A stretch of 64,000 nt of DNA from Deltaproteobacteria bacterium (lineage in GTDB: Bacteria; Myxococcota_A; UBA9160; UBA4427), in contig JADJOR010000002.1 in NCBI GenBank assembly GCA_016713665.1, positions 1,051,035 through 1,115,034 of the forward strand, given 5' to 3'. A program made the position numbers and the translations under genes. The notes beneath the pieces were generated by a model. That model did not search any database. It was not told where the DNA came from and saw only the letters and a program-made list of their open reading frames with translations. How positions within the stretch are numbered: position 1 is the stretch's first letter; each line of letters starts with the position of its first letter. Positions 1-64,000 of this stretch are shown one piece after another.

Positions 1-418
1 CACGGTCCACGTGAACGATCCCTCGATCACGGGGCCCTTCACGCTGATGTTGACGAGCCTCGTCGGCGGCCAGGGTTATGCGCCGGCCGACGTCGCGATC
101 GAGCTCGCACCGACGGTGCCCGCGAGTCTCGATCCGAGCGCCGTGCCGGGCTTCGTCTGGAGCGGCGGCTTCACACCCTTCGTCCGCGTGCGCGACCTCT
201 CGTCCTCGCCCACGGTCTTCGACTACGTCGGCTGGACCGTCGAGGAGGGCTCGCGCGTGACCTTCCGTTATGCGCTGCCGTCGGGACTGAAGGGCGGCGC
301 CTATCCGGCGTTCACGGCGAACGCGGTGCCGCTCGTGGTGCCGGAGCCGGGCGCGGCGCTCCTGCTGGGACTCGGGCTCGCGGGGCTCGCCGTGGGCGGA
401 CGGCGCACGGACGGCTGA
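1..418 (+). CDS. PEP-CTERM-anchored secreted protein, C-terminal part (5' end outside window)
   Basis: The frame is open to the window edge. The C-terminus ...VVPEPGAALLLGLGLAGLAVGGRRTDG* has a PEP motif, a hydrophobic helix and an Arg cluster, which is the PEP-CTERM exosortase sorting signal. Confidence 0.75.
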   Translation, partial: TVHVNDPSITGPFTLMLTSLVGGQGYAPADVAIELAPTVPASLDPSAVPGFVWSGGFTPFVRVRDLSSSPTVFDYVGWTVEEGSRVTFRYALPSGLKGGAYPAFTANAVPLVVPEPGAALLLGLGLAGLAVGGRRTDG

Positions 419-472
419 GCGGCCGGGCGACGAGTCGGGCTCTTCGGCGGGATCGGGAATCGATCATCGGGG

Positions 473-2197
473 GTGGGTGTGCGGATTCGATGGAGCGTGG
501 GGAAGTTCGGGGCGTCGGGGATCGCGGCGATGCTCGCATCGGCGATCGTCTGCGTCTCGGCCACGGCGGGCCGGGCGGCCACCGATCCGGTCGAAGCCGC
601 GCTCGCCGCGGCGCGCGCCGAGGTCGAGGCCGGCCGCTGCGAGCAGGCGGAGGCGCTGCTCGCGCCGATCGCGGGGCTCGAGAATCGCGCGCGCCTGCTC
701 GGCGGGCAGTGTCTGATCCGGGCCGGCCGCTATCCCGAGGCGCTCGCGAACCTCGATCGCGCCCGCGGCGCCCGCGATCTCTCCGGCAGCCAGGTCGGGG
801 ACGTCGAGCTCTACCGCGGCGTCGCGCTCTACCACCTCGAACGCTATGCGGAGGCGACGGCGGCGCTCGTCGCCGCCGAGGGGATCACCTCCGAGCCCGC
901 CGAGCTCGCCCTCTACCGCGGTCTCATCGCCCTGCGCGGCGGCGACAACGAGCGGGCCGCCCCGGATCTCGAGGCGGCGGCCCTGCTGTCGCCCGCGCTG
1001 ACCGAGCCGGTCGCATCGTATTATGCGGGCCTCGCCTGGCAGGGCGCCGCGGATCGGAGCAAGGCGCGCGCGGCCTTCGAGCGCGTGATCGCCATCGACG
1101 GGGAGGACGGCGCCTGGGGCCGCCAGGCCCGGGAGCTGCTCGGCGCGACGGATCCCCATCCCTACTACGTGCGCGGCAGCCTCGGCGTCGAGTACGACGA
1201 CAACGTCATCCTGCGCGGCGGCGCGACCCAGTTCACCTCGCCCGATTCTCCGTCCGTGACCCGGGACGGCGAGCGCGACTGGCGCGGCGTCTGGACGGTC
1301 GACGGCGGCATCCAGCTCGTCGATCAGGGCTCCCTCGGCGCCGGGATCACCGCCGGCTACTCCGGCAACGCCCACGCCGATCTCGCGGACTTCAACACCC
1401 ACTATCCGCGCATCGGCGGCTACGTCGTGAATCGTCTCTCGCCCGAGACGACGATGCAGCTCCGCTACGAGTTCGGGGCCGCCTGGGTCGACGAGAAGTC
1501 GTTCCTGCGGACCCAGCTCGCCGAAGCGGGCCTCTCCCATGCCTGGGAGAAGGCCGGCACGACCGTCGTCGTCGCGGACTTCCTCTGGAACGATCTGCGC
1601 TTCCCGACCCGCAACGTGCTCGACGGCCCCGGTGCCCCCGGCGGCGACTGCGACGATCCGGGCGTTCTCGGCAACGAGGTGGCGGCCCAGTGCGGTCCGC
1701 CCGGTCTCGACGAGGGCCGGGCGCGGGATCGCGACGGCGAAGGCGTCGGGGCCGCGATCGAGCAGCGTTATTCGGTGCCGCTCCCGACCGCGCTGGCGGG
1801 CGCGCTCGAGGCGCTGCGCGTGGCCGGCGGCTACCGCTACCGCTACTACGTCTCCCAGGGCCGCGAGTGGAAGCACATGAGCCACATCGCGAGCGCGGCG
1901 ATCGAGCTCGAGCTTCCCCTCGACATCCGCCTCTCGACCCGGTTCAGCTACGAGTTCCGGGACTTCGCGAATCCGTCGACCTTTCCGGATCGGCAGGTCG
2001 TCGATCAGCAGTACACGCTCTCGGGCTCGGATCGTCGGGAGCACGAGGTCAACCTCACGGCGGAGCTCGAGAAGGACCTGACCCGGAACCTCTCGCTCAG
2101 CACGCGCTGGTCCTATCTCGACAACGAGAGCAATCGGCGGGTCTACGACTACACCCGGCACATCGTCGGGGCCTACGTGAACGTTCGCTTCGATTGA
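473..2197 (+). CDS. Outer-membrane protein: signal peptide, N-terminal TPR-like helical repeats and C-terminal beta-barrel (possibly DUF560/Slam-like)
   Basis: N-terminal signal (GIAAMLASAIVCVSATAGRAA). Ala/Leu-rich TPR-like repeats (RYPEALANLDRA, RYAEATAALVAA). The C-terminal half has alternating beta-strand patterns starting YYVRGSLGVEYDDNV and ending ...YDYTRHIVGAYVNVRFD with a terminal aromatic residue, as in OMP barrels. Confidence 0.6.
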   Translation: MGVRIRWSVGKFGASGIAAMLASAIVCVSATAGRAATDPVEAALAAARAEVEAGRCEQAEALLAPIAGLENRARLLGGQCLIRAGRYPEALANLDRARGARDLSGSQVGDVELYRGVALYHLERYAEATAALVAAEGITSEPAELALYRGLIALRGGDNERAAPDLEAAALLSPALTEPVASYYAGLAWQGAADRSKARAAFERVIAIDGEDGAWGRQARELLGATDPHPYYVRGSLGVEYDDNVILRGGATQFTSPDSPSVTRDGERDWRGVWTVDGGIQLVDQGSLGAGITAGYSGNAHADLADFNTHYPRIGGYVVNRLSPETTMQLRYEFGAAWVDEKSFLRTQLAEAGLSHAWEKAGTTVVVADFLWNDLRFPTRNVLDGPGAPGGDCDDPGVLGNEVAAQCGPPGLDEGRARDRDGEGVGAAIEQRYSVPLPTALAGALEALRVAGGYRYRYYVSQGREWKHMSHIASAAIELELPLDIRLSTRFSYEFRDFANPSTFPDRQVVDQQYTLSGSDRREHEVNLTAELEKDLTRNLSLSTRWSYLDNESNRRVYDYTRHIVGAYVNVRFD

Positions 2198-2259
2198 CGG
2201 GCGCCGGACGTTCGACGAACGTTCGGGACGCGCGGGATCGACGGAAGGGGAGACGGAGA

Positions 2260-2631
2260 ATGACGACGACGACGCGACGGATTCTGGCGATGACGGGGGC
2301 CTTCCTGCTCGGCATGATCGGCGGCTACTCGACGGCGCGCGCCGAAGAGCCGGTGGGCAGCGCTTTCGATCGCACGTTCTCGGTCGCGCCGACGGCGGAA
2401 GGCGAGGTCGGCGTCGCCGGCCGCGTCGTGACCCGGTTCGCCCCGCCGGTCGCAGCCCCGGTCGATCCGACGTCGGCGACGATTCCGCTCTCGCTCTCCC
2501 GCAGCCCGCTGCTGCGCCCCTGCGATACGCCCGGCTCGGGCTGTCGCAATCCGCAGGCCGCGTCGACCCCCGTCGGTGTCCCGCCGATCGGGCCGGGGAC
2601 GCGCCCGCCGACGAATCCGCCGGCTCCGTGA
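2260..2631 (+). CDS. Small exported Pro-rich protein (unknown function)
   Basis: ATG at 2260 is preceded by the GGAAGGGGAGACGGAGA Shine-Dalgarno (SD) region. Signal peptide MTTTTRRILAMTGAFLLGMIGGYSTARA|EEP, with a Pro-rich C-terminus. Its stop overlaps the next gene's start (GTGA). Confidence 0.55.
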   Translation: MTTTTRRILAMTGAFLLGMIGGYSTARAEEPVGSAFDRTFSVAPTAEGEVGVAGRVVTRFAPPVAAPVDPTSATIPLSLSRSPLLRPCDTPGSGCRNPQAASTPVGVPPIGPGTRPPTNPPAP

Positions 2632-3299
2632 GCGGGTCGGGCACGCCCTTCGCGGCCCACCCCTACGGCGCCGTCGCCGCCGTCTACGACGAGCTCGCGG
2701 CGCTCTATTCCCTCGGTGCGATCGATCGTTCGAAGCGGGCCGGCGTCTCGGCGCTCGCGCCCGGCGAACGCGTGCTCTTCGTCGGCGCCGGCCGCGGGAG
2801 CGACGTGGTAGGGGCCGTGCGCCGCGGCTGTCGCGTCACCGCCGTCGACCTCGCCCCCGCGATGCTCGCGCGCCTGCGCGCCTCGCTCGACCGTGAAGGC
2901 CTCGCCGCGGAGACGATCCTCGGCGACGTCGCGGACCACCGCCCCGCCGAGCCCTACGACGCCCTCGTCGCCCACTACTTCCTGAATCTCTGGGACACGC
3001 CGCTCGCCGGCGCGATGCTCGCCCACCTGCGCTCGCTCGTGCGGCCCGGCGGGCGCCTCGTCGTCGCCGACTTCGCGCGGCCCTCGGGCGGAAGCGTCGC
3101 GAGCCTGCTCGCGAACGCCTACTACCGGCCGATCGACTGGCTCGCCTGGGCGCTCGGCTATTGCGCGCTCCATCCGATCCTCGACTACGGGGTGTTGCTG
3201 CCGGCGGCGGGCTTCCGGATCACGCGCGAGCAGCGCTTCGCCGTGCTCGGCATTCGGGATCCCGCCTACGTATCGATCGTCGCCCAGCGGATCGATTGA
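2628..3299 (+). CDS. Class I SAM-dependent methyltransferase
   Basis: Motif I VLFVGAGRGSDV, followed by RVTAVDLAPAML and GGRLVVADF. There is a 4-nt overlap with the upstream ORF. Confidence 0.75.
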   Translation: MSGSGTPFAAHPYGAVAAVYDELAALYSLGAIDRSKRAGVSALAPGERVLFVGAGRGSDVVGAVRRGCRVTAVDLAPAMLARLRASLDREGLAAETILGDVADHRPAEPYDALVAHYFLNLWDTPLAGAMLAHLRSLVRPGGRLVVADFARPSGGSVASLLANAYYRPIDWLAWALGYCALHPILDYGVLLPAAGFRITREQRFAVLGIRDPAYVSIVAQRID

Positions 3300-3377
3300 A
3301 GCGGGGCGGCCGCGTCCCCGCGCCCCTGGGCGCGCGCGCTCGGTCTCGACCTGGGCCCGATCGGGGCTTCGCGCCGA

Positions 3378-4694
3378 TCAGGGCTGCGCGGCCTGCGGGG
3401 CCGGCTCGTTCGCTGCGGACGGCGACGCGGCGCTCGCGCCCGTCTCGAGGTCGGCGAGGGCGGCCTTGATGTCGCGGATCAGGTCGTCGTCGAGGGCCGA
3501 GCCGTCGGAGGGCGTCGAGAGCGCCTCGCGATAGTGGGCGCCGGCGGCGTTCCCGTCTCCGGCCAGCCGTTCGACCCGCGCGAGGCCCGCGGCGATCTGG
3601 CGCCGGGCGTGGAGGACGAGCTTCTCGTCGCTCGATAGACGCGCGTGGGCGGTCCGGGCCAGCTCGAGACCGCGCTCGAGCTCGCCCTTCTCGGCGAGGA
3701 CCTGGGCGAGGGTCGTCTCGGCGACGCCGCGATTGGAGGGGTCGGCGCCGAGCTCCTCGAAGATCTTCAGCGCTGCGTGGGCGGTCGCCTCGGCCGTCGC
3801 GAGGTCGCGTTGCGCGAGCGCGATGCGCGCCTTGTAGACCTTGAGGGCGGCCGCCTGCATGCGATCGGCGGGTGCCAGGACCTGGGCGTCGAGCACGCAT
3901 TGATCGATCGCCCTTCGCGCGAGGTCGAGCTCGCCGGCCCGCAGCGCGAGGCCCGAGACCTCGAAGGCGAGGCCGAGCCGCTCGCGGCTCGCGGTGTCGG
4001 ACTGGGCGGTCTCGAGGGCGAGCGCGAGGAGCGGAAGCTGCGTGTCGTCCTTTCGACCGGCCTCGACCGCCGCGGCGTGGCGGCGTTCGGCGGTCGTCCG
4101 GGCGAGGGAGACCAGAGCCGCGTCGCCCAGCCCGGGGGCCTGGCGCGCCTCTTCGAAGAGCTGGTCCGCGAGGGCGTCGGCGGCTTCGAGCTGTCCGAAG
4201 GCGGCGAGGTCCTGGGCGAGGCGGGCGCGCATGCCGAAGACGGTGCGCCGCTGGGTATGGGTCGGGCGGCGGTCGGCGAGCTGCAGGGCCGCCTGGGCCA
4301 GCAGCTCGCTCGCCTCGTCGAGCTTGCCGTCCTGGGCCTTCTCCCGGGCGAGCCGAGAGAGCTCGCGCCAGCTGCGCGCCGGCTCGTTCGCGGCGTCGTC
4401 GGCCTTGCGCTGCTCGAGTCGCGCGCGCGTCGGCGTCTCCCGGCGCGGCTTGCGCGTGGGGGCGGCGGCGTCGGGCGTTTGCGCGGCGTCCGGCGTCTGC
4501 GTCGCGTCGACGGAGGCCGAGGCGGCGGGATCCAGCGTGCTCGCGGGCCATCCCGAAGCCTGGCTCGGGTCGGGGGCCGCGGCCGCGCTCGGCTCGTCGT
4601 AGTTGAGCGAGACACAGCCGATGCTCGCCGCGATCAGGAGGATCAACGAGAGGGAGAGGGGCCAGCTGAGGGCGGATCGCCAGTCACGGATCAT
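3378..4694 (-). CDS. TPR-repeat lipoprotein
   Basis: The likely start is MIRDWRS at 4694. Lipobox LIAASIGC. Long Ala/Leu/Arg helical repeats typical of TPR. There is a 4-nt overlap with the upstream Rieske gene. Confidence 0.65.
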   Translation of the reverse strand: MIRDWRSALSWPLSLSLILLIAASIGCVSLNYDEPSAAAAPDPSQASGWPASTLDPAASASVDATQTPDAAQTPDAAAPTRKPRRETPTRARLEQRKADDAANEPARSWRELSRLAREKAQDGKLDEASELLAQAALQLADRRPTHTQRRTVFGMRARLAQDLAAFGQLEAADALADQLFEEARQAPGLGDAALVSLARTTAERRHAAAVEAGRKDDTQLPLLALALETAQSDTASRERLGLAFEVSGLALRAGELDLARRAIDQCVLDAQVLAPADRMQAAALKVYKARIALAQRDLATAEATAHAALKIFEELGADPSNRGVAETTLAQVLAEKGELERGLELARTAHARLSSDEKLVLHARRQIAAGLARVERLAGDGNAAGAHYREALSTPSDGSALDDDLIRDIKAALADLETGASAASPSAANEPAPQAAQP

Positions 4695-5008
4695 CGATTG
4701 AGGCTCACGTAGAGCTCGCCGTCGCGGAGCTCGATGGAATAGGTGGCGAGGGGCTTGCGGGCCGGACCCGAGACGGGGCAGCCGTCCCGCAGGTCGAAGC
4801 GCGCGCCGTGGAGTGTGCACACGATCTGGGATCCCTCGATCGGCTCATCGGCGAGCGGCCACGCCGCATGAGAGCAGCGACTCGCGAGCGCGAAATAGCG
4901 CTCGCCGCTTCGGCAGACGAGGATCTCCCGCCCGCCGACTTCGACCACCCGCTTTTCCCCGGGCGAGAGCGCGAGCCCGAGGCGCTCCCAGGCGGGCCCT
5001 TCAGGCAC
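4691..5008 (-). CDS. Rieske [2Fe-2S] ferredoxin-domain protein
   Basis: CSH (RCSHAAWPL) and CTLHG motifs are spaced as in Rieske proteins. Length is 105 aa. Confidence 0.8.
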   Translation of the reverse strand: MPEGPAWERLGLALSPGEKRVVEVGGREILVCRSGERYFALASRCSHAAWPLADEPIEGSQIVCTLHGARFDLRDGCPVSGPARKPLATYSIELRDGELYVSLNR

Positions 5009-5936
5009 CGAAGGCCTTTCGCAGCGCCGCGCACGCGTCGTCCACCGCCTGCCGCGCCCGGGGCAGCTGCTCCGTCATGGCGAAGAAGCCGTGGAAGACG
5101 CCGTCGTAGTTCGTGTACTGCGTGGGCACCCCGGCCGCGGCGAGGCGCTTCGCGTACTCGCGGCCCTCGTCGCGCAGCGGGTCGTATTCCGCGGTGACCA
5201 CCGTCGCCGGCGGCAATCCGGCGAGGCTCGCCGCCCGGAGCGGGGAGGCCAGCGGGTTCGCGGCGTCGGCGTCGCTCTCCAGATAGTGGTGCCAGAACCA
5301 ACGCATCATGTCCTTCGACAGGAAATAACCCTCGCCGTTCACGCGATAGGACTCGGTCTCGAGGCTCGCGTCGGTGACGGGGTAGATCAGCAGCTGGTGG
5401 ATCGGGAGATGGCCCCCGCGATCCCGGCACATCAGCGAGACGACCGCCGCGAGGTTGCCCCCGGCGCTGTCGCCGGCGACTGCGATCCGGCCGACGTCGA
5501 TCCCGAGCTCGCGGGCGTTCAGCGCGGTCCACTGGGTCGCCGCATAACAATCCTCGGGCGCGGCGGGGAACTTCGCCTCGGGGGCCAGGCGGTAGTCGAC
5601 GGAGACGACGACGGAGTCCGTCCCCTTCGCGAGCTGACGACAGGTCGCGTCGTGGGTGTCGAGGCTGCAGAGCACGAAGCCGCCGCCGTGGAAGAAGACG
5701 ATGCCCGGCTTGCGCTCGGCGCCGCCCGCCGGGGTGTAGATGCGGATCGGGACCTTGCCCTGCGGTCCGTCGACGTCGCGCGCCTCGACCTTCGCCATCT
5801 CGAGGACCGGGCCCGGACCGCCGGGCATCGAGCCGAAGGCCTCGCGGATCACGGTATGCGGAACGCTGAAGAGATCGACCGCGGGGGCCGCGGACATGGC
5901 ATCGAGCATCGCCTTCGCTTCGGGATCGAGCGGCAT
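5001..5936 (-). CDS. Alpha/beta hydrolase, hormone-sensitive-lipase-family esterase/lipase
   Basis: HGGG oxyanion motif (FFHGGGF), GDSAGG nucleophile elbow and a C-terminal DPLRDEG...FHGF. Confidence 0.85.
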   Translation of the reverse strand: MPLDPEAKAMLDAMSAAPAVDLFSVPHTVIREAFGSMPGGPGPVLEMAKVEARDVDGPQGKVPIRIYTPAGGAERKPGIVFFHGGGFVLCSLDTHDATCRQLAKGTDSVVVSVDYRLAPEAKFPAAPEDCYAATQWTALNARELGIDVGRIAVAGDSAGGNLAAVVSLMCRDRGGHLPIHQLLIYPVTDASLETESYRVNGEGYFLSKDMMRWFWHHYLESDADAANPLASPLRAASLAGLPPATVVTAEYDPLRDEGREYAKRLAAAGVPTQYTNYDGVFHGFFAMTEQLPRARQAVDDACAALRKAFGA

Positions 5937-6112
5937 GGGAGAGCTCCTGCTGCCGGCTCGGGGGAGGCCGGGAGCGTCTGGGGGTTTCGATCGGGTCGGA
6001 CGCTAGCACCGCACCCGCGCGGCAGGACCCCGCGAGGGGCTATCCTGGCTCGATTCCGGACGGGAGTGCCGCGGGACATCGCGGTGAGCCGCTCGGCGGG
6101 AGGACTCTCGCG

Positions 6113-6715
6113 ATGCGCCGCGTATTCGATCGATCCACGTCTCCGAGGCTCGAATCGATCACGATCCTGCTCGTGCTCGTGGGCCTGACGGCCTGTCAAT
6201 CCTTCAACGTGCGCTCGGACTGGGACGACACCGTCTCCTTCGACGGTTATCAGCGCTACTTCTGGCTCGAGCCGCCGACAGCCGAGGGCGCCGACCCGTT
6301 CGCGGACAACGATCTGCTGCGCAAGCGCGTGCGCAAAGCGATCGAGACCCAGCTCGCCGCCCGCGGCTTCCGCCCTGTCTCGCAGCGCGAAGACGCCGAT
6401 TTCCTCGTGACCTACGGCGTCCAGCTCGACGAGAAGATCCGGGTCAACGGCACCACCGGCGTCTACGGCGGTTATGGCGGATACGGCCGCTGGCCGATCG
6501 GCTTCGGCTCCGGCATCGGCACGACCGACGTGCGCAACTACCAGGAGGCGACGCTCATCGTCGACTTCCTGAACCCGGACAAAGAGGAGCTCGTCTGGCG
6601 AGGCTGGGGCAGCGGCTTCCTCCAGACCCGCGATCGGGATCGCGGCCAGGAGCGCTTCGAGGCCGGTGTGAAGGCCGTGCTCGACGCGTTTCCGCCGAGG
6701 CGGCCGGCGCGCTGA
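6113..6715 (+). CDS. DUF4136-like lipoprotein
   Basis: Lipobox LVGLTAC. The overall pattern (DWDDTVSFDGYQRY, DFLVTYGV, ATLIVDFL...ELVWRGW) is typical of DUF4136. Confidence 0.65.
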   Translation: MRRVFDRSTSPRLESITILLVLVGLTACQSFNVRSDWDDTVSFDGYQRYFWLEPPTAEGADPFADNDLLRKRVRKAIETQLAARGFRPVSQREDADFLVTYGVQLDEKIRVNGTTGVYGGYGGYGRWPIGFGSGIGTTDVRNYQEATLIVDFLNPDKEELVWRGWGSGFLQTRDRDRGQERFEAGVKAVLDAFPPRRPAR

Positions 6716-6752
6716 GTCCGGCCTCGCTCGCTCGACGGTCCGCGGGGCTCGA

Positions 6753-8390
6753 TCAAGCCGCGGCGACCGGTATCCCCGCGTCCGGCTTTTCGAGGGGCAG
6801 GACGACCTCGAAGCAGGCGAAGCATTCGAGTCGGAGAAAGGTCGGCACGAGCTCCATGCGGCCGCCGTGATCGGCGATGATGCTGTGGGCCACCGACAGG
6901 CCGAGGCCGGTGCCGCCGCCCTTGAGGCGCGTCGTGAAGAAGGGATCGAAGATCCGCTCGCGGTCCGCGGCCGGCACGCCGGGGCCATCGTCCTCGACAC
7001 GGATCCGGATCTCGTGGTCGACTCGGCGGGCGGTGACCCGGACGAAGGCGCCGGAGGTCTGGGCCTGGATCGCATTCAGGATCAGGTTGACGAAGACCTG
7101 CTCGAGCTCGATCGGGCTCATCAGGACGCTCGATTCGGCGACGGCGCGATCGATCTCGAGCTCGACGCTCGCGCCGCGATCCCGCGCGAATCGGCGCGTC
7201 ACGTCGACCGCCGTCCGCAGGACGCCGACCAGGTCGCCGGCCCACTTTTCGGTGGGCTCGGCCCGCGAGAACTGCAGGATGCCGCGGATGATCTTCCCGC
7301 AACGGATCGCCTGGGCCCGGATCTCCTGGAGGGCCGCGTGGGCGACGTGGGGATGGTCCTCGTCGCCGGCGGTCAGGAGGGCGTAGTCGGAGGCGGCGAG
7401 GATGGCGCCGACTGGATTGTTGATCTGGTGGGCGACGCCCGCTGCGAGGGTCCCGACGGCGGCGAGGCGCTCCTGGGCGCGGAGCGTGCGCTGGCTGACC
7501 TCGAGCTCCCGGGTCCGCTCGACGATGCGCGCCTCGAGGCGCTCCTGCTCGAGGCGTCGGGTCGCATCGAGCTCCTTCTGGGCGGTCACGTCGGCGTAGG
7601 CGATCTGGCGGGCGCGCTGCCCTTCCCAGATCGCGTCGGCCCAGCGGATCTGGATCCAGCGCCAGCTCTGGTCGTGGACGCGTCGGATCCGCAGCTCGAT
7701 GGTATTCGCGGTCGGGAGCGCCGCGCCGCTCAGGGCGCCCGTCAGGATGCCGACGTCGTCGGGATGGACGTGCTCGAAGGTCTCGTCGATGGTGAGGCCC
7801 AGGAAGCCCTCGACCGGGCGGCCGAAGAGGCGCCGGAGCGCGGGATTCGCATACACGACGCGGCGTCGGCAGACGACCGCGATGCCCTGGATCGACTCCT
7901 CGACGAGGTTCTGGTAGTTGGCCTTGGTCCGGGCGAGATCGCTCACGTCGTGGAGATGGATCACGATGCCGCCCACGGCGGGATGGTCGAGGCAGTTCGT
8001 GATCGTCATCTCGATGTGGGGCGTGGGCTGACCCGGGCGCAGCGCCCGCGGTCGGACGGTCGAGCGCAGCTCCGTTCGGATCCGCTCACCGGGACGCTCG
8101 AGGGCTCGCCGCCAGAGGGGACCCGTCTCGCGGAGGCCGGCGGCGTCCGTGAGCGGAGCGAGTCGACGACCGACGACGCGGCCCGGCTCGAAGCCGATCA
8201 GGCGCTCGGCCGCGGCGCTCGCGAACTGCACGCGGCCGTTCTCGTCGAGGACGAGGATTCCCTCCGAGGCGTGTTCGAGCAGCGTCCGGTAGCGGTCCTC
8301 CCGGAGGGTGAGGGCGAATCGGGCCTGCTCGGCGAGCTCCTCGGCGCTGCGGCGCCAGAGCCACTCGAAGAGCGCGCCGGTCCCCGTCAT
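6753..8390 (-). CDS. PAS-domain sensor histidine kinase (cytoplasmic part; see in-frame stop finding)
   Basis: Two PAS-like segments, H-box GVAHQINNPVGAI, N/G boxes (LILNAIQA, DDGPGVP, GGTGLGLS). Confidence 0.85.
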   Translation of the reverse strand: MTGTGALFEWLWRRSAEELAEQARFALTLREDRYRTLLEHASEGILVLDENGRVQFASAAAERLIGFEPGRVVGRRLAPLTDAAGLRETGPLWRRALERPGERIRTELRSTVRPRALRPGQPTPHIEMTITNCLDHPAVGGIVIHLHDVSDLARTKANYQNLVEESIQGIAVVCRRRVVYANPALRRLFGRPVEGFLGLTIDETFEHVHPDDVGILTGALSGAALPTANTIELRIRRVHDQSWRWIQIRWADAIWEGQRARQIAYADVTAQKELDATRRLEQERLEARIVERTRELEVSQRTLRAQERLAAVGTLAAGVAHQINNPVGAILAASDYALLTAGDEDHPHVAHAALQEIRAQAIRCGKIIRGILQFSRAEPTEKWAGDLVGVLRTAVDVTRRFARDRGASVELEIDRAVAESSVLMSPIELEQVFVNLILNAIQAQTSGAFVRVTARRVDHEIRIRVEDDGPGVPAADRERIFDPFFTTRLKGGGTGLGLSVAHSIIADHGGRMELVPTFLRLECFACFEVVLPLEKPDAGIPVAAA

Positions 8391-8417
8391 CGCAACCAGG
8401 CAGAGCAGGGCGACCGG

Positions 8418-8960
8418 CTAGCGTTGGATCGCGGGCACCCCCTCGAAGCCCGCGACGACGGGGGTCGCGTCGCCGGCGGCGAGGCCGTAGCCGAGGCCGA
8501 GTACCCCGACGGAAGCGAGCCCCCAGCCGAAGACGGCCCGTCCGCCGAGACTCAGGAGCGCCACCATCGGCACGATCGGGATCACCGGGAGGATCCCCCC
8601 GCCTCGCCCGCCACTCGCCAGGAAGACCACGCTCGCGAGCAGCAGGAGCTGTCCACAGACGACGTGGCCCAGGCTTCGAATCGAATCGGATCGCCGCAGG
8701 ACGAAGGGAAGCGTCAGGCTCGCCGCGCCCGCGCTGGCGATGCCGGAGACGATCGGCCAGGGCGTTCGGAAGCAGAGCATGGCCGTCAACACGCACAGCG
8801 CCGCGCCGAGGCCGAAGCAGCCGACGAGTCCGACGCGCGCGTAGGCGATCTCGTTGGCCGTGCGACGGCGCACCTCATTCGAGAGGAAGTAGGCGTCGAC
8901 GGCGTCGAGCCTGCTCCGGATCCGATCGCGCCAGCCGGTCTTCGTCGAAGCCGATTGCAT
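8418..8960 (-). CDS. Multi-pass membrane segment, probably the N-terminal sensor domain of the downstream histidine kinase
   Basis: Contains 5-6 hydrophobic helices. It ends at TAG 8418-8420 in the same frame as the kinase ORF, 9 codons upstream of the kinase ATG. Confidence 0.55.
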   Translation of the reverse strand: MQSASTKTGWRDRIRSRLDAVDAYFLSNEVRRRTANEIAYARVGLVGCFGLGAALCVLTAMLCFRTPWPIVSGIASAGAASLTLPFVLRRSDSIRSLGHVVCGQLLLLASVVFLASGGRGGGILPVIPIVPMVALLSLGGRAVFGWGLASVGVLGLGYGLAAGDATPVVAGFEGVPAIQR

Positions 8961-8992
8961 GACCGGAATCGTATCGCGAAACTCCCGATTCC

Positions 8993-9838
8993 ATGAGCCG
9001 CATGCGCGCGCGAACCCCCGAGCTCGAGATCGCCGCGCTCTTCGGGGCCGGGATCGATTGGCAGCGAGAATCCGGGATCGTCCACGTCGCCGCGATCGGT
9101 GCGCACCCACGCTGCGCCCTCGCGATCGGCCCGGCCGCCCCGGCGAGCCGGACGGATCGATTCGTGCTCGGCTTCGCGCGGGCCCGCGCCGACGCGATCG
9201 TGACGACGAGCGCGATCCTGCGCGCCGAGCCCGAGCTCGTCCAGCGCGCCTCCGACGATCCCGAGGAAGAGGCGGCGTGGCAGCGCTGGCGATCCGGGGT
9301 GCTCGGCCGACGCGACGCGCCCGAGTGTGTCGTCGTTTCGCAGAGCGGCCAGGTTCCCCTCGATCATCCCGCGCTGCGTGGGCCCGGGCGCGCGACCGTC
9401 GTGACGACGGTCGACGGGCGTGCTCGCCTCGCTTTCGCGGCGCGCTCCGTCGAGGTCGTCGTCGTCGGGGATCCGGTCGTCGAGGGCGTGCAGGGGGGCG
9501 GGGGGATGGCCGGTCCCGAGCATCTGCTGTCGCGCGCGATCGGCTGGCTGCAGCGCCGGCGCGGGGCCGGGACCGTCGTGCTCGAGGCGGGGCCGCGGTC
9601 GACGGTCGGGCTCTACGGGCAAGGCGCCGGGGATCCGGAGCTCGCCCGCATCGACGAGCTGCTGCTCTCGGTCTTCGACGGCGGGTCCTTCGAGGCGGTG
9701 GCCGGGCCGGCGCTGCCGGAGCCGGAGGCGTTGGCGTGTTATTTCGGGGGAGACCCGAAGCGCGCGCCGCGCAGCCGCTGCCGTCGAACGGAGGCGAGCG
9801 GACCCTGGGACTTCGAGCGCTACCGCCGCGACGGATGA
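8993..9838 (+). CDS. RibD-C-terminal-domain-like (pyrimidine reductase/DHFR-like) family protein
   Basis: RADAIVTTSAILRAEPEL and IDELLLSVFDGG resemble the RibD reductase-domain motifs. This is a weak, by-eye assignment. Confidence 0.4.
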   Translation: MSRMRARTPELEIAALFGAGIDWQRESGIVHVAAIGAHPRCALAIGPAAPASRTDRFVLGFARARADAIVTTSAILRAEPELVQRASDDPEEEAAWQRWRSGVLGRRDAPECVVVSQSGQVPLDHPALRGPGRATVVTTVDGRARLAFAARSVEVVVVGDPVVEGVQGGGGMAGPEHLLSRAIGWLQRRRGAGTVVLEAGPRSTVGLYGQGAGDPELARIDELLLSVFDGGSFEAVAGPALPEPEALACYFGGDPKRAPRSRCRRTEASGPWDFERYRRDG

Positions 9839-9857
9839 GGCGGCGCGCAGGGCCGAC

Positions 9858-10490
9858 TCAGCCGGTTCTTCGGAGCATCGGCCAGAGCGAGGGGCCGCCC
9901 GGGACGCGCAGCTCCTCGAGGACCTCGAAGCCGTGCTTGTTGTAGAACGGAATGTTCGCGGCCTTCGAGGACTCGAGATAGGCGGGCAGTCGCTCTCGAT
10001 CACAGCGGTCGAGGACGGGCTGCAGGATCGCCGAGGCGAGCCCGCTGCGCTGGGCCGACGGATCGGTCCCGAGGACGGCGAGATACCAGTGGGGCTCGCG
10101 CGGATGGTGGCGGCTCATCAGCTCGCCGAGGCGCGCCGCCCGGCCGAAGCCCGAGCGCGTGAGGCCGACCAGCGACGCGAGCAGGCGCAGCTGGCGGAGC
10201 GGGCCCAGGGACGCATGGGTCGGCGACTGCCAGATCGCCCCGGAGCGCAGCGCGGGCTCCGTCATGACCACCCCCGCGCTCGAGAAGGCCGCGATCGCGA
10301 TCGCGGCGAAGCGCGCATAGCGTTCGGCGCGGGTCGCCGGATCGGGGAAGAGGAATTCGGCGACCGGATCGTCGGCGAAGGCGCGGCCGAGGACGTCGCA
10401 GACGCTGCGATGCTCATCCGGGCGCGCCTCGCGGGCGGCGACCCGCCGGTGGCCGAAGTCGAGGTCGGGTTGTTGCTCGCCGAGGTTCAT
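9858..10490 (-). CDS. GNAT family N-acetyltransferase
   Basis: Start at MNLGEQQ (10490). Acetyl-CoA motif QRSGLASAIL, with C-terminal NIPFYNKHGFEV. Confidence 0.8.
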   Translation of the reverse strand: MNLGEQQPDLDFGHRRVAAREARPDEHRSVCDVLGRAFADDPVAEFLFPDPATRAERYARFAAIAIAAFSSAGVVMTEPALRSGAIWQSPTHASLGPLRQLRLLASLVGLTRSGFGRAARLGELMSRHHPREPHWYLAVLGTDPSAQRSGLASAILQPVLDRCDRERLPAYLESSKAANIPFYNKHGFEVLEELRVPGGPSLWPMLRRTG

Positions 10491-10636
10491 CCGAGGCTCT
10501 GCTGGGCGACCCCGGACCGCCGGGGTGCACCGGCAGTGTTCCAGAAAGCATGGGCGGCAGCCAAGGGGGGCGGTCCGGACCGTTTCCGGCTCGGTTAATC
10601 TGGCGCCATGCCTGGATCCACGGCGGGGAGAGCGGG

Positions 10637-12034
10637 ATGAGCGTGTTCGTGCTGCTCGTCGCCGGGGGCGCCTTCCTCGTCGTCCTGGGCCTGCCGCTCT
10701 GGCGTCTCTCGCCGCGGGGCGGCGGGAAGGAGTGGGCGTTCGCCTGGTCCGCGCTCTTCTCGAGCGGGCTCGCGCTGCGCTTCTCGGAGTCCAACCCGGC
10801 GCTGCTCTTCGTCTACCCCGTGCTGGGCACCCTGTTCGCGGGTCTGCTCTACGCCGGAGCACGCCGCTATTCGGCGCGCCCGCTTCCGCGGGAATTCTGG
10901 CTCGGAGCAGGCACCGTGGCGCTCGTTCGCGGCGGCCTCTCGCTCTTCGCACCGCAACCCGTCACGACCCTCGGCGCCGCCGCCATCGTCTCGCTCGCGG
11001 CGGCGCTCGCGGCCCGCGACATCCGCAGCACGCGCGATCGACGTCCGGGTGGCAGCTCCGAGCTGCTCCTCGTGATCGGTCTGGGGACCCTGATCGTCAC
11101 GTCGTGCGCCTACGAGTGGATGGTCCAGTCCGGCGGCGATCGCGAGCTCGGATTCTTCCTCTGGCTCGTCAGCGGATGCTTCGTCGCGGGAACCCAGATC
11201 GCGGCGATCTTCGACCAGTACCGCGCCGAGCTCGAGCTGCGCCTCGTCGAGCGCAGCGAGCAGCTGCGCGCCTCCCTCGTCCGGCTCGAAGAGCAGCAGC
11301 GCCTGGTCGCGGTCGGCACCCTCGCCGCCGGCATCGCCCACCAGATCAACAATCCGATCGGTGCAATCGCCGCAGCGGCGCAGTACGCGCTGATCGCGGG
11401 CGAGGACGACGATGCGGCCGCGATCCGGGAGGAAGCGCTCTCGACCGTCGTCGACGAGGCCCGGCGCTGTGGTCGCATCGTGCGCAGCGTGCTGCAGTTC
11501 GCGCGCGACGAGCCGACGCCGAAGTGGGTCGAGAGCCTGAACCCGGTGGTCGTTCGGGCGTGCGAGCAGACGCGCGACTACGTCGAGGAGCGAGGGGGTC
11601 GGCTCGAGCTCCGCCTCGCCGACGAGCCGCTGGCCGTCCGGATGAGTCCGATCGACCTCGAGCAGGTCGTCGTCAACCTGATCCGCAACGGGGCGGAGTC
11701 GCGCAAGGACGGCGCGAACGTCGAGGTCGCGACGGTCGGCGTCGACGACGAGGCGTGGCTGCTCGTCGTCGACGACGGAGACGGCATCGATCCGACGCTG
11801 CGCACCCGGGTCCTCGAGCCCTTCTTCACGACTCGCCTGGCCGAGGGCGGATCGGGTCTCGGGCTTTCGGTGGTCCACGGCATCGTCCAGAGCCACGGGG
11901 GCGCGCTCGAGCTCGACGGACTGCCGGCCGGAGGTACGCGGATCTGCGTCCGACTGCCGCTCGCGGTCGGAGACGCGGAGCCGACCGCGGGGAGCCGACG
12001 GGGCGTAACGGGCGGCATCGTCGAAGCACGATGA
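10637..12034 (+). CDS. Membrane-bound sensor histidine kinase (paralogue of 6753..8390)
   Basis: ATG 10637 follows a GGGGAGAGCGGG SD-like region. N-terminal multi-TM domain, H-box GIAHQINNPIGAI, and DDGDGI / GGSGLGLS ATP-binding boxes. Confidence 0.85.
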   Translation: MSVFVLLVAGGAFLVVLGLPLWRLSPRGGGKEWAFAWSALFSSGLALRFSESNPALLFVYPVLGTLFAGLLYAGARRYSARPLPREFWLGAGTVALVRGGLSLFAPQPVTTLGAAAIVSLAAALAARDIRSTRDRRPGGSSELLLVIGLGTLIVTSCAYEWMVQSGGDRELGFFLWLVSGCFVAGTQIAAIFDQYRAELELRLVERSEQLRASLVRLEEQQRLVAVGTLAAGIAHQINNPIGAIAAAAQYALIAGEDDDAAAIREEALSTVVDEARRCGRIVRSVLQFARDEPTPKWVESLNPVVVRACEQTRDYVEERGGRLELRLADEPLAVRMSPIDLEQVVVNLIRNGAESRKDGANVEVATVGVDDEAWLLVVDDGDGIDPTLRTRVLEPFFTTRLAEGGSGLGLSVVHGIVQSHGGALELDGLPAGGTRICVRLPLAVGDAEPTAGSRRGVTGGIVEAR

Positions 12035-12083
12035 GGGGCGATGCTCGGTGCGGCCGCTCCCGCGCGCCCCGGCTTCGGCCGCG

Positions 12084-13223
12084 TCAGCGCGTACGGTCGA
12101 GCCAGACCAGGCTCTCGACGTGGTCCGTGAAGGGGAAGAAGTCGAAGGCCTCGAGGCCGCGGGGGGCGAGGCGCCCCGAGGCCATCAGGACCTCGAGATC
12201 CCGGGCGAGACTCGTGCGGTCGCAGGCGAGATAGACGAGGCGCTCGGGCGGGGTCGCGGCGAGCACCTCGAGGAGCCCGCGGTCGAGGCCGCGGCGCGGC
12301 GGATCGACGATCACGACCTCGGCCCCGGCCGCGCGCTCGGCGTGCGCCTCGGCAGGGCCTTCCAGGATCCGAGCCCGCGCCTGCTCGGCCGCCGGTCGGA
12401 CTGCGAGCCCGAGCGCCAGGCCTTCGAGCCCGCCATGACCGCGCTCGTTGAGCTCGACGCTCGCCCCGCGCGCGAGCAGGCCGAGGCCGATCGCGCCGAC
12501 GCCGCAGTAGAGCTCGACGACCTGCGCCGCGGCCGGCACCAGGGTCTGGATCCGCTCGACGGCACGATCGAAGAGCGGAAGGTGGTTCTGGCCGAAGGCC
12601 GTCGGCGGAAAGAACACGTCGACTCCGCCGATCCGTTCGTGCAGCGCCGGCTCGCCGGCCAGCGCGATCGTCGTCTCGCCGAGCACGGCGTTGGTCCGAT
12701 CGGGCTGCGCATTGTAGAAGAGCCCCTGCAGGCGTGGACCCAAACGCGCGGCGAAGGCCGCCGGCAGCTCGCCCAGGCAATCGGGCGACGCGCCGCGGCC
12801 GACGAGCACGGCCTGGAGTCGCCCGGTCGGCCGCTCGACGGCGAGCTGCACATAACGAATCGCGCCGCGGTGGGTGTCGTCGGCATAGGGGGCGACGCCG
12901 GTCTCTCGGATCGCCTCGCGCAGGTCTTCGGCGGCGGCGTTGATCGCCGGGTGGTGGACCGCGCAGTGGGGTGTCGCGACGATGCGGTGGCTGCCGGCCT
13001 GGAAGAGGCCGATACGCGGATTCGTGGCGCGGCCGCGGACGGCGAGGCGGGCGCGGTGGCGGTGGCCCAGGGCGCTCGACAGGTTGAGCGGGGGCTCGGG
13101 GAGGGCGTGGGCGCGGGCGAATTGCTCGAGCCAGGCGCGGGCTGCGGGGGCCACGTCGTGCTCGCCGAAGCGGGGGCAGCCGGGGCAGGGCGGGCGGTGC
13201 GGACAGGGGCGGAGGGACGACAC
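12084..13223 (-). CDS. RNA (uracil-5-)-methyltransferase, TrmA/RumA family with N-terminal Cys cluster
   Basis: [13 protein letters not shown] Cys cluster, [15 protein letters not shown] motif, VIVDPPRRG, and [13 protein letters not shown] catalytic region. The start is uncertain: GTG 13223 is preferred, and the ORF is open to 13355. Confidence 0.75.
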
Positions 13224-13559
13224 GCGGGGCGCCTCGCTGCGGTCGGGCTCGCTCGACCGCTCGTTCTGCGCGCAGGGTAACGCAGGGCGACGCTGCGGCG
13301 GCGCGTGGCGCTGCCGTCTTGGCCGCTCGCCCGGGTGACTCGACGGGACCTGCAACCGGGTCGCTCGCCGTGACTGCTAAGCTCGGCCGATGTCGAAGCC
13401 CCGCTCGCAGCCGCAAGCCCCGCCGCATTCGAAGCCGAACGTCCAGCGAGCGACCGGGCGCGGGCGAAGGGCGCGAGCGGCCGCGAGGCCTTCCGGCCGA
13501 CTTTTCTGCCGACCAAGCCCGAAGACATCGTCCGCCGCGGTTGGGACGCGCCGGACATC

Positions 13560-15458
13560 GTGTTCGTGACCGGCGACGCCTACGTCGATCATCCCTCCTT
13601 CGCGATGGCGATCCTCGGCCGCTGGCTCGAGAGCCACGGCTTCCGCGTCGCGATCCTGTCCCAGCCCGACTGGAAGAGCGCCGACGCCTGGCGGGCCCTC
13701 GGTCGGCCGCGGCTCTTCTACGCGGTCAGTGCCGGCAACATGGACTCGATGATCAACCACTACACGGCGAACAAGAAGCGCCGCAACGCCGACGCCTACT
13801 CGCCCGGTGGCGTCATCGACCGGCGTCCCGACCGGCCGACCGCCGTCTATGCCCAGCGCTGTCGCGAGGCGTTCAAAGGGGTTCCCGTCGTGATCGGCGG
13901 CGTCGAGGCCTCGCTCCGTCGGATCGCCCACTACGACTACTGGAGCGATCGCGTCTGGCCCTCGATCCTGCTGACCTCGAAGGCCGATCTGCTCGGCTAC
14001 GGCATGGGCGAGTCGACGATCCTCGAGATCGCGCGGCGCCTCGACGCGGGGCAGACGGTGGCCGAGCTGCGGGATCTGCGCGGGGTCGCCTATCTGCTCG
14101 GGAAGAACGAGGCGCTGCCGGCGGCCGACGAGACGATCGAGCTGCCCGACTACGAGCAGGTCGTCGGCGAGGCGCGGGCCTTCGCGGAGATGACGCGCAA
14201 GCTCCACCACGAGACGAATCCCCACAACGCGCGCCGCCTGATCCAGCGCTATGGCCCGGGCCATGGCGATCGCCTGCTCGTCGTGAACCCGCCCGCCTTC
14301 GCCCTCGACGAGGCGACTCTCGATCGCCTGCACGAGCTGCCCTACACGCGGCTCCCGCATCCCGACGACGCCGAGCCGCCGCCGGCCTGGGAGACGATCA
14401 AGCACTCGGTCCAGATCATGCGCGGCTGCTTCGGCGGCTGCACCTTCTGCTCGATCACGATGCACCAGGGCCGCGAGATCCAGAGCCGCAGCGCGAGTTC
14501 GATCCTCCACGAGGTCGAGGCGCTCGCCGCGGATCCCGACTTCAAGGGGACGATCTCCGATCTCGGTGGGCCGACCGCCAACATGTACCGGATGGCCTGC
14601 ACGAAGCCCGAGGTCGAGAAGACCTGCCGGCGCCTCTCGTGCGTCCATCCCAAGATCTGCAAGCTGCTCGGGACCGACCATCGGCCGACGATCGATCTGA
14701 TGCGCCGCGCCCGCGCCGTTCCCGGCGTCGCCCGGGTCCACATCGCGTCGGGCATCCGCATGGATCTCGCCGCCGACGAGCCCGAATACCTCGACGAGCT
14801 CGCCCGCCACCACGTCGGCGGGCATCTCAAGGTCGCCCCCGAGCACGTGAGCGACCGGGTCCTCGCGCTCATGAAGAAGCCCGAGCGCGGGAGCTTCGAG
14901 ATCTTCGCCGAGCGCTTCGCGGCCGCGTCGAAGCGCGCGGGCAAGGAGCAATACCTCGTCCCCTACTTCATCGCAAGCCACCCCGGCTCGGGGGTCGAGG
15001 ACATGATCGAGCTCGCCCTCTACCTCAAGCGCCACGGCTATCGCCCGCGCCAGGTCCAGGATTTCATCCCCGCGCCGATGGACATCGCGACCTGCATGTA
15101 CTGGACGGGCCTCGACCCGTTCACGCTGGAGCCCGTCGAGAGCGCGCGGCGCCTGACCGATCGCCAGGTGCAGCGCGCGCTGCTCCAGTTCTTCGCGCCG
15201 GAGAACTGGAAGACGGTGCGCGACGCGCTCGTCCGGGCGGGGCGAGAGGACTTGATCGGCGACGGGCCGGATTGCCTGATTCCGCCGCGGCAGCCGAGGC
15301 TGCCGCGGGACGGCGAGGGCGCGGTGCGGACGTCGGGGTCGCGGCCCGATGGGCGCGCGGGGGAGCGGCCGGGGGCTCGACCGGCGGCGGGCTATCGCCG
15401 GGCTTCGCGCGAGCGGGGGCGAGGGCGCGAGGACGCGGGCCGCGATCGACGCGACTGA
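13560..15458 (+). CDS. ygiQ: YgiQ-family radical SAM protein (UPF0313)
   Basis: [26 protein letters not shown], and radical-SAM [10 protein letters not shown]. The true start is probably upstream of 13560 (see finding). Confidence 0.85.
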
Positions 15459-15662
15459 GCGGCCCAGCGGCGGAGCAGGCGACCCGCGCGCCCCGATCGC
15501 GGTCCCGGATGCCGCGTCCGAATCCGACCAGTCGAGGGCGCGCGCCGGGCTAGGCTCGGCGTCTCGCCCCCTGAGGAGCGCCCCCTGTCTTCCCCGAAGC
15601 AAGAGCCCTTCGAGCTCGATCCTGCCGTTCTGTACACCGCCCATTGCCGGCGCGACGCGCGC

Positions 15663-17195
15663 ATGGACGGCCGCTTCTTCACCGGCGTCACGACGACCGG
15701 CGTCTTCTGCCGCCCCATCTGCCCCGCGCCGGCGCCGAAGCCCGCGAACTGTCGTTATTTCCGGAGCGCGGCGGCGGCGCGGACGGCGGGCTTCCGGCCC
15801 TGCCTGCGCTGTCGCCCCGAGGCCGCGCCCGGAACGGCGGCCTGGCGCGGGAGCGAGGCGACGGTGTCGCGGGCGCTGCGGCTGATCGAGGGCGGCGCCC
15901 TCGACGGCGACGGTGACGTCGAGTCCCTCGCGGCGAAGCTCGGCGTCGGCGCGCGCCATCTGCGGCGGCTCTTCGAGCTCCATCTGGGCGCGACACCGCG
16001 GGATGTCGCGATCCTCCGTCGTGTGCTCTTCGCGAAGCAGCTGCTCGACGAGACGACGCTCCCGATCCTCGCCGTCGCCGAGAGCGCGGGCTTCGGCAGC
16101 GTTCGCCGCTTCAACGCGACGATGAAGGCCGTCTACGGCCGGCCACCGACGGCGCTGCGGGCGGCGCGACCGACACGACCGACACGACCGACACGACCGG
16201 CACGGCCGGTGCAACGAGCGCGGCGGGCGGTCGCCGCGAGCGCGGAGGCCGAGCGAGCGCCGTCGTCGCACGCCGCGACGCCGCTCGTGCTCTCGCTCGC
16301 CTATCGCCCGCCCTTCGCCTGGGACGTGCTGCTCGCGTTCCTCGCGCGCCGCGCGCTGCCCGGGGTCGAGGCGGTCGTCGACGGGACCTATCGGCGGACG
16401 CTGCGGACGGCGGCGGGGCCGGCGGGGATCGCCGTCGGTCACGATCCCGAGCGCGCGCGGCTGCAGGTCGAGGTCCGGATCGCGAGCCCGGCGGGTCTGC
16501 TCGAGCTGCGCGAGCGGCTGCGGCGGCTCTTCGATCTCGACGCCGATCCGCGGGCCATCGATCCCGTCGTCGCGCGGGTGTCGATGCTGCGGGCCGACGT
16601 GCGCAGGCGGCCGGGGCTGCGGGTGCCGGGCGCTGCTGATGGGTTCGAGACGGCGGTGCGCGCGATTCTCGGGCAGCAGATCTCGGTCGCCGGAGCGACG
16701 ACGCTCGCGGGACGCATCGCGCAGGAATTCGGAGAGAGGCTGCCGGCTCAGCTCGTTCCCGGGCCGGGGCTCGAGCGGCTCTTTCCGACGGCCGATCGCC
16801 TCGCGGAGGCCGAGCTCGAGCGCCTCGGCGTGATCGGTGCCCGGGCGGCGGCGATCCGCGGGCTCGCGCGGGCGGTGCTTCGCGATCCGTCCATGGTCGA
16901 GCCCGGCGCGGCGCTCGGAACGCAGCTCGAGCGGTGGCAGGCGCTGCCGGGGATCGGGCCCTGGACGGCGCAGCTCCTGGCGATGCGCGTGCTGCGGGAG
17001 CCCGACGCGCTGCCGGCCTCGGATCTCGGGCTGCGTCAGGCGATCACGCCGAAGGGCGACTCGCCGCGCCCGGCCGCCGAGGTCGAGCGCCTGCTCGAGC
17101 CCGGGCGCCCGTATCGCGCCTATGCGGCGATCCGGCTCTGGTCGCAGGGCGCCGAGCTCGAAGCCGAGCCCGACTCAGCCGCGGCCCCCGCCTGA
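15663..17195 (+). CDS. Bifunctional Ada-like regulator / AlkA DNA-3-methyladenine glycosylase II
   Basis: Contains four parts: the Ada Zn domain (TTGVFCRPICPA...FRPCLRCRP), an AraC-type HTH (LAVAESAGFGSVRRFNATMK), an AlkA N-terminal domain, and an HhH-GPD domain (LPGIGPWTAQLLAMRVL). The start is probably upstream (see finding). Confidence 0.85.
   Translation: MDGRFFTGVTTTGVFCRPICPAPAPKPANCRYFRSAAAARTAGFRPCLRCRPEAAPGTAAWRGSEATVSRALRLIEGGALDGDGDVESLAAKLGVGARHLRRLFELHLGATPRDVAILRRVLFAKQLLDETTLPILAVAESAGFGSVRRFNATMKAVYGRPPTALRAARPTRPTRPTRPARPVQRARRAVAASAEAERAPSSHAATPLVLSLAYRPPFAWDVLLAFLARRALPGVEAVVDGTYRRTLRTAAGPAGIAVGHDPERARLQVEVRIASPAGLLELRERLRRLFDLDADPRAIDPVVARVSMLRADVRRRPGLRVPGAADGFETAVRAILGQQISVAGATTLAGRIAQEFGERLPAQLVPGPGLERLFPTADRLAEAELERLGVIGARAAAIRGLARAVLRDPSMVEPGAALGTQLERWQALPGIGPWTAQLLAMRVLREPDALPASDLGLRQAITPKGDSPRPAAEVERLLEPGRPYRAYAAIRLWSQGAELEAEPDSAAAPA
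16167..16202 (+). repeat. 9-bp tandem repeat (cgaccgaca x3 plus 1 imperfect copy) encoding (RPT)3RPA in the Ada-AlkA interdomain linker
   Basis: Read directly from the sequence. It is in-frame and low-complexity. Confidence 0.8.
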
Positions 17196-17467
17196 CTCCG
17201 AGCTCCCGGCGGACCATCGAGACGTGGACGATGCCGAAGAGGAAGGTCTGCCAGAGCTCCTCGGCGAGCGGGCGCCCGCTCTTTCTCAGGACGCCCAGGA
17301 ACGCGACACATTCGACGAGATGAACGACCGCGAGGGCGCCGAAGAGCGTTCGCCCGAAGCCGCCGAGGGGACGCGTCGCGCAGGGGCGCGAAGAAGCACG
17401 CCGTCGCGATCAGCCAGGTCGCGCCGAGCAGGGCCTTCGAGAGGCCGAACAGAACGTTGGGTTGCAC
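17120..17467 (-). pseudogene. Small membrane protein gene with an apparent frameshift
   Basis: The N-terminus MQPNVLFGLSKALLGATWLIATACFFAPL is followed by Arg-rich nonsense. An alternate frame continues as PLGGFGRTLFGALAVVHLVECVAFLGVLRKSGRPLAEELWQTFLFGIVHV. The frame switch lies near the G4 runs at about 17365-17385. Confidence 0.4.
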
Positions 17468-17552
17468 CGAATGTCTCCCATGCGAGGATCGCCGCGCAGC
17501 ATAGCGAGCCCGGGTGCGCGGGAGACGAGGCGAGGACTTTCGTCGGTCGTGC

Positions 17553-18524
17553 TCACGCCCCGGCGCGCTGCCAGGCGAGGGCCATCGCCGCGACGCTCAT
17601 GAGGAACGCGGCGAGCTGGGCCGCCGTCTTCGGTCGCGGCCGCTGGGCCAGGGGATAGGCGAGGGCGATGCCTGCGAGCGCCCCGGTTCCGAGGCCGAAG
17701 AGATGGGCTGCGAGGGCGACCTTCGGCCCGGCGCCGCCGAGCATCGCGACCAGCGCGAGCCCCGCACCGAGGGCGACCCACGCCCCGCGCCCGCGCGCGC
17801 CGCGCTGATGGCGGCGCCAGGCGGCGAGGCCCGTGAGCACGCCGATCAGGCCGAAGACGCCGGTCGAGGCGCCGACGGTGCTGTGGGCAGCGCGGTGGTA
17901 GAGGGCGTCGGCGAGATTGCCGACGGTGCCGGTCGCGACGAAGCAGGCGATCGCGAGGCCGAGGCCGAGGCGGCCGGCGAGGGCGGCGAGGAAGACGGTG
18001 CCGAAGAGGGCGTTGCCGGCGGCGTGGGCGAGGTCGGCGTGGAGGGTCAGGGCCGTGAGGCAGCGATGGAGCTCGCCGGTCAGCACGAGCGCCGCCTGAT
18101 TTTGGCCCCGATCGATGAAGTCGAGGAGGCGACCCGAGCGTTCGAGGCCGATGTGGAAGGCGACGAGGAGCGAGGCGGTTGCGAGCGAGAGGGCGACCTC
18201 GTTCGGCGAGGGCAGCGTGAAGACGATCGCGGGCTCTTCGGCGGGCGGCGGCAGCGCGCGCTCGATGCGCCACGCGGCGAGGCTCGCGGCGGCGCGTTCG
18301 ACGTCGGCGGGCGGGACGGCGACTGTCCAATTCGCGTCGCGCGGGCTCGGGGCGCGCGACCCGGCCGAGGCCTGCGCTGCGTCGACGCTCCACACCGCCT
18401 CGCCGCGGACGACCGCGACCGCCACGCCCTCGGCCTGGAGCACGAGGGCCCACTCCTCCGCCTCGCGCTTGCGGGGCGTCTCGGGCAGGCGCGGATCGAC
18501 GACGAGGGGTTCGGAGGCTTCCAT
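17553..18524 (-). CDS. Rhomboid-family intramembrane serine protease
   Basis: GASTGVFGL (GxSG) catalytic Ser helix and a downstream AAHLFG His helix. It has 6 or more TM segments and an N-terminal cytoplasmic extension. Confidence 0.8.
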   Translation of the reverse strand: MEASEPLVVDPRLPETPRKREAEEWALVLQAEGVAVAVVRGEAVWSVDAAQASAGSRAPSPRDANWTVAVPPADVERAAASLAAWRIERALPPPAEEPAIVFTLPSPNEVALSLATASLLVAFHIGLERSGRLLDFIDRGQNQAALVLTGELHRCLTALTLHADLAHAAGNALFGTVFLAALAGRLGLGLAIACFVATGTVGNLADALYHRAAHSTVGASTGVFGLIGVLTGLAAWRRHQRGARGRGAWVALGAGLALVAMLGGAGPKVALAAHLFGLGTGALAGIALAYPLAQRPRPKTAAQLAAFLMSVAAMALAWQRAGA

Positions 18525-18628
18525 CGGCGCGGCGGATGGTAACGTTGGCGCCGCCCGCGACCGATGGGATGCCCCGAGCGTGCGTTCGAATCGGCCGGGC
18601 CGCCCCTGAAATGCTGGAAGGAACCCGA

Positions 18629-19579
18629 ATGCCCCACTCCCGCCCCGCGACCCGAGCCCTGATCCGGGTCGAGAAGATCGCCCTGCGCGGACCCGGGGTC
18701 GTGATCCTGACGGGACCCTCGAGCTGCGGCAAAGGCGAGGTCGCGAACGCGCTCTGCGACGTCCTCTCGATCGATCCGACGCGCCACCTCTCGATGGGCG
18801 CGATCCTGCGCTCGACCGTCGCCCGCTCGAAATCCGAGCCCGAGTTCGCCGACCACCTCGACCACAAATACGCCCTCTCGCGGAGCTCGAGCGTCTTCGA
18901 CTGCATCGACACGACGGACGAGCTCGACCAGAAGGTTCGCCGACATCTTCCGGACCTCGAGCGCTATTTCGGGCGGATGCCCTCCCGCTTCATCTCCGAG
19001 GAGCTCTCGGGCAAGCCGCAGGTCTCGCAGATGGAGTGGCTCGAGTTCTGCACCGCCCGCGGCCTGCTCATCCCGAACCGCTGGACCCAGGACCTGATCT
19101 CGGCCGAGATCGAGCGCGTCCTCTCGCTGCCGCCCGACGGCCACGACCAGCCCTTCATCCTCGACGGCTACCCGCGCACCGTCGCCGCCGCCCGCCACCT
19201 GCTGGCGTTCCTGCGCAGCGTCGACGTCCCGGTCGCGAAGGTCCTGCATCTCTCGATCAGCCGCGCCGAGATGCTCGCCCGCGCGGGCAAGCGCGGCCGG
19301 GCCGACGACGACGCCGAGGCGCTGCGCAGCCGCTTCGACTTCTATCTCGAGAACGTCCAGCCCTCCGTCGACTATCTCAAGACCGAGCTCGGCGGCGACG
19401 CCGTCGCCCTGATCGACGCCCACCAGCCGGCCTTCGTCGAGCACGGCGGCGAGCGCGTCTTCCATCTCGAGCGCTCGATCGAGAACGTCGTCTCGACCTC
19501 GCTGCGGGCGCTCGGCGTGCCGCGCGTCATCGTGCGCGACCTGCTCGAGCGGCGGCGCGAGGATCGCGTCCAGGTCTGA
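18629..19579 (+). CDS. Atypical adenylate-kinase/NMP-kinase-family P-loop protein
   Basis: ATG 18629 lies 6 nt after GGAAGGA. P-loop LTGPSSCGKG and adenylate-kinase (AK) hallmark ILDGYPRT. It is about 100 aa longer than canonical Adk. Confidence 0.6.
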   Translation: MPHSRPATRALIRVEKIALRGPGVVILTGPSSCGKGEVANALCDVLSIDPTRHLSMGAILRSTVARSKSEPEFADHLDHKYALSRSSSVFDCIDTTDELDQKVRRHLPDLERYFGRMPSRFISEELSGKPQVSQMEWLEFCTARGLLIPNRWTQDLISAEIERVLSLPPDGHDQPFILDGYPRTVAAARHLLAFLRSVDVPVAKVLHLSISRAEMLARAGKRGRADDDAEALRSRFDFYLENVQPSVDYLKTELGGDAVALIDAHQPAFVEHGGERVFHLERSIENVVSTSLRALGVPRVIVRDLLERRREDRVQV

Positions 19580-19599
19580 GCCGAGCAGGGGCGAGCCGC

Positions 19600-20359
19600 G
19601 TGGCCGAGCTTTCGACTTCGATCCCGCTGCCCGTGCCCGAGACCGACGACCTCGGCCGCTACCTCGAGGACACGATCACGATCGACTGGCAGACGCCGTC
19701 GGTCGCCGATTGCGCGCGGCGTCTGCTCGCGGGCCTGGCCGAGGCGAGCGTCGAGGGCCGCATCGAGCGACTCTTCCACTTCGTGCGCGACGAGATCGCC
19801 CACAGCTTCGATCTCGGGGGACGAGGACGAGGGCGAAAGACAGGGAGTGGACCGCCGCGACCCGGGTCGTGCCACCTCGTCCATGCAGGGCGCGGCCGCC
19901 GGCTTCTCCGATGCCTTCTTCGCGCGCGGATCGCCTGTCGCGCGAGCGAAGTCCTGGCCCTCGGCCACGGCCTCTGCTTCGCGAAGAGCCATCTGCTCGC
20001 CGCGCTGCTGCGCTTCGCCGGTCATCCGGCCGGATTCTGTTATGTGCGCCTCATCGACGACGAGCGGCCGGGGCGCTTCACGCTCCACGGCTTCGTCGGA
20101 GTCTGGGAGCCGACCCGCGCGGCGTGGGTCCTGCTCGATCCGCGCGGGAATCGCGGTGGGGGGGCCGGGTGGGCTTCGAGAGCGGTCTGTCGGCTTCGAT
20201 TCGCGTACTCGCTTCCGCCTATCGCTCGCTCATCCCGCGCGGGGCGAGTCGCTGCTGCCCTTCGTCTACAAACGGCCGGCGAAGCGCATCGTCGACTTCC
20301 TCGAGCGGGTGCCCGACTCGGCGGCGATGCGGCGGAACCTGCCGGACTCGATCGGCTAG
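19600..20359 (+). pseudogene. Transglutaminase-like cysteine protease family gene, frameshifted
   Basis: FHFVRDEIAHSFDLG ... RASEVLALGHGLCFAKSHLLAALLRFAGHPAGFCYVRL ... HGFVGVWEP...LLDPRGN in one frame. The C-terminus GESLLPFVYKRPAKRIVDFLERV is in another frame. The switch is at the G7 run at about 20158-20164. Confidence 0.6.
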
Positions 20360-20384
20360 GGAAGCACGTCCGAGCGCGCTCGCG

Positions 20385-20751
20385 TCAGTCGTCCCGCCTC
20401 GGATCGTCGAATTCCTCGAGCTCGAGATGGAACCGGTGGAGCACGCGGTGGAAGAGCGGGGCCAGGATCAGGCCTGCGACGCCGATGAAGACGATGCCCG
20501 AGAAGAGCGCATAGCCCGCGGCGAAGAGCTTGGCCGCGTTCGAGTGGAGCAGATCGACCGGACCCATGCCGCCGAGGATCATCGCGGCATTGAGGATCGA
20601 GTCGACCCAGGGCAGATCCGCGAGGCAGCGGTAGCCGACTGCACCGATCGCCAGCGCCCCCGGCGACGAAGGCCGCGATGAAGATCTGGCGTACCACGCG
20701 CAGCGCGAACTCGCGCAGCGGCAGCAGGGCGTCGGAGCGGTGCTCGTACAT
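20385..20751 (-). pseudogene. Small two-TM ion-channel-like membrane protein, frameshifted
   Basis: MYEHRSDALLPLREFALRVVRQIFIAAFVAGG continues in the -1 frame as ALAIGAVGYRCLADLPWVDSILNAAMILGGMGPVDLL...LILAPLFHRVLHRF. The switch is at the C5 run 20657-20661. Confidence 0.55.
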
Positions 20752-20759
20752 GCAGGCTC

Positions 20760-21632
20760 CTAGATCCCGATCCGGGAGAACGCTCTCGGACAGCCTTGCG
20801 TGCCGGAGGCCAGGCGGAAGAGGGCCCCGGCCGCGGCCCCTTCGTTCGCGCGATCGTCGCCGCCCGCGCTCGTCACGTAGAGCTCGGCGAGCGCGGATCC
20901 ACCGAAGGCGACGCTCGTGATCTTCTTCGCCGCGAATTCGATCCGGCCGACCTCGCGGCCGTCGGGCGCATAGCGGTAGACGGCCGAGCCGTCCCAGCGC
21001 GCGGACCAGACGTGGCCTTCCCGGTCGACGGCGAGGCCGTCCGGTCGGCCGGGGCCGGAGGCGAGATCGACGAAGAGGCGGCGATTCGAGAGGGTGCCCG
21101 CGTCGGCTTCGTAGTCGAAGACGTCGATCCGGCAGGAGAGCGTGTCCGTGAAGTAGAGGCGGTCGGCCGCCGGCGAGAAGGCGAGGCCATTCGAGATGCC
21201 GATGCCCTCGACCAGCGGGATCACCCCTGCGTCGCGGTCGATCCGGACGAGCCGGCCGACACCGGCCGCATAATGATCCGGATCGTCCGGGACGGTGCCC
21301 GTGAAGACGCGGCCGCGGGGATCGGCGACACAATCGTTGAAATGCATGCCCGCGCTCCCGGGGAATCCGTCGACGAGGACGGTCGCGACGCCGTCCTTCC
21401 ACCGGAGCACGCGCGCGCCTTCGGCGAGCAGCAGCAGGGCCCCGTCGGCCTGGAGCGTGAAGCCCGAGACCTTCGGGCCGCCGTAGATCGTCTCGTCGCG
21501 GCCGGTCGCAGGATCGAAGCGCAGGAGCTCGCCGCGCAGGTAGTCGACCCGGTAGAGCGCCTGCTCGCCGGCGTGCCAGAGCGGGCCTTCGCCGAGCAGG
21601 TCGGGGCGGTCGGCGACGATTTCGGGGGTCAT
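20760..21632 (-). CDS. SMP-30/gluconolactonase/LRE-family protein
   Basis: GEGPLWH, NDCVADPRGRVFTG, SNGLAFSPA, PDGLAVDREGHVW and a six-bladed propeller repeat pattern. Confidence 0.85.
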   Translation of the reverse strand: MTPEIVADRPDLLGEGPLWHAGEQALYRVDYLRGELLRFDPATGRDETIYGGPKVSGFTLQADGALLLLAEGARVLRWKDGVATVLVDGFPGSAGMHFNDCVADPRGRVFTGTVPDDPDHYAAGVGRLVRIDRDAGVIPLVEGIGISNGLAFSPAADRLYFTDTLSCRIDVFDYEADAGTLSNRRLFVDLASGPGRPDGLAVDREGHVWSARWDGSAVYRYAPDGREVGRIEFAAKKITSVAFGGSALAELYVTSAGGDDRANEGAAAGALFRLASGTQGCPRAFSRIGI

Positions 21633-21774
21633 GGGGCTCCGGGAGACGAGGTCGGGCTGGTCGAAAAGCTAGGCCCCGGGCGCCGCGATTTCAGCCCCAC
21701 TCTGCATCGGCGGCTACGCCAACCGAGGATGTTGGCAGAGCCGAAGCGGTCGCGGTTCGTCCCGATCCGGTCCA

Positions 21775-23590
21775 TCACGACCCGGAGCGCGCCCTGCGCC
21801 GAGCTCCGGCCAGGGCCAGCACTCCCGCCGTGAGCATCGCCGCGAAGCTCGGCTCCGGCACGAAGACGAGCCCGCCATCGACCCCGAAATGGATCGGTCC
21901 GCCTCCATAGGGCAGCCCTGCGGTCGCCCGGGGACTGGCCGCCCCCGTCGCCGGATCGACCGAGTAGAGAGCGCCCGAGGCGGCATCGAGCGACCCCATG
22001 CTCAAGAGCGTCCCGTCCTGTGCGAAGGCGGCCCGCTGTACTTGAGCGAGCGCCCGAGAGCTACGTCGTTCGCACCGATGTTCGTCGCCGCTCCGCTCGT
22101 CAGGTCGACCGTGAACAGATGCGAGACGGTCGGATCCGGGTAGGAAGGTCCGCCCAGCGCCCAGCCATTGGCAAACAGCGTCCCGTCGGCGCGGAAACCG
22201 AGGCCGTTCAGCATGAGGCCGAAGTCGCCGGCGCAGCAGTTGCCGCCCGCGAAGCCGATCAGCGAGGCTTGACCCGTCTGCTTGTCGATCGTGAAGAGCC
22301 CGCTGCTCTGGTAAGCGCTCACACCGTCGTTGTAGCCGCCGGTCGCATACAACACGCCCGTCAGTGGATGGATCGCGAGGCCACCCGAAGTGAGATCCAC
22401 GAAGCCGCTCATGGCAGGAAACGAAGTGATCGACCCGTGGCGCGATCGATGACGAACAGTCTGCTCGTCCCCGAGCTCGTGACTTCCGGAGCCGGTCGCG
22501 TAGAGCGTGTCGGCTTCTTCGTCGTAGGCGAGGCCCCGTTGTTGATCTGGATCCCGGGGAGATTCCAGACGAGGGCGTGTCACCGTTCAGGGGTTCACGG
22601 TCCAGAGCCCGCTGAGCTCTCCGACCCCCACCCGTCGCATACAGGTCGGCGGCAGCCGGTGCAGAACGAGAAGGCCAGCGACAGCGCCGTCAGAATCGAG
22701 AGATCGGCCGGAGGTGGGTCATCGAGGCAGTCTGGACGTCGAACGAGGACGAGTCAATCGAATTCGACCCGAGGGCGAGCGCGACCTGAATAGGCCCTCC
22801 CCCTCGGCGATCGGGTAGCCGACCTGCTGGGAGGTAGAGAGGTCGAACTGGTAGAGCGGAGTCTGCGCTCGGGGCTGTGTCGTGGGCGTGGCCCTCCCGT
22901 TCAGATGGATCAGGTCGTCGATGGGATCGAGGATCATCTCGAATCCCCCGAAGAGGAATCGACTACCGGGGACCCACAGCTGCTCGACGGCGCGTCGCGA
23001 TGCGACCGCGCAGAATCGCGAGCCTCGGGTCCGGGGTCGCGGGGGGAGCCGAGAGGTCGGAGCCGAAGAAGTAGAGCCACTCCTCGTCGCAGTCGACGAA
23101 GGGGAACCGCTCGCCCGTGGCATTCGCGCCAAAACCGATGAGGTCGGCCTCGCTCCCGTCGAGGCGACTTAGCACGAATTGATCGGCGACCGCGTCGTAG
23201 TGGCTCCAGTCGCCGCTCCGCCCGATGCGCGCACCGAAGAGATCGGGTTGCGGCCGAACGTCCGGAACCGTCGGGACGCGCCGAACAGAATGTTCGGACG
23301 GGCGTTGCGGGCGGGATGGAGCGCAAGTCGTTCCAGTCGATCCGGGCGGGGCCCGGTACGAGCTGCATTCATTCGACGAACGCGTTGCCCGGCGGAACGA
23401 CGACCTGGTAGCCGCTGACGCACGGCGTGAAGGCGCCGATGAGGCTGGACGTTCGGAAGAAGATCGAGGGCGCCGGCGACACCGTCTGGGCGACGGCAGG
23501 CGCCGACATCGTCAGGAGCGGAGCGATCGCCAGGACGAGCGCGATGCATGCGTCCGGCGAGGCCCGTGGACGCGCAGCTCGGCTCCGCAT
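21775..23590 (-). pseudogene. Large PEP-CTERM-anchored repeat (beta-propeller-like) secreted protein, multiply disrupted
   Basis: Signal peptide at 23590 (ACIALVLAIAPLLTMSAPAVAQ). Recurrent LY.VD..TG / GLA...G.LYATG repeats. C-terminal VFVPEPSFAAMLTAGVLALAGARRR. The reading frame must be changed at least 5 times, and there is one in-frame TGA at 23369-23371. Confidence 0.5.
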
Positions 23591-23686
23591 GGTCCGACTC
23601 CTGGCGCGAGCATGTCCTCGAGAAAGCCGTTCGTAGAGAACGTCCAGGGTCCCCCTCGGAGACAGAGGTCGATCGCACCGCGTGTC

Positions 23687-24367
23687 TCAGCCGGCGCGCC
23701 GTGCTCTCTTCGCCAACGGCGAGCCCCAAGCCAACCAGGACGATCGTGTTCGGCTCGGGGATCGGGAAGAATCCGACGACCGCGTTCTCCCCTGCGCGAT
23801 GACGTCGCCGTCTCCAAAGACGATGTTGCCCAGGGGGGACTCGTGCTCGTCCCGATCTCGATGCGAGAAGCCCAACCCGTAGAATCGGAAGACCAGTCTG
23901 AACTGCGCGTCGAAGCCGTTCACGACGCCGTCGAGTCCTGGGTCGCGATCGCCGTTTCCGGATCGCCCCACCGTCGATACCGCATGGAGGAGGGGAAGGT
24001 AGTTTCCGACTCCGGGGACCGACTGCGGAGGCGGGGAAGTGGTGTTGCCCGTATCGGGGTCTTGATACGGAAAGCTCACGCTGTTGTAGAGCCCCGTGGT
24101 ACACGCGGCGTTGGTGCAGAAAATGGGCCGGACTGATCTCGGCGTACTCGTTGGAGACGGATTCGTCCCAGCCCTGGACGCGCCGATTCCGTAGATGAGA
24201 AGACGGTCCGGGTTGGACATCCGCACGTGAAGACCCGTTCCCCACATGTCGATGTGCAAGGGAAGCCCGCTCTCGGTCCTCAACGTGGCGTTGAACGTCA
24301 CCGCGCTAGCCGGCGTCGAGACGATCATCGCCAGGACCAACGCGGCTACGCGAATTGCTCCATGCAT
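23687..24367 (-). CDS. Small secreted PEP-CTERM protein (sorting signal visible only after two compensating frame changes)
   Basis: ATG 24367 lies 6 nt after GGAGGGA. Signal peptide MHGAIRVAALVLAMIVSTPASA. An alternate frame at about 23700-23790 reads FPIPEPNTIVLVGLGLAV and then returns to ...AKRARRAG*. Confidence 0.55.
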   Translation of the reverse strand: MHGAIRVAALVLAMIVSTPASAVTFNATLRTESGLPLHIDMWGTGLHVRMSNPDRLLIYGIGASRAGTNPSPTSTPRSVRPIFCTNAACTTGLYNSVSFPYQDPDTGNTTSPPPQSVPGVGNYLPLLHAVSTVGRSGNGDRDPGLDGVVNGFDAQFRLVFRFYGLGFSHRDRDEHESPLGNIVFGDGDVIAQGRTRSSDSSRSPSRTRSSWLAWGSPLAKRARRAG

Positions 24368-24657
24368 CGATGTTCCCTCCGGGTAGACCGACATTCGCGA
24401 GTGTCGAGACAGCATCCTGCGCTTGCTTTCGCAAGACGTCAAGCCGCTACGAGATCGGGGAGCCGATGCAGTCGGGCCGTGTAGACACTCACGGGTGGCG
24501 GGCAGTTGGCGGCCGGTTTCGGGAGGGACTCGATCGATCGCATTCGTGAACGTGGAATCTCCGAGACCCCGAGGCCGTCGGGCTGCTCTTTCGATCAGGG
24601 GCATCGAGGCGGGGTCGCCGTCCGCAAGGCCCCGGGTAAGCCCGAGCGTGCGCGCCG

Positions 24658-25047
24658 TCAAAGCAACCTGTGGCGAAGCGGTGAGACCCGGGCGAGCATT
24701 GGGTAGTCGCGATCGCGATGAAGGATCTCGAGGTCGTTGCGGATTGCGCATGCCGCAATCAGGCAATCGATCGAGGAGCGTACCGTCAGGCCGCTGCGCC
24801 TAGCGCCCCGGTAGAGATCGACTGCGGTCGAAACGATTTCCTCGCCGAGGGGGGACTCGACGATCGGAAGAGCGAGCATGGCTTCGCGGGCGCGCCGGAA
24901 GGCCCCTTCATCCCGAAAACCCTGCAGGACCTCCTGGACGACGGGAAGGCAGGTCACGATCTCATCGAAGTCCAGCACTTCGTCGAGATCCAGGGGATTC
25001 TGGATTCGGAAGGTCGCGATCCAGACGGACGTATCGACGAGAATCAC
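24658..25047 (-). CDS. vapC: PIN-domain toxin VapC
   Basis: MILVDTSVWI N-terminal acidic motif and 129 aa PIN layout. There is a 4-nt overlap with the upstream antitoxin ORF. Confidence 0.85.
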   Translation of the reverse strand: MILVDTSVWIATFRIQNPLDLDEVLDFDEIVTCLPVVQEVLQGFRDEGAFRRAREAMLALPIVESPLGEEIVSTAVDLYRGARRSGLTVRSSIDCLIAACAIRNDLEILHRDRDYPMLARVSPLRHRLL

Positions 25048-25262
25048 TTCGTTCCCTTCCTGGGCTCCCGATCGCGACGCATCACGGAAAGTTCGCCTTC
25101 CCAGAGTCCGGATCCTCGGAGTTCGAGAATCCGACGCGCCTTGGCTCGCCGTACGAAATCCGTGAGCGCGAGCATGACCGCGGCCGAGTAGGTCTTCTCT
25201 CCGGAAAGGCGGGTGGCCTCGGCGAGTAGTGTCTCGTCAAGCACAAGATTTGTACGTTTCAT
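25044..25262 (-). CDS. vapB: VapB-family type II antitoxin
   Basis: MKRTNLVLDETLLAEATRLSG...AAVMLALTDFVRR. This is the typical VapB (DUF2191-like) N-terminus, and the gene overlaps vapC. Confidence 0.75.
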   Translation of the reverse strand: MKRTNLVLDETLLAEATRLSGEKTYSAAVMLALTDFVRRAKARRILELRGSGLWEGELSVMRRDREPRKGTK

Positions 25263-25306
25263 GCGCACAGTCTGCCCAAGGCGCCGCACGCCCGCCAACC
25301 CCCGCC

Positions 25307-26776
<1,470 letters not shown>

Positions 26777-26888
26777 CGGCCGAAGGACGCGGGGATGCGT
26801 CGGGCCGTGGTGGGAGGGTGGGGCGCGATGGGGCTTCGCGCGCTCCAGGAAGCGTCAAGAAGATCTCCGATTTCGTCGGTGGGCTCGA

Positions 26889-27902
26889 TCAGGGACACAC
26901 GGCGTCGCCGTCGCAGACGTTCCCGCCGGTCTGGATGCCGCTCTCGACCGTCGCGCCGTTGCCGTTGATCGTATTGCCTTGATAGGCGCCGGCCCCGTTG
27001 AAGGCGAGCCCGGTTCCGGTATTCCCGGTGATCGTGTTGTCGAGGACGCTGCAGCCGCGGGTCGAGTTGCCCAGGCAGATGATCCCGATGCCCGTGTTGC
27101 CCATCACGCTGTTGCCGCTGATGGTGGCCTGGTTGTCGACCAGGATGCCGCTCTGCTGATTGCCGTTCACGGTATTGCGGGAGATGGTCAGCTGGTCGCC
27201 GGAGATGCCGCGGCCGAAGTTCGCGTTGACGGTGCTGTCGAGCACGGTGGTCGCCGTGCCCGCGTCGATGCCGGCGCCGCCATTCGAGTTCGCGACGACC
27301 GACGAGATCCGGCTGCTGCTGCCCATCTCGAACCCGTCTCCGCCGTTCTCGGTCGAGGTGCAGTCCGAGACGTTCGACAGCAATCCGGTGCGGAGTCCGC
27401 TCAGGCGATTGGAATGGAAGCGCACGCCGCGGACGATCGCGCGCGGGCCGAGATCCGCGCCCAGGCTCCCCCCGTTCGAGATCGTGCCGTTCTCGAGGGT
27501 GACGTTCCCGAGGCTGATCGCGCCCGAGACGAGGGAGTTGACGCCGTTGCTCGGGCTGCACGTGACGCCGCCCGCACCCGCGGAGCAGAAGGTGACCCCG
27601 CGGATCGTGAAGCCGTTCAGGTCGATGTGGACACCGCTGGTCGAGATCGAGATGGCGCTCGTGCTCTCGTTGGGCGTGACGAGATTGCTCGTCAGCACGT
27701 AGCTCCCGGGCGCGAAGATCTGGATCGGGTAGCCGGCCGAATCACCGACCGATGCGTCGCCGACCAGCGCGCGCGTGTGGGAGAGCTCGATCCGTCCATC
27801 GCCGGCGTGCGCGGCGTCGGCCAGGGCGAGGACGCTGAGCGCCGCGGCGAGGGCGGCGGGGAAGCTGGTCGTCGATCGGGTCCAAACGGCGCTCTGCTTC
27901 AT
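26889..27902 (-). CDS. Secreted right-handed parallel beta-helix repeat protein
   Basis: Signal peptide (LAAALSVLALADAAHA). Iterated G/N/S-rich approx 22-aa repeats (NTVNGNQQSGILV, NSVMGNTGIGI, NTITGNTGTGLAF). Confidence 0.75.
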   Translation of the reverse strand: MKQSAVWTRSTTSFPAALAAALSVLALADAAHAGDGRIELSHTRALVGDASVGDSAGYPIQIFAPGSYVLTSNLVTPNESTSAISISTSGVHIDLNGFTIRGVTFCSAGAGGVTCSPSNGVNSLVSGAISLGNVTLENGTISNGGSLGADLGPRAIVRGVRFHSNRLSGLRTGLLSNVSDCTSTENGGDGFEMGSSSRISSVVANSNGGAGIDAGTATTVLDSTVNANFGRGISGDQLTISRNTVNGNQQSGILVDNQATISGNSVMGNTGIGIICLGNSTRGCSVLDNTITGNTGTGLAFNGAGAYQGNTINGNGATVESGIQTGGNVCDGDAVCP

Positions 27903-28133
27903 CTTCTTCTCCTGGATTTCGTCGCCCGCCCGCGACGGCGAAAATCCGCTCCGTGGACGCCGCCGACGGCAAGGGCTGCAAACGCTGGGCGCGATCGTGC
28001 CCCGATCTCGAGAATCGCGCGAGTCATCCGGACCGGATCACCTCGAACGCTCGGGGGCGTGCCATGGGGCGGCGGGACGCCCCGCGCAACGGATCAGCGC
28101 GAGCCGGTTCCTGCACGACTCCCGGAGGCGTCG

Positions 28134-28655
28134 TCACGCGCGGGGCCGGCGTCGCCTGGCCGCATGGGTCCGGCGCACGGCGGCCGCGATGGTGCGCGGG
28201 TCGCGAGCGGAGTCGGTGCAGAGATAGGCGGGGTCCGGTCGGATGCCGACGCGGCCGAGATCGAGGCGGTCGGCATCCCAGCAGGCGCGCAGGGCGGGCT
28301 CGCCTTCGACGTGGCCATCGCTATGCAGGCGCATGGCTTCGCAGAGCCACTCGAACTCCCGAGGCGAGAGCTCCGTGAGGATGCGGCGGCGGCGCAGGCC
28401 GACGGCGAAGTCCGCTGCACGCGCGCCGTGGGTCGCGTCGATGCCCTCGTTCTCGCGCTGGCTGTCGTGGAGATAGGCGAACCAGGCGAGCAGGGCCGGC
28501 GCGACGTCGAGCTCGGCCGCGAGTCGGCGGCCGTGGAGCCAGACGCGGCTCCAGTGGGCGATGCCGTGGTGGCCGTGATGACGATCGAGGCGGAACTGGG
28601 GCTCGACGACGCGCAGGGCCTTTCGGACGAGGTCGGAGAGGGGGCGCGGCTTCAT
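28134..28655 (-). CDS. HD-domain-like hypothetical protein
   Basis: Start at MKPRPLSD (28655). His/Asp motifs HHGIAHWSRV, YLHDSQR and LHSDGH suggest a metal-dependent phosphohydrolase fold. The assignment is weak. Confidence 0.45.
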   Translation of the reverse strand: MKPRPLSDLVRKALRVVEPQFRLDRHHGHHGIAHWSRVWLHGRRLAAELDVAPALLAWFAYLHDSQRENEGIDATHGARAADFAVGLRRRRILTELSPREFEWLCEAMRLHSDGHVEGEPALRACWDADRLDLGRVGIRPDPAYLCTDSARDPRTIAAAVRRTHAARRRRPRA

Positions 28656-28776
28656 GGGGAGAGGATCGCGTTCGCGGAGAAGGGGCGCCATGCGGTGGCG
28701 CAGCGCGGACGGCCAGGCGCGCGCAGACGGGCCGGAACCAGGGGCGGCAGAGCGGGCCGAAGCCGCAACGCCCCGC

Positions 28777-29142
28777 CTAATGCAGATCCGCTTCTCCGAA
28801 CAGATCCACCGGCGCGAGCACCGCGAGCTCGACCGAGCGTGCGTCGGGGCGATCGAGGGCGCCGAGCTCCGGGCCATCTCCCGGACGCGCGACGCGTCCG
28901 TCATGCCCGTCGCCCGCTTCCGGCTCGTCGGCGAGCTCGAGCACGAAGGCCGCGACGGCGTGGGGGGAGGCGTCGCCGCGCAGGTGGGCCAGGCGCGCGA
29001 GGGCTTCCTCTTCGGTGTCGAAGCGGAAGACCGAGTGGTGGCCCAGGACGTACCACTCGCCGCGCAGCGGCTCGATCCGGTAGTCGCCTTCGAGCGGGAC
29101 GCAGTCGCCGCCGGGCAGCACGAGGAAGGGACGTCGGTACAT
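28777..29142 (-). CDS. Hypothetical protein
   Basis: ATG 29142 is preceded by a GGGAG SD. 121 aa, MYRRPFLVLPGGDCVPLEGDYRIEPLRGEWYVLGHH...; I recognise no motif. Confidence 0.45.
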   Translation of the reverse strand: MYRRPFLVLPGGDCVPLEGDYRIEPLRGEWYVLGHHSVFRFDTEEEALARLAHLRGDASPHAVAAFVLELADEPEAGDGHDGRVARPGDGPELGALDRPDARSVELAVLAPVDLFGEADLH

Positions 29143-29335
29143 GGAGGCTCCCGGGCCCAGACTAACAGAATTGGATCGGTTCGAGCGCTCGAACGGGCGG
29201 CAGGGAACCCGCAGGCCGGCTGGAGAAGCGCGGCCGATCTCCGCGTACGGGCACGGGAATTCGGGCGCCTCGAAATAACTGGAATCGTCGCGTCGAGGGA
29301 CGACGCGCGTCCCCGTCCGCCCGCGCTCCCGCGCC

Positions 29336-30094
29336 TCAGCCCCGGCCGGGCCGCCGGCGGAGCTCGACGGCGTCGTCGCTCCCGACGATGACGGCGTCGG
29401 CCATGTCGAGGAAGAAGCCGGTGCCGAGGACGCCGGGGAGGGTACAGATCGCCTGCTCGAGGCCGCGGGCGTCGAGGGGCGGACGGAGCTCGGCGTCGAG
29501 GACGAGATTGCCGTTGTCGGTGACGACGGGCTCACCGTTCGCGGCGAGGCGGACCGCGCTCGCGAGGCCGAGGCGCGCGAGCTCGCGCTCGACCAGCGCG
29601 CGGCCGAAGGGGAGGACCTCGATCGGGAGCCGCCCGCGCTCGCCGAGCTGCTTCACGAGCTTCTCCGGTCCGACGAGGATCACGAGCCGCTCCGAGCTCC
29701 GCGCCACGATCTTCTCGCGGACCATCGCCGCGCCGTAGCCCTTGATGACGTCGAGCTTCGGGTCGACCTCGTCGGCGCCGTCGAAGGTCACGTCGAGGCG
29801 CGGGACCTCGTCGAGGCGGGCGAGGGGGATCGAGAGCCGGCGGGCGAGGGCGGCGGTCGCTTCGCTGGTCGGGACGCCGGTGACCCGCAGGCCCTGCGCG
29901 ACGCGGGCGCCCAGCGCTTCGACGAAGGCGGCGGCGGCGCGGCCCGTGCCGAGGCCGAGCTTCATGCCGTCCTGCACGAAGTCGAGGGCGGCCTCGGCGG
30001 CGCTCGGCGCCGAGGCGGTCCGCAGCGTCGCGGAGGTCGCAGACGTCGAAGAGGTCGAAGGGGCCGAGGGCCGTGAGCTCGGGGGGGTGGCCAT
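29336..30094 (-). CDS. rpiA: Ribose-5-phosphate isomerase A
   Basis: LGLGTGRAA, FDGADEVD, IKGYGAAMVREKIV and VTDNGNLVLD are RpiA motifs. The N-terminus has a low-complexity Ser/Thr/Ala extension. Confidence 0.85.
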   Translation of the reverse strand: MATPPSSRPSAPSTSSTSATSATLRTASAPSAAEAALDFVQDGMKLGLGTGRAAAAFVEALGARVAQGLRVTGVPTSEATAALARRLSIPLARLDEVPRLDVTFDGADEVDPKLDVIKGYGAAMVREKIVARSSERLVILVGPEKLVKQLGERGRLPIEVLPFGRALVERELARLGLASAVRLAANGEPVVTDNGNLVLDAELRPPLDARGLEQAICTLPGVLGTGFFLDMADAVIVGSDDAVELRRRPGRG

Positions 30095-30095
30095 G

Positions 30096-31874
30096 TCAGG
30101 CGAGTGCTCCTTCCATCCAGTCGATCAGCTTCTCGAGTCCGGCCTGCGGATCGGGGCCGAGGTCGACGCCGAGCATCCGGCGGCCGCGCGCCGACAGGAC
30201 GTGGAAATCGCCTAACGCCTGGGCCTCGGCCAGCGCATCGAAGTCGCCGCCGATCTCGGGAATCGCGAGGGGCGCGCGCTTTGCGGCGCGGCGGGCGCTC
30301 GCGGATTGCCAGAGCTGGAGGCCGGCGAGGCGGTTCGGGCCGCCCTTCTGGAGCTGACCCGTCGAGTGGAGATAGCGCGGCCCGAAGGAGAGCGTCGTCG
30401 CGACGGGGCGCGCGCGACCGACGGCCCGGCGCAGTCGCTCGAGGGCGGCGCGGGTCTCGGGTGCGTCGGCGAGGAAGGCGTTGATCAGGAAGCCGTCGCC
30501 GGGCTGGATCGATTCGACGAGGGTCCGCAGCCAGCGGGCGGGCTCGCGCGGGCCGCGGGCGAGGGGCGCCTCGAGCTCACGGGCCGCGAAGAGCTCGATC
30601 CCGCCGGCCGCGAGCGAAGGCGCCGTGTCGGCTCGCGTCGAGCTGCTCCCGCCCGCCATCAGCGCGCGGGTCGCCTGCTTCGCGGCCTCGACGTCGGGCT
30701 GGTCGAAGGGGTTCACGCCGAGGACGGCGCCGACGACGGCGGTCGCCATCTCCCATTGATAGGCCGCGGCCCCGAGCGCGAAGGGATCGGCGAGCTCGAG
30801 CCGGATCACCGGATGCCCCGCCTTCGCGAGCGCGTCGAGCCGTGCCGCCCGCTCGGCGCGCGTCGGGTCGTCCGCATCGCCCGGGCCGTTCGCACCGCCC
30901 GCCGCCGCGCCGGAGTCCGCGCCCCCGCCGCCGACCGCGACGTCGACGAAGATCCGGTCCGCTGCATAACGTCCCGGCTCGAAGAGCCCCTCGCCCGTGA
31001 CGGGCAGCAGCCCGAGCCCCGACTTTCCCGTCGACTCGGCGATGAGCTGCTCGATCCAGCCGCCGAAGCTCTCGATCGAAGGCGAGAGCGAGAGGGAGAG
31101 CTTGTCGCGGCCGGCCCGGGCGAGAACGCCGAGGGCGAGGCCGAGATCGACGCCGGGATTCGCGGCCGCCTCGACCTCGGGACCGCAGCCGTTCGCCATC
31201 CGCCGCGCCGGCGCGAGGAGTCGCTCCGGGTCGAGGCCCATCGCGAGGGCCGGGAGCAGGCCGAAGGGCGAGAGCGCCGAGAAGCGGCCGCCGACGTCGG
31301 CGCGGCCCGGGGCGATGCCGAGGAAGCCGTCCTTTCGGGCGCGGGCCTCGAGGTCGCTGCCGGGGTCGGTGATCGCGACGAAGTGACGGCCGGCCGCTTC
31401 GCGGCCGAGGCGGGCGTCGAGGCGCGCGCGGATCAGCGTGTAGAGCGCGTTTGGCTCGATCGTCGAGCCCGACTTCGACGAGACGAAGTAGAGCCCGTCC
31501 TCGATCGCGACGCTCGTGAGACAGGCCTCGATCGCATCGGGCACCGTCGTGTCGAGGACATGCAGCGCCCGCCGCGCCCCGCGCCCGTTCCACGTCCGCC
31601 CGAGCACGTCCGGCCAGAGCGACGAGCCGCCCATCCCGAGCACGACCGCGAAGCGCGCCGGATGCCGGGCGATGGCGTCGCGCAGCGCCGCCGGCCCGAT
31701 CGCCGCGTCGGGCTGTGCATTCGGCAGCTCGAGCCAGCCGAGCCAGCGCGCTTCGTCGGCATTCGAGAAGAGCGCGGCGTCGCGCGCCCAGAGTCGGCGG
31801 GTCGAGGCGTCGGCGTCCCAGCGGCGGCGGGCCGCGGCATGGGCTTCCGCCTGCGCGCCGAGCTCGAAGCGCAT
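30096..31874 (-). CDS. pgi: Glucose-6-phosphate isomerase (PGI family)
   Basis: VLGMGGSSL and VSSKSGSTIEP SIS-domain motifs. It lies directly downstream of transaldolase, as in tal-pgi units. Confidence 0.75.
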   Translation of the reverse strand: MRFELGAQAEAHAAARRRWDADASTRRLWARDAALFSNADEARWLGWLELPNAQPDAAIGPAALRDAIARHPARFAVVLGMGGSSLWPDVLGRTWNGRGARRALHVLDTTVPDAIEACLTSVAIEDGLYFVSSKSGSTIEPNALYTLIRARLDARLGREAAGRHFVAITDPGSDLEARARKDGFLGIAPGRADVGGRFSALSPFGLLPALAMGLDPERLLAPARRMANGCGPEVEAAANPGVDLGLALGVLARAGRDKLSLSLSPSIESFGGWIEQLIAESTGKSGLGLLPVTGEGLFEPGRYAADRIFVDVAVGGGGADSGAAAGGANGPGDADDPTRAERAARLDALAKAGHPVIRLELADPFALGAAAYQWEMATAVVGAVLGVNPFDQPDVEAAKQATRALMAGGSSSTRADTAPSLAAGGIELFAARELEAPLARGPREPARWLRTLVESIQPGDGFLINAFLADAPETRAALERLRRAVGRARPVATTLSFGPRYLHSTGQLQKGGPNRLAGLQLWQSASARRAAKRAPLAIPEIGGDFDALAEAQALGDFHVLSARGRRMLGVDLGPDPQAGLEKLIDWMEGALA

Positions 31875-31877
31875 CGC

Positions 31878-33032
31878 CTACTTCCGACCGCCGAGGACCT
31901 GCTGGCGCTTCGCCTCGACGGATCGGAGCAGGCCGTCGAAGGCCTCGCTGAAGAGCTCGCAGCCCTTCGTGAGGAGCTCGTCGGTGATCGCGTCGAGGGA
32001 GATGCCGAGGCTCGAGAGCTCCGACAGCACGACCTTCGCCTCGCGATCGAGTCGGCCGGGGTCGCTGCCGAGGGCGTCGCGGACCTTGCCCTCGATGCGG
32101 AAGGCGGCGAGGGTCGCGTCGGGGACGGTGTTGACGGTGAACTTCCCGATCAGCTCGTCGACGTAGAGGGTCTTCGGGAGGGCGGGATCCTTCGTGCCGG
32201 TGCTCGCCCAGAGGACGCGCTGCGGATCGGCGCCGGCCGCGGCGAGCTTGCGCCAGCGCGCACCGCCGAGATCGTCGAGGAAGCGGGCGTAGGCGACCTT
32301 CGCGTTCGCGATGGCGACCTTCGCGTTGAGCGCCTGGAGCCGCTGCTTCACGTCGGCGGAGGCGCCGGCCGCGATCAGCTTCTCGGCGCGCTGGGCGACG
32401 CTCGCGTCGATGCGCGAGACGAAGAAGCTCGCGACGCTCGCGATGCCCGAGACCGGGAGGCCCTTCGCGAGGCGCGCCTCGAGGCCCGCCATGTAGGCGT
32501 CGTGGACCGCTTGATAGGCGGAGACCGCGAAGAGCAGCGTCACGTTGACGTTGAGCCCGTCCTCGATCAGCTGGCGGATCGCCGGGATGCCGGCCGGGGT
32601 CGCCGGGACCTTGATCATCAGGTTGTCGCGGGAGACGGCGAGGGCCAGGCGGTGGGCCTCGGTGATCGTGCCGGCCGTGTCGTTCGCGAGATGGGGCGAG
32701 ACCTCGAGGGAGACGAACCCATCGCGCCCCTCGCTCGCGTCGTAGACCGGGCGGAGCACGTCGCAGCCGAGCTGGATGTCGACGACGGCCAGGCGCTCGA
32801 AGACATCGAGGGCGTCCTTCGCGCCCTGGGCGACGAGGCCTCGGGCCGCGGCGTCGTAGTCGTTCGACTTGGCGATCGCCTTCTCGAAGATGGCGGGGTT
32901 CGAGGTCACCCCGCGGATTCCCTCGGCGCCGACCCAGCGACGCAGCTCCCCCGAGAGGAGCAGGTCGCGGCTGATGTTGTCGAGCCAGATCGATTGCCCG
33001 TGGGCATGGGCCTGGAAGACGGGTGTATTCAT
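31878..33032 (-). CDS. tal: Transaldolase
   Basis: Start at MNTPVFQ (33032). SIWLDNISR, GVTSNPAIFEKAI and the MIKVPAT (Schiff-base Lys) motifs. Confidence 0.9.
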   Translation of the reverse strand: MNTPVFQAHAHGQSIWLDNISRDLLLSGELRRWVGAEGIRGVTSNPAIFEKAIAKSNDYDAAARGLVAQGAKDALDVFERLAVVDIQLGCDVLRPVYDASEGRDGFVSLEVSPHLANDTAGTITEAHRLALAVSRDNLMIKVPATPAGIPAIRQLIEDGLNVNVTLLFAVSAYQAVHDAYMAGLEARLAKGLPVSGIASVASFFVSRIDASVAQRAEKLIAAGASADVKQRLQALNAKVAIANAKVAYARFLDDLGGARWRKLAAAGADPQRVLWASTGTKDPALPKTLYVDELIGKFTVNTVPDATLAAFRIEGKVRDALGSDPGRLDREAKVVLSELSSLGISLDAITDELLTKGCELFSEAFDGLLRSVEAKRQQVLGGRK

Positions 33033-33168
33033 CGGCGCGGCGGGTTGGGCGCACATGGAAGGGCAGATCCTCGTTGGCACGCGGGATGGGGGGAGCGGCC
33101 GCGCCCAGTATACGGGTTCGATGCTCGGACGGGAGAGGAGTCACGCGCGGCACAGCCCCGAAACGAAC

Positions 33169-33209
33169 GAGCCCGGCGATGCGCGGGGCACCGCCGGGCT
33201 CTGATTTTC
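33169..33209 (-). terminator. Hairpin terminator downstream of the hsp20 pair
   Basis: Perfect 10-bp stem gagcccggcg / cgccgggctc (33169-33178 / 33192-33201) with a 13-nt loop. It is flanked by T-rich tracts on both strands (tgattttcg on +, gttcgtttc on -). Confidence 0.5.
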
Positions 33210-33281
33210 GATCGCTCACTCGCTCGGCCAATCGGGGCTCGCTAGCGCTGCGCCCGCGCCCCGACGCAGGCTCGATCCGGC

Positions 33282-33683
33282 TCAGGCGGCCTGGACCTCG
33301 ATCCGCCGCGGCTTCTTCTCGGCCGACTTCGGCAGCCGAAGCTCGAGGACGCCGTCCTTCATGCGGGCCGAGACGCCCGCGGCATCGATGTCCTCCGAGA
33401 GCCGGAACTCCCGGAAGTAGCTGCCGTCGCGGTACTCCGCGTAGAGCGTGCGGACGTTCGGAGGCGTCTGAGCCAGCCGGGCATGGAGCGAGAGGACGCC
33501 CTTCTCGAGCTGGATGTCGACCGTCTCTTCGGAGGCGCCCGGCATGTCGGCGTAGATCACGAAGGCGTCGCTCTGCTCGAGGATGTCGACGTCGGGTCGG
33601 AACACCACGCCCGTTCGGGGATCCTCGGTCAAGAGAACCTCCTTCTCACGCGGCTGGATCTCACGGGATTCGTTCGTCGTCAT
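33282..33683 (-). CDS. Hsp20/alpha-crystallin small heat-shock protein
   Basis: 133 aa with an alpha-crystallin core (DVDILEQSDAFVIYADMPG ... GVLELRLPK). Confidence 0.9.
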   Translation of the reverse strand: MTTNESREIQPREKEVLLTEDPRTGVVFRPDVDILEQSDAFVIYADMPGASEETVDIQLEKGVLSLHARLAQTPPNVRTLYAEYRDGSYFREFRLSEDIDAAGVSARMKDGVLELRLPKSAEKKPRRIEVQAA

Positions 33684-33727
33684 GTCGTTCTTTCCTTTCG
33701 TTCGTTCGTTCGCGTCGGGCCCTTCGT

Positions 33728-34183
33728 TCAGCGCGTCTCGATCGCGATCTGTCGGGGCTTCGCCGAGGCCGCCTTCGGGAGCGTCAACGTCAGCACCCCA
33801 TTCTTGTGGCTCGCCCGCGCATGCTCGAGGTCGATCTCCGCCGGGAGCTCGAAGGCGCGCCGGAAGCTCCCCGACTGCCGCTCGCGGCGGTGGATCGCCG
33901 TGCCCTTCCCGACCGAATATTCGATCTTGCGCTCGCCCGAGAGGGTCACCGTCGAGCCCTCGACCGACACCGTGATGTGGTCGGGCGAGACGCCCGGCAG
34001 CTCCGCCGTGAGGACATAACCGTCCTCGCTCTCGTGCAGGTTCACGAGGGGGTAGACGCCGCGCGTGCCCTTGAACACGCCGTCGTGCGGCCGAAAGGCG
34101 GAGTTCAGGTCGCGCCGCAATTCGTTCATGAGACCGAGCCAGGGATTGAGCGCCGTGGGTCGCGTCAACGTAAAGGTCGCCAT
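33728..34183 (-). CDS. Hsp20/alpha-crystallin small heat-shock protein
   Basis: 151 aa with motifs VNLHESEDGYVLTAELPG ... GVLTLTLPK. There is a strong SD (GAAGGAGGA) before the ATG. Confidence 0.9.
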   Translation of the reverse strand: MATFTLTRPTALNPWLGLMNELRRDLNSAFRPHDGVFKGTRGVYPLVNLHESEDGYVLTAELPGVSPDHITVSVEGSTVTLSGERKIEYSVGKGTAIHRRERQSGSFRRAFELPAEIDLEHARASHKNGVLTLTLPKAASAKPRQIAIETR

Positions 34184-34367
34184 TGCATCCTCCTTCGTCG
34201 TTCTTGCCGTTCTTGCCGATTCGATGGTTCTTCGGCTGCGTCTGCGGGGCTCGCCCGATCGCGCCGACCGATCTCCGGCTACGGCTCATCGATCTTCACG
34301 GACACTGGCTTTGTCAACGGGCGGGTCGGAAAAAATGCTGCGACGTGCCGGGCCGGCGGTGGGGCCT

Positions 34368-34428
<61 letters not shown>

Positions 34429-34534
34429 CGGCGGGGCCCTCGGGACGCTGCGGCGCGTCGATACGAGCGGTGTCGCGGACTCGGCCGTGCGGGCGACTGG
34501 GGCCGCGTCGTTGCCGGTGACTTGCTGAAGGGGG

Positions 34535-35892
34535 CTAGAGCTTCGTGAAGGCTTCGAAATAACCCGGCCAGGTCTTCGAGACGCAGCCGGGATCGAGGAT
34601 GACGACGCCGGGGACGCGCAGGCCGGCGAGCGCGAAGGACATGGCCATGCGGTGGTCGTCGTAGGTCGCGATCTCGGCGCCGTGGAGCGGGCGGGGCTCG
34701 ATGCGGAGCCAGTCGGGGCCCGCCTCGGCGCCGGCGCCGAGCTTGCGGAGCTCCGTCTCGAGGGCGGCCAGGCGGTCGGTCTCCTTGATGCGGAGGTTCG
34801 CCACGTTGCGGATCGTCGTCGGGCCGTCGGCGAAGAGACAGACGACGGCGTAGGCGAGCACGGCGTCGGGGAAATCGTTCATGTCGATCTCGCCGAGGGA
34901 GCGCAGGCGGGCGCCGGGGCGCGCCGGGAGGGGGGGGGGAGGGGCCCCCGCGGGGGCCCCCCCCCCCCGCGCCCGACGACCGTCACACGCTCACCCGCAC
35001 GCTCGATCCGGCAGCCCATGCGTTCGAGCAGGCCGAGGATCTTGAAGTCGGCCTGGAGCGAAGTGGCAGGGACCCCCGACACCGTGACGCGTCCGCCGGC
35101 GATCGCCGCGGCGCAGAAGGGATAGGCGGCCGAGGAGGCGTCGGGCTCGATCGCGTGGCGGGCGGCGACATAACGTCGGCCGGCCTCGACCCAGAGCCGC
35201 TCGTCGCGCCCCGCGCCGCGCCACTCGGCGCGGGCGCCGAACTGGCGCATGACGTCGAGGGTCAGGTCGATGTAGGGGCGCGAGACGACGACGCCGTCGA
35301 CGAAGGAGAGCTCGACGTCTTGCTTCGCGTAGGGCGCCGCCTGGAGGACGGCCGAGACGTACTGGCTCGAGCGCCGACCGTCGATCACGGCCCGGCCGCC
35401 CGGGAGGCCGCCGCCCTGGATGCGGACGGGGGGACACTCCGAGCGGCCCTCGAACTCAATGCCGGCACCGAGGGCGCGGAGCGCCGCGACGAGGTCGCTG
35501 ATCGGCCGCTCGCGCATGCGGGCGTTGCCGTCGACGACGACGGGGCCGGGGGCCAGGGTCAGGGCGGCGGTCAGGAAGCGGGCCGTCGTCCCGGAATTGC
35601 CACAATCGAGGGGATGGTCCGGGAGGTCGAAGCGGCCGCCGCGCCCGCCGACCCGCCAGCGGGCGCCCTCGTCCTCGACCCGGATGCCGAGGGCGGCGAG
35701 CGCCCGGCGCATCACGATCGTGTCGTCGGACTCGAGACCGCCCTCGAGGACGCTCTCGCCGTCGGCGAGCGCCGCGAGCAAGAGGACCCGGTTCGTGATG
35801 CTCTTGCTGCCCGGGACCCGGACTGAGCCCGCGAGGGGGCCGCGGGGCTCGATCGCGAGACGAGCGGGCAGCGGGGACCTCGACGACGACAT
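34535..35892 (-). pseudogene. aroA: 3-phosphoshikimate 1-carboxyvinyltransferase (EPSP synthase), split by a homopolymer block
   Basis: The N-terminal ORF carries VPGSKSITNRVLLLAALA, CGNSGTTARF and RMRERPI. The C-terminal ORF (34535-34882) carries MNDFPDAV...LRIKETDRL...YDDHRMAMSFA in a different frame. The break lies at 34882-34970. Confidence 0.8.
34926..34970. repeat. G/C homopolymer block (about G10-A-G4-C5-GC-G5-C12) inside aroA
   Basis: Read directly from the sequence. It translates to GRGGGGPPRGPLPPPS at a position where EPSP synthases have only a short loop. Confidence 0.9.
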
Positions 35893-35954
35893 GGCGACGG
35901 ACTCTCCTGGGGCGGCCGACCGTAGCACGCGCGGCCTTCGGGCCGGACTTCCCG

Positions 35955-35983
35955 TTGACACCGCCAACGCCCTCGTGCAAACT
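35955..35983 (+). promoter_or_regulatory. Candidate sigma-70-type promoter (TTGACA-N17-CAAACT)
   Basis: A perfect -35 hexamer at 35955-35960 and an A-rich -10 at 35978-35983, in an otherwise GC-rich aroA/serA divergent spacer. Confidence 0.35.
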
Positions 35984-36427
35984 CGGCCACCGGTTGGATT
36001 CCGTAGTCAAGTCGGCGAGTTAGCCCTCGTCGCGCAGGTGGCGGCAGCGCTGCCCGGAGCAGACCGGTCTCGGCAGGCGAGGCGCTCGAAGCGCGCTCGC
36101 CGTCGGCGTCCGGCGACGCCCCGATGCGCGGCCCGAGCGCCCGCGACCCGATTCGAAGCCGAACGGGCCCCGACCGGACTCGCAAGATCAAGCGCAGAAC
36201 GCAGAACGCAAGGCGCAGAACGCGAAGCGCATCGCCGAGCGCCGAGCGCACAGCGCCGGGCACGAGCCCGGCATCAAGGATGGAGATCGCCGTTTCCAGT
36301 CGTTCGAGCGGGAGGTCGTCCCGCTCGCGCTCGCCCCTGGGTGGGGGCCGGGAAAGCGGTCGATCGAGCGCGCGCGTGCGGCGCGCGGGTTGAAAGAGCG
36401 CGCGCAGCGCGCGAGAGGATAAGTCCA

Positions 36428-38008
36428 GTGCCGAAGGTCCTCATCTCCGACTCGCTCTCCGAGCAGGGCGTCAAGATCCTCGAGCAGGCGCCCGGGATCG
36501 AGCTGATCAACCGCCCGGGCTGCTCGCCCGCCGAGCTGCTGACGCTCATTGCCGACGTCGACGCGCTCGTCATCCGCTCGAATACCAAGGTCACGAAAGA
36601 GGTCTTCGCCGCGGCCCCGAAGCTCCGCATCGTCGGCCGCGCGGGCATTGGCGTCGACAACGTCGACGTCGCCGCCGCGACGCAGCACGGCGTCGTCGTC
36701 GCCAACACCCCCGAAGGCAACAACATCACGACCGCGGAGCACGCGATCGCCCTCATCGTCTCCCTCGCGCGCCACATCCCCCAGGCGACCGCCTCGATGA
36801 AGGCCGGCGCCTGGGAGAAGAAGAAATTCGAGGGCATGGAGCTCTACAACCGGACGCTCGGCGTGCTCGGCGCGGGCAACATCGGCCGCTATGTCGTCTC
36901 CCGCGCGAAGGGCCTCGGCATGAAGGTCATCGTCCACGACCCCTATCTGACCGCCGAGGCCGCCGCGAAGCTCGAGGTCGAGCGGGTCACCCTCGACGAG
37001 ATGATGGAGCGCTCCGACGTCGTGACGGTCCACGTCCCCAAGACCAAGGAGACGACCGGCATTCTCGGAAGATCCCAGTTCGCGAAGGCGCGCCCGGGCC
37101 TGCTCGTCATCAACGCGGCCCGCGGCGGCATCGTCGACGAGGCGGCGCTGCTCGAGGCGCTCGAGTCCGGCCAGGTCGCCGGCGCGGGCCTCGACGTCTT
37201 CGTCGAGGAGCCGACGCCGAAGGGCCATCCGCTCGTCTCCCATCCCAACGTCATCTGCACGCCGCATCTCGGCGCCTCGACCGAGCAGGCCCAGATCAAC
37301 GTCGCGATCGCCGTCGCCGAGCAGATCCGCGACTTCCTCCTGCGGGGCGAGGTCCGCAACTCGATCAACGTCCCGTCCGTCTCGCCCGAGCAGATGAGCG
37401 CCGTCGCGCCCTACCTCGAGCTCGGCGAGAAGCTCGGCAGCTTCCAGGGCCAGCTCGCGAAGGGCCGGGTCGACGTCGTCGAGGTCGAGTACTCGGGCGA
37501 GGTCGCCGAGCTCAAGGTCGCGCCGATCACGATCGCGGTCTTCAAGGGGATCCTCTCGACCGTTCGCGAGAACGTGAACCTCGTGAACGCCTCGCATGTC
37601 GCGCAGGGACTCGGGATCAAGGTCATCGAGAGCAAGACGACGCGGACGACGGACTTCGCGAGCGCCGTGACCGTCAAGGTCAAGGGCGTCGTCGATCGCC
37701 TGATCGCGGGCGCCGTCTTCCACGGCCGCCAGCCGCGCATCGTGCGCGTCGACGACTTCATGCTCGAGGCGATTCCGGAGGGCTGCACGCTGCTCATCCA
37801 CAACCACGACCAGAGCGGCGTCGTCGGTCGCATCGGGACGCTGCTCGGCAACGCCGGCGTCAACATCTCGCGCATGCAGCTTGCGCTCAACGAAAGCCGC
37901 GGCGAGGCCTGCATGCTCGTCAACGTCGACCAACACCCGAGCGACCAGGTCCTCGCCGCGCTTCGCGACGACGCCAGCATGATCGCCGTACAATTGCTGG
38001 AGCTCTAG
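36428..38008 (+). CDS. serA: D-3-phosphoglycerate dehydrogenase (long form with ACT domain)
   Basis: GTG 36428 (VPKVLISD). NAD motif GVLGAGNIGR and catalytic ARGGIVDE...PHLGAST. There is a C-terminal ASB/ACT region. Confidence 0.9.
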   Translation: MPKVLISDSLSEQGVKILEQAPGIELINRPGCSPAELLTLIADVDALVIRSNTKVTKEVFAAAPKLRIVGRAGIGVDNVDVAAATQHGVVVANTPEGNNITTAEHAIALIVSLARHIPQATASMKAGAWEKKKFEGMELYNRTLGVLGAGNIGRYVVSRAKGLGMKVIVHDPYLTAEAAAKLEVERVTLDEMMERSDVVTVHVPKTKETTGILGRSQFAKARPGLLVINAARGGIVDEAALLEALESGQVAGAGLDVFVEEPTPKGHPLVSHPNVICTPHLGASTEQAQINVAIAVAEQIRDFLLRGEVRNSINVPSVSPEQMSAVAPYLELGEKLGSFQGQLAKGRVDVVEVEYSGEVAELKVAPITIAVFKGILSTVRENVNLVNASHVAQGLGIKVIESKTTRTTDFASAVTVKVKGVVDRLIAGAVFHGRQPRIVRVDDFMLEAIPEGCTLLIHNHDQSGVVGRIGTLLGNAGVNISRMQLALNESRGEACMLVNVDQHPSDQVLAALRDDASMIAVQLLEL

Positions 38009-38010
38009 AA

Positions 38011-39303
38011 ATGACGACCGTCGTCGCCGTCGGCGCGCAGTGGGGAGATGAAGGCAAGGGCAAGATCGTCGATTGGCTCGGGCCGCGGGCCGATCTCGTC
38101 GCCCGCTTCCAGGGCGGCAACAACGCGGGCCATACCCTCGTCGTCGGCGGCGAGACGACGATCCTCCACGTCGTCCCCTCGGGCATCCTCCACGACGGCT
38201 CCGTCAATCTGATCGGCCCCGGCGTCGTCGTCGATCCCGGCATCCTCCTGATCGAGCTCGGCAAGCTCAAGGAGCGCGGCATCCTGCGCGATCCCTCGCG
38301 CATCCGCGTCTCGGGCCGCGCCCACGTCATCCTTCCCTGGCATACCGCCCTCGACAAGGCGCGCGAGAGCGCCCGTGGCGAGGACAAGATCGGCACGACC
38401 GGCCGCGGCATCGGCCCCGCCTACGAGGACAAGGTCGCCCGCCGCGGCATCCGCGTCGCCGACCTGCGCGAGCTCTCGACCCTGCGCGCCAAGCTCGACT
38501 CGATCGGCAAGCAGAAGAACTTCGAGCTGACCCAGATGCACCACGCGCCGCCGATCGACATCGACGCGCTCTACGCCCAGTGTGTCGAATGGGGTCGCGC
38601 GCTCGAGCCCTACATCGACCACACGGGCCGCATCATCGACAAGGCGCTCCGCGCCGGCAAGAACATCCTCTTCGAAGGCGCGCAGGGGACGTTTCTCGAC
38701 ATCGACCACGGGACCTATCCCTTCGTGACCTCGTCGAACTGCGTCGCCGGCGCCGTCTGTACAGGCTCGGGCGTCGGCCCGACCAAGATCGACCGCGTCA
38801 TCGGCATCACGAAGGCCTACACGACCCGCGTCGGCGGCGGCCCCTTCCCGACGGAGCTCGAAGGCGAGCTCGGCGAGCTGCTCCGGAAGAAGGGTGCCGA
38901 GTTTGGTGCCACGACCGGGCGCCCGCGGCGCTGCGGCTGGCTCGATGCCGTGCTGCTGCGCGAAGCGGTCACGGTCAACGGGCTCACGGACTTCGCCATC
39001 AACAAGCTCGACATCCTCTCGGGCATGCCCGAGCTCAAGATCTGCACGGCCTACGAGATCGATGGGAAGATCACGGAAGACTTCCCGATGACGCTCGCGG
39101 AGACGGAGCGGGCGAAGCCGATCTACGAGACGCTGCCGGGCTGGCAGGAAGATCTGCGCGGGATCACGAAGATCGAGCAGCTGCCGGCCAATGCGCGGCG
39201 CTACATCGAGCGGATCGAGGCGCTCACCGAGGTCCCGGCGGCGCTGCTGTCCGTGGGGCCGGGGCGGGAAGAGACGATCATCGTCCACCAGCTGTTTCGG
39301 TAG
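38011..39303 (+). CDS. purA: Adenylosuccinate synthase
   Basis: GAQWGDEGKGKIVD P-loop, GTTGRGIGPAY and the TGRPRRCGW motifs. Length is 430 aa. Confidence 0.95.
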   Translation: MTTVVAVGAQWGDEGKGKIVDWLGPRADLVARFQGGNNAGHTLVVGGETTILHVVPSGILHDGSVNLIGPGVVVDPGILLIELGKLKERGILRDPSRIRVSGRAHVILPWHTALDKARESARGEDKIGTTGRGIGPAYEDKVARRGIRVADLRELSTLRAKLDSIGKQKNFELTQMHHAPPIDIDALYAQCVEWGRALEPYIDHTGRIIDKALRAGKNILFEGAQGTFLDIDHGTYPFVTSSNCVAGAVCTGSGVGPTKIDRVIGITKAYTTRVGGGPFPTELEGELGELLRKKGAEFGATTGRPRRCGWLDAVLLREAVTVNGLTDFAINKLDILSGMPELKICTAYEIDGKITEDFPMTLAETERAKPIYETLPGWQEDLRGITKIEQLPANARRYIERIEALTEVPAALLSVGPGREETIIVHQLFR

Positions 39304-39350
39304 GCGTCCACGCGACTCTCGGAGTCGGAGCGGGCGGTGTGCCAGGGGCC

Positions 39351-39470
39351 CCGGCCGTGGGGCGTGGGGCGCTCGGTGTCGGACCGGACGCGTCGGGAAC
39401 GCTGACCAGAGGTGGGGCGCCGTGCTGCGCGCCGGTCACTCCGATTTCGCACCCCACGCCCCACGCCCGG
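39351..39470. repeat. Long imperfect inverted repeat (22-nt arms, 2 mismatches, approx 76-nt spacer) downstream of purA
   Basis: ccggccgtggggcgtggggcgc (39351-39372) pairs with gcaccccacgccccacgcccgg (39449-39470). The arms contain the tandem heptamer gtggggc. Confidence 0.7.
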
Positions 39471-39742
39471 GTTCCTCGGACGGGCTCGCTTCTCGGCGAG
39501 CGGGCGTGGGCGGTCCTTCCTTCTTCTCGTTGGGCGGGGGGCCGTCGTCGGCCTATGGCTCGACGGGGGGAGTGGACGTCCCGGACCGGGATGTCCCGGA
39601 TGGCTGGGCTCGGGAACTGATGGGTTGAATCCGGTGTTGATTGGGCGGGTGTGGTGGTCGATAGAGCGCGGGGTCCGGGCGGGCGCGGCGGGGACGTCGG
39701 GTTGTTCGGGCGGGGCGTTTCGGGCCGAGCGGATGCGGAGAT

Positions 39743-40462
39743 GTGCAGGTGGAGCGGGCGATTCGGGTTTTTTCGGGGAATTTGTGGTGGGGGAAGGCGG
39801 ATCCGGATGGGTTGATCTCGCTCATCCGGGAGCATGAGATCGACGTCTTCGCGGCGCAGGAGCTCGGCTTCGAGAACGCGGAGGCGATTGCGTCGGAGCT
39901 GCCGCATGGCTGCATGGAGCCCGACTCGACCTACCACGGCATGGGCATCGCGCTCCGGCATCCCGGCAAATACGAACGCATCCCCCTCGAATACCGCGAC
40001 GCGCGCCGCGCGCTCCTCGATCCCGGGGATTGGCCGGGGCTCGGCCATGCGGTCGACCTCGTGAACGTCCATTTCCAGGCGCCCCACTCGATGCGGCCCT
40101 TCCCGCCGCCCTGGGTCCGCTATCAGCAGGTCCGCGGGCTCGAGCGGTTCTTCGGGGAGAATCCCGCCGCCGTTCGTGCGGTCGTCGGGGACTGCAACGC
40201 GTCGCCGATGTGGCCGCTCTATCGACGGCTCGCGCGGCAGATGCGCGACGGGGCGGTCGAGGTCGCGCGGCGAGAGGGCCGACGGGTCGAGGCGACCTGG
40301 GGCCCGAAGCCCGAGAGCCCGCGGCTGCTCCGGATCGATCATGCGTTCGTGCGGGGGCTCGAGGTCGAGAGCTTCCGGGTCGTGACGATCCCGGGAAGCG
40401 ATCACTCGGGCATTCTCATGGAATGCCGGCCCTCGCTCGAGGCGGGGACGAAGGCGGCTTAG
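39743..40462 (+). CDS. Endonuclease/exonuclease/phosphatase (EEP) family protein
   Basis: EEP layout with VFAAQEL, VNVHF, GDCNASP and C-terminal IDHAF...SDHSGI. Confidence 0.7.
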   Translation: MQVERAIRVFSGNLWWGKADPDGLISLIREHEIDVFAAQELGFENAEAIASELPHGCMEPDSTYHGMGIALRHPGKYERIPLEYRDARRALLDPGDWPGLGHAVDLVNVHFQAPHSMRPFPPPWVRYQQVRGLERFFGENPAAVRAVVGDCNASPMWPLYRRLARQMRDGAVEVARREGRRVEATWGPKPESPRLLRIDHAFVRGLEVESFRVVTIPGSDHSGILMECRPSLEAGTKAA

Positions 40463-40505
40463 GCGGCGCAAGCCGCCCGGCCTCGGACTTCGTCTCGACC
40501 CCTCG

Positions 40506-40862
40506 CTACGCCGGCTCGGACGACTCGTTGTCGACGGCGCGGCGGGCGACCTTGCGGAGCGTTCGCGACGGGCGGACCCAGCTCGCCGACGCGGGCGACG
40601 ACCAGCCTGCCACCGCGACGCGGCGCATCGCCGACCGCGGCGCGAGCGCCGCGCGCTCTCCGATTCCAGCCATCACGGCAGGGGCACACCCGGGCGAGTT
40701 CGTCAGGGTCGCGGTCCGACGGCGGCCCGCGCTCGGGGCAGCCAGGCGACCGATCGCGCGATCGATGTCGCGGTCGAGCTGGGCATCCAGGTCGAGATCC
40801 AGGTCCCCGGTCGTTTCCAGGTCGTCCCGGTCCAGGTCGAGGTCGAATTCGTTCTGGTCCAT
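40506..40862 (-). CDS. Hypothetical protein with highly acidic N-terminus
   Basis: The ATG is preceded by a GAGAGGAG SD. The N-terminus is MDQNEFDLDLDRDDLETTGDLDLDLDAQLDRDIDRAIGRL. The remainder is low-information, and an alternate frame shows a CPxxG...CPC pattern, so a frame error is possible. Confidence 0.4.
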   Translation of the reverse strand: MDQNEFDLDLDRDDLETTGDLDLDLDAQLDRDIDRAIGRLAAPSAGRRRTATLTNSPGCAPAVMAGIGERAALAPRSAMRRVAVAGWSSPASASWVRPSRTLRKVARRAVDNESSEPA

Positions 40863-41124
40863 CGGTGGGCTCCTCTCGGGTGGGTCTTGGGTGGGGGTCG
40901 CGTTGGATATGAATAGACAGAGGCACGCTAGGAGAATAAAAAGCGAAAGTCAATCTGGGTGAGGGGATGAGAGGGGGTCGAGGGGCGGCTGGGGTCGAGC
41001 AGCGGCCATTGGGCGCGGGGACGGACTCGGCGGGCGGGCGGGCTCGCGGGGGGATTCGATCGCGGCAGTAGGCGGTGGTCGCGGGCGGGTCGACGGGGGC
41101 GGGGCAGGGTGGTATCCACCGGCC

Positions 41125-41200
41125 GGGCCCGTAGCTCAGTCGGTAGAGCAGGAGACTTTTAATCTCTAGGTCCAGGGTTCGAGTCCCTGCGGGCTCACCA
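41125..41200 (+). tRNA. tRNA-Lys (anticodon UUU), CCA encoded
   Basis: gggcccgtagctcagtcggtagagcaggagaCTTTTAAtctctaggtccagggttcgagtccctgcgggctcacca. The cloverleaf is readable: 7-bp acceptor stem, GGAGA/TCTCT anticodon stem, and GGTTCGAGTCC T-arm. Confidence 0.95.
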
Positions 41201-41437
41201 TATCTTGTCCAGCCGGACTGTCCGGCGCGTCCGTAAAGACGATCCCCGCCGCCTATTTCGATCGACCTCAGGTCTGGGGTATCCGGTCGCTCCAGTCCGA
41301 AGCGTTCGTCTCTTCCGATTCGGAGGCGGAGCGTCGCTGAGGATGCGTGGGTCCGTCATCCGCTTGCTTCGGCGATCGCGGCTTAACGCGGCGCCGAGCT
41401 GCTATCTCGCAGCCTCTCCTCTCTACCCCAGCCCGCC

Positions 41438-42232
41438 TCAAAAGCTGATCGTCATCCCCCCCACCGTTCGCATCTGCGTGGACCCCAGCTGACTGAACGA
41501 CGAGAACGGCGGCGCGATCGAGGCGGACGCTTCGCGGACGAACCTCAGGTCGAGCGTGCAGTCCTGTGTGATGTCGATGGCGGGGTCGGTCGCCTCGGGC
41601 AGGAGGCCGAGGTCGTAGGAGTAGGCGCCGTCGTCGAGGACCTGGAGGTAGGAGCTCCCGCCTCGGGTCCCGCCCGTCAGCGTCTTGCAGGATCGGCTGA
41701 GCCAGATCTGGATGACGCCTCCCGGATCCGCGGGCGTCCATTCGAGATCGAGGTGGTCCTGGAAGCCGAGCGATAGTCCCGGAGTCGGCGACGTCACGGT
41801 GAACGCGGGGCGGAGCGGGAGAGTGAAGCTCGAGCCTCGGATGCGGATCGTGACAGGGCCCTCGGCGGGGCTGAGGTCGAAGGTTGTTTCGTAGTAGGGA
41901 GAGGTCGCGTCCGGATCGCGCTGGAGCGTTCGGGAGCGTCCGCCCAGGCTGACGCGGACGGAGTCCCCGCCGCCGAGCTCGACATCCTGGACGCCGAAGA
42001 GGATCGAGTCGCGTTCGAACGAGGCGCCGACGCGGACGTGGTCGGGCGAGCTGGCGACGACGCTGATGCTCGCCTCGAGATCTCCGGTCGCGACGCCGCC
42101 GCTGCTCACGGTATTCGAGGAGTCACCCTCGACGCTCGTGCTCGAGCCGCAGCCGATCAGATGGGCGGCGAATAGCGCGAGGAGAGCGAGCGATCGGATG
42201 CGAAATGGGGTCGAGCGCGACGGCAAGGCCAT
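41438..42232 (-). CDS. Lipoprotein of unknown function
   Basis: Start at MALPSRS (42232). Lipobox AAHLIGC. It is beta-rich with two similar halves and has no motif I recognise. Confidence 0.6.
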   Translation of the reverse strand: MALPSRSTPFRIRSLALLALFAAHLIGCGSSTSVEGDSSNTVSSGGVATGDLEASISVVASSPDHVRVGASFERDSILFGVQDVELGGGDSVRVSLGGRSRTLQRDPDATSPYYETTFDLSPAEGPVTIRIRGSSFTLPLRPAFTVTSPTPGLSLGFQDHLDLEWTPADPGGVIQIWLSRSCKTLTGGTRGGSSYLQVLDDGAYSYDLGLLPEATDPAIDITQDCTLDLRFVREASASIAPPFSSFSQLGSTQMRTVGGMTISF

Positions 42233-42591
42233 GTCGTTTTCTGCTTGGCGAACGAGCGCGTACGACGGGCCGGGGGTGTTCGGATCGGCGGACCCTTGGG
42301 GGGGCCGGGGGGCCTGCGGGATGCATCCCCAGTTGGTCGGGTGACCGGAGGGGAGCGCGAGGAAGCGACCGATCGGGTTTCGGGGGAGCATGGGTCGGCG
42401 ACCTCCTGATTCGATCTGGCCATCCGAGCATGCCGTGTGATCGGACGAAGATCCGTCGTGATTCCTTTGGATTTCCTTAAGGTTCGGGCGCGGTCCGGGC
42501 GGCGCGCGCGGCGCTCGACGGGGGCGATGGGGCTTCTTCGACCGTTACATTTCTCGCCCGATCCGCTATTCGGAATCTCGCGAGGCCCAGT

Positions 42592-45500
42592 CTGTCTTTC
42601 CTTATCCTCGACATCGAGCTCGGCCGCGACGGCGCCTTCCACGCCCTGGCGGCCCGCCGAGAAGGCGCAGAACGGCTCTGGGAGCGAGACCAGGGCGCGA
42701 CCTTCGAGAAGGCCCACCGAGAGCTCGTCGCCTGGCTGCGCCCCGACGACATCCTCGTTGGCCACAACCTCCACCGCTTCGACCGCCCCGCCATCGCCGA
42801 GCGCGTCCCCGACTCCCCGTTGCTTCGCCTACCGACCCTCGACACCCTCGAGCTCTCGGTCCTGGCCTTCCCCCGGCGCCCCTACCACCGCCTGGTCAAG
42901 GACGATCGCCTCGTCCGCGACGCCCGCCCGAGCCCGGTCTCTGACGTCCGCGCCTCGCAGCGCGTGCTCGAAGACGCGCTCGCAGCTTGGGAACCTTCGC
43001 CTTTAGTCCCACGCGCCGATCTCCCAGACCATGCCCGGGAGGGTTGGCGTCGCCTCTATGAAATGAACGGTTGGCCTTGGAATGCGAGCGAGGCCGTCGA
43101 TCTCCGGACTCGGTGGCGCGGCCGCGTCTGCGACAACAGCCCACGCCTATCGCCGACCCGAATCGACATGCCCCTGGTCCTTCTCGACGCGTGGCTCCAG
43201 GTGCAGGACGAGGCCGGCTCGGTCCTGCCGCGCTGGGTGCGCGAGAACTGGCCCGAGATCCGAACGATGGCCCGCGACCTGCGGGCGACCGCGTGCCGGG
43301 ACGCGTCTTGCGCGTGGTGTACGACGAATCTGAGTCCCGATCACTGGCTCCGCGAGGTGTTCGGATTCGACGCCTACCGGGAGGAGCCGGCGCTTCCCGA
43401 CGGTACCTCGCTCCAGCGCGACCTCGTCGCCCGCGGCCTGCGCGAACAATCGACCTTCGGAATCCTGCCGACGGGCGGCGGCAAGTCGCTCTGCTTCCAG
43501 GTGCCCGCGGAAGCGCGATTTCGACTTCTCGGACAGCTGACGATCGTCATCTCGCCCTTGCAGTCCCTGATGAAGGACCAGGTCGACTCCCTCAAGGACC
43601 GCATTCCGCACGGTCGCGCGATCTACAGTGGTTTGCCGAGCCTGCTTCGGCCTCATGTTCTCGAAGAGGTCAGGACGGGCGCCTGCGGGCTCCTCTACCT
43701 GTCCCCGGAGCAGCTTCGAAACCGCGGCATAGTAAAGCTTCTGAAGAGCCGCGAGATCGGCGCGGTCGTCTTCGACGAGGCCCACTGTCTATCGCAATGG
43801 GGCCACGACTTCCGGACCGACTACCCCTACGTGCTCCAGGCGATCCGACGCATCACCCAGACGGGCCCGATGCCGCCCGTCTTCCTGTTCACCGCGACGA
43901 CCCAACCCGACGCGACCCGCGAAATCATCGAGTACGCGCAGCAGTTCAGCGGCCACGACGTCGAGCTCGTCGATGGCGGCTCCGCCCGGGTCAACCTCAC
44001 GTACGAAGTGCGTCAGGTCGCTCCGCCGGATCGGGTCGAGACGGTCGTCGAGCTGTTGAGGGAGCACCTCCAGGACGGTTCCGCCGTCGTGTTTTGCAGC
44101 AGCCGGAACCGGACGGAGGAGATCGCCGACCAGCTGACCGCAATGGGCTTTCCTCGCAGCACTACCACGCCGGACTCGACGTCGACGAGCGCCGCCAGCG
44201 CCAGGACGACTTCATCCGCGGCGACATCCGCATCGTGACCGCCACGAACGCCTTCGGCATGGGCGTCGACAAGGACAACGTCCGGCTGGTCGTCCATGTC
44301 GACATGCCGAGCAGCCTCGAGGCCTACTTGCAGGAGGCCGGTCGGGCGGGCCGCGACGGGAAGCCGGCCACCGCCGTTCTCCTCTGGGCGCCCGGCGATG
44401 CCGAGCCCCGCTTTGAGATGACCGCGATGTCGGACCTGAGCGGCGATGATCTACGGGCGATCTGGCGCGCGATCCAGCAGCTGCCATCGGCGCGCATTGA
44501 TCAGCTCGAGCGCCGCGTCGTCACCCCGCGCGAGCTCTTGTTCCAGGAGGCCCTCGCGGGCCGATTCGATCCGTCGAACGAGCAAGAGGAAACCCGCGTC
44601 AAGGCGGCCGTCAACTGGCTCGAGCGGGCAGGGGTCCTGCAGCGCACGGAGAATCAGACGCTCGTCTTCACGGGACGCCCCCGACTTCCGACTCTCGATG
44701 AAGCAATCGCTGTCGTCGAGTCCCTCGACATCGCGCCGCCCAAGGTCGAGCAGTGGAAGGCCGTGCTGGCCCGGGTCTACGACGCGGGCGACGACGGCCT
44801 GTCTGCCGACGACATCGCCGTCTTGTGCCAGGAGATGTCGTACGAAGACCCGCTCGAGGGCGGACTGCGGATCCTCCGGATCCTCGCCCAGATGGTCGAG
44901 CGCCGGCTGTTGACCGCGGGCCAGACGTTCTCGGCCATCCTGAGCCATCGCGTCGTCGACAGCAGCGTTCGACGTCTCGATCGCTGGCGCGCCTGGGAAG
45001 ATCAGATCCTCGACGCCCTCGAGGAGCAGGCCGACGAATCCGAATGGGTCCACCTCCGACCGATCGCCGAGCGGCTGACATCGATCGAGGGCGCATGTAC
45101 TCCGAATGACGTCGCGCGCATCCTGCGGACCTGGCGGACCGCGCCGGACGGCCAGGCGCGCGGACGCATCGGGCCCGAGTTCCGAAGCCTTCGCGGCGAG
45201 ACGGGCCGCCTGCGGCTCGACTCCGCGCTCGCCGACGTCCGAACATGGCTGCATACCCGCCAATCCGTCGCCGCAGTTTGCCTGCGCGCCCTCGTCGATC
45301 TCGCCGAAGGCACGGGAAGCCAGGTCTTCGTCGCGACCGATCTCGAGCATCTCGTGGGCGTGGTCGAGCAGGACATGGTGCTGAAGTCGGGGCTGCAGAG
45401 CGTTCAGGATGCGGTCGTCTCCGCCGTCGGTTGGCTGCATACGCTCCGGATCCTCTCGGTCCAGAACGGCCTCGCCGTCTTCCGGATGGCCATGCAGATC

Positions 45501-45644
45501 GACCGGGATCCCTCGTGGCCGAAGCTCGGAGACCAGGAAGCCCAGCAGGCGACCGCGGCGCTGGCGTCGCACCAGGAGCAAAGGTCCTTCGCATCCACGT
45601 CATGGATGCCTGGGCCCGCCACATGCTCGAGGATCCAGGAGTAG
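42592..45644 (+). CDS. DEDD (DnaQ-like) 3'-5' exonuclease fused to a RecQ-family helicase with a long C-terminal extension; contains one frameshift
   Basis: Exonuclease motifs are LILDIE and VGHNLHRFD. RecQ motifs are PTGGGKSLCFQVPA, DEAHCLSQWGHDFR, HYHAGLD, ATNAFGMGVDKDNVRLVVHVDMP and QEAGRAGRDG. The frame changes at the TTT run 44149-44151 (track ORFs 42820..44238 and 43071..45644). No ATG/GTG/TTG lies upstream of the exonuclease motif; CTG 42592 lies 6 nt after GAGG. Confidence 0.75.
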
Positions 45645-47608
45645 GGGAGACCTTCCGGGCAGAGTGGTTCTCCTTGACGATCCAGGACTTCACTCGCAAG
45701 TGGTTCCCTGGCCGCAAACAACAGATCACTCGCCCCACCACGGCCGAGAGCTTCGACGCCATCGTTACGAACCTGAACGACGAGGACCAGGAAAAGATCG
45801 TCACCCGTGACATCCGGCGAAGCCATCTCGTCCTCGCCGGACCCGGGAGCGGCAAGACGCGGATCCTCGTCCATCGCGTCGCCTGGCTCCTGCGCGTTCA
45901 GCGGGTCCGGCCCCGAGAGATCCTCGTCGTCTGTTATACCCGCGCCAACGCGCTCGAGCTGCGCCGCCGACTCTCCCAACTTGTCGGTCGCGATGCCCGC
46001 TTTGTCACGATCCAGACGATTCACGCCGTCGCGATCAGCATGGTCGGATTCCACCGGATCGGGCGCGGTGGCGACTTGACCCTCGAGACGAGCCTCCCCG
46101 TCGCCGCCGCCATGCTTCGCGGCGAAGCGATGGAAGAGACGGAGCAGACCCGCCAGCGCGACGCCTTGCTCCGCGGCTTCAACTACCTGTTCGTCGACGA
46201 ATACCAGGACATCGACGCCGCGAAGTACGAGCTCTTGTCGGCCATCGCAGGCCGCGCCATGGAGGGCGACCAGCGGAGGCTTCGCGTCTTCGCGGTCGGC
46301 GACGACGACCAATCGATCTACGCCTGGGACGGCGCGAGCAACGACTTCATCCGAAGCTTCGAGCAGGACTACAACGCGACCCGCTTCATCGTGCCCCACA
46401 GCTACCGGAATCCGAAGGCGGTCCTCGACATGGCACAGGCCCTGATCGAGCCGCTGCCCGACCGTCTCAAGGCGGGGACTCGGTTGACGGTCGACCCCGC
46501 GCGCGACCCCGATCCGGACGTCGGCCCGTGGGCCGCGCGGCATCCCGATCTACGCGGGCGATACGTCTGGCATCGCGCGGCGTCGGTGCCCATCGCGGCG
46601 CGGCGACTGATGGAGGTCGTTCGCCGCTGGATCGACAACGGAGTCGCTCCCGATTCGATCGGCGTCCTTGCGCGCAGCCGTCCGACCGGGCTCCACCGGC
46701 TGCGAAGCGCGGCCGAGGCCGCGGGGGTTCCATTCGCCTGGACGCTCCCGGGCGAGAGTTCTATCCCGATGAGCCGGGTGCGGGAGGTGGCGACGCTGCT
46801 CGATTGGCTGCGGGAGCAGACGGGGGCGGAGGAGCGGATTGCCTCGGGGGCCTTGCTCGAGCAGATACGGCAGCTCTCGGATGGACCGTGGCGGGGCAGT
46901 CTCCTGGAATGGCTCGAGCCCTTCTCCGGTCGGAGGATGACGAGTGCCCAATGGCAATATGAGTTGCTTGCCTGGGCCCAGCTCGAGCGCCGAGCCCGTG
47001 TGTTGGGGAAGGGTGTGCATCTCGGGACGATGCATAGCGCCAAGGGGCTCGAGTTCGATCATGTCATGCTGCTCGACGACGGGACGCTTGCAGATACGCC
47101 GGAGGAGCGGAGGCTGCTCTATGTCGCGCTGACGCGGGCGCGGCGGTCGTTGCAGATCTTCTCAGCGTACGCACCGAGTCCGGTGTTTGCGGCGTTGCGG
47201 CATCCGAAGCTCGAGATTCGCGAAGAGCCGATGATCGTGGCGGATGCGGGGCCGGTTTCTGAATTCGAATACGGCTATGTCGACCTCGACTCAATCTGGA
47301 TCGATTGGTTGGGGCGGCAGCCGAGCGCCGATGCCGGGCACACGGCGATTCGGGAAGCGCAGTATGCGGATGCCTTTGTGATTCGGGCTGATGGCTCGAT
47401 CGTCGACACTGCCGGGCGGAAGGTCGCGGTGCTGTCCAATGCTGGGCAGCGGACGTGGTTGCCGCGGGTGGAGAGGCAGTTGAAGCTGCGGCTGGTTGCG
47501 GCGGTTCGGGAGGAGCGCGACTCGCCCGGGCGGGTGAAGGAGTATGCGGAGCAGCTGGTGGTGGGGCGGTGGTATACGGGGGTTTGGGAGGCGCGGTGGC
47601 GGGGGTGA
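45602..47608 (+). CDS. UvrD/Rep-like SF1 helicase with unassigned approx 130-aa C-terminal domain
   Basis: LAGPGSGKT, FVDEYQD, VGDDDQSIY, HSAKGLEFDHVML and YVALTRAR. The start is uncertain (ATG 45602 or 45623), and the protein may instead be fused to the upstream RecQ-like ORF. Confidence 0.8.
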   Translation: MDAWARHMLEDPGVGETFRAEWFSLTIQDFTRKWFPGRKQQITRPTTAESFDAIVTNLNDEDQEKIVTRDIRRSHLVLAGPGSGKTRILVHRVAWLLRVQRVRPREILVVCYTRANALELRRRLSQLVGRDARFVTIQTIHAVAISMVGFHRIGRGGDLTLETSLPVAAAMLRGEAMEETEQTRQRDALLRGFNYLFVDEYQDIDAAKYELLSAIAGRAMEGDQRRLRVFAVGDDDQSIYAWDGASNDFIRSFEQDYNATRFIVPHSYRNPKAVLDMAQALIEPLPDRLKAGTRLTVDPARDPDPDVGPWAARHPDLRGRYVWHRAASVPIAARRLMEVVRRWIDNGVAPDSIGVLARSRPTGLHRLRSAAEAAGVPFAWTLPGESSIPMSRVREVATLLDWLREQTGAEERIASGALLEQIRQLSDGPWRGSLLEWLEPFSGRRMTSAQWQYELLAWAQLERRARVLGKGVHLGTMHSAKGLEFDHVMLLDDGTLADTPEERRLLYVALTRARRSLQIFSAYAPSPVFAALRHPKLEIREEPMIVADAGPVSEFEYGYVDLDSIWIDWLGRQPSADAGHTAIREAQYADAFVIRADGSIVDTAGRKVAVLSNAGQRTWLPRVERQLKLRLVAAVREERDSPGRVKEYAEQLVVGRWYTGVWEARWRG

Positions 47609-47634
47609 GGGAACGCGTGGTCCAAATATGACTC

Positions 47635-47671
47635 AAAATGTCGGCACCCATGTTATCCATGCCGACATTTT
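47635..47671. promoter_or_regulatory. Perfect 12-bp inverted repeat (terminator of the helicase gene and/or AbiEi operator)
   Basis: aaaatgtcggca (47635-47646), a 13-nt spacer, then tgccgacatttt (47660-47671). It ends 3 nt before the -35 of the abiE promoter candidate. Confidence 0.6.
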
Positions 47672-47674
47672 GCG

Positions 47675-47704
47675 TTGACAGCCCCTTCGGAGTCGGCGCA
47701 TATT
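47675..47704 (+). promoter_or_regulatory. Candidate abiE promoter TTGACA-N18-CATATT, predicting a leaderless or near-leaderless abiEi mRNA
   Basis: The -35 is at 47675-47680 and the -10 at 47699-47704, with ATG 47711 seven nt downstream. The TTG used as the ORF-track start is the -35 hexamer itself. Confidence 0.45.
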
Positions 47705-47710
47705 GCCGGC

Positions 47711-48349
47711 ATGCCGCGCGCACCTGCCGCTCCCACGCGTCACCGCACGAGCTCGAGCGACCCGCTGGACGGTCTCCGGGCTGCCGGGATCTCCGGATTC
47801 TTCCGACCGAGCCAGCTCGCGAGGGCGGGCCTGACTCGGGACCAGCTTCCGGCGCTCCTCCGGTCTGGCAAGGTCGAACGCATCGGCCGCGGCCTCTATC
47901 GGATCGCGGAGGCCGAGCCGACCGAGAACTACTCTCTCGCCATGGCATGCGCACGAGTGCCTAACAGCATCGTCTGCCTGCTGTCTGCGCTCCGCGTCCA
48001 CGGTATCGGTTCCCAGGCGTCCGCCGCGGTCTGGCTCGCCATCCCGCACAAAGCACGGGCGCCGCGTCTGCCCGAGCTTCGGCTGCGCATCGTGCGCTTC
48101 AGCGGACCGGCCTGGACATTCGGCATACAGGAAACCGAATTCGAGGGGGTGCCGGCACGCATCACGTCGCCGGCCCGGACCGTCGCCGACTGCTTCCGCT
48201 TCGAGCGCCTCATCGGACCCGAGGCGGCGATGGAGGCGCTTCAAGACGGGCTTCGCCAGCGCAAGCTGACGATCGCCGAGCTCTCTCGCGTGGAGGAAGT
48301 CCTCCCGTCGCGCCGACTCAGCGCGGCACTGGATGCGCGATCGATATGA
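47711..48349 (+). CDS. abiEi: AbiEi-family type IV toxin-antitoxin antitoxin / transcriptional regulator
   Basis: The N-terminal winged-helix segment (FRPSQLARAGLTRDQLPALLRSGKVERIGRGLYR) and C-terminal domain are typical of AbiEi. There is a 4-nt overlap with abiEii. Confidence 0.8.
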   Translation: MPRAPAAPTRHRTSSSDPLDGLRAAGISGFFRPSQLARAGLTRDQLPALLRSGKVERIGRGLYRIAEAEPTENYSLAMACARVPNSIVCLLSALRVHGIGSQASAAVWLAIPHKARAPRLPELRLRIVRFSGPAWTFGIQETEFEGVPARITSPARTVADCFRFERLIGPEAAMEALQDGLRQRKLTIAELSRVEEVLPSRRLSAALDARSI

Positions 48350-49266
48350 CGACCGATGCTGCCGCCTCGGTCCGTGCTCGACTCCTGAACCAGGCACGGG
48401 AACGCGGCGAGGAGTTCGAGTTGACGCTGACGCGCTTCGTCGCCGAGCGGCTGCTCTACCGCCTTGGAGCGTCCCGCGCGCGTGATCGCTGCATTCTGAA
48501 AGGGGCGAGCCTCCTCGCGGTCTGGCTTCCCGATCCCTACCGCGCGACGCGGGACATCGACGTCCTGGCATCGGGACCGACGGACGAGGACGCGATCCGA
48601 TCGCTCGTCGCCGAGATCTGTGCCGTTCCGTGTTCCGTGGACGGGGTGCGGTTCGACGTTTCCGAACTCGTCGTCGACGCGATCCGGTCCGAGGATGAAT
48701 ACTCCGGCCAGCGCGCGCGCTTCCGCGCCTTTCTAGGCAATGCGCGGATCGCCGTTCAGGTCGACATCGGCGTCGGCGACGCGGTGGCCGGACCGATCGA
48801 GGAGATCGACTACCCGACGATGTTGCCCGCGCTCCCCACGCCGCGGCTGCGCGCCTACCCGAGGCAGGTCGCCGTAGCCGAGAAGTTCGAGGCGATGGTC
48901 AAGCTGGACACGCGCAACAGCCGGATGAAGGATTTCCATGACGTCTGGGCCCTCGCCGGCGGATTCGCGTTCGAGGGACCAGCACTCCGAAGCGCCGTCG
49001 CCGCCTGCTTCGAACGGCGCGGTACCCCATGGACTGCCGAGGCGCCTCGAGCTTTGACGGCAGCGTTCTACCAGATGCCGGAGATCGAGTCCCGCTGGCG
49101 GCGCTATCTCGAGGCGGGCGCCGTGCTCGTGCCGCCGCCTGCGCAGTTCGAATCCATCGGGGAACGGATCATCCGCTTCCTGGGGCCGGTGCGCGAGAGC
49201 ATCCTTGCGGGCGAGCCGTTCCCGAAAATTTGGACGGAGGGAGGGCCGTGGCACCCGACCCGGTAA
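48346..49266 (+). CDS. abiEii: AbiEii/AbiGii-family nucleotidyltransferase toxin (DUF1814)
   Basis: ILKGASLL...ATRDIDVL nucleotidyltransferase motif, QVDIGVGD, and AEKFEAMV...SRMKDFHDVW. Confidence 0.85.
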   Translation: MTTDAAASVRARLLNQARERGEEFELTLTRFVAERLLYRLGASRARDRCILKGASLLAVWLPDPYRATRDIDVLASGPTDEDAIRSLVAEICAVPCSVDGVRFDVSELVVDAIRSEDEYSGQRARFRAFLGNARIAVQVDIGVGDAVAGPIEEIDYPTMLPALPTPRLRAYPRQVAVAEKFEAMVKLDTRNSRMKDFHDVWALAGGFAFEGPALRSAVAACFERRGTPWTAEAPRALTAAFYQMPEIESRWRRYLEAGAVLVPPPAQFESIGERIIRFLGPVRESILAGEPFPKIWTEGGPWHPTR

Positions 49267-49438
49267 GCCGCGGAATGAAGCGCGCATTCGGGCAGATTTT
49301 CACGGACGCGGGCGAGGGATTCGCTGCATCTCGATCGAGGCGGGGCGCGCCGGCTTCGTTTCCCCATCGATCCGGCCCGGTCGAAATCGTCGAGCGATCG
49401 GATGGCCACGCGAAGGTTCCCTGACCTAGCTTCTCTTC

Positions 49439-50609
49439 ATGCCCATCCAGCCGTTCAAAATTGAGCTCCCCGACACCCTCCTCTCCGACCTCCACGCCCG
49501 CCTGGCCAACACCCGCTGGCCCGCCGAATCCCCGAGCGCCCTCCTGGCGCCTCGGCATCCCAGAGAGCGTGCTCCGCTCCGCCATCACCCACTGGCAATC
49601 CGCCTACGACTGGCCGGCGCGCCAAGCGAGGATGAACGCCTGGCCCCACTTCCTGACCACCGCCGCCGGCGAGCAGCTCCACTTCATCCACGTCCGCTCG
49701 CCCCATCCGAACGCGACGCCGCTCCTCCTGACCCACGGCTGGCCCGGCTCCTTCGTCGAGTTCCTCGACGTTCTCGGCCCGCTCTCCGACCCGACGGCCC
49801 ATGGCGGTGACGCGGCGGATGCCTTCCACGTCGTCGTCCCCTCGATGCCGGGCTACGGGTTCTCAGGACCGACGACGCAGTCGGGCTTCGACGTCCACCG
49901 CGTCGCCGACGCCGTCGCCGAGCTGATGGCCCAGCTCGGCTACGGACGTTATGTCGCCCAGGGCGGGGACTGGGGCGCGATCGTGACCCGCCGGCTGGGG
50001 GAGGCCTACGCCGACCGGCTCCTCGGGGTCCACTTCAACATGATCTTCGCGCTCCCCGACGCGAGCGATCTGGATCCGATGGCGGGGGTGACCGACGCGG
50101 AGAAGGCGCGCTTCGCCGCGGCGGCGGCGCGCATCGCCGACGGGACCGGCTACATGGCGATCCAGAGCACGAAGCCCGAGACGCTGGCCTACGGGCTGAC
50201 CGATTCGCCGACGGGGCTCGCCGCCTGGATCCTCGAGAAGTTTTACGTCTGGAGCGACCTCGACGAGGGCGGTCTCGCCGCGACCTTCGGCTGGGATCGC
50301 TTGCTCGACAACGTGATGGCCTACTGGGCGACCAACACGATCGCCTCCGCCGCCCGCCTCTACGCCGAGTCCCGCCTCGCGGGCACGGCCGCCGACCAGC
50401 CCTGGAGCGGCCGCGTCGACGTCCCGACCGGCTACTCGCATCATCCCTACGAGCTGATGCAGACGCCGCGCGCCTGGGCGGAGAAGCGCTACCGCATCGT
50501 CCATTGGAACGAGCAGGCGCGGGGAGGGCACTTCGCGGCCTTCGAACGACCGGGGCAGTTCGTCGAGGATCTGCGGGCGTTCCGGCGGGTGTTGGCGGGC
50601 GTTCGCTGA
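49439..50609 (+). pseudogene. Epoxide hydrolase (EHN N-terminal domain plus alpha/beta hydrolase), frameshifted near the N-terminus
   Basis: MPIQPFKIELPDTLLSDLHARLANTRWPAE in one frame, then ...WRLGIPESVLRSAITHWQSAYDW...HGWPGSF in the next (track ORFs 49439.. and 49461..50609). The switch is at the C4 run at about 49530-49533. Confidence 0.75.
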
Positions 50610-50673
50610 GGCCGATTCCCGAAGCTCGATCGGGTGGCTTTCCGGGGGACGACGACGAGCGTCGTTGCCCCAG

Positions 50674-51231
50674 CTAGCGGAGCACCCGCATCAACACGAG
50701 CGCGACGCAGAGCACGATCGAGGCGATCAGGATGCAGTAGCTCCAGCGCAGGAAGCGGTACTTGGAGCGGGCGACGGCCACGCCCTGCGCGTGGATGTCG
50801 CGCACGATGGCGGCCGTGAGGGCGTTCGTATCAGAAAGAAGCTCGCCCATTTCGCGCTGGTAGCGCTCGAGCGGAAGCTCGGCGAAGTGCAGGAAGAAGA
50901 GCAGGTTGAGCTTGTCCGGATCGCCGGGGCGATAGCGACCGGGCAGCGCGCAGAGAATCGCGAGCACGAGCGCGAGGGCCGAGCCGGAGAGCAGGACGAG
51001 CAGCGCGGGGCGGAAGTCCGTGTCGCCGAGCTGGGTGAGCCCGACGCTGAAGATCAGGGCGGACACGGTGATGAGGATGTTGGCCTTCGCGTCGGCCAAC
51101 GCGCTGAAATGGATGAGCCCCTGCTGCAGGGTCCGGAGCGCGTAGTCGACCGTGCTCCGGCTCTCGATCTCGGAGAAGAGCTGCCCCTCGGCGGCGGGAC
51201 CCGGATCGTCCTGGCGGGGCGTGGCGAGCAT
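50674..51231 (-). CDS. DUF5706 / Pycsar-effector-like (PycTM-like) membrane protein
   Basis: ATG 51231 follows a GAGGGAG SD. An N-terminal helix with FSALADAKANILITVSALIF is followed by 2-3 TM helices. This is a by-eye family assignment. Confidence 0.45.
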   Translation of the reverse strand: MLATPRQDDPGPAAEGQLFSEIESRSTVDYALRTLQQGLIHFSALADAKANILITVSALIFSVGLTQLGDTDFRPALLVLLSGSALALVLAILCALPGRYRPGDPDKLNLLFFLHFAELPLERYQREMGELLSDTNALTAAIVRDIHAQGVAVARSKYRFLRWSYCILIASIVLCVALVLMRVLR

Positions 51232-51491
51232 GACTCCCTCAGCGCGCACGAGCCACGCAGGCGGAGAATAACCTCCGGGGATTGCGCGGGACAGGCCGCC
51301 CTTGCTCCACGACGGCTCGAACCTGCGATCCGGCCCGGCCGGCCTCGGGCGCGCTCTCCACTCGCGATGGCCCGCTCGCCCGCTTCGGACGATCCGCGAC
51401 ACCGCCGGTGACCCGCGCCACTGAGCCCCTGCCCATTCCGGTCGATCCGCCCAGCCTGATCCCCACGCAGACTGAGCAAGGAGGGCCCCCC

Positions 51492-51950
51492 ATGGCCTTC
51501 GGAATCCGCAGCAAGCCGACCCGCGTCCCGATGCACGAGGCGCTCGACGGCACGCCGCAGCCGACGAGCGAGACCTATCTCGATGCCGGCTCGGTCCTGA
51601 CCGGCGAGCTGCGCTTCGCCGGCAACGTCCGGCTCGAAGGGCGCGTCGAGGGACAGATCCACGCGGGCCAGGCGGTGATCGTCGGCGAGCATGCGGAGAT
51701 CGATGCCTCGATCGAGGCCGAGACCCTCGAGGTCTACGGCACGGTCGTCGGTGACATCCGCGTCGCGCGCCAGACCGTCCTCCACAAATCGGCGCGGGTC
51801 GAAGGCGAGATCCAGACCGCGGGCATCGTGGTCGAGGAGGGCGCCCGCTTCAAAGGCTGCATCCTGATCGGCCGGGACGATCCGCGCCCGGCGCCGACCC
51901 CGGCGGTCGCGGCGCTCGACGTGCCTTCGCTCGCGGCGGTTCGGGATTAG
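51492..51950 (+). CDS. Bactofilin (polymer-forming cytoskeletal protein, DUF583)
   Basis: ATG 51492 follows an AAGGAGGG SD. It has the characteristic beta-helical repeat (GNVRLEGRVEGQIHAGQAVIVGEHAEIDASIEAETLEVYGTVVGDI...). Confidence 0.85.
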   Translation: MAFGIRSKPTRVPMHEALDGTPQPTSETYLDAGSVLTGELRFAGNVRLEGRVEGQIHAGQAVIVGEHAEIDASIEAETLEVYGTVVGDIRVARQTVLHKSARVEGEIQTAGIVVEEGARFKGCILIGRDDPRPAPTPAVAALDVPSLAAVRD

Positions 51951-52361
51951 GCGAACGGGGGGCGGGCGGCGTTCGGCGAAGTGTGCACTCGCAGAGCGAC
52001 TCGGTGCCCGGGGCAGGCCGGCGCGCTTGCGCGCCTCGCGAAGGAGTGGGGCGAGTTTCATGATGTCGCGATAGCCAGATGGCCATCGCCGCGACGACCA
52101 GCGGGCCTGCTGGGGGCGATTGAGAACGGGCGCACAACGGGATCGATACGCTCCTCTGCGCTTCGATGAGAAATCGATCGGTGTCCCGAAGCCCAGCCGT
52201 GCCTGGAAGTCTTCCTCGCGTCCCGCGGGGCCTCCGGCTATTTATAAGAGCGATGGGCGCGCCTCGTCCCCGCCCGATCTGCCTCCGATCCTCGAGCTCC
52301 GATACCCGCCCGCGCGCGTCTGCGATCGGACATCGCCGCGGGACGGCTCCTTCGCCGACGG

Positions 52362-52859
52362 TCAGCCCGGCACGATCGTCGTCCTCGGCCCCTGACGCTT
52401 CGCCCCGAGCCGCGGCATCAGCGACTCCTCGTGAATCTCCTGCAGCTCGATCAGGTTTCCGAACGGATCCCGGCCGTAGGTCGTCTGGAGCCCGTAGCTG
52501 CTCTGCGGGACGCAGGTGAACGTCATCCCCGCTTCCGTTAGGCGCCGATGGATGGCTTCGATATCGGTGACGTCGAGAGCGATGTGGGTGAACCCGTAGC
52601 GGTTCACGGCGGGCGCGGGATCGAGGGGCGCGGGGACGGGCTTCTCGAACTCGAAGATCTCGAGGTAGAGGTTGCCGGCCTCGAGCAGCATGGCCCGACC
52701 CGAGCCGCCCTCGACGCCCATCACGCGGTCGACGAGCGGCGCGTCGCGCCAGCCGTCGCGGAAGATCTCCTCGAAGCCGAGGATCCCGACGTAGAACGCG
52801 TGGGCGCGGTCGAGGTCGGGGACGGACATCGCAATGTGGTGGACGCCGTGGATGGGCAT
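52362..52859 (-). CDS. VOC (glyoxalase/bleomycin resistance/dioxygenase) family protein
   Basis: Start at MPIHGVHHIAMSVPDLDRAHAFY. There is a second beta-alpha-beta-beta-beta module with GFTHIALDV and DPFGNLIEL. Confidence 0.8.
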   Translation of the reverse strand: MPIHGVHHIAMSVPDLDRAHAFYVGILGFEEIFRDGWRDAPLVDRVMGVEGGSGRAMLLEAGNLYLEIFEFEKPVPAPLDPAPAVNRYGFTHIALDVTDIEAIHRRLTEAGMTFTCVPQSSYGLQTTYGRDPFGNLIELQEIHEESLMPRLGAKRQGPRTTIVPG

Positions 52860-53121
52860 GTCGGGTCTCCAAGGTGCGGGCAAACCTCTGCATTCCGGGA
52901 CGCGAGGGCCGTGTTTTGAATAGCTTGGGTCACGATTCGTCGGGCCGCACCCTGCGCGGACGGCCTGCGGGCTTCGGGTACGGGGAGCCTGAAGGGGAGT
53001 GACGTGATACGGTGTTGGCATCGAAATCGCTGGCGCACTGGCGTTCGGGGCCGTGCTCGGGGGTCCTCGATCCGCATTGCGTGGCGCCCGGCGCCGGCAA
53101 CCGAGAGCGGGAGGGACTGCC

Positions 53122-53703
53122 ATGAATCGCGTCGATCTCGAGAGCTGGCTCTACCGAAATGCGGACTCGACTCGTCTGTCGACCCACGAGCTGATCGATC
53201 GCTGCGAGGCCGAGGTCCGCAGCCACGCCGAGGTGATCGCCTGGAAGCACGCGCTCCGCGTCGCCGCGGCGACCCTGCGCCGCTTCGACGGCCAGTTCGG
53301 CCTGCCTGCGAGCGAGATCTTCGTGACCCGCGAGGTCTGCCACGAGGTCGCCCGGGAGCTGAGTCGTCACGAGCCGGAGCTCGGCTCGATCGATGAGACG
53401 GCGTGGTTGAGCCACGCGATCCTGGATTCGATCGATCCCGAGGACCGAAGGGTCTTCCGGGTCTGGGTGCGGCAGATCGCCGAGCGGGAGGAGCATCGAA
53501 TCTGGCACGAGGTCGTCGTCTTCACGCATCACGTCGCGCGCGCCTTGATCGAGAAGGCCCACCTGACGGGCGAGCTCGACTGGACCTTCGAGCGGACCTA
53601 TCCGAAGGTGGCGACCCGCGTGATGCAGCTGCTGCTCCGCGAATATGCCGCACACCTTCGCGAGTCCCGGAAGGAGAGGGCGGCGCAGGCCGCGCTCCAC
53701 TAG
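53122..53703 (+). CDS. Hypothetical all-helical protein
   Basis: ATG 53122 follows a GGGAGGGA SD. It is 193 aa with no motif I recognise. Confidence 0.5.
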   Translation: MNRVDLESWLYRNADSTRLSTHELIDRCEAEVRSHAEVIAWKHALRVAAATLRRFDGQFGLPASEIFVTREVCHEVARELSRHEPELGSIDETAWLSHAILDSIDPEDRRVFRVWVRQIAEREEHRIWHEVVVFTHHVARALIEKAHLTGELDWTFERTYPKVATRVMQLLLREYAAHLRESRKERAAQAALH

Positions 53704-53886
53704 GACCCGGCGACCCACCTCCGATTCGTCCCGATTCCGCCCCGGATTCGAACGCGAATCCACGCCGACTCTTCACGGATGAGCGGGGGATTCTGGACGA
53801 CACTCTGTCGCAGTCCGACCGGAACGACCGGCTCGGATCGACGCGCCCCCCCGCCGTCAGGACGCGAGCAGCCGCGGAGGGAATCC

Positions 53887-56508
53887 ATGCGACGAGATTG
53901 GGACTTCGACCAGATCCTGGGTCGGCGCGCGCGCGTCGACTTCCATCTCCATTCCTACGCATCGAACACGACCGACTACTACGCCTCGAACTCGCTCGCG
54001 ATCCCGGAGTCCTACTCCGATCCGATCGAGACCTGGCGCCTGCTCAAATCTCGGGGGATGGACCTCGTCACCCTGACGGACCACAACTCGATCGCTGGCG
54101 TCAAGGAGATGCTCGACGCCGGGCTCGAGGACGTCTTCATCAGCGCCGAGATGACGGCGACCTTTCCCGAAGACGGCTGCAACATCCATGTCACGGCGGC
54201 GAACATCTCCGAGGAGGAGTTCGCCGAGATCGATCGCCTCCGGCCGAATCTCTACGAGATGCTGGCCTACCTCGACGAGCGGATCCGGACCGAGGCCGAG
54301 CGACCGGACGGTCGCCGGATCGCCTACTTCATGACCCATCCCCTGATGAGCACGAAGAACCGCCCGTATGGGCGCGAAGGCGCGCTCTCGATCCGACACA
54401 TCGAGCGCGCGATGCTGCTCTTCGAATGCATCGAGACCCAGAACGGCGCCCGGGCGCGCTCGGGCAACGACCTGACGGCCCACATGGTCGAATCGCTCGA
54501 CGAGAAGCGGATCCTCGAGCTCGCGGCGAAGCACGAGCTCGAGCCTCGGGGCGCGATCCCGTGGCGCAAAGCCGTCGTCGGCGGCTCCGACGATCATTCG
54601 GGGATCAATCCGGGCCGGACCTGGACCGAGTTCGAATACCACGGGGAGCGGCCGCGGCCGAACGACGTGATCGACTCGATCCGACGGCGATCGACGACGA
54701 CGGGCGGCATGCACGGCGGGCCGGTGACCCTCGCCCACGCCCTCGTCAAGCTGGTCTACGACGGCCAGAACCACCGACAGCGCGCCGAGCAGGCGACCCG
54801 GCTCCACCTCTCGGACCCGATCAACCTGCTGCTCGGCTTCGCTTTCGAGAAGCCCTCGGCGTCCCTGCGATCGCGCGCGGCCCTGCGGCTGCGCATCGCG
54901 CTCCAGACCGTCTTCGCGCGACCCTTCGCCCGGCTCGTCGACCGGCGCGAGTCCTTCGAACGGGTCTTCCTCGGCGAGGCCCAGACGCTGCTCGCCGACG
55001 AGAGCTTCCGGGGGCGCCTGACGGGCATCGGATCGACCGACGACAAGATCTTCCTGATCATCAGCACGCTCCTCGATCGGCTCTTCCTCCGCTATGCGGA
55101 GCGGATCCGGAGCCAGCCGCCCGGGGACATGGTCCGGACGATCAAGGAGTCGATCGCGCTGGTCAGCTCGAACCTGCTGGTCTCCCTCCCGTACTTCGTC
55201 TCCTACGCGAACTTCGGGACGGACCGTTTGCTGAACCGCGACGTCCGCCGCGCCTTCGACCTGCGACAGACCGAGCGCCTGCTGCTCGTGACCGACACGC
55301 TCTTCGACGTGAACGGAGTCGCGCTCACGATCCGGAAGATCCTGCGCGAGGCGGAGCGCCGCGGCATCGACCTCACGGTCGTGACCGCCCTGGCGGAGCA
55401 CGAGCGCGCCGCGGGGCTCGCGGATCCGGAGATCGCAGCGCTCGTCGCGCAGGGGCGCCTCAAGATCTTCACCGCCCTCGCGAGCGCCGATCTGCCCGAG
55501 TACCAGGAGCTCCAGCTGCGGCTGATCCCGTTCCTCGACCTCCTGCGCTTCGCCCAGGAGGGGGGCTTCAGCAAGGTCCAGATCTCGACCCCCGGCCCGG
55601 TCGGTGTGCTCGGTCTGCTCGCCGCGAAGCTGCTCGGACTCGAGACCGCGGCGACCTACCACACGAGCTTCCCGGAGTACGTCGAGGAGTACACGAAGGA
55701 CGTGAGCCTCGAGGCGCTGGCGTGGCGCTACATGGTCAGCTTCTACCACTGGGTCGACGAGGTCGTGGTCCCCTCGCGCTACATCGCGCAGCTCCTCCAC
55801 AAGCGCGGCCTGCGCAATCGCAACCTGCTCGTGCTCGATCGCTGGGTCGACCTCGAGCGGTTCCACCCCCGGCATCGCACGCCCGGCTTCTGGACGCGCT
55901 TCGGCCTCGACGACGAGGCGGCGCGGGTCAAGCTCGTCTACGTGGGCCGCATCGGCGCGGAGAAGAACCTCGACGTCCTGGCCCACGCCTATCGAAGCCT
56001 CCATGCGGAGCATCCCGAGGCCCATCTCGTGATCATCGGCGGCGGCCCCTACCGAGGCGAGCTCGAGGCGTTGCTCGAGGGGCTGCCCGTGACCTTCACG
56101 GGCTATCTCGGCGGCGACGATCTCTCCCGCGCGATCGCCTCGGCCGACGCGAAGCTCTTCCCGAGCACGACCGATACCTGGGGCAACGCGCCGCTCGAGG
56201 CCCAGGCCTCCGGGCTCCCGGTCGTGGTCTCCGATCGCGGCGGACCGCAGGAGCTGATGGAGGACGGGGTCACGGGCTTCCGGGTCCGGGGCGGAGACGT
56301 CCAGTCGCTGCTCGCCGCGATGCGCGCCCTGATGGATCGCGACCTGCGCGAGCGGATGGGCCACGATGCGCGCGCGTTCGTCGAGGCGAACGACGTGCCC
56401 GAGCCCTACTCGGCGATCCTCGAGAGCACGATCTACCGCGGGCGCCGACGGAGCGAGAAGCTCCTGGCCGGGCTGCTTCGCCACGAGGACGACGCGGCGT
56501 CGGCATGA
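53887..56508 (+). CDS. PHP-domain phosphoesterase fused to a GT4-family glycosyltransferase
   Basis: The N-terminus has the PHP motifs VDFHLHSYAS and LTDHNSIAG...GGSDDHSG. The C-terminal GT-B domain carries GRIGAEKNLDVL and FPSTTDTWGNAPLEAQASGLPVV (EX7E). Confidence 0.75.
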   Translation: MRRDWDFDQILGRRARVDFHLHSYASNTTDYYASNSLAIPESYSDPIETWRLLKSRGMDLVTLTDHNSIAGVKEMLDAGLEDVFISAEMTATFPEDGCNIHVTAANISEEEFAEIDRLRPNLYEMLAYLDERIRTEAERPDGRRIAYFMTHPLMSTKNRPYGREGALSIRHIERAMLLFECIETQNGARARSGNDLTAHMVESLDEKRILELAAKHELEPRGAIPWRKAVVGGSDDHSGINPGRTWTEFEYHGERPRPNDVIDSIRRRSTTTGGMHGGPVTLAHALVKLVYDGQNHRQRAEQATRLHLSDPINLLLGFAFEKPSASLRSRAALRLRIALQTVFARPFARLVDRRESFERVFLGEAQTLLADESFRGRLTGIGSTDDKIFLIISTLLDRLFLRYAERIRSQPPGDMVRTIKESIALVSSNLLVSLPYFVSYANFGTDRLLNRDVRRAFDLRQTERLLLVTDTLFDVNGVALTIRKILREAERRGIDLTVVTALAEHERAAGLADPEIAALVAQGRLKIFTALASADLPEYQELQLRLIPFLDLLRFAQEGGFSKVQISTPGPVGVLGLLAAKLLGLETAATYHTSFPEYVEEYTKDVSLEALAWRYMVSFYHWVDEVVVPSRYIAQLLHKRGLRNRNLLVLDRWVDLERFHPRHRTPGFWTRFGLDDEAARVKLVYVGRIGAEKNLDVLAHAYRSLHAEHPEAHLVIIGGGPYRGELEALLEGLPVTFTGYLGGDDLSRAIASADAKLFPSTTDTWGNAPLEAQASGLPVVVSDRGGPQELMEDGVTGFRVRGGDVQSLLAAMRALMDRDLRERMGHDARAFVEANDVPEPYSAILESTIYRGRRRSEKLLAGLLRHEDDAASA

Positions 56509-58160
56509 GCGCAGGAAGCCATTCCGGGCTCGGGCTCTACCGCCTCTGGCCCGCTCGCTTGTTGCTCTCCCGCGCGAAGCATCCCTCGCTCGCGGGCCAC
56601 GTGCGCATGGGCAAGCGGCTCGCGCGCCTGCTGCCCTACTACGAGTACGACGAGCGGGAGTTCCTGCGTGTCGATGGCTGTCCGGACGAGGTTGCGAGCC
56701 GGCGGGCCGCAGGCCTCGCGGCGCTCTCGAAGCGCTCGAGCGAGAAGGCGCCGATCACGCTCGAGAAGACCGAGGAGCTCCTCGAGGGCGTCTCGGATTT
56801 CGTCTTCACCGACGCCTACCGCGTCCCCTTCCAGTTCCGAAGGCAGCTCGGACGCTGGCTGCGCGTCGGCGCGTTTCGCGACGCCTCGTCGGGTGTCAAG
56901 CTCCGGGATCTCGACGGCAACTGGAGCTACGACCTGACGGGCTCCTACGGGGTCAACGTCTTCGGGCTCGACCTCTACAAGGAGTGCATCGAGCGGGCGT
57001 CGGAGCGGGTGCGTGAGCTCGGTCCGCTGCTCGGCCCCTACCACCCCATCATCCTCGACAACGTCCGCCGGCTGAAGGCAATTTCGGGGCTCGACGAGGT
57101 CTCGTTCCACATGTCGGGGACCGAGGCCGTCATGCAGGCCGTGGCCCTCGCCCGATACCATACCGGGCGCAGCCATCTCGTTCGCTTCTGCGGCGCCTAC
57201 CATGGCTGGTGGGACGGAGTTCAGCCGGGGATCGGGACGTCGCGCGAGGTCCACGACGTCTACACCCTCTCGGAGGGGAGCGACGCGACCCTGCGCGTCC
57301 TCGAGACGCGCAAAGACATCGCCTGCGTCCTCGTCAACCCGTTGCAGGCGCTCCATCCGAATTCGCCGGCCCCGGGCGACTCGACCCTCGTCCACTCCGG
57401 CCGCCGCGCCCATTTCGATCGCGCCGGCTACACCGCCTGGCTCGCGAAGCTGCGCGAGGTCTGCACGCGCCGCGGCATCGTCCTGATCCTCGACGAGGTC
57501 TTCCTGGGCTTCCGATTGGCTCGGGGCGGGGCGCAGGAGTACTTCGGCGTCGAAGCCGACCTCGTGACCTACGGCAAGACGCTCGGGGGCGGGCTGCCGA
57601 TCGGCGTCGTCTGCGGGAAGCGCGCGCTCATGCGGCGCTTTCGCGAGGACCGGCCCTCCGACGTGCTCTTCGCCCGGGGGACCTTCAACGCCCATCCCTA
57701 CGTCCTGGCCGCGATGAACGAGTTCCTGAAGCGGCTCGACGACGAGGATTTGCGCGAGAGCTACGCGAACCTCGACGCGCGCTGGAACGGGCGGGTCGCA
57801 GCCCTGAACGAGCGCCTCGAGGCCCGCGGCCTTCCGGTGCGCTTCGCCAACCTGACCTCGGTCTGGACGACGCTCTTCACGGCCCCGTCCCGCTACAACT
57901 GGATGTTCCAGTTCTACCTGCGCGCCGAGGGCCTCACGCTCTCGTGGGTCGGGAGCGGACGCCTGATCTTCAGCCACGCCTACGGCGAGGACGATTTCCG
58001 CGAGGTCGCGCAGCGGATCGAGCTCGCCGCCGAACGGATGGCGGCCGACGGCTGGTGGTGGTCCGACGGCCGCGAGAGCGATTCGGACATCGCCCGTAGC
58101 ATCCTGAAGCGCGCGCTCTTCAGCCGAGCTTCGGGTCGATCAGCTCGCGGTGGACGATGA
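56505..58160 (+). CDS. Class-III (GSA-aminomutase-like) PLP-dependent aminotransferase with N-terminal extension
   Basis: There is an ATGA start/stop overlap with the upstream gene. Motifs: SGTEAVMQAVALAR, ILDEVFLGFR, and the PLP-Lys context DLVTYGKTLGGGLPIG. Confidence 0.8.
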   Translation: MSAGSHSGLGLYRLWPARLLLSRAKHPSLAGHVRMGKRLARLLPYYEYDEREFLRVDGCPDEVASRRAAGLAALSKRSSEKAPITLEKTEELLEGVSDFVFTDAYRVPFQFRRQLGRWLRVGAFRDASSGVKLRDLDGNWSYDLTGSYGVNVFGLDLYKECIERASERVRELGPLLGPYHPIILDNVRRLKAISGLDEVSFHMSGTEAVMQAVALARYHTGRSHLVRFCGAYHGWWDGVQPGIGTSREVHDVYTLSEGSDATLRVLETRKDIACVLVNPLQALHPNSPAPGDSTLVHSGRRAHFDRAGYTAWLAKLREVCTRRGIVLILDEVFLGFRLARGGAQEYFGVEADLVTYGKTLGGGLPIGVVCGKRALMRRFREDRPSDVLFARGTFNAHPYVLAAMNEFLKRLDDEDLRESYANLDARWNGRVAALNERLEARGLPVRFANLTSVWTTLFTAPSRYNWMFQFYLRAEGLTLSWVGSGRLIFSHAYGEDDFREVAQRIELAAERMAADGWWWSDGRESDSDIARSILKRALFSRASGRSARGGR

Positions 58161-58746
58161 GGCGATAGGGCGCCTTCCAATAGGTCCGCACGTCGTTGAA
58201 CGGATCGGTCACGATCTTCGCGAACCAGACGATGCCGGTCTGGACGTCGCGGATGAAGAAGAGCTGCACGGTCCGGAAGAGCAGGGCGCCGACGCCGACC
58301 GCCAGCCAGAGCATCGTCAGATCCTCGACGTAGCTGCCCGCGAGGGTGTAGGGACGGATCAGCCCGTAGAGGTCCGGCTCGAGATAGAGCAGGATCGGCG
58401 CCGCCAGGAAGACGCCGAAGAGGGCGATCTTGCGCGTCAGGTTGTAGCCGATCTTGACGTCTTCCTTCTCCTGATGGGTCATGCCGTTGACGTGGTCGTA
58501 GCCGTTGGGCTCGAAGAAGAAGTGGCCGATCTGGCGCGAGATCCAGGCGCCGAGCCAGCCGATCCAGACCGCCAGCGCCTGGTCGATCGCGAGCAGCGCG
58601 TACGAGGTCAGGAAGCAGCAGGCGCTGAAGAGGTGGAGGCTCTGGTTGATCCGGCTGTGGTGGTAGAAGCGGTGGTCGTCCCAGCGCTGCTCGCGCAGGG
58701 CTTCCCGGAAGCTCTGCTTCTGGACGGGGATCAGGGCGGTCTGCAT
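58120..58746 (-). CDS. Mpo1-like / DUF962 membrane protein
   Basis: YHHSRINQSLHLFS and IGHFFFEPN His motifs within 4-5 TM helices resemble the DUF962 (yeast Mpo1) family. Confidence 0.5.
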   Translation of the reverse strand: MQTALIPVQKQSFREALREQRWDDHRFYHHSRINQSLHLFSACCFLTSYALLAIDQALAVWIGWLGAWISRQIGHFFFEPNGYDHVNGMTHQEKEDVKIGYNLTRKIALFGVFLAAPILLYLEPDLYGLIRPYTLAGSYVEDLTMLWLAVGVGALLFRTVQLFFIRDVQTGIVWFAKIVTDPFNDVRTYWKAPYRLIVHRELIDPKLG

Positions 58747-58762
58747 CGTTCACGTCTCCTGG

Positions 58763-59791
58763 TCAGGGGCTCGCGGCGGCGATGGGATGTCGCACCGTGC
58801 CCCCCGCACGGTCGAGCCCTTCACGTGAGCGAGCGTTCATGTCGATCAAGAGCGGCTCGCCGACCTTCACGAGCCGGCCTTCGCGGATGCGATCCGCCAG
58901 CACGAGGTCGGGGCTCGCGAGGACGACGATCGTCGAGCCCTGCTCGAACCAGCCGAGCTCCTGGCCCTTCTCGTAGCGCGCGTCGCAGGCGATCCGCGTC
59001 GGGCCGGCATAGCGGAGCCCGAGTGTCGAATCGAGGCAGTGCAGACGCAGCGTCGCCACACCGATCGCGGCGATCGCGACGAGGGTCAGGGCAGGTCCGG
59101 ACTCTTCCTGGCGATCGCGGCGATCGCGGCGATCGTGTCCATCGGCTCCGCGGCGCGGATCGACGCGCGGTTCGAGATGCGGCCCGAGAAGCGGTTCGAG
59201 TCGCAGCGGAATGACGGCGCGCTCGTTGCGGCAGAAGAGGCGCTCGACGCGGGCGAGGGCGATGGGGTTGACGTTCCAGGTATCGCCCGCGATGTGGATG
59301 ACCTCCGACACGCGACAGCGCGTCGGCGCGTGGAAGCGGTGGTACATCGTCGATTTGAGGCGGAGCGTGACGTAGCGGCCGCCCTGGTGGCGCCGCGCGA
59401 GGGCCTCGTCTCCGAGCAGGTCGGCGAGGGCGTAGTCGAGGTCCTTGGCCTGGATCAGGGTCCCCGCCTCGATGCGCCCGCAGGCGCCGACGATGGCGTC
59501 ACAGGGGCTGACGATCGTGTCGGGTGCGCTCGCGATGGGGCGCGCGCCGGGGCGAAGCTCCCGGATGAAGCAATCGCGCAGGCTGCGGAACTCGGTGGTG
59601 CGGGCCTCGGAGAAGTCGAGCTCCGGGGCGAACTGCTTCCAGACGGCGAGGGACGTTCCGACGACGAGCGGGCTCTCGATGCGACTCCACCAGCCGAGGA
59701 AGAGCGTCGCGAACCGCCGTGGGATCCGATTCGTCAGGAGGAAGTTGAGATCTTCCTGTTGCACGAGGCGTCCGATCATTCGCGTCCACAT
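58763..59791 (-). CDS. psd: Phosphatidylserine decarboxylase family protein (with low-complexity insert)
   Basis: LLTNRIPRR, SPCDA, MYHRFHAP and the self-cleavage context FEQGSTIVV. An Arg/Asp-rich insert of about 30 aa lies at 59060-59160. Confidence 0.75.
   Translation of the reverse strand: MWTRMIGRLVQQEDLNFLLTNRIPRRFATLFLGWWSRIESPLVVGTSLAVWKQFAPELDFSEARTTEFRSLRDCFIRELRPGARPIASAPDTIVSPCDAIVGACGRIEAGTLIQAKDLDYALADLLGDEALARRHQGGRYVTLRLKSTMYHRFHAPTRCRVSEVIHIAGDTWNVNPIALARVERLFCRNERAVIPLRLEPLLGPHLEPRVDPRRGADGHDRRDRRDRQEESGPALTLVAIAAIGVATLRLHCLDSTLGLRYAGPTRIACDARYEKGQELGWFEQGSTIVVLASPDLVLADRIREGRLVKVGEPLLIDMNARSREGLDRAGGTVRHPIAAASP
59110..59136. repeat. 9-bp tandem repeat ggcgatcgc x3 (encodes DRRDRRDR on the minus strand) inside psd
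   Basis: Read directly from the sequence. Two further copies of cgatcgcg(g/a) occur at 59061-59080. Confidence 0.8.
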
Positions 59792-60062
59792 CGCTCGCTG
59801 GATCGGCCAGAGCGACCTTCGCGAAGAGCGCGAGCGGGACGTGTGAAGGGACGGTCGCGAAGACTTCGCGGCGCCTTCCGGATCTCGTCACGCAATCCGC
59901 AACCGAACGACGCCACGCCCACCCCCCGGTCTTCGACGTCGGGAGGATGTCGGATGTCGGCGTCGCATTCACTGACGATTCGGCGATCGTCGTGTGACGG
60001 CGGGCGCGGAGATCGCCGCGATTGCGTGGCGATCGCGTGGACGCGACCGCGGGACCGCGCGC

Positions 60063-60635
60063 TCAGGATTCGGCGCGGGTCGCTTCGGACTCGGGCAAGC
60101 GCTCGGCGAAAGCGCCGAGGACGTAGTAGGCGGTCTCGAGCAGGGGCAGCACGAACCAATCGGGATGGGGATGGCGCAGCAGCAGGAACAGGCCCCAGAT
60201 CGAGAGGACGGTGCCGACGTATTGGGGATGGTCGAGGACCGAGTAGGGGAACTCCCGGCTCCACTCGACCGGGCGCCCGAATCGGTTGCCGTAGAAGACG
60301 CCGACGCGTCCGAGGCGCAGGAAGACGGCGACGTTGAGGATCTGGCCGATGAGGATCAGCGCGAGGGCGGCCCATCCGATCGGCGACGCCCAGTTGAAGG
60401 GCCAGCCCGTCTCGGCGCCGAAGCGCAGGCACCAGGCGGAGAAGACGACCAGCTGGACGCCCTTGAAGACGACGAAGAGCCGCTGCAGGGCATCGACGGG
60501 ATCACCCAGGCCCACACGTTCGCAGAGCGCTGCGTAGGTGGCCGGCCGACGATGGATCCACGCATAGGCGAAGCGTTCGATCGAGAGCAGGACAGCAGGC
60601 AGAAAGAGGTCACCCGGCTCCACAGGTATGGCCAC
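60063..60635 (-). CDS. PEMT/ICMT-like membrane methyltransferase (phospholipid N-methyltransferase family)
   Basis: Contains 4-5 TM helices. The C-terminal motif is FPYSVLDHPQYVGTVL...LLETAYYV, as in PEMT-type enzymes. Confidence 0.55.
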   Translation of the reverse strand: MAIPVEPGDLFLPAVLLSIERFAYAWIHRRPATYAALCERVGLGDPVDALQRLFVVFKGVQLVVFSAWCLRFGAETGWPFNWASPIGWAALALILIGQILNVAVFLRLGRVGVFYGNRFGRPVEWSREFPYSVLDHPQYVGTVLSIWGLFLLLRHPHPDWFVLPLLETAYYVLGAFAERLPESEATRAES

Positions 60636-60747
60636 TCCTCGAGTTCTTCGCGGGCGCGCGTCGTCGTCGAGGCGAGATATAGCGTACGGGGCGCGGAAGG
60701 TGGGGGGCTTGAGGGGATGTCGTCGCGGAGCTTCTGCCAGCCCTCGC

Positions 60748-62223
60748 TCATGCGCCCTCCCTCTTTCGGGTCGTCAGCGACGGACCGCTCAGCAGCCGCG
60801 TGAGCAGTCGATAGGTCTGCGCGCCGTAGGGCCACTGGGTCACGATCTTCCCCGCCGCATTCTTGAAGTAGTTCCGGCTCGTCGTCCAGGCGGTCCCGCG
60901 CATGCCGTCCTGCAGCCAGGCATGCCAGACGTCGGCCCAGAAGGGCTTGACCTCCGCCGCCGTCGTCCCCTCGCGCATCATGCGCTGGATCGCCCGCAGC
61001 GCGTGGCCGGATTGTGCGAGCAGCGAGGTCACGATCTCGCCCCCGTTGGTCCCCGGCCCGTACAGCATGAAGAAGTTCGGAAACCCGGGCACCGTCGTCC
61101 CGAGGAATCCCCGCGGCTCGTCGTTCCAGTATTCCTTCAGCGTCTGCCCGCCGACGCCGACGACCTCGACCCGCGCGAGATAGTTCGTCGGCTGGAAGCC
61201 CGTCGCCATCACGAGCACGTCGACCTTGCGCTCGGTCCCGTCGACGTCGACGATGCCGCTCGCCGTCACGCGGGCGACGGCGCGGGGGATCAGCTCGACG
61301 TTCGGGCGCTTCAGCGCCGGGTAGAAGTCCGAGCTGAAGATCGGCCGCTTGCCGGGATAGGCGTATTTCGGCGTGACCAGCGCCTTCAGATCCGGACGAT
61401 CGGCGAAGACCTCGTCGAGGTAGGCGAGGGCGGCGGCCTTGCCGAGCGTGTTGACCCGCGTGCCGGGCTTCCAGAAGTTGCCGCGCCAGGAGCTGTGCTC
61501 GATCGACCAGAAGCCCTTGATCCGCTCCCAGCGGTAGCGCAGCGGGCTGCGCCATTTCCTGCGCTCGTCGGGGGTGAAGTCGTGGTCGCCCTTGGGCAGG
61601 ACCCAGCCGGGCTCGCGTTGGAAGAGATGGAGACGCTTCACGATCGGCGCGATCGTCGGGACGATCTGGGTCGCGCTCGAGCCGGTGCCCACGATCGCGA
61701 CGGTCCGGCCGGCGAGATCATGCTGATGTTCCCAGCGCGCGGTATGGAATTTCGGGCCCTCGAAGCGCTCGAGACCCGGCCACGACGGATACTGCGGGAC
61801 GTTCAGGAAGCCGACGGCGGAGATGAGGACGTGGCAGACGAAGGTCTCGCCGTGGCCGAGCGAGAGCGTCCAGGCATGCGTCGATTCGTCCCAGGCCGCG
61901 CGCTCGACCGGGACGCCGAGGCGGATCTTCGGGGCGAGGCCGTAGTCGACGACGGTCTCTTCGAGATAGGCGTGGAGCTCCGCCTGCTTCGCGTGGGTCC
62001 GCGTCCAGTCGTGGCGCTTGAACGGGAAGGAGTACATGTGCGAGGGGACGTCGACCTCGCAGCCGGGATATTGGTTGTCCCACCAGGTCCCGCCGACCCG
62101 CGTCGAGGCCTCGAAGAGGGTGAAGTCCTGGATTCCGGCGTTCTGGAGCGTGATCGCGGCGGAGAGGCCCCCGAATCCCGCGCCGATGATGGCGACCGTA
62201 GGCGACTTGCTCTTGCCGAACAC
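60748..62223 (-). CDS. Flavin-dependent Baeyer-Villiger-type monooxygenase (class B)
   Basis: FAD motif IIGAGFGGL, NADPH motif IVGTGSSA, and BVMO fingerprint FEGPKFHTARW (FxGxxxHxxxW). Confidence 0.85.
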   Translation of the reverse strand: MFGKSKSPTVAIIGAGFGGLSAAITLQNAGIQDFTLFEASTRVGGTWWDNQYPGCEVDVPSHMYSFPFKRHDWTRTHAKQAELHAYLEETVVDYGLAPKIRLGVPVERAAWDESTHAWTLSLGHGETFVCHVLISAVGFLNVPQYPSWPGLERFEGPKFHTARWEHQHDLAGRTVAIVGTGSSATQIVPTIAPIVKRLHLFQREPGWVLPKGDHDFTPDERRKWRSPLRYRWERIKGFWSIEHSSWRGNFWKPGTRVNTLGKAAALAYLDEVFADRPDLKALVTPKYAYPGKRPIFSSDFYPALKRPNVELIPRAVARVTASGIVDVDGTERKVDVLVMATGFQPTNYLARVEVVGVGGQTLKEYWNDEPRGFLGTTVPGFPNFFMLYGPGTNGGEIVTSLLAQSGHALRAIQRMMREGTTAAEVKPFWADVWHAWLQDGMRGTAWTTSRNYFKNAAGKIVTQWPYGAQTYRLLTRLLSGPSLTTRKREGA

Positions 62224-62438
62224 GGGATTCCTCCGAGGTCGCGGGCGGGGCGCCCGTCGGATCCGATTCTCGCTCGCAGAATCCGATTCCGCGAGGGCCG
62301 GCGGGGCTGGACGCCGTTCGGCGGGGCTGGTCTTTCGCCGGGCGATCGAGTTTCATCTGCCGCCCGTGAGGGGGGCCGCCGTCGCCGTCCGCACGGCCCG
62401 CGCCCGCCCGAGGCCCGAGGCTCGAGGAGAGTCGACCC

Positions 62439-63822
62439 GTGAGATCGAGGCCCATCCGATCGATCGTGCTCGCGCTCTCGCTGCTCGCCGGCTTCGGCGG
62501 GAGCGGCTGCCGGACCTATTTCACCGTGAACGACGCGCTCACGCGGATCGAGCCGCGCACGGGCTACCGCGCCGATCGCCGCTGGTCGCCGGCGCGCTCG
62601 AACGAGCTGCTCGTCATCGTCGCGTTCTCGGGGGGCGGGACCCGGGCGGCCTCCTTCGCGTACGGCGTGCTCGAGGGGCTCGAGCGGACACGCATCTCGA
62701 TCGACGGTCGCACGGTCTCGCTCTTCGACGAGATCGACCACGTGACGGGTGTCTCCGGGGGGAGCTTCACGGCCGCCTATCTCGGGCTCCACGGCCGCGG
62801 GATCTTCGCCGACTTCGAGGAGCGCTTCCTGCGCCGGGACGTGCAGGGCGCCTGATCCTCCAGATGCTCACGCCCTGGAACTGGGTTCTCTTCGCGTCGC
62901 CCTTCTTCGAGCGCAGCGACATGATCGCCCGCTACTACGATCGCATCCTCTTCGAGGAAGCGACCTTCGCCGATCTCGCCGCGCGAAATGGTCCCTGATC
63001 CAGATCAACGCGACGGACCTCGCGACGGGCTCGCCCTTCTCCTTCATCCAGGACCAGTTCGACTTCACTCTGCTCGGATCTCTCTCGACCTATCCGATCT
63101 CGCGCGCGGTCGCGGCGTCGTCGGCGGTGCCCGGGCCGATGTCGCCGCTCACGCTGCGCAACTTCGCGGGACAGTGCGGCTTCGTGCCGCCGCCCTGGAT
63201 CGGCGAGGCGATCGCGTCGCAACGGACCTTCAGCCGCAACTACGTCAACGCCATGAACCTCGACTCCGATACCCGCCGCAAGGCGCGCCGCTTCATCCGG
63301 CTGATCGACGGCGGCGTCTCCGACAATCTCGGCGTCCGCGGTCCCTTCGAGAGCACGCTGCTCCAGCGCGCGCCGAGCGAGGTCGAGCGCGAAGAGCTCG
63401 GACCGCTCCGCCACATGGTCCTCGTGCTGGTCAACGCCGCGACGGCGCCCGAGGTTGAGTGGGAGGCGATCGACGCCGCGCCCGCGCTCTTCGACATCAT
63501 CGATCAGACGACGACCGTCCAGATCAACCGCTACACCCTCGAGACGATCGAGCTCCTGCGCGCGACCTTCGAGAGCTGGCAGGAGGTCGCCGCGACCTTT
63601 TCCGAGCCGGTCGGCTTTCACCTCGTCGAGGTCGACTTCACGAAGCCGGCGGATCCGGCGGAGCGCCTCTATCTGAACTCGCTCCCGACGAGCTTCCGCC
63701 TCGACGACGAGGCCGTCGATCGGCTGCGGGCGGCGGGACGCGACTCGCTCGAGGCGGATCCGGAGTTCCGTGCGCTCGTCGAGTCCCTCGGAGGACGGTC
63801 GCGGCCGGTCGGGGCCGAGTAG
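62439..63822 (+). pseudogene. Patatin-like phospholipase lipoprotein, two frameshifts
   Basis: Signal/lipobox LLAGFGGSGC, oxyanion motif FSGGGTRA, nucleophile GVSGGS, and catalytic Asp IDGGVSDNLG. The gene is spread over three frames (62439..62855, ..62998, ..63822), with switches at about 62850 and about 62995. Confidence 0.75.
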
Positions 63823-63833
63823 GCGCCGACGTC

Positions 63834-64000
63834 CTATTGGTCGTTTCTGGTCGGTCGGGCGAGTCCGCTTCCGCGCCGCCGGCTCGCGGCTGCGAGGGCA
63901 AGCGCCGCGAGGGCGAACGCCTCGAGGCCCGGCTCGGGGACGCGGACGATGCGGACGGCGTTGCTCGGTGCGCGCCCGATGTAGAGGCGAGCGCACCGCG
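63834..64000 (-). CDS. PEP-CTERM protein, C-terminal end only (gene continues beyond window)
   Basis: The minus-strand reading ends ...VRVPEPGLEAFALAALALAAASRRRGSGLARPTRNDQ* (stop at 63834-63836). Confidence 0.6.
   Translation of the reverse strand, partial: RCARLYIGRAPSNAVRIVRVPEPGLEAFALAALALAAASRRRGSGLARPTRNDQ

Follow-up and report, generated by a model that had tools for sequence, protein, structure and literature searches.

A family of single-polypeptide exonuclease-RecQ-UvrD proteins of about 1,700 amino acids and a probable pseudogene copy in a Myxococcota genome

The WRN protein has a 3'-5' exonuclease of the RNase D/DEDDy type and a RecQ-family helicase core on one polypeptide. In the Gabija system, a UvrD-type SF1 helicase (GajB) is coupled to an OLD/TOPRIM nuclease (GajA). 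The RecQ-like helicase PsyrT needs the partner PsyrA, and DpdF belongs to the dpd gene cluster. Hna, Nhi, DdmD and the DinG proteins of Bacillus and Staphylococcus combine a helicase motor and a nuclease in one polypeptide, without a conserved partner. PMC12525004 describes the nuclease of this DinG as an N-terminal DEDD exonuclease.

The stretch of DNA analysed here, in the following called the window, comprises 64,000 nucleotides of a Deltaproteobacteria bacterium (GTDB Myxococcota_A; assembly GCA_016713665.1, contig JADJOR010000002.1, positions 1,051,035 to 1,115,034). A preliminary description, made from the sequence alone, had proposed an undescribed defence system, consisting of an exonuclease-RecQ helicase of WRN-like layout and an adjoining, perhaps fused, UvrD-like helicase. 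With a probability of about 0.5, the best overall explanation would appear to be a single-gene family of proteins of ~1,700 aa, acting as nuclease-helicases against foreign DNA, of which the window contains a pseudogene copy.

Gene structure and domains of the protein

Positions 42527-47608 (forward strand) represent a single gene, which encodes 1,694 aa once one base is restored at each of positions 42592, 44150 and 45581. The frame-repaired protein matched more than 100 unbroken proteins of 1,650-1,750 aa from end to end, with a top identity of 86%; in the homology search, over 100 full-length proteins were covered to 100% with E = 0, and a reconstructed sequence of 1,672 aa spanned 97-100% of the unbroken proteins. 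Judged by these sequence comparisons, the homology is far beyond chance. A pairwise DNA alignment with an intact ortholog (locus L001; 81-83% nucleotide identity) contained just three indels over the 5.1-kb coding region, each of them one base absent from the window copy, at the three positions given above. Since more than 100 unbroken homologues were matched and only these three 1-nt gaps were present over 5.1 kb, it is close to certain that the exonuclease, RecQ and UvrD parts, in the order described below, are encoded by one fused gene.

The sequence and its frame-2 translation place the start codon ATG at 42527; with the first 22 codons (42527-42592, +) it encodes MGLLRPLHFSPDPLFGISRGPV, upstream of LSFLILDIE, and the junction of SRGPV and LSFL is kept in the ortholog P0002. 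At the first frame break (42592-42593, +), the DNA alignment with L001 showed GTCTG in place of GTCCTG, and the frame changes from 2 to 1. The second (44149-44151, +) is a base absent at a TTT run, which leads from frame 1 to frame 3 and interrupts the RecQ core; the third (45580-45582, +), at an AAA run, leads from frame 3 back to frame 2 and interrupts the family-specific middle region. Both runs had been named as doubtful sites in the preliminary description and the frame switches exactly there; the break at 42592 and the true start had been missed.

From the N- to the C-terminus, the protein consists of a DEDD-type 3'-5' exonuclease-like domain, a four-cysteine cluster, a RecQ core, a family-specific region, a UvrD core and a beta-rich domain. 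The exonuclease-like domain (42592-43023, +) has its acidic residues in LILDIE, HNLHRFD and SDVRAS; LILDIE and VGHNLHRFD, both quoted earlier, are present in frame 1. Residues D33, E35, H84, N85, D90 and D144 (P0002 numbering) were invariant across 18 diverse members. Sequence matches were weak, the best being to exonuclease III-like chains (E 0.003), others to the T7 and Pol II exonuclease domains and to the exonuclease of DinG; Pfam RNase_T was matched below threshold in 6 of the 18 members, and the domain lacks the H or Y that commonly forms the fifth residue of the ExoIII motif. Domain searches of the protein yielded no match to the RNase D-type exonuclease PF01612, RQC or HRDC, and no RecQ zinc-binding domain was detected; the proposed likeness to WRN is one of layout only. 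A helical linker follows (43024-43347, +) with four invariant cysteines (C206, C261, C266, C269; C-x54-C-x4-C-x2-C), which probably form a metal-binding site.

Both helicase cores which had been recognised earlier were found by Pfam. The RecQ-family SF2 core (43348-44408, +) contains GGGKS, DEAH and QEAGRAGRDG (DEAD 1.2e-21, Helicase_C 3.4e-15); the ortholog scored 286 bits with TIGR00614 recQ_fam (cutoff 219.8) and 323 bits with the RecQ equivalog model, under its cutoff of 640. The UvrD/Rep/PcrA-type SF1 core (45749-47176, +) contains AGPGSGKT, DEYQD, GDDDQSIY and VALTRAR (UvrD-helicase 2.8e-40, AAA_19, UvrD_C). Between them, the middle region of ~445 aa (44409-45739, +) is predicted to form helices and short hairpins in a winged-helix-like array (AF2 model of the ortholog, pLDDT 79.6). 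A profile search with this region found 1,143 cluster representatives, in the same position of ~1,700-aa proteins and essentially only at residues ~620-1100. The C-terminal beta-rich domain of ~140 aa, with the stop codon (47177-47608, +; AF2 pLDDT 91.2), had no Pfam or PDB match by sequence. Structure comparisons of both regions, as suggested in the preliminary description, gave no significant PDB match for the middle region, the weak top matches being the multi-winged-helix proteins RPC62 and Cdt1; for the C-terminal domain, Foldseek returned lp_0118 (E 0.07) and the HIRAN domain of HLTF (E 0.4-2), with TM values of 0.35-0.5, and hhalign against HLTF HIRAN gave a non-significant probability below 1%. 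The domain may be HIRAN-like, a resemblance which is weak and not significant.

State of the copy in the window

The copy in the window is most likely a recent pseudogene and, since it carries three frame-breaking deletions, it is probably non-functional. Inactivation would be recent, because dN/dS against L001 is low (0.15) without lineage acceleration, none of the helicase or DEDD motifs is damaged, and no frame breaks were found in the other genes of the window. The dN to the outgroup L087 was 0.142 for the window copy versus 0.137 for the intact ortholog, there were no in-frame stops after frame repair, and serA and purA are unbroken and collinear with their counterparts in L001.

We consider it rather likely that the three breaks are real mutations. 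Assembly or sequencing errors, with an intact and functional gene in the organism, have a lesser, though appreciable, likelihood: the change is of the same type at all three sites, one missing base, as a systematic assembly error could produce, and the catalytic motifs without missense damage and the lack of acceleration would fit as well. Two of the three breaks fall at A or T runs, but these comprise just 3 nt each; the remaining ~59 kb of the window showed no frame switch of this kind, and if three random errors fell in 64 kb, the chance of the second and third hitting the 5.1-kb gene of the first would be ~0.006. Moreover, independent frameshifts and splits are present in finished plasmid sequences of Rhizobium and Nostoc.

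Distribution, neighbourhood and possible role of the family

Members are stand-alone proteins of ~1,700 aa, widespread and uncharacterised. When clustered at 50% identity, the family amounts to roughly 400-1,100 clusters from many phyla; near-full-length copies were present on plasmids or chromids, at least 21 in number, and none was found in phages. PADLOC, NCBIfam and Pfam gave only generic helicase matches for the protein (in PADLOC to DpdF, PsyrT and GajB), so that the earlier statement that no named defence system matches was upheld; no paper on an exonuclease-RecQ-UvrD family was found in the literature. Pseudogenisation is recurrent: copies on two Rhizobium plasmids have independent frameshifts, the copy on pNPUN02 of Nostoc punctiforme is divided into three ORFs, and the match to another Nostoc copy also spans an annotated IS1634 transposase, which suggests interruption by an IS element.

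In the window, tRNA-Lys(UUU) (41125-41200, +) lies upstream and an AbiE module directly downstream (AbiEi 47675-48349, AbiEii 48346-49266, +; Pfam; PADLOC 3.6e-55 and 1e-98), as described previously. The tRNA also precedes the ortholog in L001, and the locus downstream of it is syntenic in two related Myxococcota genomes. A PycTM-like (Pycsar effector-type) membrane protein is encoded at 50674-51402 (-; Pfam PycTM 5.6e-19, PADLOC 3.7e-12), with no adjoining cyclase. A 77%-identical homologue adjoins Zorya I, AbiE, HipA and a type I restriction enzyme; single other loci contain YjiT/YjiV together with an IS element, a PDC-S37/Hhe-like giant immediately upstream, SoFic, type I RM and HNH, CRISPR I-D and WYL, or a methylase, a helicase and an IS. 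Toxin-antitoxin modules occur near several homologues and IS elements flank several copies; some homologues lie among housekeeping or repair genes (Mfd, MutY, SNF2 helicase, topoisomerase IV), others among metabolic genes. In this tally, a small convenience sample without background control, association with defence genes is frequent and not universal; the proposed defence island is real at the window locus and at many homologues, whereas several have plain housekeeping neighbours. In 27 loci, no neighbour lying within 4 kb was conserved.

Helicases of the RecQ and of the UvrD/Rep/PcrA type move in the 3'-5' direction, DEDD nucleases begin digestion at a 3' end, and HIRAN domains bind 3'-OH ends. 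Since all recognisable modules would work at the 3' ends or 3' tails of DNA, the protein could be expected to load onto free 3' ends, gaps or fork structures, where the two motors would unwind the DNA and the 3'-ended strand would then be degraded. The family is a plausible unnamed single-protein nuclease-helicase of anti-MGE or repair type. Because it is accessory, plasmid-borne, often beside defence genes and frequently decayed, the likeliest role would be one directed at foreign DNA, of phages or plasmids, as it invades or replicates; we hold this defence or anti-MGE role tentatively, at somewhat less than even odds.

An accessory enzyme of DNA repair or fork processing, functionally a bacterial counterpart of WRN or of exonuclease-bearing DinG that acts on stalled or reversed forks of the cell itself without an immune role, appears rather unlikely. 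It would agree with the repair and metabolic neighbours of some homologues, the synteny downstream of tRNA-Lys, clear purifying selection (dN/dS 0.13-0.15), modules which are each typical of repair enzymes, and the LexA-type S24 peptidase domain of the homologue P0081; but members are patchily distributed and often carried by plasmids, their neighbours frequently include defence genes, toxin-antitoxin modules and IS elements, pseudogenisation recurs, and a gamma-type LexA box was not found upstream in 9 homologue loci. It is improbable that the protein serves its carrier elements instead of the host, for instance by aiding the replication of plasmids, the processing of DNA in conjugation or counter-defence: many near-full-length copies are on plasmids or chromids, some conjugative, and several are flanked by IS elements, but 187 of the 226 plasmid records were typed as non-mobilizable, many copies are chromosomal without mobile-element genes nearby, and relaxase, replication or partition genes were not linked in the 27 loci. 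A system of two cooperating genes, exonuclease-RecQ and UvrD-like, as favoured by the preliminary description, can practically be discounted, since, despite separate longest ORFs in the window sequence as it stands and separate RecQ, UvrD and '3'-5' exonuclease' genes in the annotation of pNPUN02, the parts are fused in more than 100 homologues, as the description had also considered possible, conservation in the UvrD frame reaches upstream of its first ATG (KVLRIHVMDAWARHML), and the split forms are frameshifted derivatives.

Comparison with known systems

The family core passes the RecQ-family subfamily model, and its best PADLOC matches were DpdF and PsyrT, although it remains under the RecQ equivalog cutoff; neither PsyrA nor the dpd genes were found at the family loci. 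With HLTF, an SNF2 translocase, the family may share the pairing of a DNA motor with a small beta-rich domain which reads 3'-OH ends; however, the structural similarity is not significant and the motor family is different.

GajB models matched the C-terminal half (1.8e-46), and Gabija, too, joins a UvrD-type helicase with a nuclease in the setting of a defence island. In the present protein, by contrast, the nuclease is a DEDD-like domain on the helicase polypeptide itself, no GajA-like gene adjoins the window locus, and the fusion also includes a second helicase, from a different superfamily.

As in WRN, an N-terminal exonuclease(-like) domain of the DEDD superfamily precedes a RecQ-family core on one polypeptide, and both activities would be expected at 3' ends. 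The weak exonuclease matches are, however, to RNase_T-type and polymerase proofreading domains, without the ExoIII H/Y; the RecQ zinc-binding, RQC and HRDC domains were not detected in the family protein, and a second (SF1) helicase is lacking in WRN. The two resemble each other through convergent layout and not through orthology.

Hna, Nhi, DdmD and DinG come close in having motor and nuclease on one chain without a conserved partner, DinG also through the weak PDB match of its exonuclease domain. To our knowledge, no described single-protein helicase-nuclease joins SF2 and SF1 helicase cores with a nuclease; the middle region and the C-terminal domain are specific to the exonuclease-RecQ-UvrD family.

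One gene read in three frames

The coding signal on the + strand between 42.4 and 47.6 kb of the window (G+C content ~70%) passed through three successive reading frames. The exonuclease-like motifs lay in frame 1, as did the first half of a RecQ core; this core was completed in frame 3, which also contained ~400 unassigned residues, and frame 2 encoded a UvrD-type helicase with a C-terminal extension. The switches were located at the T run 44149–44151 and the A run 45580–45582, exactly where the preliminary description had placed them. Upstream of 42820, no ATG, GTG or TTG was present in frame 1; in frame 2, ATG 42527 was followed by MGLLRPLHFSPDPLFGISRGPV, which became continuous with LSFLILDIE once one base was restored at 42592. 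When the three frames were joined by using one base twice at 44151 and one at 45581, a sequence of 1,672 amino acids was obtained, which aligned over 97–100% of its length to more than 100 uninterrupted proteins of 1,650–1,750 amino acids. Every one of these full-length matches possessed both DEAD/Helicase_C and UvrD domains; the closest (85–86% identity) originated from Myxococcota metagenome assemblies. The window was also aligned at the DNA level to the gene of P0002, an intact ortholog of 85% identity encoded at locus L001 of a related Myxococcota genome (GCA_041389445.1). The 5.1-kb coding region differed by three indels and no more; in every case the window lacks a single base, namely at 42592, 44150 and 45581. 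Including 22 N-terminal codons, the intact protein would have a length of 1,694 amino acids. Intact homologues also include WP_223295316.1 of Allochromatium vinosum pALVIN01 and AXQ96069.1 of Cereibacter sphaeroides. Thus, from the uninterrupted homologues and the three single-base indels, the exonuclease-like, RecQ and UvrD parts are, as judged by sequence comparison, one fused gene (42527–47608, + strand). The fusion, which had been proposed as a possibility, is therefore confirmed, and the reading as two separate genes has to be abandoned.

No stop codons remained after repair of the frames, and the catalytic motifs were all intact. The dN/dS ratio was 0.15 between the window copy and L001 and 0.127 between the window copy and L087, a family locus with 77% identity; taking L087 as outgroup, dN was 0.142 for the window copy and 0.137 for the intact L001 copy. 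Because of these ratios and the nearly equal dN values, any loss of constraint would have been very recent. In a GC3 frame plot, the rest of the window was free of comparable frame switches, all other same-strand frame changes being ordinary stop/start boundaries; serA and purA were intact and collinear with L001. A suspected break at 56505 was rejected as an ordinary ATGA stop/start overlap, and the adjoining ORFs in the same frame at 30096–33140 proved to be two separate genes, PGI and transaldolase. Since all three breaks fall in one 5-kb gene within 64 kb, and at runs of three bases, real mutations are favoured. A real and recent pseudogene is thus a rather likely explanation for the window copy, and the local copy is probably dead.

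Domains of the encoded protein

The exonuclease-like domain comprised residues 27–170 (numbering of P0002). Residues D33, E35, H84, N85, D90 and D144 were invariant in 18 diverse members, and D33, E35, D90 and D144 were also kept in the window copy. In DEDD exonucleases, the counterparts of D33/E35, D90 and D144 are the DxE of ExoI and the D residues of ExoII and ExoIII; the four acidic residues characteristic of the DEDD (DnaQ-like) 3'–5' exonuclease superfamily are therefore all present. ExoIII lacked its customary H or Y, the position five residues before D144 being variable in the 18 members; Y124 and H125 were invariant in the same set, at positions other than that of the ExoIII H/Y. A profile of the domain gave weak matches in the PDB: small exonucleases (E 0.003), the exonuclease of DinG, and two polymerase proofreading domains, those of T7 DNA polymerase and Pol II. 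Pfam RNase_T was below threshold in 6 of the 18 members (best E 0.0056), and DNA_pol_B_exo1 was the sole other Pfam hint. The domain is probably DEDD-like and active. The invariant cysteines C206, C261, C266 and C269 suggest a putative metal site.

The RecQ-family core (residues 279–632) belongs to the RecQ helicase subfamily of NCBIfam (TIGR00614 recQ_fam; 286.1 bits for P0002 versus a cutoff of 219.8), and the window pieces matched DEAD (1.2e-21) and Helicase_C (3.4e-15) in Pfam; the lysine of its Walker A motif is K324. It is not a canonical bacterial RecQ, as the equivalogs TIGR01389 and PRK11057 reached 323 bits versus 640 and 264 versus 1015, respectively; RQC, HRDC and RecQ_Zn_bind gave no Pfam match at E ≤ 0.01. 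The following middle region (residues 633–1076) is specific for the family. Its AF2 model (pLDDT 79.6) consisted of helices and short hairpins and had no significant match in the PDB, the weak top matches being multi-winged-helix proteins. With a profile of this region, 1.84 billion clusters of 50% identity yielded 1,143 representatives at E ≤ 0.001, of which 405 reached E ≤ 1e-30; it was situated almost always at residues ~620–1100 of full-length proteins of ~1,700 amino acids; the shorter matches look like fragments.

The second helicase core (residues 1080–1555) is of the UvrD/Rep/PcrA type, with K1115 as its Walker A lysine. At the domain level it belongs to the UvrD-like SF1 group (UvrD-helicase 2.8e-40, UvrD_C 6e-13), and its scores of 144–149 bits with the NCBIfam equivalogs of UvrD, PcrA and Rep lie far below the cutoffs of 911–1144. 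The C-terminal domain (residues 1560–1698) is beta-rich, was modelled with high confidence (AF2 pLDDT 91.2) and had no sequence relatives in PDB or Pfam. Foldseek yielded only weak matches, to lp_0118 and the HIRAN domain of HLTF; hhalign with an HLTF HIRAN sequence was not significant. One family protein, P0081 (1,870 amino acids), contained an extra Peptidase_S24 (LexA-like autocleavage) domain, which hints at DNA-damage or RecA regulation in that lineage. The upstream regions of 9 homologues contained no LexA box of the gamma type.

Distribution, decay and genomic neighbourhoods

The family is large, occurs in many phyla and is annotated solely as "RecQ family helicase". Near-full-length copies were detected on at least 21 plasmids or chromids; matches in phage records were confined to the RecQ core and extended over about a quarter of the protein at most. 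The scan of genome contigs, which used RecQ motifs as patterns, returned for this reason mainly ordinary RecQ genes, and only ~15 of the 80 loci retrieved belonged to the family. Two Rhizobium plasmids (L094, L095) carried independent frameshifts at different sites beside a HipBA module, with the sister plasmids being intact. Nostoc punctiforme (L097, L101) possessed an intact copy on pNPUN01 and, on pNPUN02, a copy split into three annotated ORFs. The family match on another Nostoc plasmid also spanned an annotated IS1634 transposase, suggesting interruption by an IS element. The broken copies of Rhizobium and Nostoc occur in finished sequences. For annotation this means that adjoining "RecQ", "UvrD" and "3'-5' exonuclease" fragments in some genomes, e.g., on pNPUN02, are pieces of one broken gene.

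No neighbouring gene within 4 kb was conserved in 27 loci; the gene therefore stands alone, and a multi-gene system was rejected. The neighbourhoods were mixed and often conflict-related, according to a tally which is a convenience sample without background control. In the window, AbiEi (47675–48349) and AbiEii (48346–49266) follow directly downstream; their ORFs share 4 nt, and they form a tandem AbiE module of antitoxin/regulator and nucleotidyltransferase, separate from the helicase gene (Pfam AbiEi_4 1.6e-9 and AbiEii 5.1e-41; PADLOC 3.6e-55 and 1e-98). A PycTM-like protein is encoded 3 kb further. L087 contained HipBA, AbiE, a complete Zorya I and a type I restriction subunit; L004 had YjiT/YjiV-type genes and an IS element; L014 had SoFic, and at L012 a homologous ORF adjoined the family gene. 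On plasmids, the neighbours were type I RM and HNH in Allochromatium, CRISPR I-D and WYL in Thiothrix, and methylase, helicase and IS in Nostoc; toxin-antitoxin modules were present at several loci, and so were IS elements. At L010 (Tritonibacter scottomollicae), the start of a family ORF of 1,896 amino acids (9842–15532) overlaps by 4 nt with the end of the preceding gene (3954–9845), whose product of 1,963 amino acids matched PDC-S37 (E = 0) and Hhe (1e-165), both of them defence candidates; these two giant helicase-type proteins may be encoded in one operon.

Several other features of the window were recorded. The PycTM-like ORF (50674–51402, − strand; 242 amino acids) matched the Pycsar effector domain PycTM (Pfam 5.6e-19, PADLOC 3.7e-12). 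It has no adjoining cyclase gene, being flanked by a divergent bactofilin gene and one of the epoxide hydrolase type; as an effector it may be an orphan, or else belong to an unrecognised pair. A glycosyltransferase of 909 amino acids (53779–56508, + strand) passed the Pfam model GT4-conflict (35.2 bits, cutoff 26), which describes family 4 glycosyltransferases in conflict systems; it had no PADLOC match and is followed by an aminotransferase gene with the ATGA overlap at 56505. Region 21700–25300 showed a G+C of 0.63–0.67 versus about 0.70–0.74, a weak codon-position signal, ORFs overlapping on both strands and no Pfam matches, and may be foreign or decayed DNA. The tRNA-Ala(CGC) called by ARAGORN at 26800–26890 (+ strand; 91 nt, anticodon at position 38) was below the gathering score of the Rfam tRNA model, which makes either a false positive or a tRNA of unusual or interrupted structure probable. 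An ORF of 317 amino acids (41438–42391, − strand), situated between the tRNA-Lys and helicase genes, had no Pfam or PADLOC match; since L001 has other genes in the equivalent gap, this is a variable spot adjoining the tRNA.

Possible role and comparison with known systems

RecQ and UvrD/Rep/PcrA helicases translocate in the 3'–5' direction, DEDD nucleases digest from 3' ends, and HIRAN domains bind 3'-OH ends. As all recognisable modules point there, we infer an action at 3' ends or tails of DNA: the protein would load at these, the two motors would unwind the DNA, and the exonuclease-like domain would degrade the 3'-ended strand. The neighbourhood had earlier been regarded as typical of a defence island, which holds for the AbiE module here and for the defence genes beside many homologues; it does not hold for some copies, which are found among repair or metabolic genes, and two Myxococcota genomes share the locus by vertical conservation, downstream of tRNA-Lys, which likewise speaks against a conflict context. 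The family is accessory, associated with plasmids, often adjacent to defence genes and prone to decay; a role against phages or plasmids, with chances somewhat short of even, is therefore favoured over an accessory role in fork repair, which is considered less likely. Several marks of conflict genes are seen in the family, namely location on plasmids, neighbours belonging to defence islands and recurrent decay, and it is a credible candidate for a single-protein nuclease-helicase system that has not been named. In its full form, our tentative proposal (probability about 0.4) is an unnamed stand-alone immune protein with dual motors (SF2 RecQ and SF1 UvrD), a built-in 3'–5' exonuclease and a C-terminal domain reading 3' ends, which would recognise and destroy replicating or incoming foreign DNA via its 3' ends. 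The cost of such an immune protein to the host would explain the frequent broken copies, including that in the window. If defence is true, a single-gene, 3'-end-directed nuclease-helicase would be added to the known set, together with a tractable model for the cooperation of two motors of the same polarity; a repair factor would be a bacterial counterpart of WRN-type processing.

The combination of an exonuclease with helicases of two different superfamilies in one protein is unusual. No description of an exonuclease-RecQ-UvrD architecture was found in the literature, which does not prove that none exists. In agreement with the preliminary description, no named system was matched by PADLOC v2, which returned generic helicase models only: the RecQ half matched those of DpdF and PsyrT, and the UvrD half that of GajB. 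The partners required by these three systems were absent from the window. Gabija would need a neighbour like the ATPase-TOPRIM/OLD nuclease GajA, which the window lacks, in spite of the GajB-type match (1.8e-46). The PsyrT model (4.2e-37) covered only the helicase core, and there was no partner gene for the antitoxin PsyrA as in PsyrTA (RqlHI). The DpdF models covered the RecQ core only, with partial profile coverage (NF041063, 188.8 bits versus a cutoff of 550), and neighbours like those of the dpdA-K cluster for 7-deazaguanine DNA modification and restriction were missing. The sole well-known exonuclease-RecQ combination is eukaryotic WRN, which has been described as unique among RecQ proteins for its exonuclease activity (PMC2408639). 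The designation "WRN-like" can be retained for the layout, since the exonuclease precedes the RecQ core in the same domain order; the family does not belong to the WRN type, as WRN contains an RNase D/DEDDy-type exonuclease (DNA_pol_A_exo1), RQC and HRDC, which were not found in the family, and has no SF1 motor, whereas the family possesses a UvrD-type SF1 core.

Follow-up and report, generated by a model that had tools for sequence, protein, structure and literature searches.

Positions 53887-59791 of the window, by which the whole analysed stretch of 64,000 nucleotides is meant, hold a module of four genes encoding a PHP-phosphoesterase::GT4 glycosyltransferase fusion, a class-III aminotransferase, an Mpo1-like/DUF962 protein and a phosphatidylserine-decarboxylase-type enzyme (PSD). 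These genes form one real unit conserved across at least five phyla. With about an even chance of being right, we read this unit as a membrane-bound pathway making or remodelling a primary-amine-headed polar lipid, possibly glycosylated. An amino-, glyco- or N-methylated lipid, which the initial annotation had proposed as product of eight consecutive genes, stays the best reading, albeit for the four core genes and not for eight. Literature searches for the gene combination gave no published description, in agreement with the earlier remark that the arrangement was not recognized as a described pathway.

From a GC3 frame plot, three transcription blocks on both strands can be deduced. On the forward strand, a helical ORF outside the core module (53122-53703), the gene for the fusion with its helical linker (53887..56508, 873 aa) and the gene for the GSAM-like PLP aminotransferase (56505..58160, 551 aa) converge on four reverse-strand genes, which encode the Mpo1-like/DUF962 polytopic membrane protein (58120..58746, 208 aa), the PSD pyruvoyl proenzyme (58763..59791, 342 aa), a PEMT-family membrane methyltransferase (60063..60635, 190 aa) and an FMO/BVMO-like protein (60748-62223). 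Divergent from the latter, a patatin gene on the forward strand is broken, since two frameshifts, at about 62850 and 62995, spread it over all three forward frames. Within the core, the fusion and aminotransferase genes are convergent with the PSD and Mpo1-like pair. The stop codon of the GT4 reading frame overlaps the aminotransferase start in an ATGA at 56505-56508, by which the aminotransferase is translationally coupled to the GT4 gene, as had been assumed previously. The Mpo1-like gene lies downstream of PSD in one operon, on the same strand and after a gap of only 16 nt, and its 3' end overlaps that of the aminotransferase gene by 41 nt. The PEMT gene shares the strand of PSD and precedes it by 271 nt; an Arg-rich ORF at 59776-60432 was discarded as the PEMT gene, as it is in the wrong frame. 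Scanning 52800-63900 for sigma-70 promoters and intrinsic terminators revealed none above shuffled expectation. All eight families named in the initial annotation are present, and domain calls bear out GT4, class-III aminotransferase, PSD, PEMT, BVMO and patatin, but the cluster is not one co-directional set.

Full-length homologues of the fusion (53-77% identity) were found in 80 loci from Planctomycetota, Myxococcota, Acidobacteriota, Betaproteobacteria and SAR324. All four core genes are present in 60 of these loci, in four gene orders and orientations, sustaining the earlier idea of a dedicated lipid-related multi-gene unit. The PHP-GT4/aminotransferase pair proposed as a sub-group is drawn wrongly, the PSD and Mpo1-like genes travelling with it. 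Individually, the aminotransferase (48-77% identity) was found in 72, the Mpo1-like protein in 66 and PSD in 61 of the 80 loci. Contig ends cut 16 of the 20 incomplete loci, while a member is absent although there is room for it in L021, L051, L054 and L060. In the closest relatives (77% identity), the module and the 4-nt gene overlap are kept and the flanks are different. Where the PSD and Mpo1-like genes were both found, they are same-strand neighbours, with the exception of 13 Betaproteobacterial-type loci and of L119, L121, L122 and L124. Loci found via the Mpo1-like protein possess the aminotransferase (58-67% identity), the Mpo1-like protein (57-60%) and PSD (45-52%), and the PHP::GT4 fusion is replaced or absent; hence, the aminotransferase/Mpo1-like/PSD trio is the invariant part of the module. 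Specifically, L122 and L123 encode a separate GT4 (about 30% identity) and a Metallophos protein instead of the fusion, the two genes being adjacent in L123 and four genes apart in L122. L121 and L124 have a separate GT4 and no called phosphoesterase, and L119 and L125 have neither a GT4 nor a phosphoesterase gene; no GT4 was detected within the 10-kb flank of Methyloversatilis RAC08 (L119) or the 8-kb flank of L125. Cultured carriers are Nannocystis punicea FL3 (L078) and Methyloversatilis sp. RAC08, the latter with the trio only. Because Methyloversatilis is the only named genus among the betaproteobacterial matches, the others being unclassified MAGs, the module may be a sporadic accessory unit within this class. 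All-against-all clustering of the ORFs from the 80 loci yielded only antisense artefacts and small families in nine or fewer loci.

All catalytic signatures of the core enzymes are invariant in alignments of the homologues. The PSD protein matches PS_Dcarbxylase (PF02666, E 7e-47), aligns with E. coli Psd (7cnw, 7e-24) and scores 133.6 bits against TIGR00163 (cut-off 111.75), this generic PSD model being the only equivalog cut-off reached among the four core proteins. The G285-S286-T287 self-cleavage site and the processing residues H151 and H154 are kept in 59/59 PSD sequences and D98 in 58/59, and an Arg/Asp-rich insert at about residues 200-232 is specific to the window. The similarity to E. 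coli Psd suggests phosphatidylserine as a possible substrate. The aminotransferase matches Aminotran_3 (PF00202, E 2e-29), carries a conserved N-terminal extension of about 120 aa and shows the fold-type-I PLP signature, with Schiff-base lysine K358 and cofactor-binding aspartate D330 each kept in 66 of 68 sequences. Its nearest solved relative is the amine-transferase domain of the mycosubtilin synthase MycA (6kfm, 1.4e-46, residues 124-513), ahead of GSA aminomutases (1e-32), and the hemL model gives 164 bits versus a cut-off of 527. The MycA domain introduces an amine into a beta-ketoacyl chain. Like the window enzyme it is a GSAM-like PLP protein, with a lipid as substrate; however, the window enzyme is stand-alone outside any PKS/NRPS, has the additional 120 aa at its N-terminus and lacks a nearby carrier protein.

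The Mpo1-like protein is scored slightly below the gathering threshold of PF06127 (22.7 versus 24 bits, E 1e-4), yet 43/43 of its homologues match this family (E ≤ 0.01) and no other, in line with the initial designation as Mpo1/DUF962-like. The subfamily is a divergent one within PF06127, with a best E value of 2.5e-6. Residues H25, H29, H38, H75 and E79 are shared by all 66 sequences, and the structure is confidently predicted to be all-helical (pLDDT 85); a fold search with this model returned no solved relative, and the PF06127 family itself is without a solved structure. Yeast Mpo1 from the same Pfam family is an Fe2+-dependent 2-hydroxy-fatty-acid dioxygenase (PMC10398889) and, like the window protein, is small, spans the membrane several times and has invariant His, Asp and Glu residues. 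In contrast to the yeast enzyme, the window protein belongs to the divergent subfamily below the Pfam gathering score and is partnered by PSD and an aminotransferase, unlike in sphingoid-base catabolism. Searches with the aminotransferase and with the Mpo1-like protein each gave at least 8000 scored protein clusters, more distant family members included. Nearly all of the best 120 in each set, which share about 57% identity or more, are metagenomic and without functional name.

In 873-aa numbering, the fusion comprises a PHP domain (about residues 1-300), a linker (about 300-465) and the GT4 domain (about 465-873). A 100% identical protein (P0001) has 873 aa; an alternative start is the ATG at 53779, and the Pfam GT4 domain spans residues 511-865 of a 909-aa ORF. 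The PHP domain assigned initially is nearly invisible to Pfam, with PHP_C (E 0.009) as the only match, and was established by its fold, since the best Foldseek matches of the N-terminal half are all PHP proteins (7rty, 3e-8; RNase AM, 8e-6). Without exception, the homologues keep the metal-ligand motifs DxHxH, DH and DDH (ligands D18, H20, H22, D65, H66, E88, H101, D235, D236 and H237) as well as D763 and E771 of the GT4 domain. The top fold match of the PHP domain is PsfC, an oxidase and not a phosphoesterase, which counts against the proposed lipid pathway. At 50% identity, 277 sequences (E ≤ 1e-30) represent the PHP-plus-linker half, and many of these have lengths of 800-870 aa. The nearest solved relative of the GT4 domain is PimB' (3okc, 1e-22), and its best NCBIfam match, the nearest of the named GT4 subfamilies, is the GlcNAc-PG synthase GpgS (3e-35). 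Both of these relatives use lipid acceptors, linking the module to lipids. At 121.7 bits, far below the 480-bit cut-off of the GpgS equivalog NF053787, the window domain is not a member of that family. In the glucosaminyl-phosphatidylglycerol pathway GpgS/GpgD/GpgF of P. aeruginosa, a GT4 likewise decorates a phospholipid head group, resulting in an amine-bearing glycophospholipid (PMC12713373). However, the module lacks a GpgD-type deacetylase and a GpgF-type flippase, and in the P. aeruginosa pathway the amine is derived from GlcNAc deacetylation and not from an aminotransferase or decarboxylase.

A Pfam census of 112 immediately flanking genes identified methyltransferase as the only recurrent function. 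In 22 of the 80 loci, an OlsG/PmtA-like lipid-amine N-methyltransferase abuts the module, and such enzymes are also present in the variant loci L121, L122, L124 and L125. That these neighbours are most similar to the lipid-amine N-methyltransferases OlsG and PmtA is a further link to lipids. They are far below the OlsG and PmtA cut-offs, though, and a linkage to olsG itself was dismissed, as true olsG belongs to an olsH-olsG-olsI operon unrelated to the module. In the 80 module loci, the PEMT-family protein of the window (PF04191, E 7.7e-15) gave no match by tblastn and, by phmmer, only one weak match beside the module (L070). As an unrelated lipid N-methyltransferase adjoins the module in these 22 loci, the PEMT is plausibly linked to it, though only by analogy, and is probably a non-orthologous analogue and a lineage-specific fifth member. 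A PSD-type pyruvoyl decarboxylase with all catalytic motifs and a terminal N-methylation by a PmtA/OlsG-like or PEMT-family enzyme are reminiscent of the PssA-Psd-PmtA route to PE and PC. In contrast to the latter, PssA is found neither in nor beside the module, and the aminotransferase, the Mpo1-like protein and the phosphoesterase::GT4 have no place in the classical route.

For assessing phosphate regulation, matches to the Pho-box consensus CTGTCAT-N4-CTGTCAT (maximum 14) were scored at a threshold of at least 11/14. This value is reached in the Mpo1-like|GT4 intergenic region of 12 of 15 Betaproteobacterial loci and in the PSD|aminotransferase region of 9 of the 13 loci from this group holding both genes, each site being followed, after about 10 nt, by a TATA-like -10 box. 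With a strict Pho pattern, 28 matches were obtained in 1.33 Mb versus 5 expected, and 22 of the 28 are at these two intergenic positions. The sites are putative but point to control of the module by phosphate starvation via PhoB, in at least some lineages. Outside the Betaproteobacteria, the window and the loci from Planctomycetota and Myxococcota score at background for an E. coli-type Pho box; therefore, phosphate control would be limited to one clade of mutually related loci. Pho-box-like sites, here in the Betaproteobacterial loci only, may be a trait in common with PlcP-Agt, a lipid-remodelling pair for phosphate stress in Sinorhizobium, SAR11 and Pseudomonas (PMC4796936). Shared with this pair are a metal-dependent phosphoesterase gene adjoining or fused to a GT4 and, in the variant loci, the combination of a Metallophos protein of about 270-280 aa, weakly similar to LpxH, with a GT4 of about 345 aa. 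The separate metallophosphoesterase and GT4 replacing the fusion resemble the PlcP-Agt pair, the phosphoesterase being the interchangeable component. Conversely, the window phosphoesterase has the PHP and not the Metallophos fold and is fused via a helical linker of about 165 aa, and a Metallophos protein takes the phosphoesterase position only in L122 and L123. Moreover, the window pair travels with the aminotransferase/Mpo1-like/PSD trio, which is reported from no PlcP context, and the words aminotransferase and decarboxylase are absent from the PlcP study (PMC4796936).

From these features, we infer substrates, order of steps and product as follows. Phosphoesterase and GT4 might act as a pair in the manner of PlcP and Agt, the former cleaving a phosphoester on a lipid precursor and the latter glycosylating the exposed hydroxyl, either of diacylglycerol or of the head group. 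The trio would act on a lipid-linked head group bearing a carboxyl function, all three enzymes at the same alpha-carbon, where the Mpo1-like Fe/O2 enzyme might attack a 2-hydroxy-acid and the aminotransferase might interconvert the 2-oxo and 2-amino forms, resulting in a phosphatidylserine-type intermediate. Decarboxylation by the PSD-type pyruvoyl enzyme would give an ethanolamine-type amine, possibly methylated by the N-methyltransferase in many lineages, and in Betaproteobacteria the unit would be governed by PhoB. Yeast Mpo1 decarboxylates its substrate, whereas this scheme needs a stop at the 2-oxo acid. It also speaks against the trio model that the required starting 2-hydroxy-acid lipid is hypothetical and that alpha-amino-acid transaminases are less close to the aminotransferase than beta-amino/aldehyde-type enzymes are. 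Only tentatively, the trio may be regarded as an undescribed but widespread route from 2-hydroxy-acid via 2-oxo-acid and amino-acid to amine, by which a head group of the serine/ethanolamine type would be built directly on a lipid, independently of phosphatidylserine synthase. Together with the phosphoesterase-glycosyltransferase and the N-methyltransferase, it might lead to phosphorus-sparing membrane lipids of a new class, with an amine and possibly a sugar, which Planctomycetota, Myxococcota, Acidobacteriota and Betaproteobacteria of soil and freshwater would use when phosphate is scarce. The membrane-lipid diversity of the dominant uncultured phyla in these habitats is poorly mapped to genes, and the module joins a pyruvoyl decarboxylase, a membrane dioxygenase-family protein, a GSAM-like aminotransferase and a phosphoesterase-glycosyltransferase, enzyme types not known as partners. 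Once the product is identified, a large DUF962 subfamily and a widespread fusion architecture would have a function, and models of nutrient-stress adaptation could gain a further lipid class or another route to PE-type lipids.

Alternatively, the module might dismantle aminophospholipids under phosphate stress and build no new head group, for which the Betaproteobacterial Pho-box-like sites, the similarity to PlcP-Agt including the swap for Metallophos plus GT4 and the closeness of PSD to E. coli Psd could be taken as evidence. PSD would then funnel phosphatidylserine into PE, and the class-III-fold enzyme would strip the amine by transamination or by an elimination as in ethanolamine-phosphate phospho-lyase; phospho-lyases with this fold do exist. 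Subsequently, the Mpo1-like protein would oxidize the remnant, the phosphoesterase would release phosphate and diacylglycerol, and GT4 would cap the latter as glycolipid. However, PlcP alone reaches the same result in one step, and the aminotransferase is in the GSAM/MycA group and not in the AGXT2-like group containing the phospho-lyases. In addition, the frequent lipid-amine N-methyltransferase neighbour fits synthesis rather than destruction of an amine, and the membrane dioxygenase would have no precedented role. Such a salvage is rather unlikely.

Considering that the closest characterized relatives, yeast Mpo1 acting on 2-hydroxy fatty acids and the MycA domain on a beta-ketoacyl thioester, have acyl chains as substrates, the Mpo1-like protein and the aminotransferase could also modify carbons 2 and 3 of a fatty acid, by alpha-oxidation of 2-hydroxy fatty acids and amination of the keto or aldehyde function. 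An amino-fatty-acid or alkylamine lipid would result and then be glycosylated, with PSD only supplying PE. This is improbable, as genes for a carrier protein, a ligase or an acyltransferase are missing from the module, the Mpo1-like gene has its tightest linkage with PSD and the associated methyltransferases are head-group enzymes. Similarly little credence is given to a soluble product, where GT4 and phosphatase would turn a phosphorylated acceptor into a glycoside, like the synthase/phosphatase pairs for sucrose-phosphate and glucosyl-phosphoglycerate, and the other enzymes would convert the aglycone (e.g., glycerate via serine to ethanolamine) to a compatible solute. A fused phosphatase-glycosyltransferase is typical of two-step solute synthesis, and sucrose-phosphate-synthase-like chains are among the GT4 matches (2e-8). 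Nevertheless, GT4s with lipid acceptors are much stronger matches (1e-22 and 3e-35), the neighbouring methyltransferases belong to the lipid type, and both the PSD-type and the Mpo1-like enzymes are membrane proteins. Four other ideas were dropped, namely HpnO-like hopanoid side-chain amination, GPI-like GlcN-PI synthesis and Ara4N-type uronate decarboxylation/amination for lack of support, and alkylamine glycophospholipids of the Deinococcus type with no Deinococcota among the matches.

That all eight genes from the helical ORF through the patatin form one dedicated lipid pathway, as initially annotated, is very improbable. Certainly, all eight families are present, several of them lipid-related, PEMT has functional analogues in other loci, and a patatin, albeit of a different family, is encoded beside the module in three Polyangiaceae loci. 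However, neither the helical ORF nor the BVMO nor either patatin half has a match in the 80 module loci (tblastn, phmmer), and the window lacks a homologue of this Polyangiaceae patatin as well as of a 290-aa membrane protein found in nine loci. The psd-PEMT-BVMO trio likewise envisaged as a sub-group does not hold, PEMT, PSD and patatin being absent from 38/38 metagenome loci with the BVMO. An FMO-like gene near the module in L126 was rejected as BVMO counterpart and is a paralogue, because it is only 38% identical. Considering also the differing flanks of the nearest relatives, the three transcription blocks on both strands and the twice frameshifted patatin gene, helical ORF, BVMO and patatin are unrelated chance neighbours. 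Extending chance adjacency to the core, i.e., a housekeeping psd beside unrelated enzymes, is hardly credible even with each family individually common and PSD close to the E. coli housekeeping enzyme, since the core genes have remained neighbours in five or more phyla despite rearrangement into four different orders, with all flanks differing, and since Methyloversatilis as the only named betaproteobacterial genus among the matches suggests that the unit may be sporadic and accessory in this class. The BVMO-like protein itself shows the predicted fingerprint, with FEGPKFHTARW fitting FxGxxxHxxxW, besides an N-terminal GAGFGG motif, as expected of a type I Baeyer-Villiger monooxygenase with its two Rossmann motifs, and its best NCBIfam match is PtlE (3e-50).

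Owing to the G+C content of about 70% in the window, artefacts abound in raw ORF lists, and genes between 52.3 and 63.9 kb were called from third-position GC frame plots. These place a VOC/glyoxalase gene (52362-52862, minus strand) and a helical ORF of 193-216 aa belonging to no family (53122-53703, plus) ahead of the gene for a PHP-phosphoesterase fused to a GT4 glycosyltransferase (PHP::GT4; 53887-56508, plus) and a class-III aminotransferase gene (56505-58160, plus), followed on the minus strand by Mpo1-like (58120-58746), PSD (58763-59791), PEMT-family (60063-60635) and BVMO (60748-62223) genes and, from 62439 on the plus strand, a patatin gene. An alternative ORF for PEMT at 59776-60432 was rejected as lying in the wrong frame. 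Pfam and NCBIfam bear out the protein families assigned in the initial annotation, and the ATGA in which the GT4 stop and the aminotransferase start codon overlap is real; the proposed single run of eight genes, however, breaks up into three transcription blocks distributed over both strands. Aminotransferase and Mpo1-like genes converge and share 41 nt at the 3' ends (58120-58160), similar to the overlap of about 23 nt in the closest relatives (loci L126 and L127), and no terminator-like hairpin is found between them in the window.

Full-length relatives of the fusion protein show 53-77% identity. Using an alignment of twelve of them as query, 80 genomic loci with 10-kb flanks were collected from Planctomycetota, Myxococcota, Acidobacteriota, Betaproteobacteria and SAR324 and compared with the window proteins by tblastn. 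The aminotransferase was matched in 72, the Mpo1-like protein in 66 and PSD in 61 of the 80 loci, and VOC, helical ORF, PEMT, BVMO and either patatin half in none. Complete four-gene sets occur in 60 loci in four gene orders (39, 13, 6 and 2 loci); 16 of the 20 incomplete loci are cut off by the end of the contig where the missing gene would lie, and only L021, L051, L054 and L060 lack a member although there is room for it. In the nearest relatives (L001, L126 and L127, 77% identity), the module and its 4-nt gene overlap are kept, but the flanks differ. Around BVMO relatives, none of 38 metagenome loci shows PEMT, PSD or patatin as neighbor. From this co-conservation with differing flanks it follows that the real unit consists of four genes, and these almost certainly form one functional unit. 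Hence, the idea of a single eight-gene lipid pathway survives for PHP::GT4, aminotransferase, Mpo1-like protein and PSD and fails for helical ORF, BVMO and patatin, while the four-gene unit cuts across both sub-groups proposed within it, PHP-GT4/aminotransferase and psd-PEMT-BVMO. One complete module with an OlsG/PmtA-like methyltransferase lies on a contig deposited as 'Bifidobacterium breve' MAG (L049, CALQBK020000030.1); as its module proteins share about 50-60% identity with those of the window, like Planctomycetota and Myxococcota loci, this contig looks mis-binned.

Altogether, the comparisons show a conserved set of membrane-associated enzymes with intact active sites. The PHP domain of the fusion protein is not detected by Pfam, and in an AlphaFold model the N-terminal 470 residues resemble PHP-family structures only (PsfC 7rty at 3e-8, RNase AM and others). 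Its PHP metal ligands are invariant among homologues, as are D763 and E771 of GT4, H25, H29, H38, H75 and E79 of the Mpo1-like protein (66 of 66 sequences) and D98, H151, H154 and the G-S-T motif (285-287) of PSD, which aligns well to E. coli Psd; K358 and D330 of the aminotransferase are kept in 66 of 68 sequences. For the window protein by itself, assignment as Mpo1-like is weak, but it is consistent family-wide, with 43 of 43 homologues matching PF06127 and no other family; a search for a solved structural relative of this fold gave none. The window PSD carries a 30-residue Arg/Asp-rich insert (...RVDPRRGADGHDRRDRRDRQEESG..., residues ~200-232, window 59100-59195) between beta-chain core and GST cleavage site that is present in none of 58 homologues. 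Clustered at 50% identity, the PHP plus helical-linker half has 277 representatives with E <= 1e-30 and so defines a much larger, widespread superfamily with several subfamilies. Many of its clusters (proteins P0365-P0510) have 800-870 aa at only 30-40% identity, lengths consistent with further PHP::GT4 fusions, and others about 580-640 aa.

Variant loci retrieved through the Mpo1-like protein keep the trio of aminotransferase (58-67% identity to the window), Mpo1-like protein (57-60%) and PSD (45-52%). Methyloversatilis RAC08 (L119) has the trio only, L125 the trio and a small methyltransferase without GT4, and L121 and L124 the trio with a separate GT4 and methyltransferase(s). In L122 and L123, the trio is accompanied by a separate GT4 (~345 aa) that shares only about 30% identity with the fused one, and a Metallophos phosphoesterase (~270-280 aa) with weak LpxH similarity. 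Thus, the trio is the kept part and the phosphoesterase-GT4 pair the replaceable one, and the swap of the PHP domain for an unrelated phosphoesterase suggests that phosphoesterase activity is an integral pathway step. In L125, about 370 nt beyond the trio-flanking methyltransferase, an FMN-dependent 2-hydroxy-acid dehydrogenase/oxidase (PF01070; 4762-6006, minus) is encoded, a single case that fits the 2-hydroxy-acid idea.

Methyltransferase is the only function recurring among 112 directly flanking genes in a Pfam census. In a dedicated search, 22 of the 80 loci proved to have a class-I enzyme (about 195-215 aa) encoded no more than 364 nt away from the module, and it is also present in L124 and L125; L121 and L122 have a Legionella-type PmtA-like enzyme in its place. 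The class-I enzyme is most similar to OlsG (ornithine-lipid N-methyltransferase) and PmtA (phospholipid N-methyltransferase), with scores well under their cut-offs; true olsG belongs to another operon. Neither type is found in the window, where the PEMT-family gene, on the same strand as PSD and 271 nt upstream of it, is read as a non-orthologous replacement; its proposed cluster membership is therefore upheld in part, by functional analogy, with an orthologue in none of the 80 loci. The recurrent methyltransferase partner argues for a module product carrying a methylatable amine. Among other neighbors, a polytopic membrane protein (~290 aa) without Pfam match occurs in nine loci of three phyla (L025, L026, L039, L041, L043, L046, L048, L060 and L077), adjoining PSD or the Mpo1-like gene in L026, L039, L046 and L060; it could serve as an optional transporter or flippase and has no homologue in the window. 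Just downstream of PSD, three Polyangiaceae/deltaproteobacterial loci encode a patatin-like phospholipase (L008 15970-17064, L025 6656-8059, L077 16394-17500) of a family unrelated to the window patatin, so acyl hydrolases could be a recurrent but weak association.

The unit, rated as of a kind with lipid head-group or remodelling gene clusters, probably modifies the head groups of membrane lipids or takes part in lipid remodelling, while the specific order of steps is quite tentative. Phosphoesterase and GT4 would act like PlcP and Agt, with which module and variant loci share the architecture of a phosphoesterase adjoining a GT4; the PlcP-Agt pair converts phospholipids to glycolipids under phosphate stress (PMC4796936). 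Alternatively, going by the nearest GT4 relatives, they might strip the phosphate from a phospholipid precursor and glycosylate it. The trio would act successively on a single alpha-carbon in a carboxylated lipid head group: the Mpo1-like protein, from a family attacking 2-hydroxy acids, the aminotransferase interconverting 2-oxo and 2-amino acids, and a PSD-type decarboxylation turning the lipid-linked amino acid into a primary amine, a lipid-bound analogue of the route from 3-phosphoglycerate via phosphohydroxypyruvate to phosphoserine, then Psd. Among rivals, head-group salvage under phosphate stress would share the PlcP-Agt likeness, and acyl-chain chemistry would place the 2-hydroxy-acid step on the chain, beside an aminotransferase that resembles the lipid-aminating domain of MycA (1.4e-46) more than it does GSA aminomutases (1e-32). 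A soluble glycoside as product would have to be squared with a GT4 domain whose nearest solved structure (PimB') and nearest NCBIfam model (GpgS, GlcNAc-phosphatidylglycerol synthase of P. aeruginosa) are lipid-acceptor enzymes, albeit far under both membership cut-offs. The chance that the module makes a new class of lipid is substantial. A full-text literature search found no published description of this gene combination, and public annotations read 'glycosyltransferase', 'glutamate-1-semialdehyde aminomutase' and 'hypothetical protein'. The module families are abundant in metagenomes; aminotransferase and Mpo1-like searches, more distant family members included, each gave at least 8000 scored clusters.

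The proteobacterial PhoB box has the consensus CTGTCAT-N4-CTGTCAT. Across the 15 Betaproteobacterial loci, a conserved match recurs in both divergent intergenic regions, at 11 of 14 positions or better in 12 of 15 loci between Mpo1-like and GT4 genes and in 9 of the 13 with both PSD and aminotransferase genes between these, for example CTTTCAT-CGTT-CTGTCAT upstream of the Mpo1-like and GCGTCAT-CAGC-ATGTCAT upstream of the aminotransferase gene, each site followed after about 10 nt by a TATA-like -10 element. A strict version of the pattern has 28 hits in 1.33 Mb versus 5 expected, 22 of these at the two intergenic positions. Part of this conservation is shared ancestry, since the loci are kin, but its persistence despite about 50-60% protein identity to the window points to function. 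These predicted sites suggest Pho-box-like control in one clade, the Betaproteobacteria; no match to this consensus above background was found in the window or other phyla. In non-Betaproteobacterial loci (including L003, L005, L034 and L042), the hexamer AGTCTT lies about 30-140 nt upstream of PHP-GT4 in 11 loci versus 1.0 expected (11-fold enriched), in four of them within GTC(T/A)T-N6-GTC(A/T)T direct repeats of 11-bp period, which could be a response-regulator site in Planctomycetota.

The patatin-like lipoprotein gene (62439-63822, plus) is split over three plus frames, with signal peptide, glycine-rich motif and GxSxG in the frame ending at 62855, a middle piece (...LILQMLTPWNW...AARNGP) in another and the DG-containing half in a third from about 62995; the presence of two indels in a stretch of about 150 nt suggests a pseudogene or an assembly error. 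A DEAD/DEAH helicase gene (42820-45644, plus) is likewise split at about 44.2 kb: 42820-44238 encodes the DEAD domain, while Helicase_C lies in the 43071-45644 frame, starting from about 44150. Splitting of at least two genes in 20 kb suggests indel errors or real decay in this contig part. The locus tag IPK00_ may be that of a long-read activated-sludge MAG set. Upstream of the module, 42000-52900 is a mixed, island-like region with helicases including a UvrD-like gene (45245-47608), an AbiEi/AbiEii toxin-antitoxin pair (47675-49266), an epoxide hydrolase (49461-50609), a PycTM (Pycsar effector-type) membrane protein (50674-51402, minus), a bactofilin (51282-51950) and the VOC protein, and G+C here is about 0.67-0.69, lower than the value of about 0.73 for the first 20 kb.

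Follow-up and report, generated by a model that had tools for sequence, protein, structure and literature searches.

The window, a 64,000-nucleotide stretch of a Deltaproteobacteria bacterium genome, includes: (i) gene A (53,887–56,508, plus strand), assigned by translation, Pfam and fold as an 873-aa fusion of a PHP domain, a helical linker and a GT4 glycosyltransferase, (ii) gene B (56,505–58,160, plus strand), which encodes a 551-aa class-III PLP aminotransferase, (iii) three minus-strand genes for an Mpo1-like membrane protein, a phosphatidylserine decarboxylase (PSD) paralogue and a PEMT-type methyltransferase-like protein, and (iv) a perfect palindrome that precedes gene A. The gene A open reading frame, which runs from the ATG at 53,887 to the stop at 56,508, agrees in position and length with the ~870-aa PHP/GT4 fusion described in the initial annotation. 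A GGAGGG ribosome-binding site lies 5–6 nt 5' of the start, the start Met aligns with that of close homologues, and the frame has the codon bias of a coding sequence (GC3 0.91). Full-length homologues of 57–84% identity are found in Myxococcota and Planctomycetota, and all homologues of gene A, gene B and the partner genes carry generic names only. Hydropathy detects no transmembrane segment in the gene A fusion protein or the aminotransferase of this locus.

The stop of gene A overlaps the start of gene B in an ATGA (56,505–56,508, plus strand), which was reported initially and is read directly in the window; the overlap probably couples the translation of the two genes. Conservation of the pair, on which the initial annotation had made its proposal depend, is observed in a survey of 83 related loci, with the aminotransferase present in 64 of the 65 that are informative. 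Where the glycosyltransferase lies 5' of the aminotransferase, a 4-nt NTGA overlap is found in 50 of 58 loci (ATGA in 28, GTGA in 19 and TTGA in 3), and nearly all of the others have genes that overlap or abut.

The PHP domain (residues 12–296; 53,920–54,774, plus strand) is identified by AlphaFold fold matches and invariant metal ligands. The model (pLDDT 87.9) has only PHP enzymes as its top Foldseek matches (E 3e-7 to 2e-4), with PsfC, RNase AM and BAD_1165 at 3e-7, and VIA-align of residues 12–296 gives Z scores of 18.6 (3e38), 17.9 (7rty), 16.9 (2anu), 15.5 (RNase AM) and 14.5 (2yb1); both methods recover the distorted (beta/alpha)7 barrel of the PHP family. The motifs D18-x-H20-x-H22, T-D65-H66-N67-S, E88, H101, H151 and G-S-D235-D236-H237 are invariant among 24 homologues of 57–84% identity and provide the HxH, E, H, H and DxH metal ligands of the family (H20, H22, E88, H101, H151, D235 and H237, plus D65 and H66). 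These ligands are nearly invariant in 28 distant homologues too. The PHP motifs noted initially are thus present, and the possibility that they would prove degenerate on alignment is not borne out. PF02811, the Pfam PHP model, has no match in gene A, so the PHP assignment relies on motifs and fold; the single PHP-type Pfam match is to PHP_C and is sub-threshold (E 0.016, 15.2 bits vs. a cut-off of 21.3), and the distant homologues likewise have only sub-threshold matches to PF02811. The missing match is a limit of HMM sensitivity, not of fold. The PHP domain is genuine, its metal ligands are intact, and it is predicted to be a phosphoesterase.

The linker (residues 297–465; 54,775–55,281, plus strand) is all-helical, with helices across residues 311–456 in both structure models, and measures ~170 aa rather than the ~250 aa given initially. 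Its residues 423–441 form a conserved semi-hydrophobic stretch with a hydropathy peak of 1.46, which is under the transmembrane threshold. The linker leads into a GT4 domain of the retaining GT-B type (55,282–56,406, plus strand; Pfam and Foldseek), in which both Rossmann halves match family models and the Pfam cut-offs are passed (PF13692, 110.8 bits; PF00534, 107 bits; PF13439, 68.2 bits). While the GT4 call of the initial annotation stands, the strict EX7E motif that accompanied it is absent; D763-x7-E771, a conservative variant that is invariant in the family, occupies the equivalent place. The best NCBIfam match is GpgS (GlcNAc-phosphatidylglycerol synthase, NF053787), yet at 121.8 bits, far under the equivalog cut-off of 480, the domain is rejected as a true GpgS member.

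By family match, the GT4 domain appears nearest to lipid-directed enzymes, which counts in favor of a lipid acceptor. By fold, it matches PimB', MshA, GlgM and BshA (Foldseek E 1e-17 to 1e-16; PimB' and MshA at ~2e-17), and the resemblance to the soluble-acceptor enzymes MshA, BshA and sucrose-phosphate synthase counts against one. These neighbors, GlgM included, would suit a pathway to a soluble glycoside or compatible solute in which GT4 glycosylates a phosphorylated small acceptor, PHP removes the phosphate (as in sucrose-phosphate synthase/phosphatase or MshA and its phosphatase), and the aminotransferase, decarboxylase and methyltransferase tailor the amine. The lack of transmembrane segments in both large proteins is consistent with this alternative, as is the ability of PSD-family enzymes to use soluble amino acids (e.g., PsiD). 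It is nonetheless improbable, as the best family match of GT4 is to a phosphatidylglycerol glycosyltransferase and the partner genes point to the membrane: an integral membrane protein is always present, the PSD passes the model for lipid PS decarboxylases and keeps an N-terminal region like that of E. coli PSD, and the methyltransferases are of phospholipid type and include the membrane-embedded PEMT.

Gene B has the features of a class-III (fold-type I) PLP enzyme, including a PF00202 match of 102.7 bits, the PLP lysine (Lys358), which corresponds in the alignment to that of the conserved MycA motif YGK, and the ring-nitrogen aspartate (Asp330) within a DEV motif. The N-terminal extension of ~110 aa noted initially is present (~110–120 aa) but is no peculiarity of this protein, as it is conserved across the subfamily, eukaryotic fusions included. 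Among relatives of solved structure, the MycA aminotransferase (AMT) domain ranks first (6kfm, 1.4e-46), followed by the GSA aminomutases (~1e-32), and gene B belongs to the GSA-aminomutase/AMT subgroup, nearest to the beta-ketoacyl aminotransferase domains of NRPS/PKS systems and to GSA aminomutase. It is rejected as HemL (TIGR00713, 164.3 bits vs. an equivalog cut-off of 527.3); the genome has a HemL-like gene at another site. The nearest solved relative uses beta-keto acids bound to an acyl carrier rather than head groups, which counts against a lipid substrate and would fit a route to a specialised metabolite or envelope glycan, with the aminotransferase supplying, as for the iturin-type lipopeptides, a beta-amino fatty acid for subsequent glycosylation. 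Similarly, the closest plasmid matches, besides one Sphingomonas orthologue, are Ralstonia NRPS/PKS domains of 33% identity. Such a route is very unlikely, however: the enzyme is stand-alone in a self-contained module, the 93 flanking genes of 32 loci include no recurring gene for an acyl-carrier protein, ketosynthase, adenylation or condensation, and the PSD and N-methyltransferase partners would be left unexplained.

The two-gene unit of the initial annotation is indeed coupled but is part of a larger module of four to five genes, which adds the Mpo1-like protein, the PSD paralogue and a lipid-type N-methyltransferase. The module is widely conserved and unstudied, and genes A and B are its front half. 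The Mpo1-like and PSD genes are found together with genes A and B in 44 of 45 informative loci, and the four genes occur in four different orders among otherwise unrelated neighbors; the module is self-contained and horizontally mobile. The Mpo1/DUF962-like membrane protein (58,120–58,746, minus strand) has 208 aa and 3–4 hydrophobic segments by hydropathy. At 22.7 bits for PF06127 (17.4 bits in a relative) it falls under the gathering cut-off of 24 bits and, thus, only resembles Mpo1, a point that counts against a lipid role. Across 47 copies of the module, residues D23, D24, H25, H29, H38, H75, E79 and D84 each show at least 95% conservation, and this His/Asp cluster suggests a putative metal site.

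The PSD paralogue (58,763–59,791, minus strand; 342 aa; PF02666, E 7e-47) has a G-S-T self-cleavage site at residue 285, passes the TIGR00163 cut-off (133.6 vs. 111.75 bits) and matches E. coli PSD structures at 7e-24. It is only 39% identical to the other PSD of the genome, while module PSDs of other phyla are 47–69% identical; it is an extra, separately conserved paralogue, with PS as a putative substrate. The PEMT-type phospholipid methyltransferase-like membrane protein (60,063–60,635, minus strand; 190 aa; PF04191, 55.7 bits vs. a cut-off of 25) is a lineage-specific fifth member, which in a same-genus relative (L013) sits between the aminotransferase and Mpo1-like genes. Other lineages carry a PmtA/OlsG-like or Legionella-PmtA-like enzyme in its place, such that three non-homologous families of phospholipid N-methyltransferase-like proteins are recruited (OlsG/Agrobacterium-PmtA-like, Legionella-PmtA-like and PEMT).

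Natural fusions also join the members. These include a bacterial triple fusion of GT4, aminotransferase and Mpo1-like domains (P0317), in which the GT4 domain also matches GpgS and MGlcDAG synthase, a fusion of Mpo1-like protein to methyltransferase (more than 12 clusters), a fusion of Mpo1-like protein to PSD (P0316), and GT2-like–aminotransferase fusions in eukaryotes, namely euglenids (Euglena), chlorarachniophytes (Bigelowiella and Partenskyella) and Picozoa. Together with the overlap frequency and the near-constant presence of the aminotransferase, the triple and GT2-like fusions bear out the functional coupling of phosphoesterase, glycosyltransferase and aminotransferase proposed initially.

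A perfect palindrome, GGATTCG-N4-CGAATCC (53,744–53,761), lies 126 nt 5' of the gene A start codon and is a candidate operator. Close relatives (L001 and L023–L028) carry related versions at the equivalent position. The exact sequence occurs only twice in the 6.38-Mb genome (vs. 0.017 expected), with the second copy 60 nt 5' of an OmpR/PhoB-family response-regulator gene, for which the best model is PhoB (155 bits vs. a cut-off of 296). This placement lends some weight to phosphate salvage by head-group stripping, a single catabolic line in which PS is converted to PE (PSD), then to phosphatidate (PLP-dependent deamination or phospho-lyase activity of the aminotransferase-like enzyme), then to diacylglycerol and phosphate (PHP) and finally to glycolipid (GT4), with no amine built. 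The pairing of phosphoesterase and GT4 follows the logic of the PlcP-Agt system, and the class-III fold includes an ethanolamine-phosphate phospho-lyase. Salvage of this kind is still unlikely. The repeated recruitment of N-methyltransferase-like proteins makes no sense for head-group destruction, glycosyltransferase–aminotransferase fusions exist without any PHP, and the aminotransferase falls among the GSA aminomutases and AMT domains rather than the known lyases. Pho boxes of the E. coli type are found upstream of 3 of 72 loci (vs. 0.7 expected and a shuffle maximum of 3), although the consensus of these phyla may differ; they are not clearly enriched, which counts against both salvage and the synthesis of a lipid.

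The explanation favored here, at about even chances, is a pathway that builds or remodels a membrane-lipid head group, in which glycosylation is combined with the decarboxylation and methylation of an amine and PHP is a PlcP-like front end. The PHP ligands, the GpgS match, the co-travel of the genes, the fusions, the three methyltransferase families, the extra PSD and the likeness to PlcP-Agt support this pathway, in which a lipid substrate, the sequence of reactions and the end product are inferred. On the opposite side, neither the fusion protein nor the aminotransferase has a transmembrane segment at this locus, and PHP is the least constant part of the module (absent from genome G109, the triple fusion and Sphingomonas) and, thus, would have an auxiliary role. 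The initial annotation proposed sequential processing of a (phospho)glycosylated substrate by a coupled unit; the unit holds, but the Mpo1-like, PSD and N-methyltransferase partners indicate a membrane-lipid head group over a generic phosphoglycosylated metabolite. In the proposed pathway, PHP would take the phosphate or phospho-head group off a glycerophospholipid or phosphorylated intermediate to leave a free acceptor (e.g., diacylglycerol), which the fused GT4 would then glycosylate. The His/Asp-rich Mpo1-like membrane protein may oxidise a lipid-bound group, on which the translationally coupled PLP enzyme would place an amine. The PSD paralogue would strip the carboxylate beside this amine (as in PS to PE), and the phospholipid-type N-methyltransferase would methylate it (as in PE to PC). 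The outcome would be a glycolipid with an amine, possibly N-methylated, and able to substitute for PE or PC; the module most likely yields an amine-bearing, possibly phosphorus-free membrane lipid.

A further reading, which is speculative and has a small chance of being correct, is a phosphorus-free structural analogue of the successive lipids PS, PE and PC, with the phosphate replaced by a sugar that the glycosyltransferase installs or by a sugar-derived carboxy-acetal. The acetal link to diacylglycerol would come from the glycosyltransferase. The Mpo1-like oxygenase and the aminotransferase would together give rise to an O-substituted serine, which the PSD paralogue would decarboxylate before the PE-type methyltransferases quaternise the amine. 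The biosynthesis of the DGCC-type betaine lipid is entirely unknown (PMC10685587), and the enzyme logic of the analogue would fit this lipid or an undescribed relative. If true, the pathway would be common to bacteria and to euglenid and chlorarachniophyte algae.

The closest known systems each share part of this organization. Gene B has its closest solved structures in the AMT domain of mycosubtilin synthase MycA and in HemL, with the PLP lysine and aspartate conserved; it differs in being stand-alone, well under the HemL cut-off and without a recurring carrier-protein partner, and in its subfamily-specific N-terminal extension. In the PlcP-Agt system of Phaeobacter, SAR11 and Agrobacterium, which renovates lipids under phosphate stress, a phosphoesterase works directly before a GT4-family enzyme that adds sugar to diacylglycerol, and their genes are adjacent and co-expressed (PMC4796936). 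The module likewise places a predicted phosphoesterase ahead of GT4, as in this proven arrangement. However, PlcP is a calcineurin-type metallophosphoesterase, whereas the PHP domain is non-homologous and is fused to the glycosyltransferase via the 170-aa helical linker, and neither an aminotransferase nor a PSD paralogue or Mpo1-like partner belongs to PlcP-Agt. No metallophosphoesterase family ranks in the top 25 by frequency among the 93 flanking genes; one metallophosphoesterase lies upstream in a cluster of six loci. GpgSDF of Pseudomonas aeruginosa synthesizes glucosaminyl-phosphatidylglycerol, for which a sugar is put on a lipid head group and a cationic amine is the end result (PMC12713373). 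GpgS is the best family match of the GT4 domain, and the proposed pathway would share both of these features; the amine of GpgSDF is generated by GlcNAc deacetylation, while that of the module would come from transamination, and GpgSDF has no PHP, PSD or Mpo1-like member. With the Pss-Psd-Pmt route (PS to PE to PC), the module shares a PSD-family decarboxylase with an intact self-cleavage site, and each of the three bacterial types of phospholipid N-methyltransferase has a counterpart in it. By contrast, the PSD of the module is an extra paralogue without an accompanying PS synthase, and the module has an obligatory glycosyltransferase and aminotransferase, for which the classical route has no need.

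Gene A encodes an 873-aa PHP-linker-GT4 fusion on the forward strand (ATG 53887 to stop 56508), and gene B, on the same strand, encodes a class-III aminotransferase of 551 aa (56505-58160). The ORF lists are noisy because the G+C content of the window is ~70%, and real genes are recognised by third-position G+C. A ribosome-binding site (GGAGGG) lies 5-6 nt before the gene A ATG, while the ATG of gene B sits within the ATGA that terminates gene A, bearing out the overlap read in the initial annotation. Pfam places both GT4 halves in the last 400 residues of the gene A product and finds a class-III aminotransferase in the gene B product.

The related loci number 83 and comprise 80 metagenome contigs, found by a scan with an alignment, and 3 genomes; searching genome contigs with the gene A protein alone gave one locus. 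The pair is conserved in this set: an aminotransferase is found in 64 of the 65 informative loci, and the same 4-nt NTGA overlap recurs in 50 of the 58 loci in which it lies downstream of the fusion gene (in 7 of the remaining 8, the genes overlap or abut within 8 nt). The earlier proposal of a coupled unit stands for gene A and gene B, but the unit is larger, as two convergent genes, for an Mpo1/DUF962-like protein and a phosphatidylserine decarboxylase (PSD) paralogue, also travel along. Of 45 informative loci, 44 carry the complete set of four, arranged in four different orders. Among 93 flanking genes no family recurs in more than four, and each locus has its own, unrelated neighbours. The conservation and the fusions rule out that unrelated genes lie together by chance. 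Distant PHP-GT4 paralogues, with 30-37% identity, are without the aminotransferase; another glycosyltransferase adjoins 4 of 8, and nothing else recurs. At L001, a related locus on a MAG contig, the orthologous fusion gene is recovered in six tblastn pieces and the aminotransferase in two, across frames (10001-14152); the broken frames look like assembly indel errors rather than pseudogenes.

What is demonstrated for the module is which domains it encodes, how its genes are linked and fused, and where partners are exchanged. We infer a lipid substrate, a step order and a product, and take a membrane-lipid head-group pathway as the main reading, with chances about even.

The N-terminus of the gene A product is a PHP domain, a question settled by invariant ligands, a distant-relative profile and the predicted fold taken together. 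The Pfam PHP model does not match this region (PHP_C alone does, E 0.016), and a phmmer search of PDB sequences returns chance matches only, to ribosomal protein mL48. The canonical PHP ligands (D18/H20/H22, D65/H66/N67, E88, H101, H151 and D235/D236/H237) are nevertheless all invariant across 24 full-length homologues (57-84% identity), and the motifs named in the initial annotation are not degenerate on alignment. When a profile of 28 distant relatives is compared with the PDB, PHP enzymes come out on top, though weakly. The predicted model of residues 1-465 (pLDDT 87.9) has exclusively PHP proteins as top structural matches, with Foldseek E values of 3e-7 to 2e-4 and, for residues 12-296 in VIA-align, Z scores of 18.6, 17.9 and 16.9. 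The linker (residues 297-465) is wholly helical in the model, and a conserved, semi-hydrophobic stretch within it is not hydrophobic enough for a transmembrane segment. In a head-group pathway, the PHP domain would act at the front end, like PlcP or a phosphatase, to release an acceptor; a rival explanation is a phosphate-salvage route, in which head groups are stripped.

The GT4 half resembles PimB', MshA, GlgM and BshA in fold. Its best curated family is GpgS, a GlcNAc-phosphatidylglycerol synthase (PMC12713373), with a score far under the cut-off. The EX7E motif claimed for this domain is actually an invariant D763-x7-E771. On the lipid reading, the GT4 domain would glycosylate the freed acceptor, while a second rival has the module acting in a soluble glycoside pathway.

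Gene B retains K358 of a conserved YGK motif and D330 of a DEV motif. Among solved structures it comes closest to the aminotransferase domain of mycosubtilin synthase (1.4e-46), followed by GSA aminomutases (~1e-32); it scores far under the HemL cut-off, and another HemL-like gene is present elsewhere in the genome. The extra N-terminal region reported for gene B is present, but is kept across the whole subfamily rather than being peculiar to this protein. A third rival places the module in a beta-amino-acyl metabolite pathway. In a lipid pathway, by comparison, the PLP enzyme and an Mpo1-like oxygenase would together put an amine in place.

The Mpo1/DUF962-like membrane protein (58120-58746, 208 aa) is encoded convergently with gene B. 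It scores slightly under the Pfam cut-off and has a strictly conserved Asp/His cluster and 3-4 hydrophobic segments. The two genes share 41 nt at their 3' ends (58120-58160), and comparable convergent overlaps occur in close relatives, such as locus L023 (tblastn coordinates). Mpo1-like copies on Bradyrhizobium plasmids were set aside as context evidence, being uninformative orphans among IS elements. The PSD paralogue (58763-59791), likewise convergent with gene B, scores above the curated PS-decarboxylase cut-off, keeps the G-S-T cleavage site and would catalyse a decarboxylation. It is 39% identical to the second PSD of the genome, and 47-69% identical to module copies in other phyla. An Arg/Asp/Pro-rich insert of ~31 aa (residues ~195-230, window 59100-59210), missing from the Sphingomonas orthologue, divides its Pfam match into two stretches.

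Three unrelated methyltransferase families occur in the module, each closest to a known phospholipid N-methyltransferase: (i) an OlsG/Agrobacterium-PmtA-like type, encoded upstream in 21 loci, (ii) a Legionella-PmtA-like type, which adjoins the Mpo1-like domain or is fused to it, and (iii) a PEMT-type enzyme, found in the window and in a congener. All three score under equivalog cut-offs and, therefore, these are resemblances only. A PE-type methyltransferase would methylate the amine.

The module partners are also fused and exchanged. Mpo1-like domains occur joined to a methyltransferase in over a dozen clusters and, in one case, to a PSD, and one metagenomic protein (P0317) combines GT4, aminotransferase and Mpo1-like domains. 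The aminotransferase is the C-terminal part of ~1,250-aa proteins from Euglena gracilis, E. mutabilis, Bigelowiella natans, Partenskyella glossopodia and a picozoan, at 41-47% identity when its extra N-terminal region is counted. At their own N-terminus these fusions look GT2-like, judging from weak Pfam matches and Atlas neighbours that are all GT2; a profile comparison of the Euglena N-terminus with the PHP-GT4 alignment found no relation. In the eukaryotic proteins P0319, P0320, P0327, P0329 and P0330, the span that separates the GT2-like region from the aminotransferase is without a recognisable domain. A plain GT4 without PHP precedes the aminotransferase in another myxobacterial genome (G109), and a Sphingomonas parapaucimobilis replicon groups PSD, aminotransferase, Mpo1-like and methyltransferase genes with no adjacent glycosyltransferase. 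These fusions and partner swaps show that the aminotransferase-glycosyltransferase link is old and general and that the PHP domain is an add-on.

Relatives of the module are found in Myxococcota, Planctomycetota and Sphingomonas; those in eukaryotic protists are fusions. Named homologues include those of Nannocystis punicea and of Planctomycetota MAGs, and Sphingomonas parapaucimobilis YK209 is a cultured carrier. Of 301 genomes sampled from the phylum, 3 have the fusion orthologue and 4 the aminotransferase, and 1 of 5 congeners is positive; this patchy occurrence of the orthologue group with its aminotransferase fits an accessory, transferable trait. As an architecture, PHP-GT4 is widespread: its N-terminal half is matched by 1,254 clusters at 50% identity, all named just "glycosyltransferase".

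Upstream of the module lies a perfect palindrome, GGATTCG-N4-CGAATCC (53744-53761), with related versions in close relatives. The sole other exact copy in the genome (contig C2:175653-175670, L110) is 60 nt upstream of a gene (C2:174790-175593) for an OmpR/PhoB-family response regulator whose best model is PhoB, under cut-off; the palindrome may be a shared operator. Boxes of the E. coli-type Pho consensus are not clearly enriched upstream of related loci. Defence-type genes also lie upstream (AbiEii toxin, 48346-49266; Pycsar-effector-like membrane protein, 50674-51402), and a CAP12/Pycsar TIR effector flanks the module at L001. An FMO-like gene (60748-62223) and a patatin-like phospholipase gene (62439-63822) are not kept beside the module elsewhere; the latter is apparently split into overlapping ORFs (62439-62855 and 62749-63822), which suggests a frameshift or assembly error.

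Under phosphate scarcity, bacteria and algae swap phospholipids for phosphorus-free lipids, several of which are, to our knowledge, still without known genes. A product of the DGCC type, a betaine lipid, is given a low probability because the eukaryotes found with the fusions (euglenids, chlorarachniophytes and Picozoa) are not among the classic DGCC producers. The enzymes form a compact and strongly conserved module, small enough for expression in E. coli with lipidomics, and the question is therefore directly testable. If true, the lipid reading would establish a lipid class or pathway that is new, and the PHP-GT4 fusion family (>1,200 sequence clusters), bacterial Mpo1-like proteins and a distinct aminotransferase subfamily would each gain their first function. 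A literature search covering PHP/glycosyltransferase/aminotransferase/PSD sets, DUF962, betaine lipids and phosphorus-free lipids found no description of the module. The nearest known systems are the PlcP-Agt lipid-renovation pair (PMC4796936), the GpgSDF system of Pseudomonas aeruginosa (PMC12713373), which has been expressed in E. coli, and the Pss-Psd-Pmt route; the enzyme set of the module is present in none of the three.
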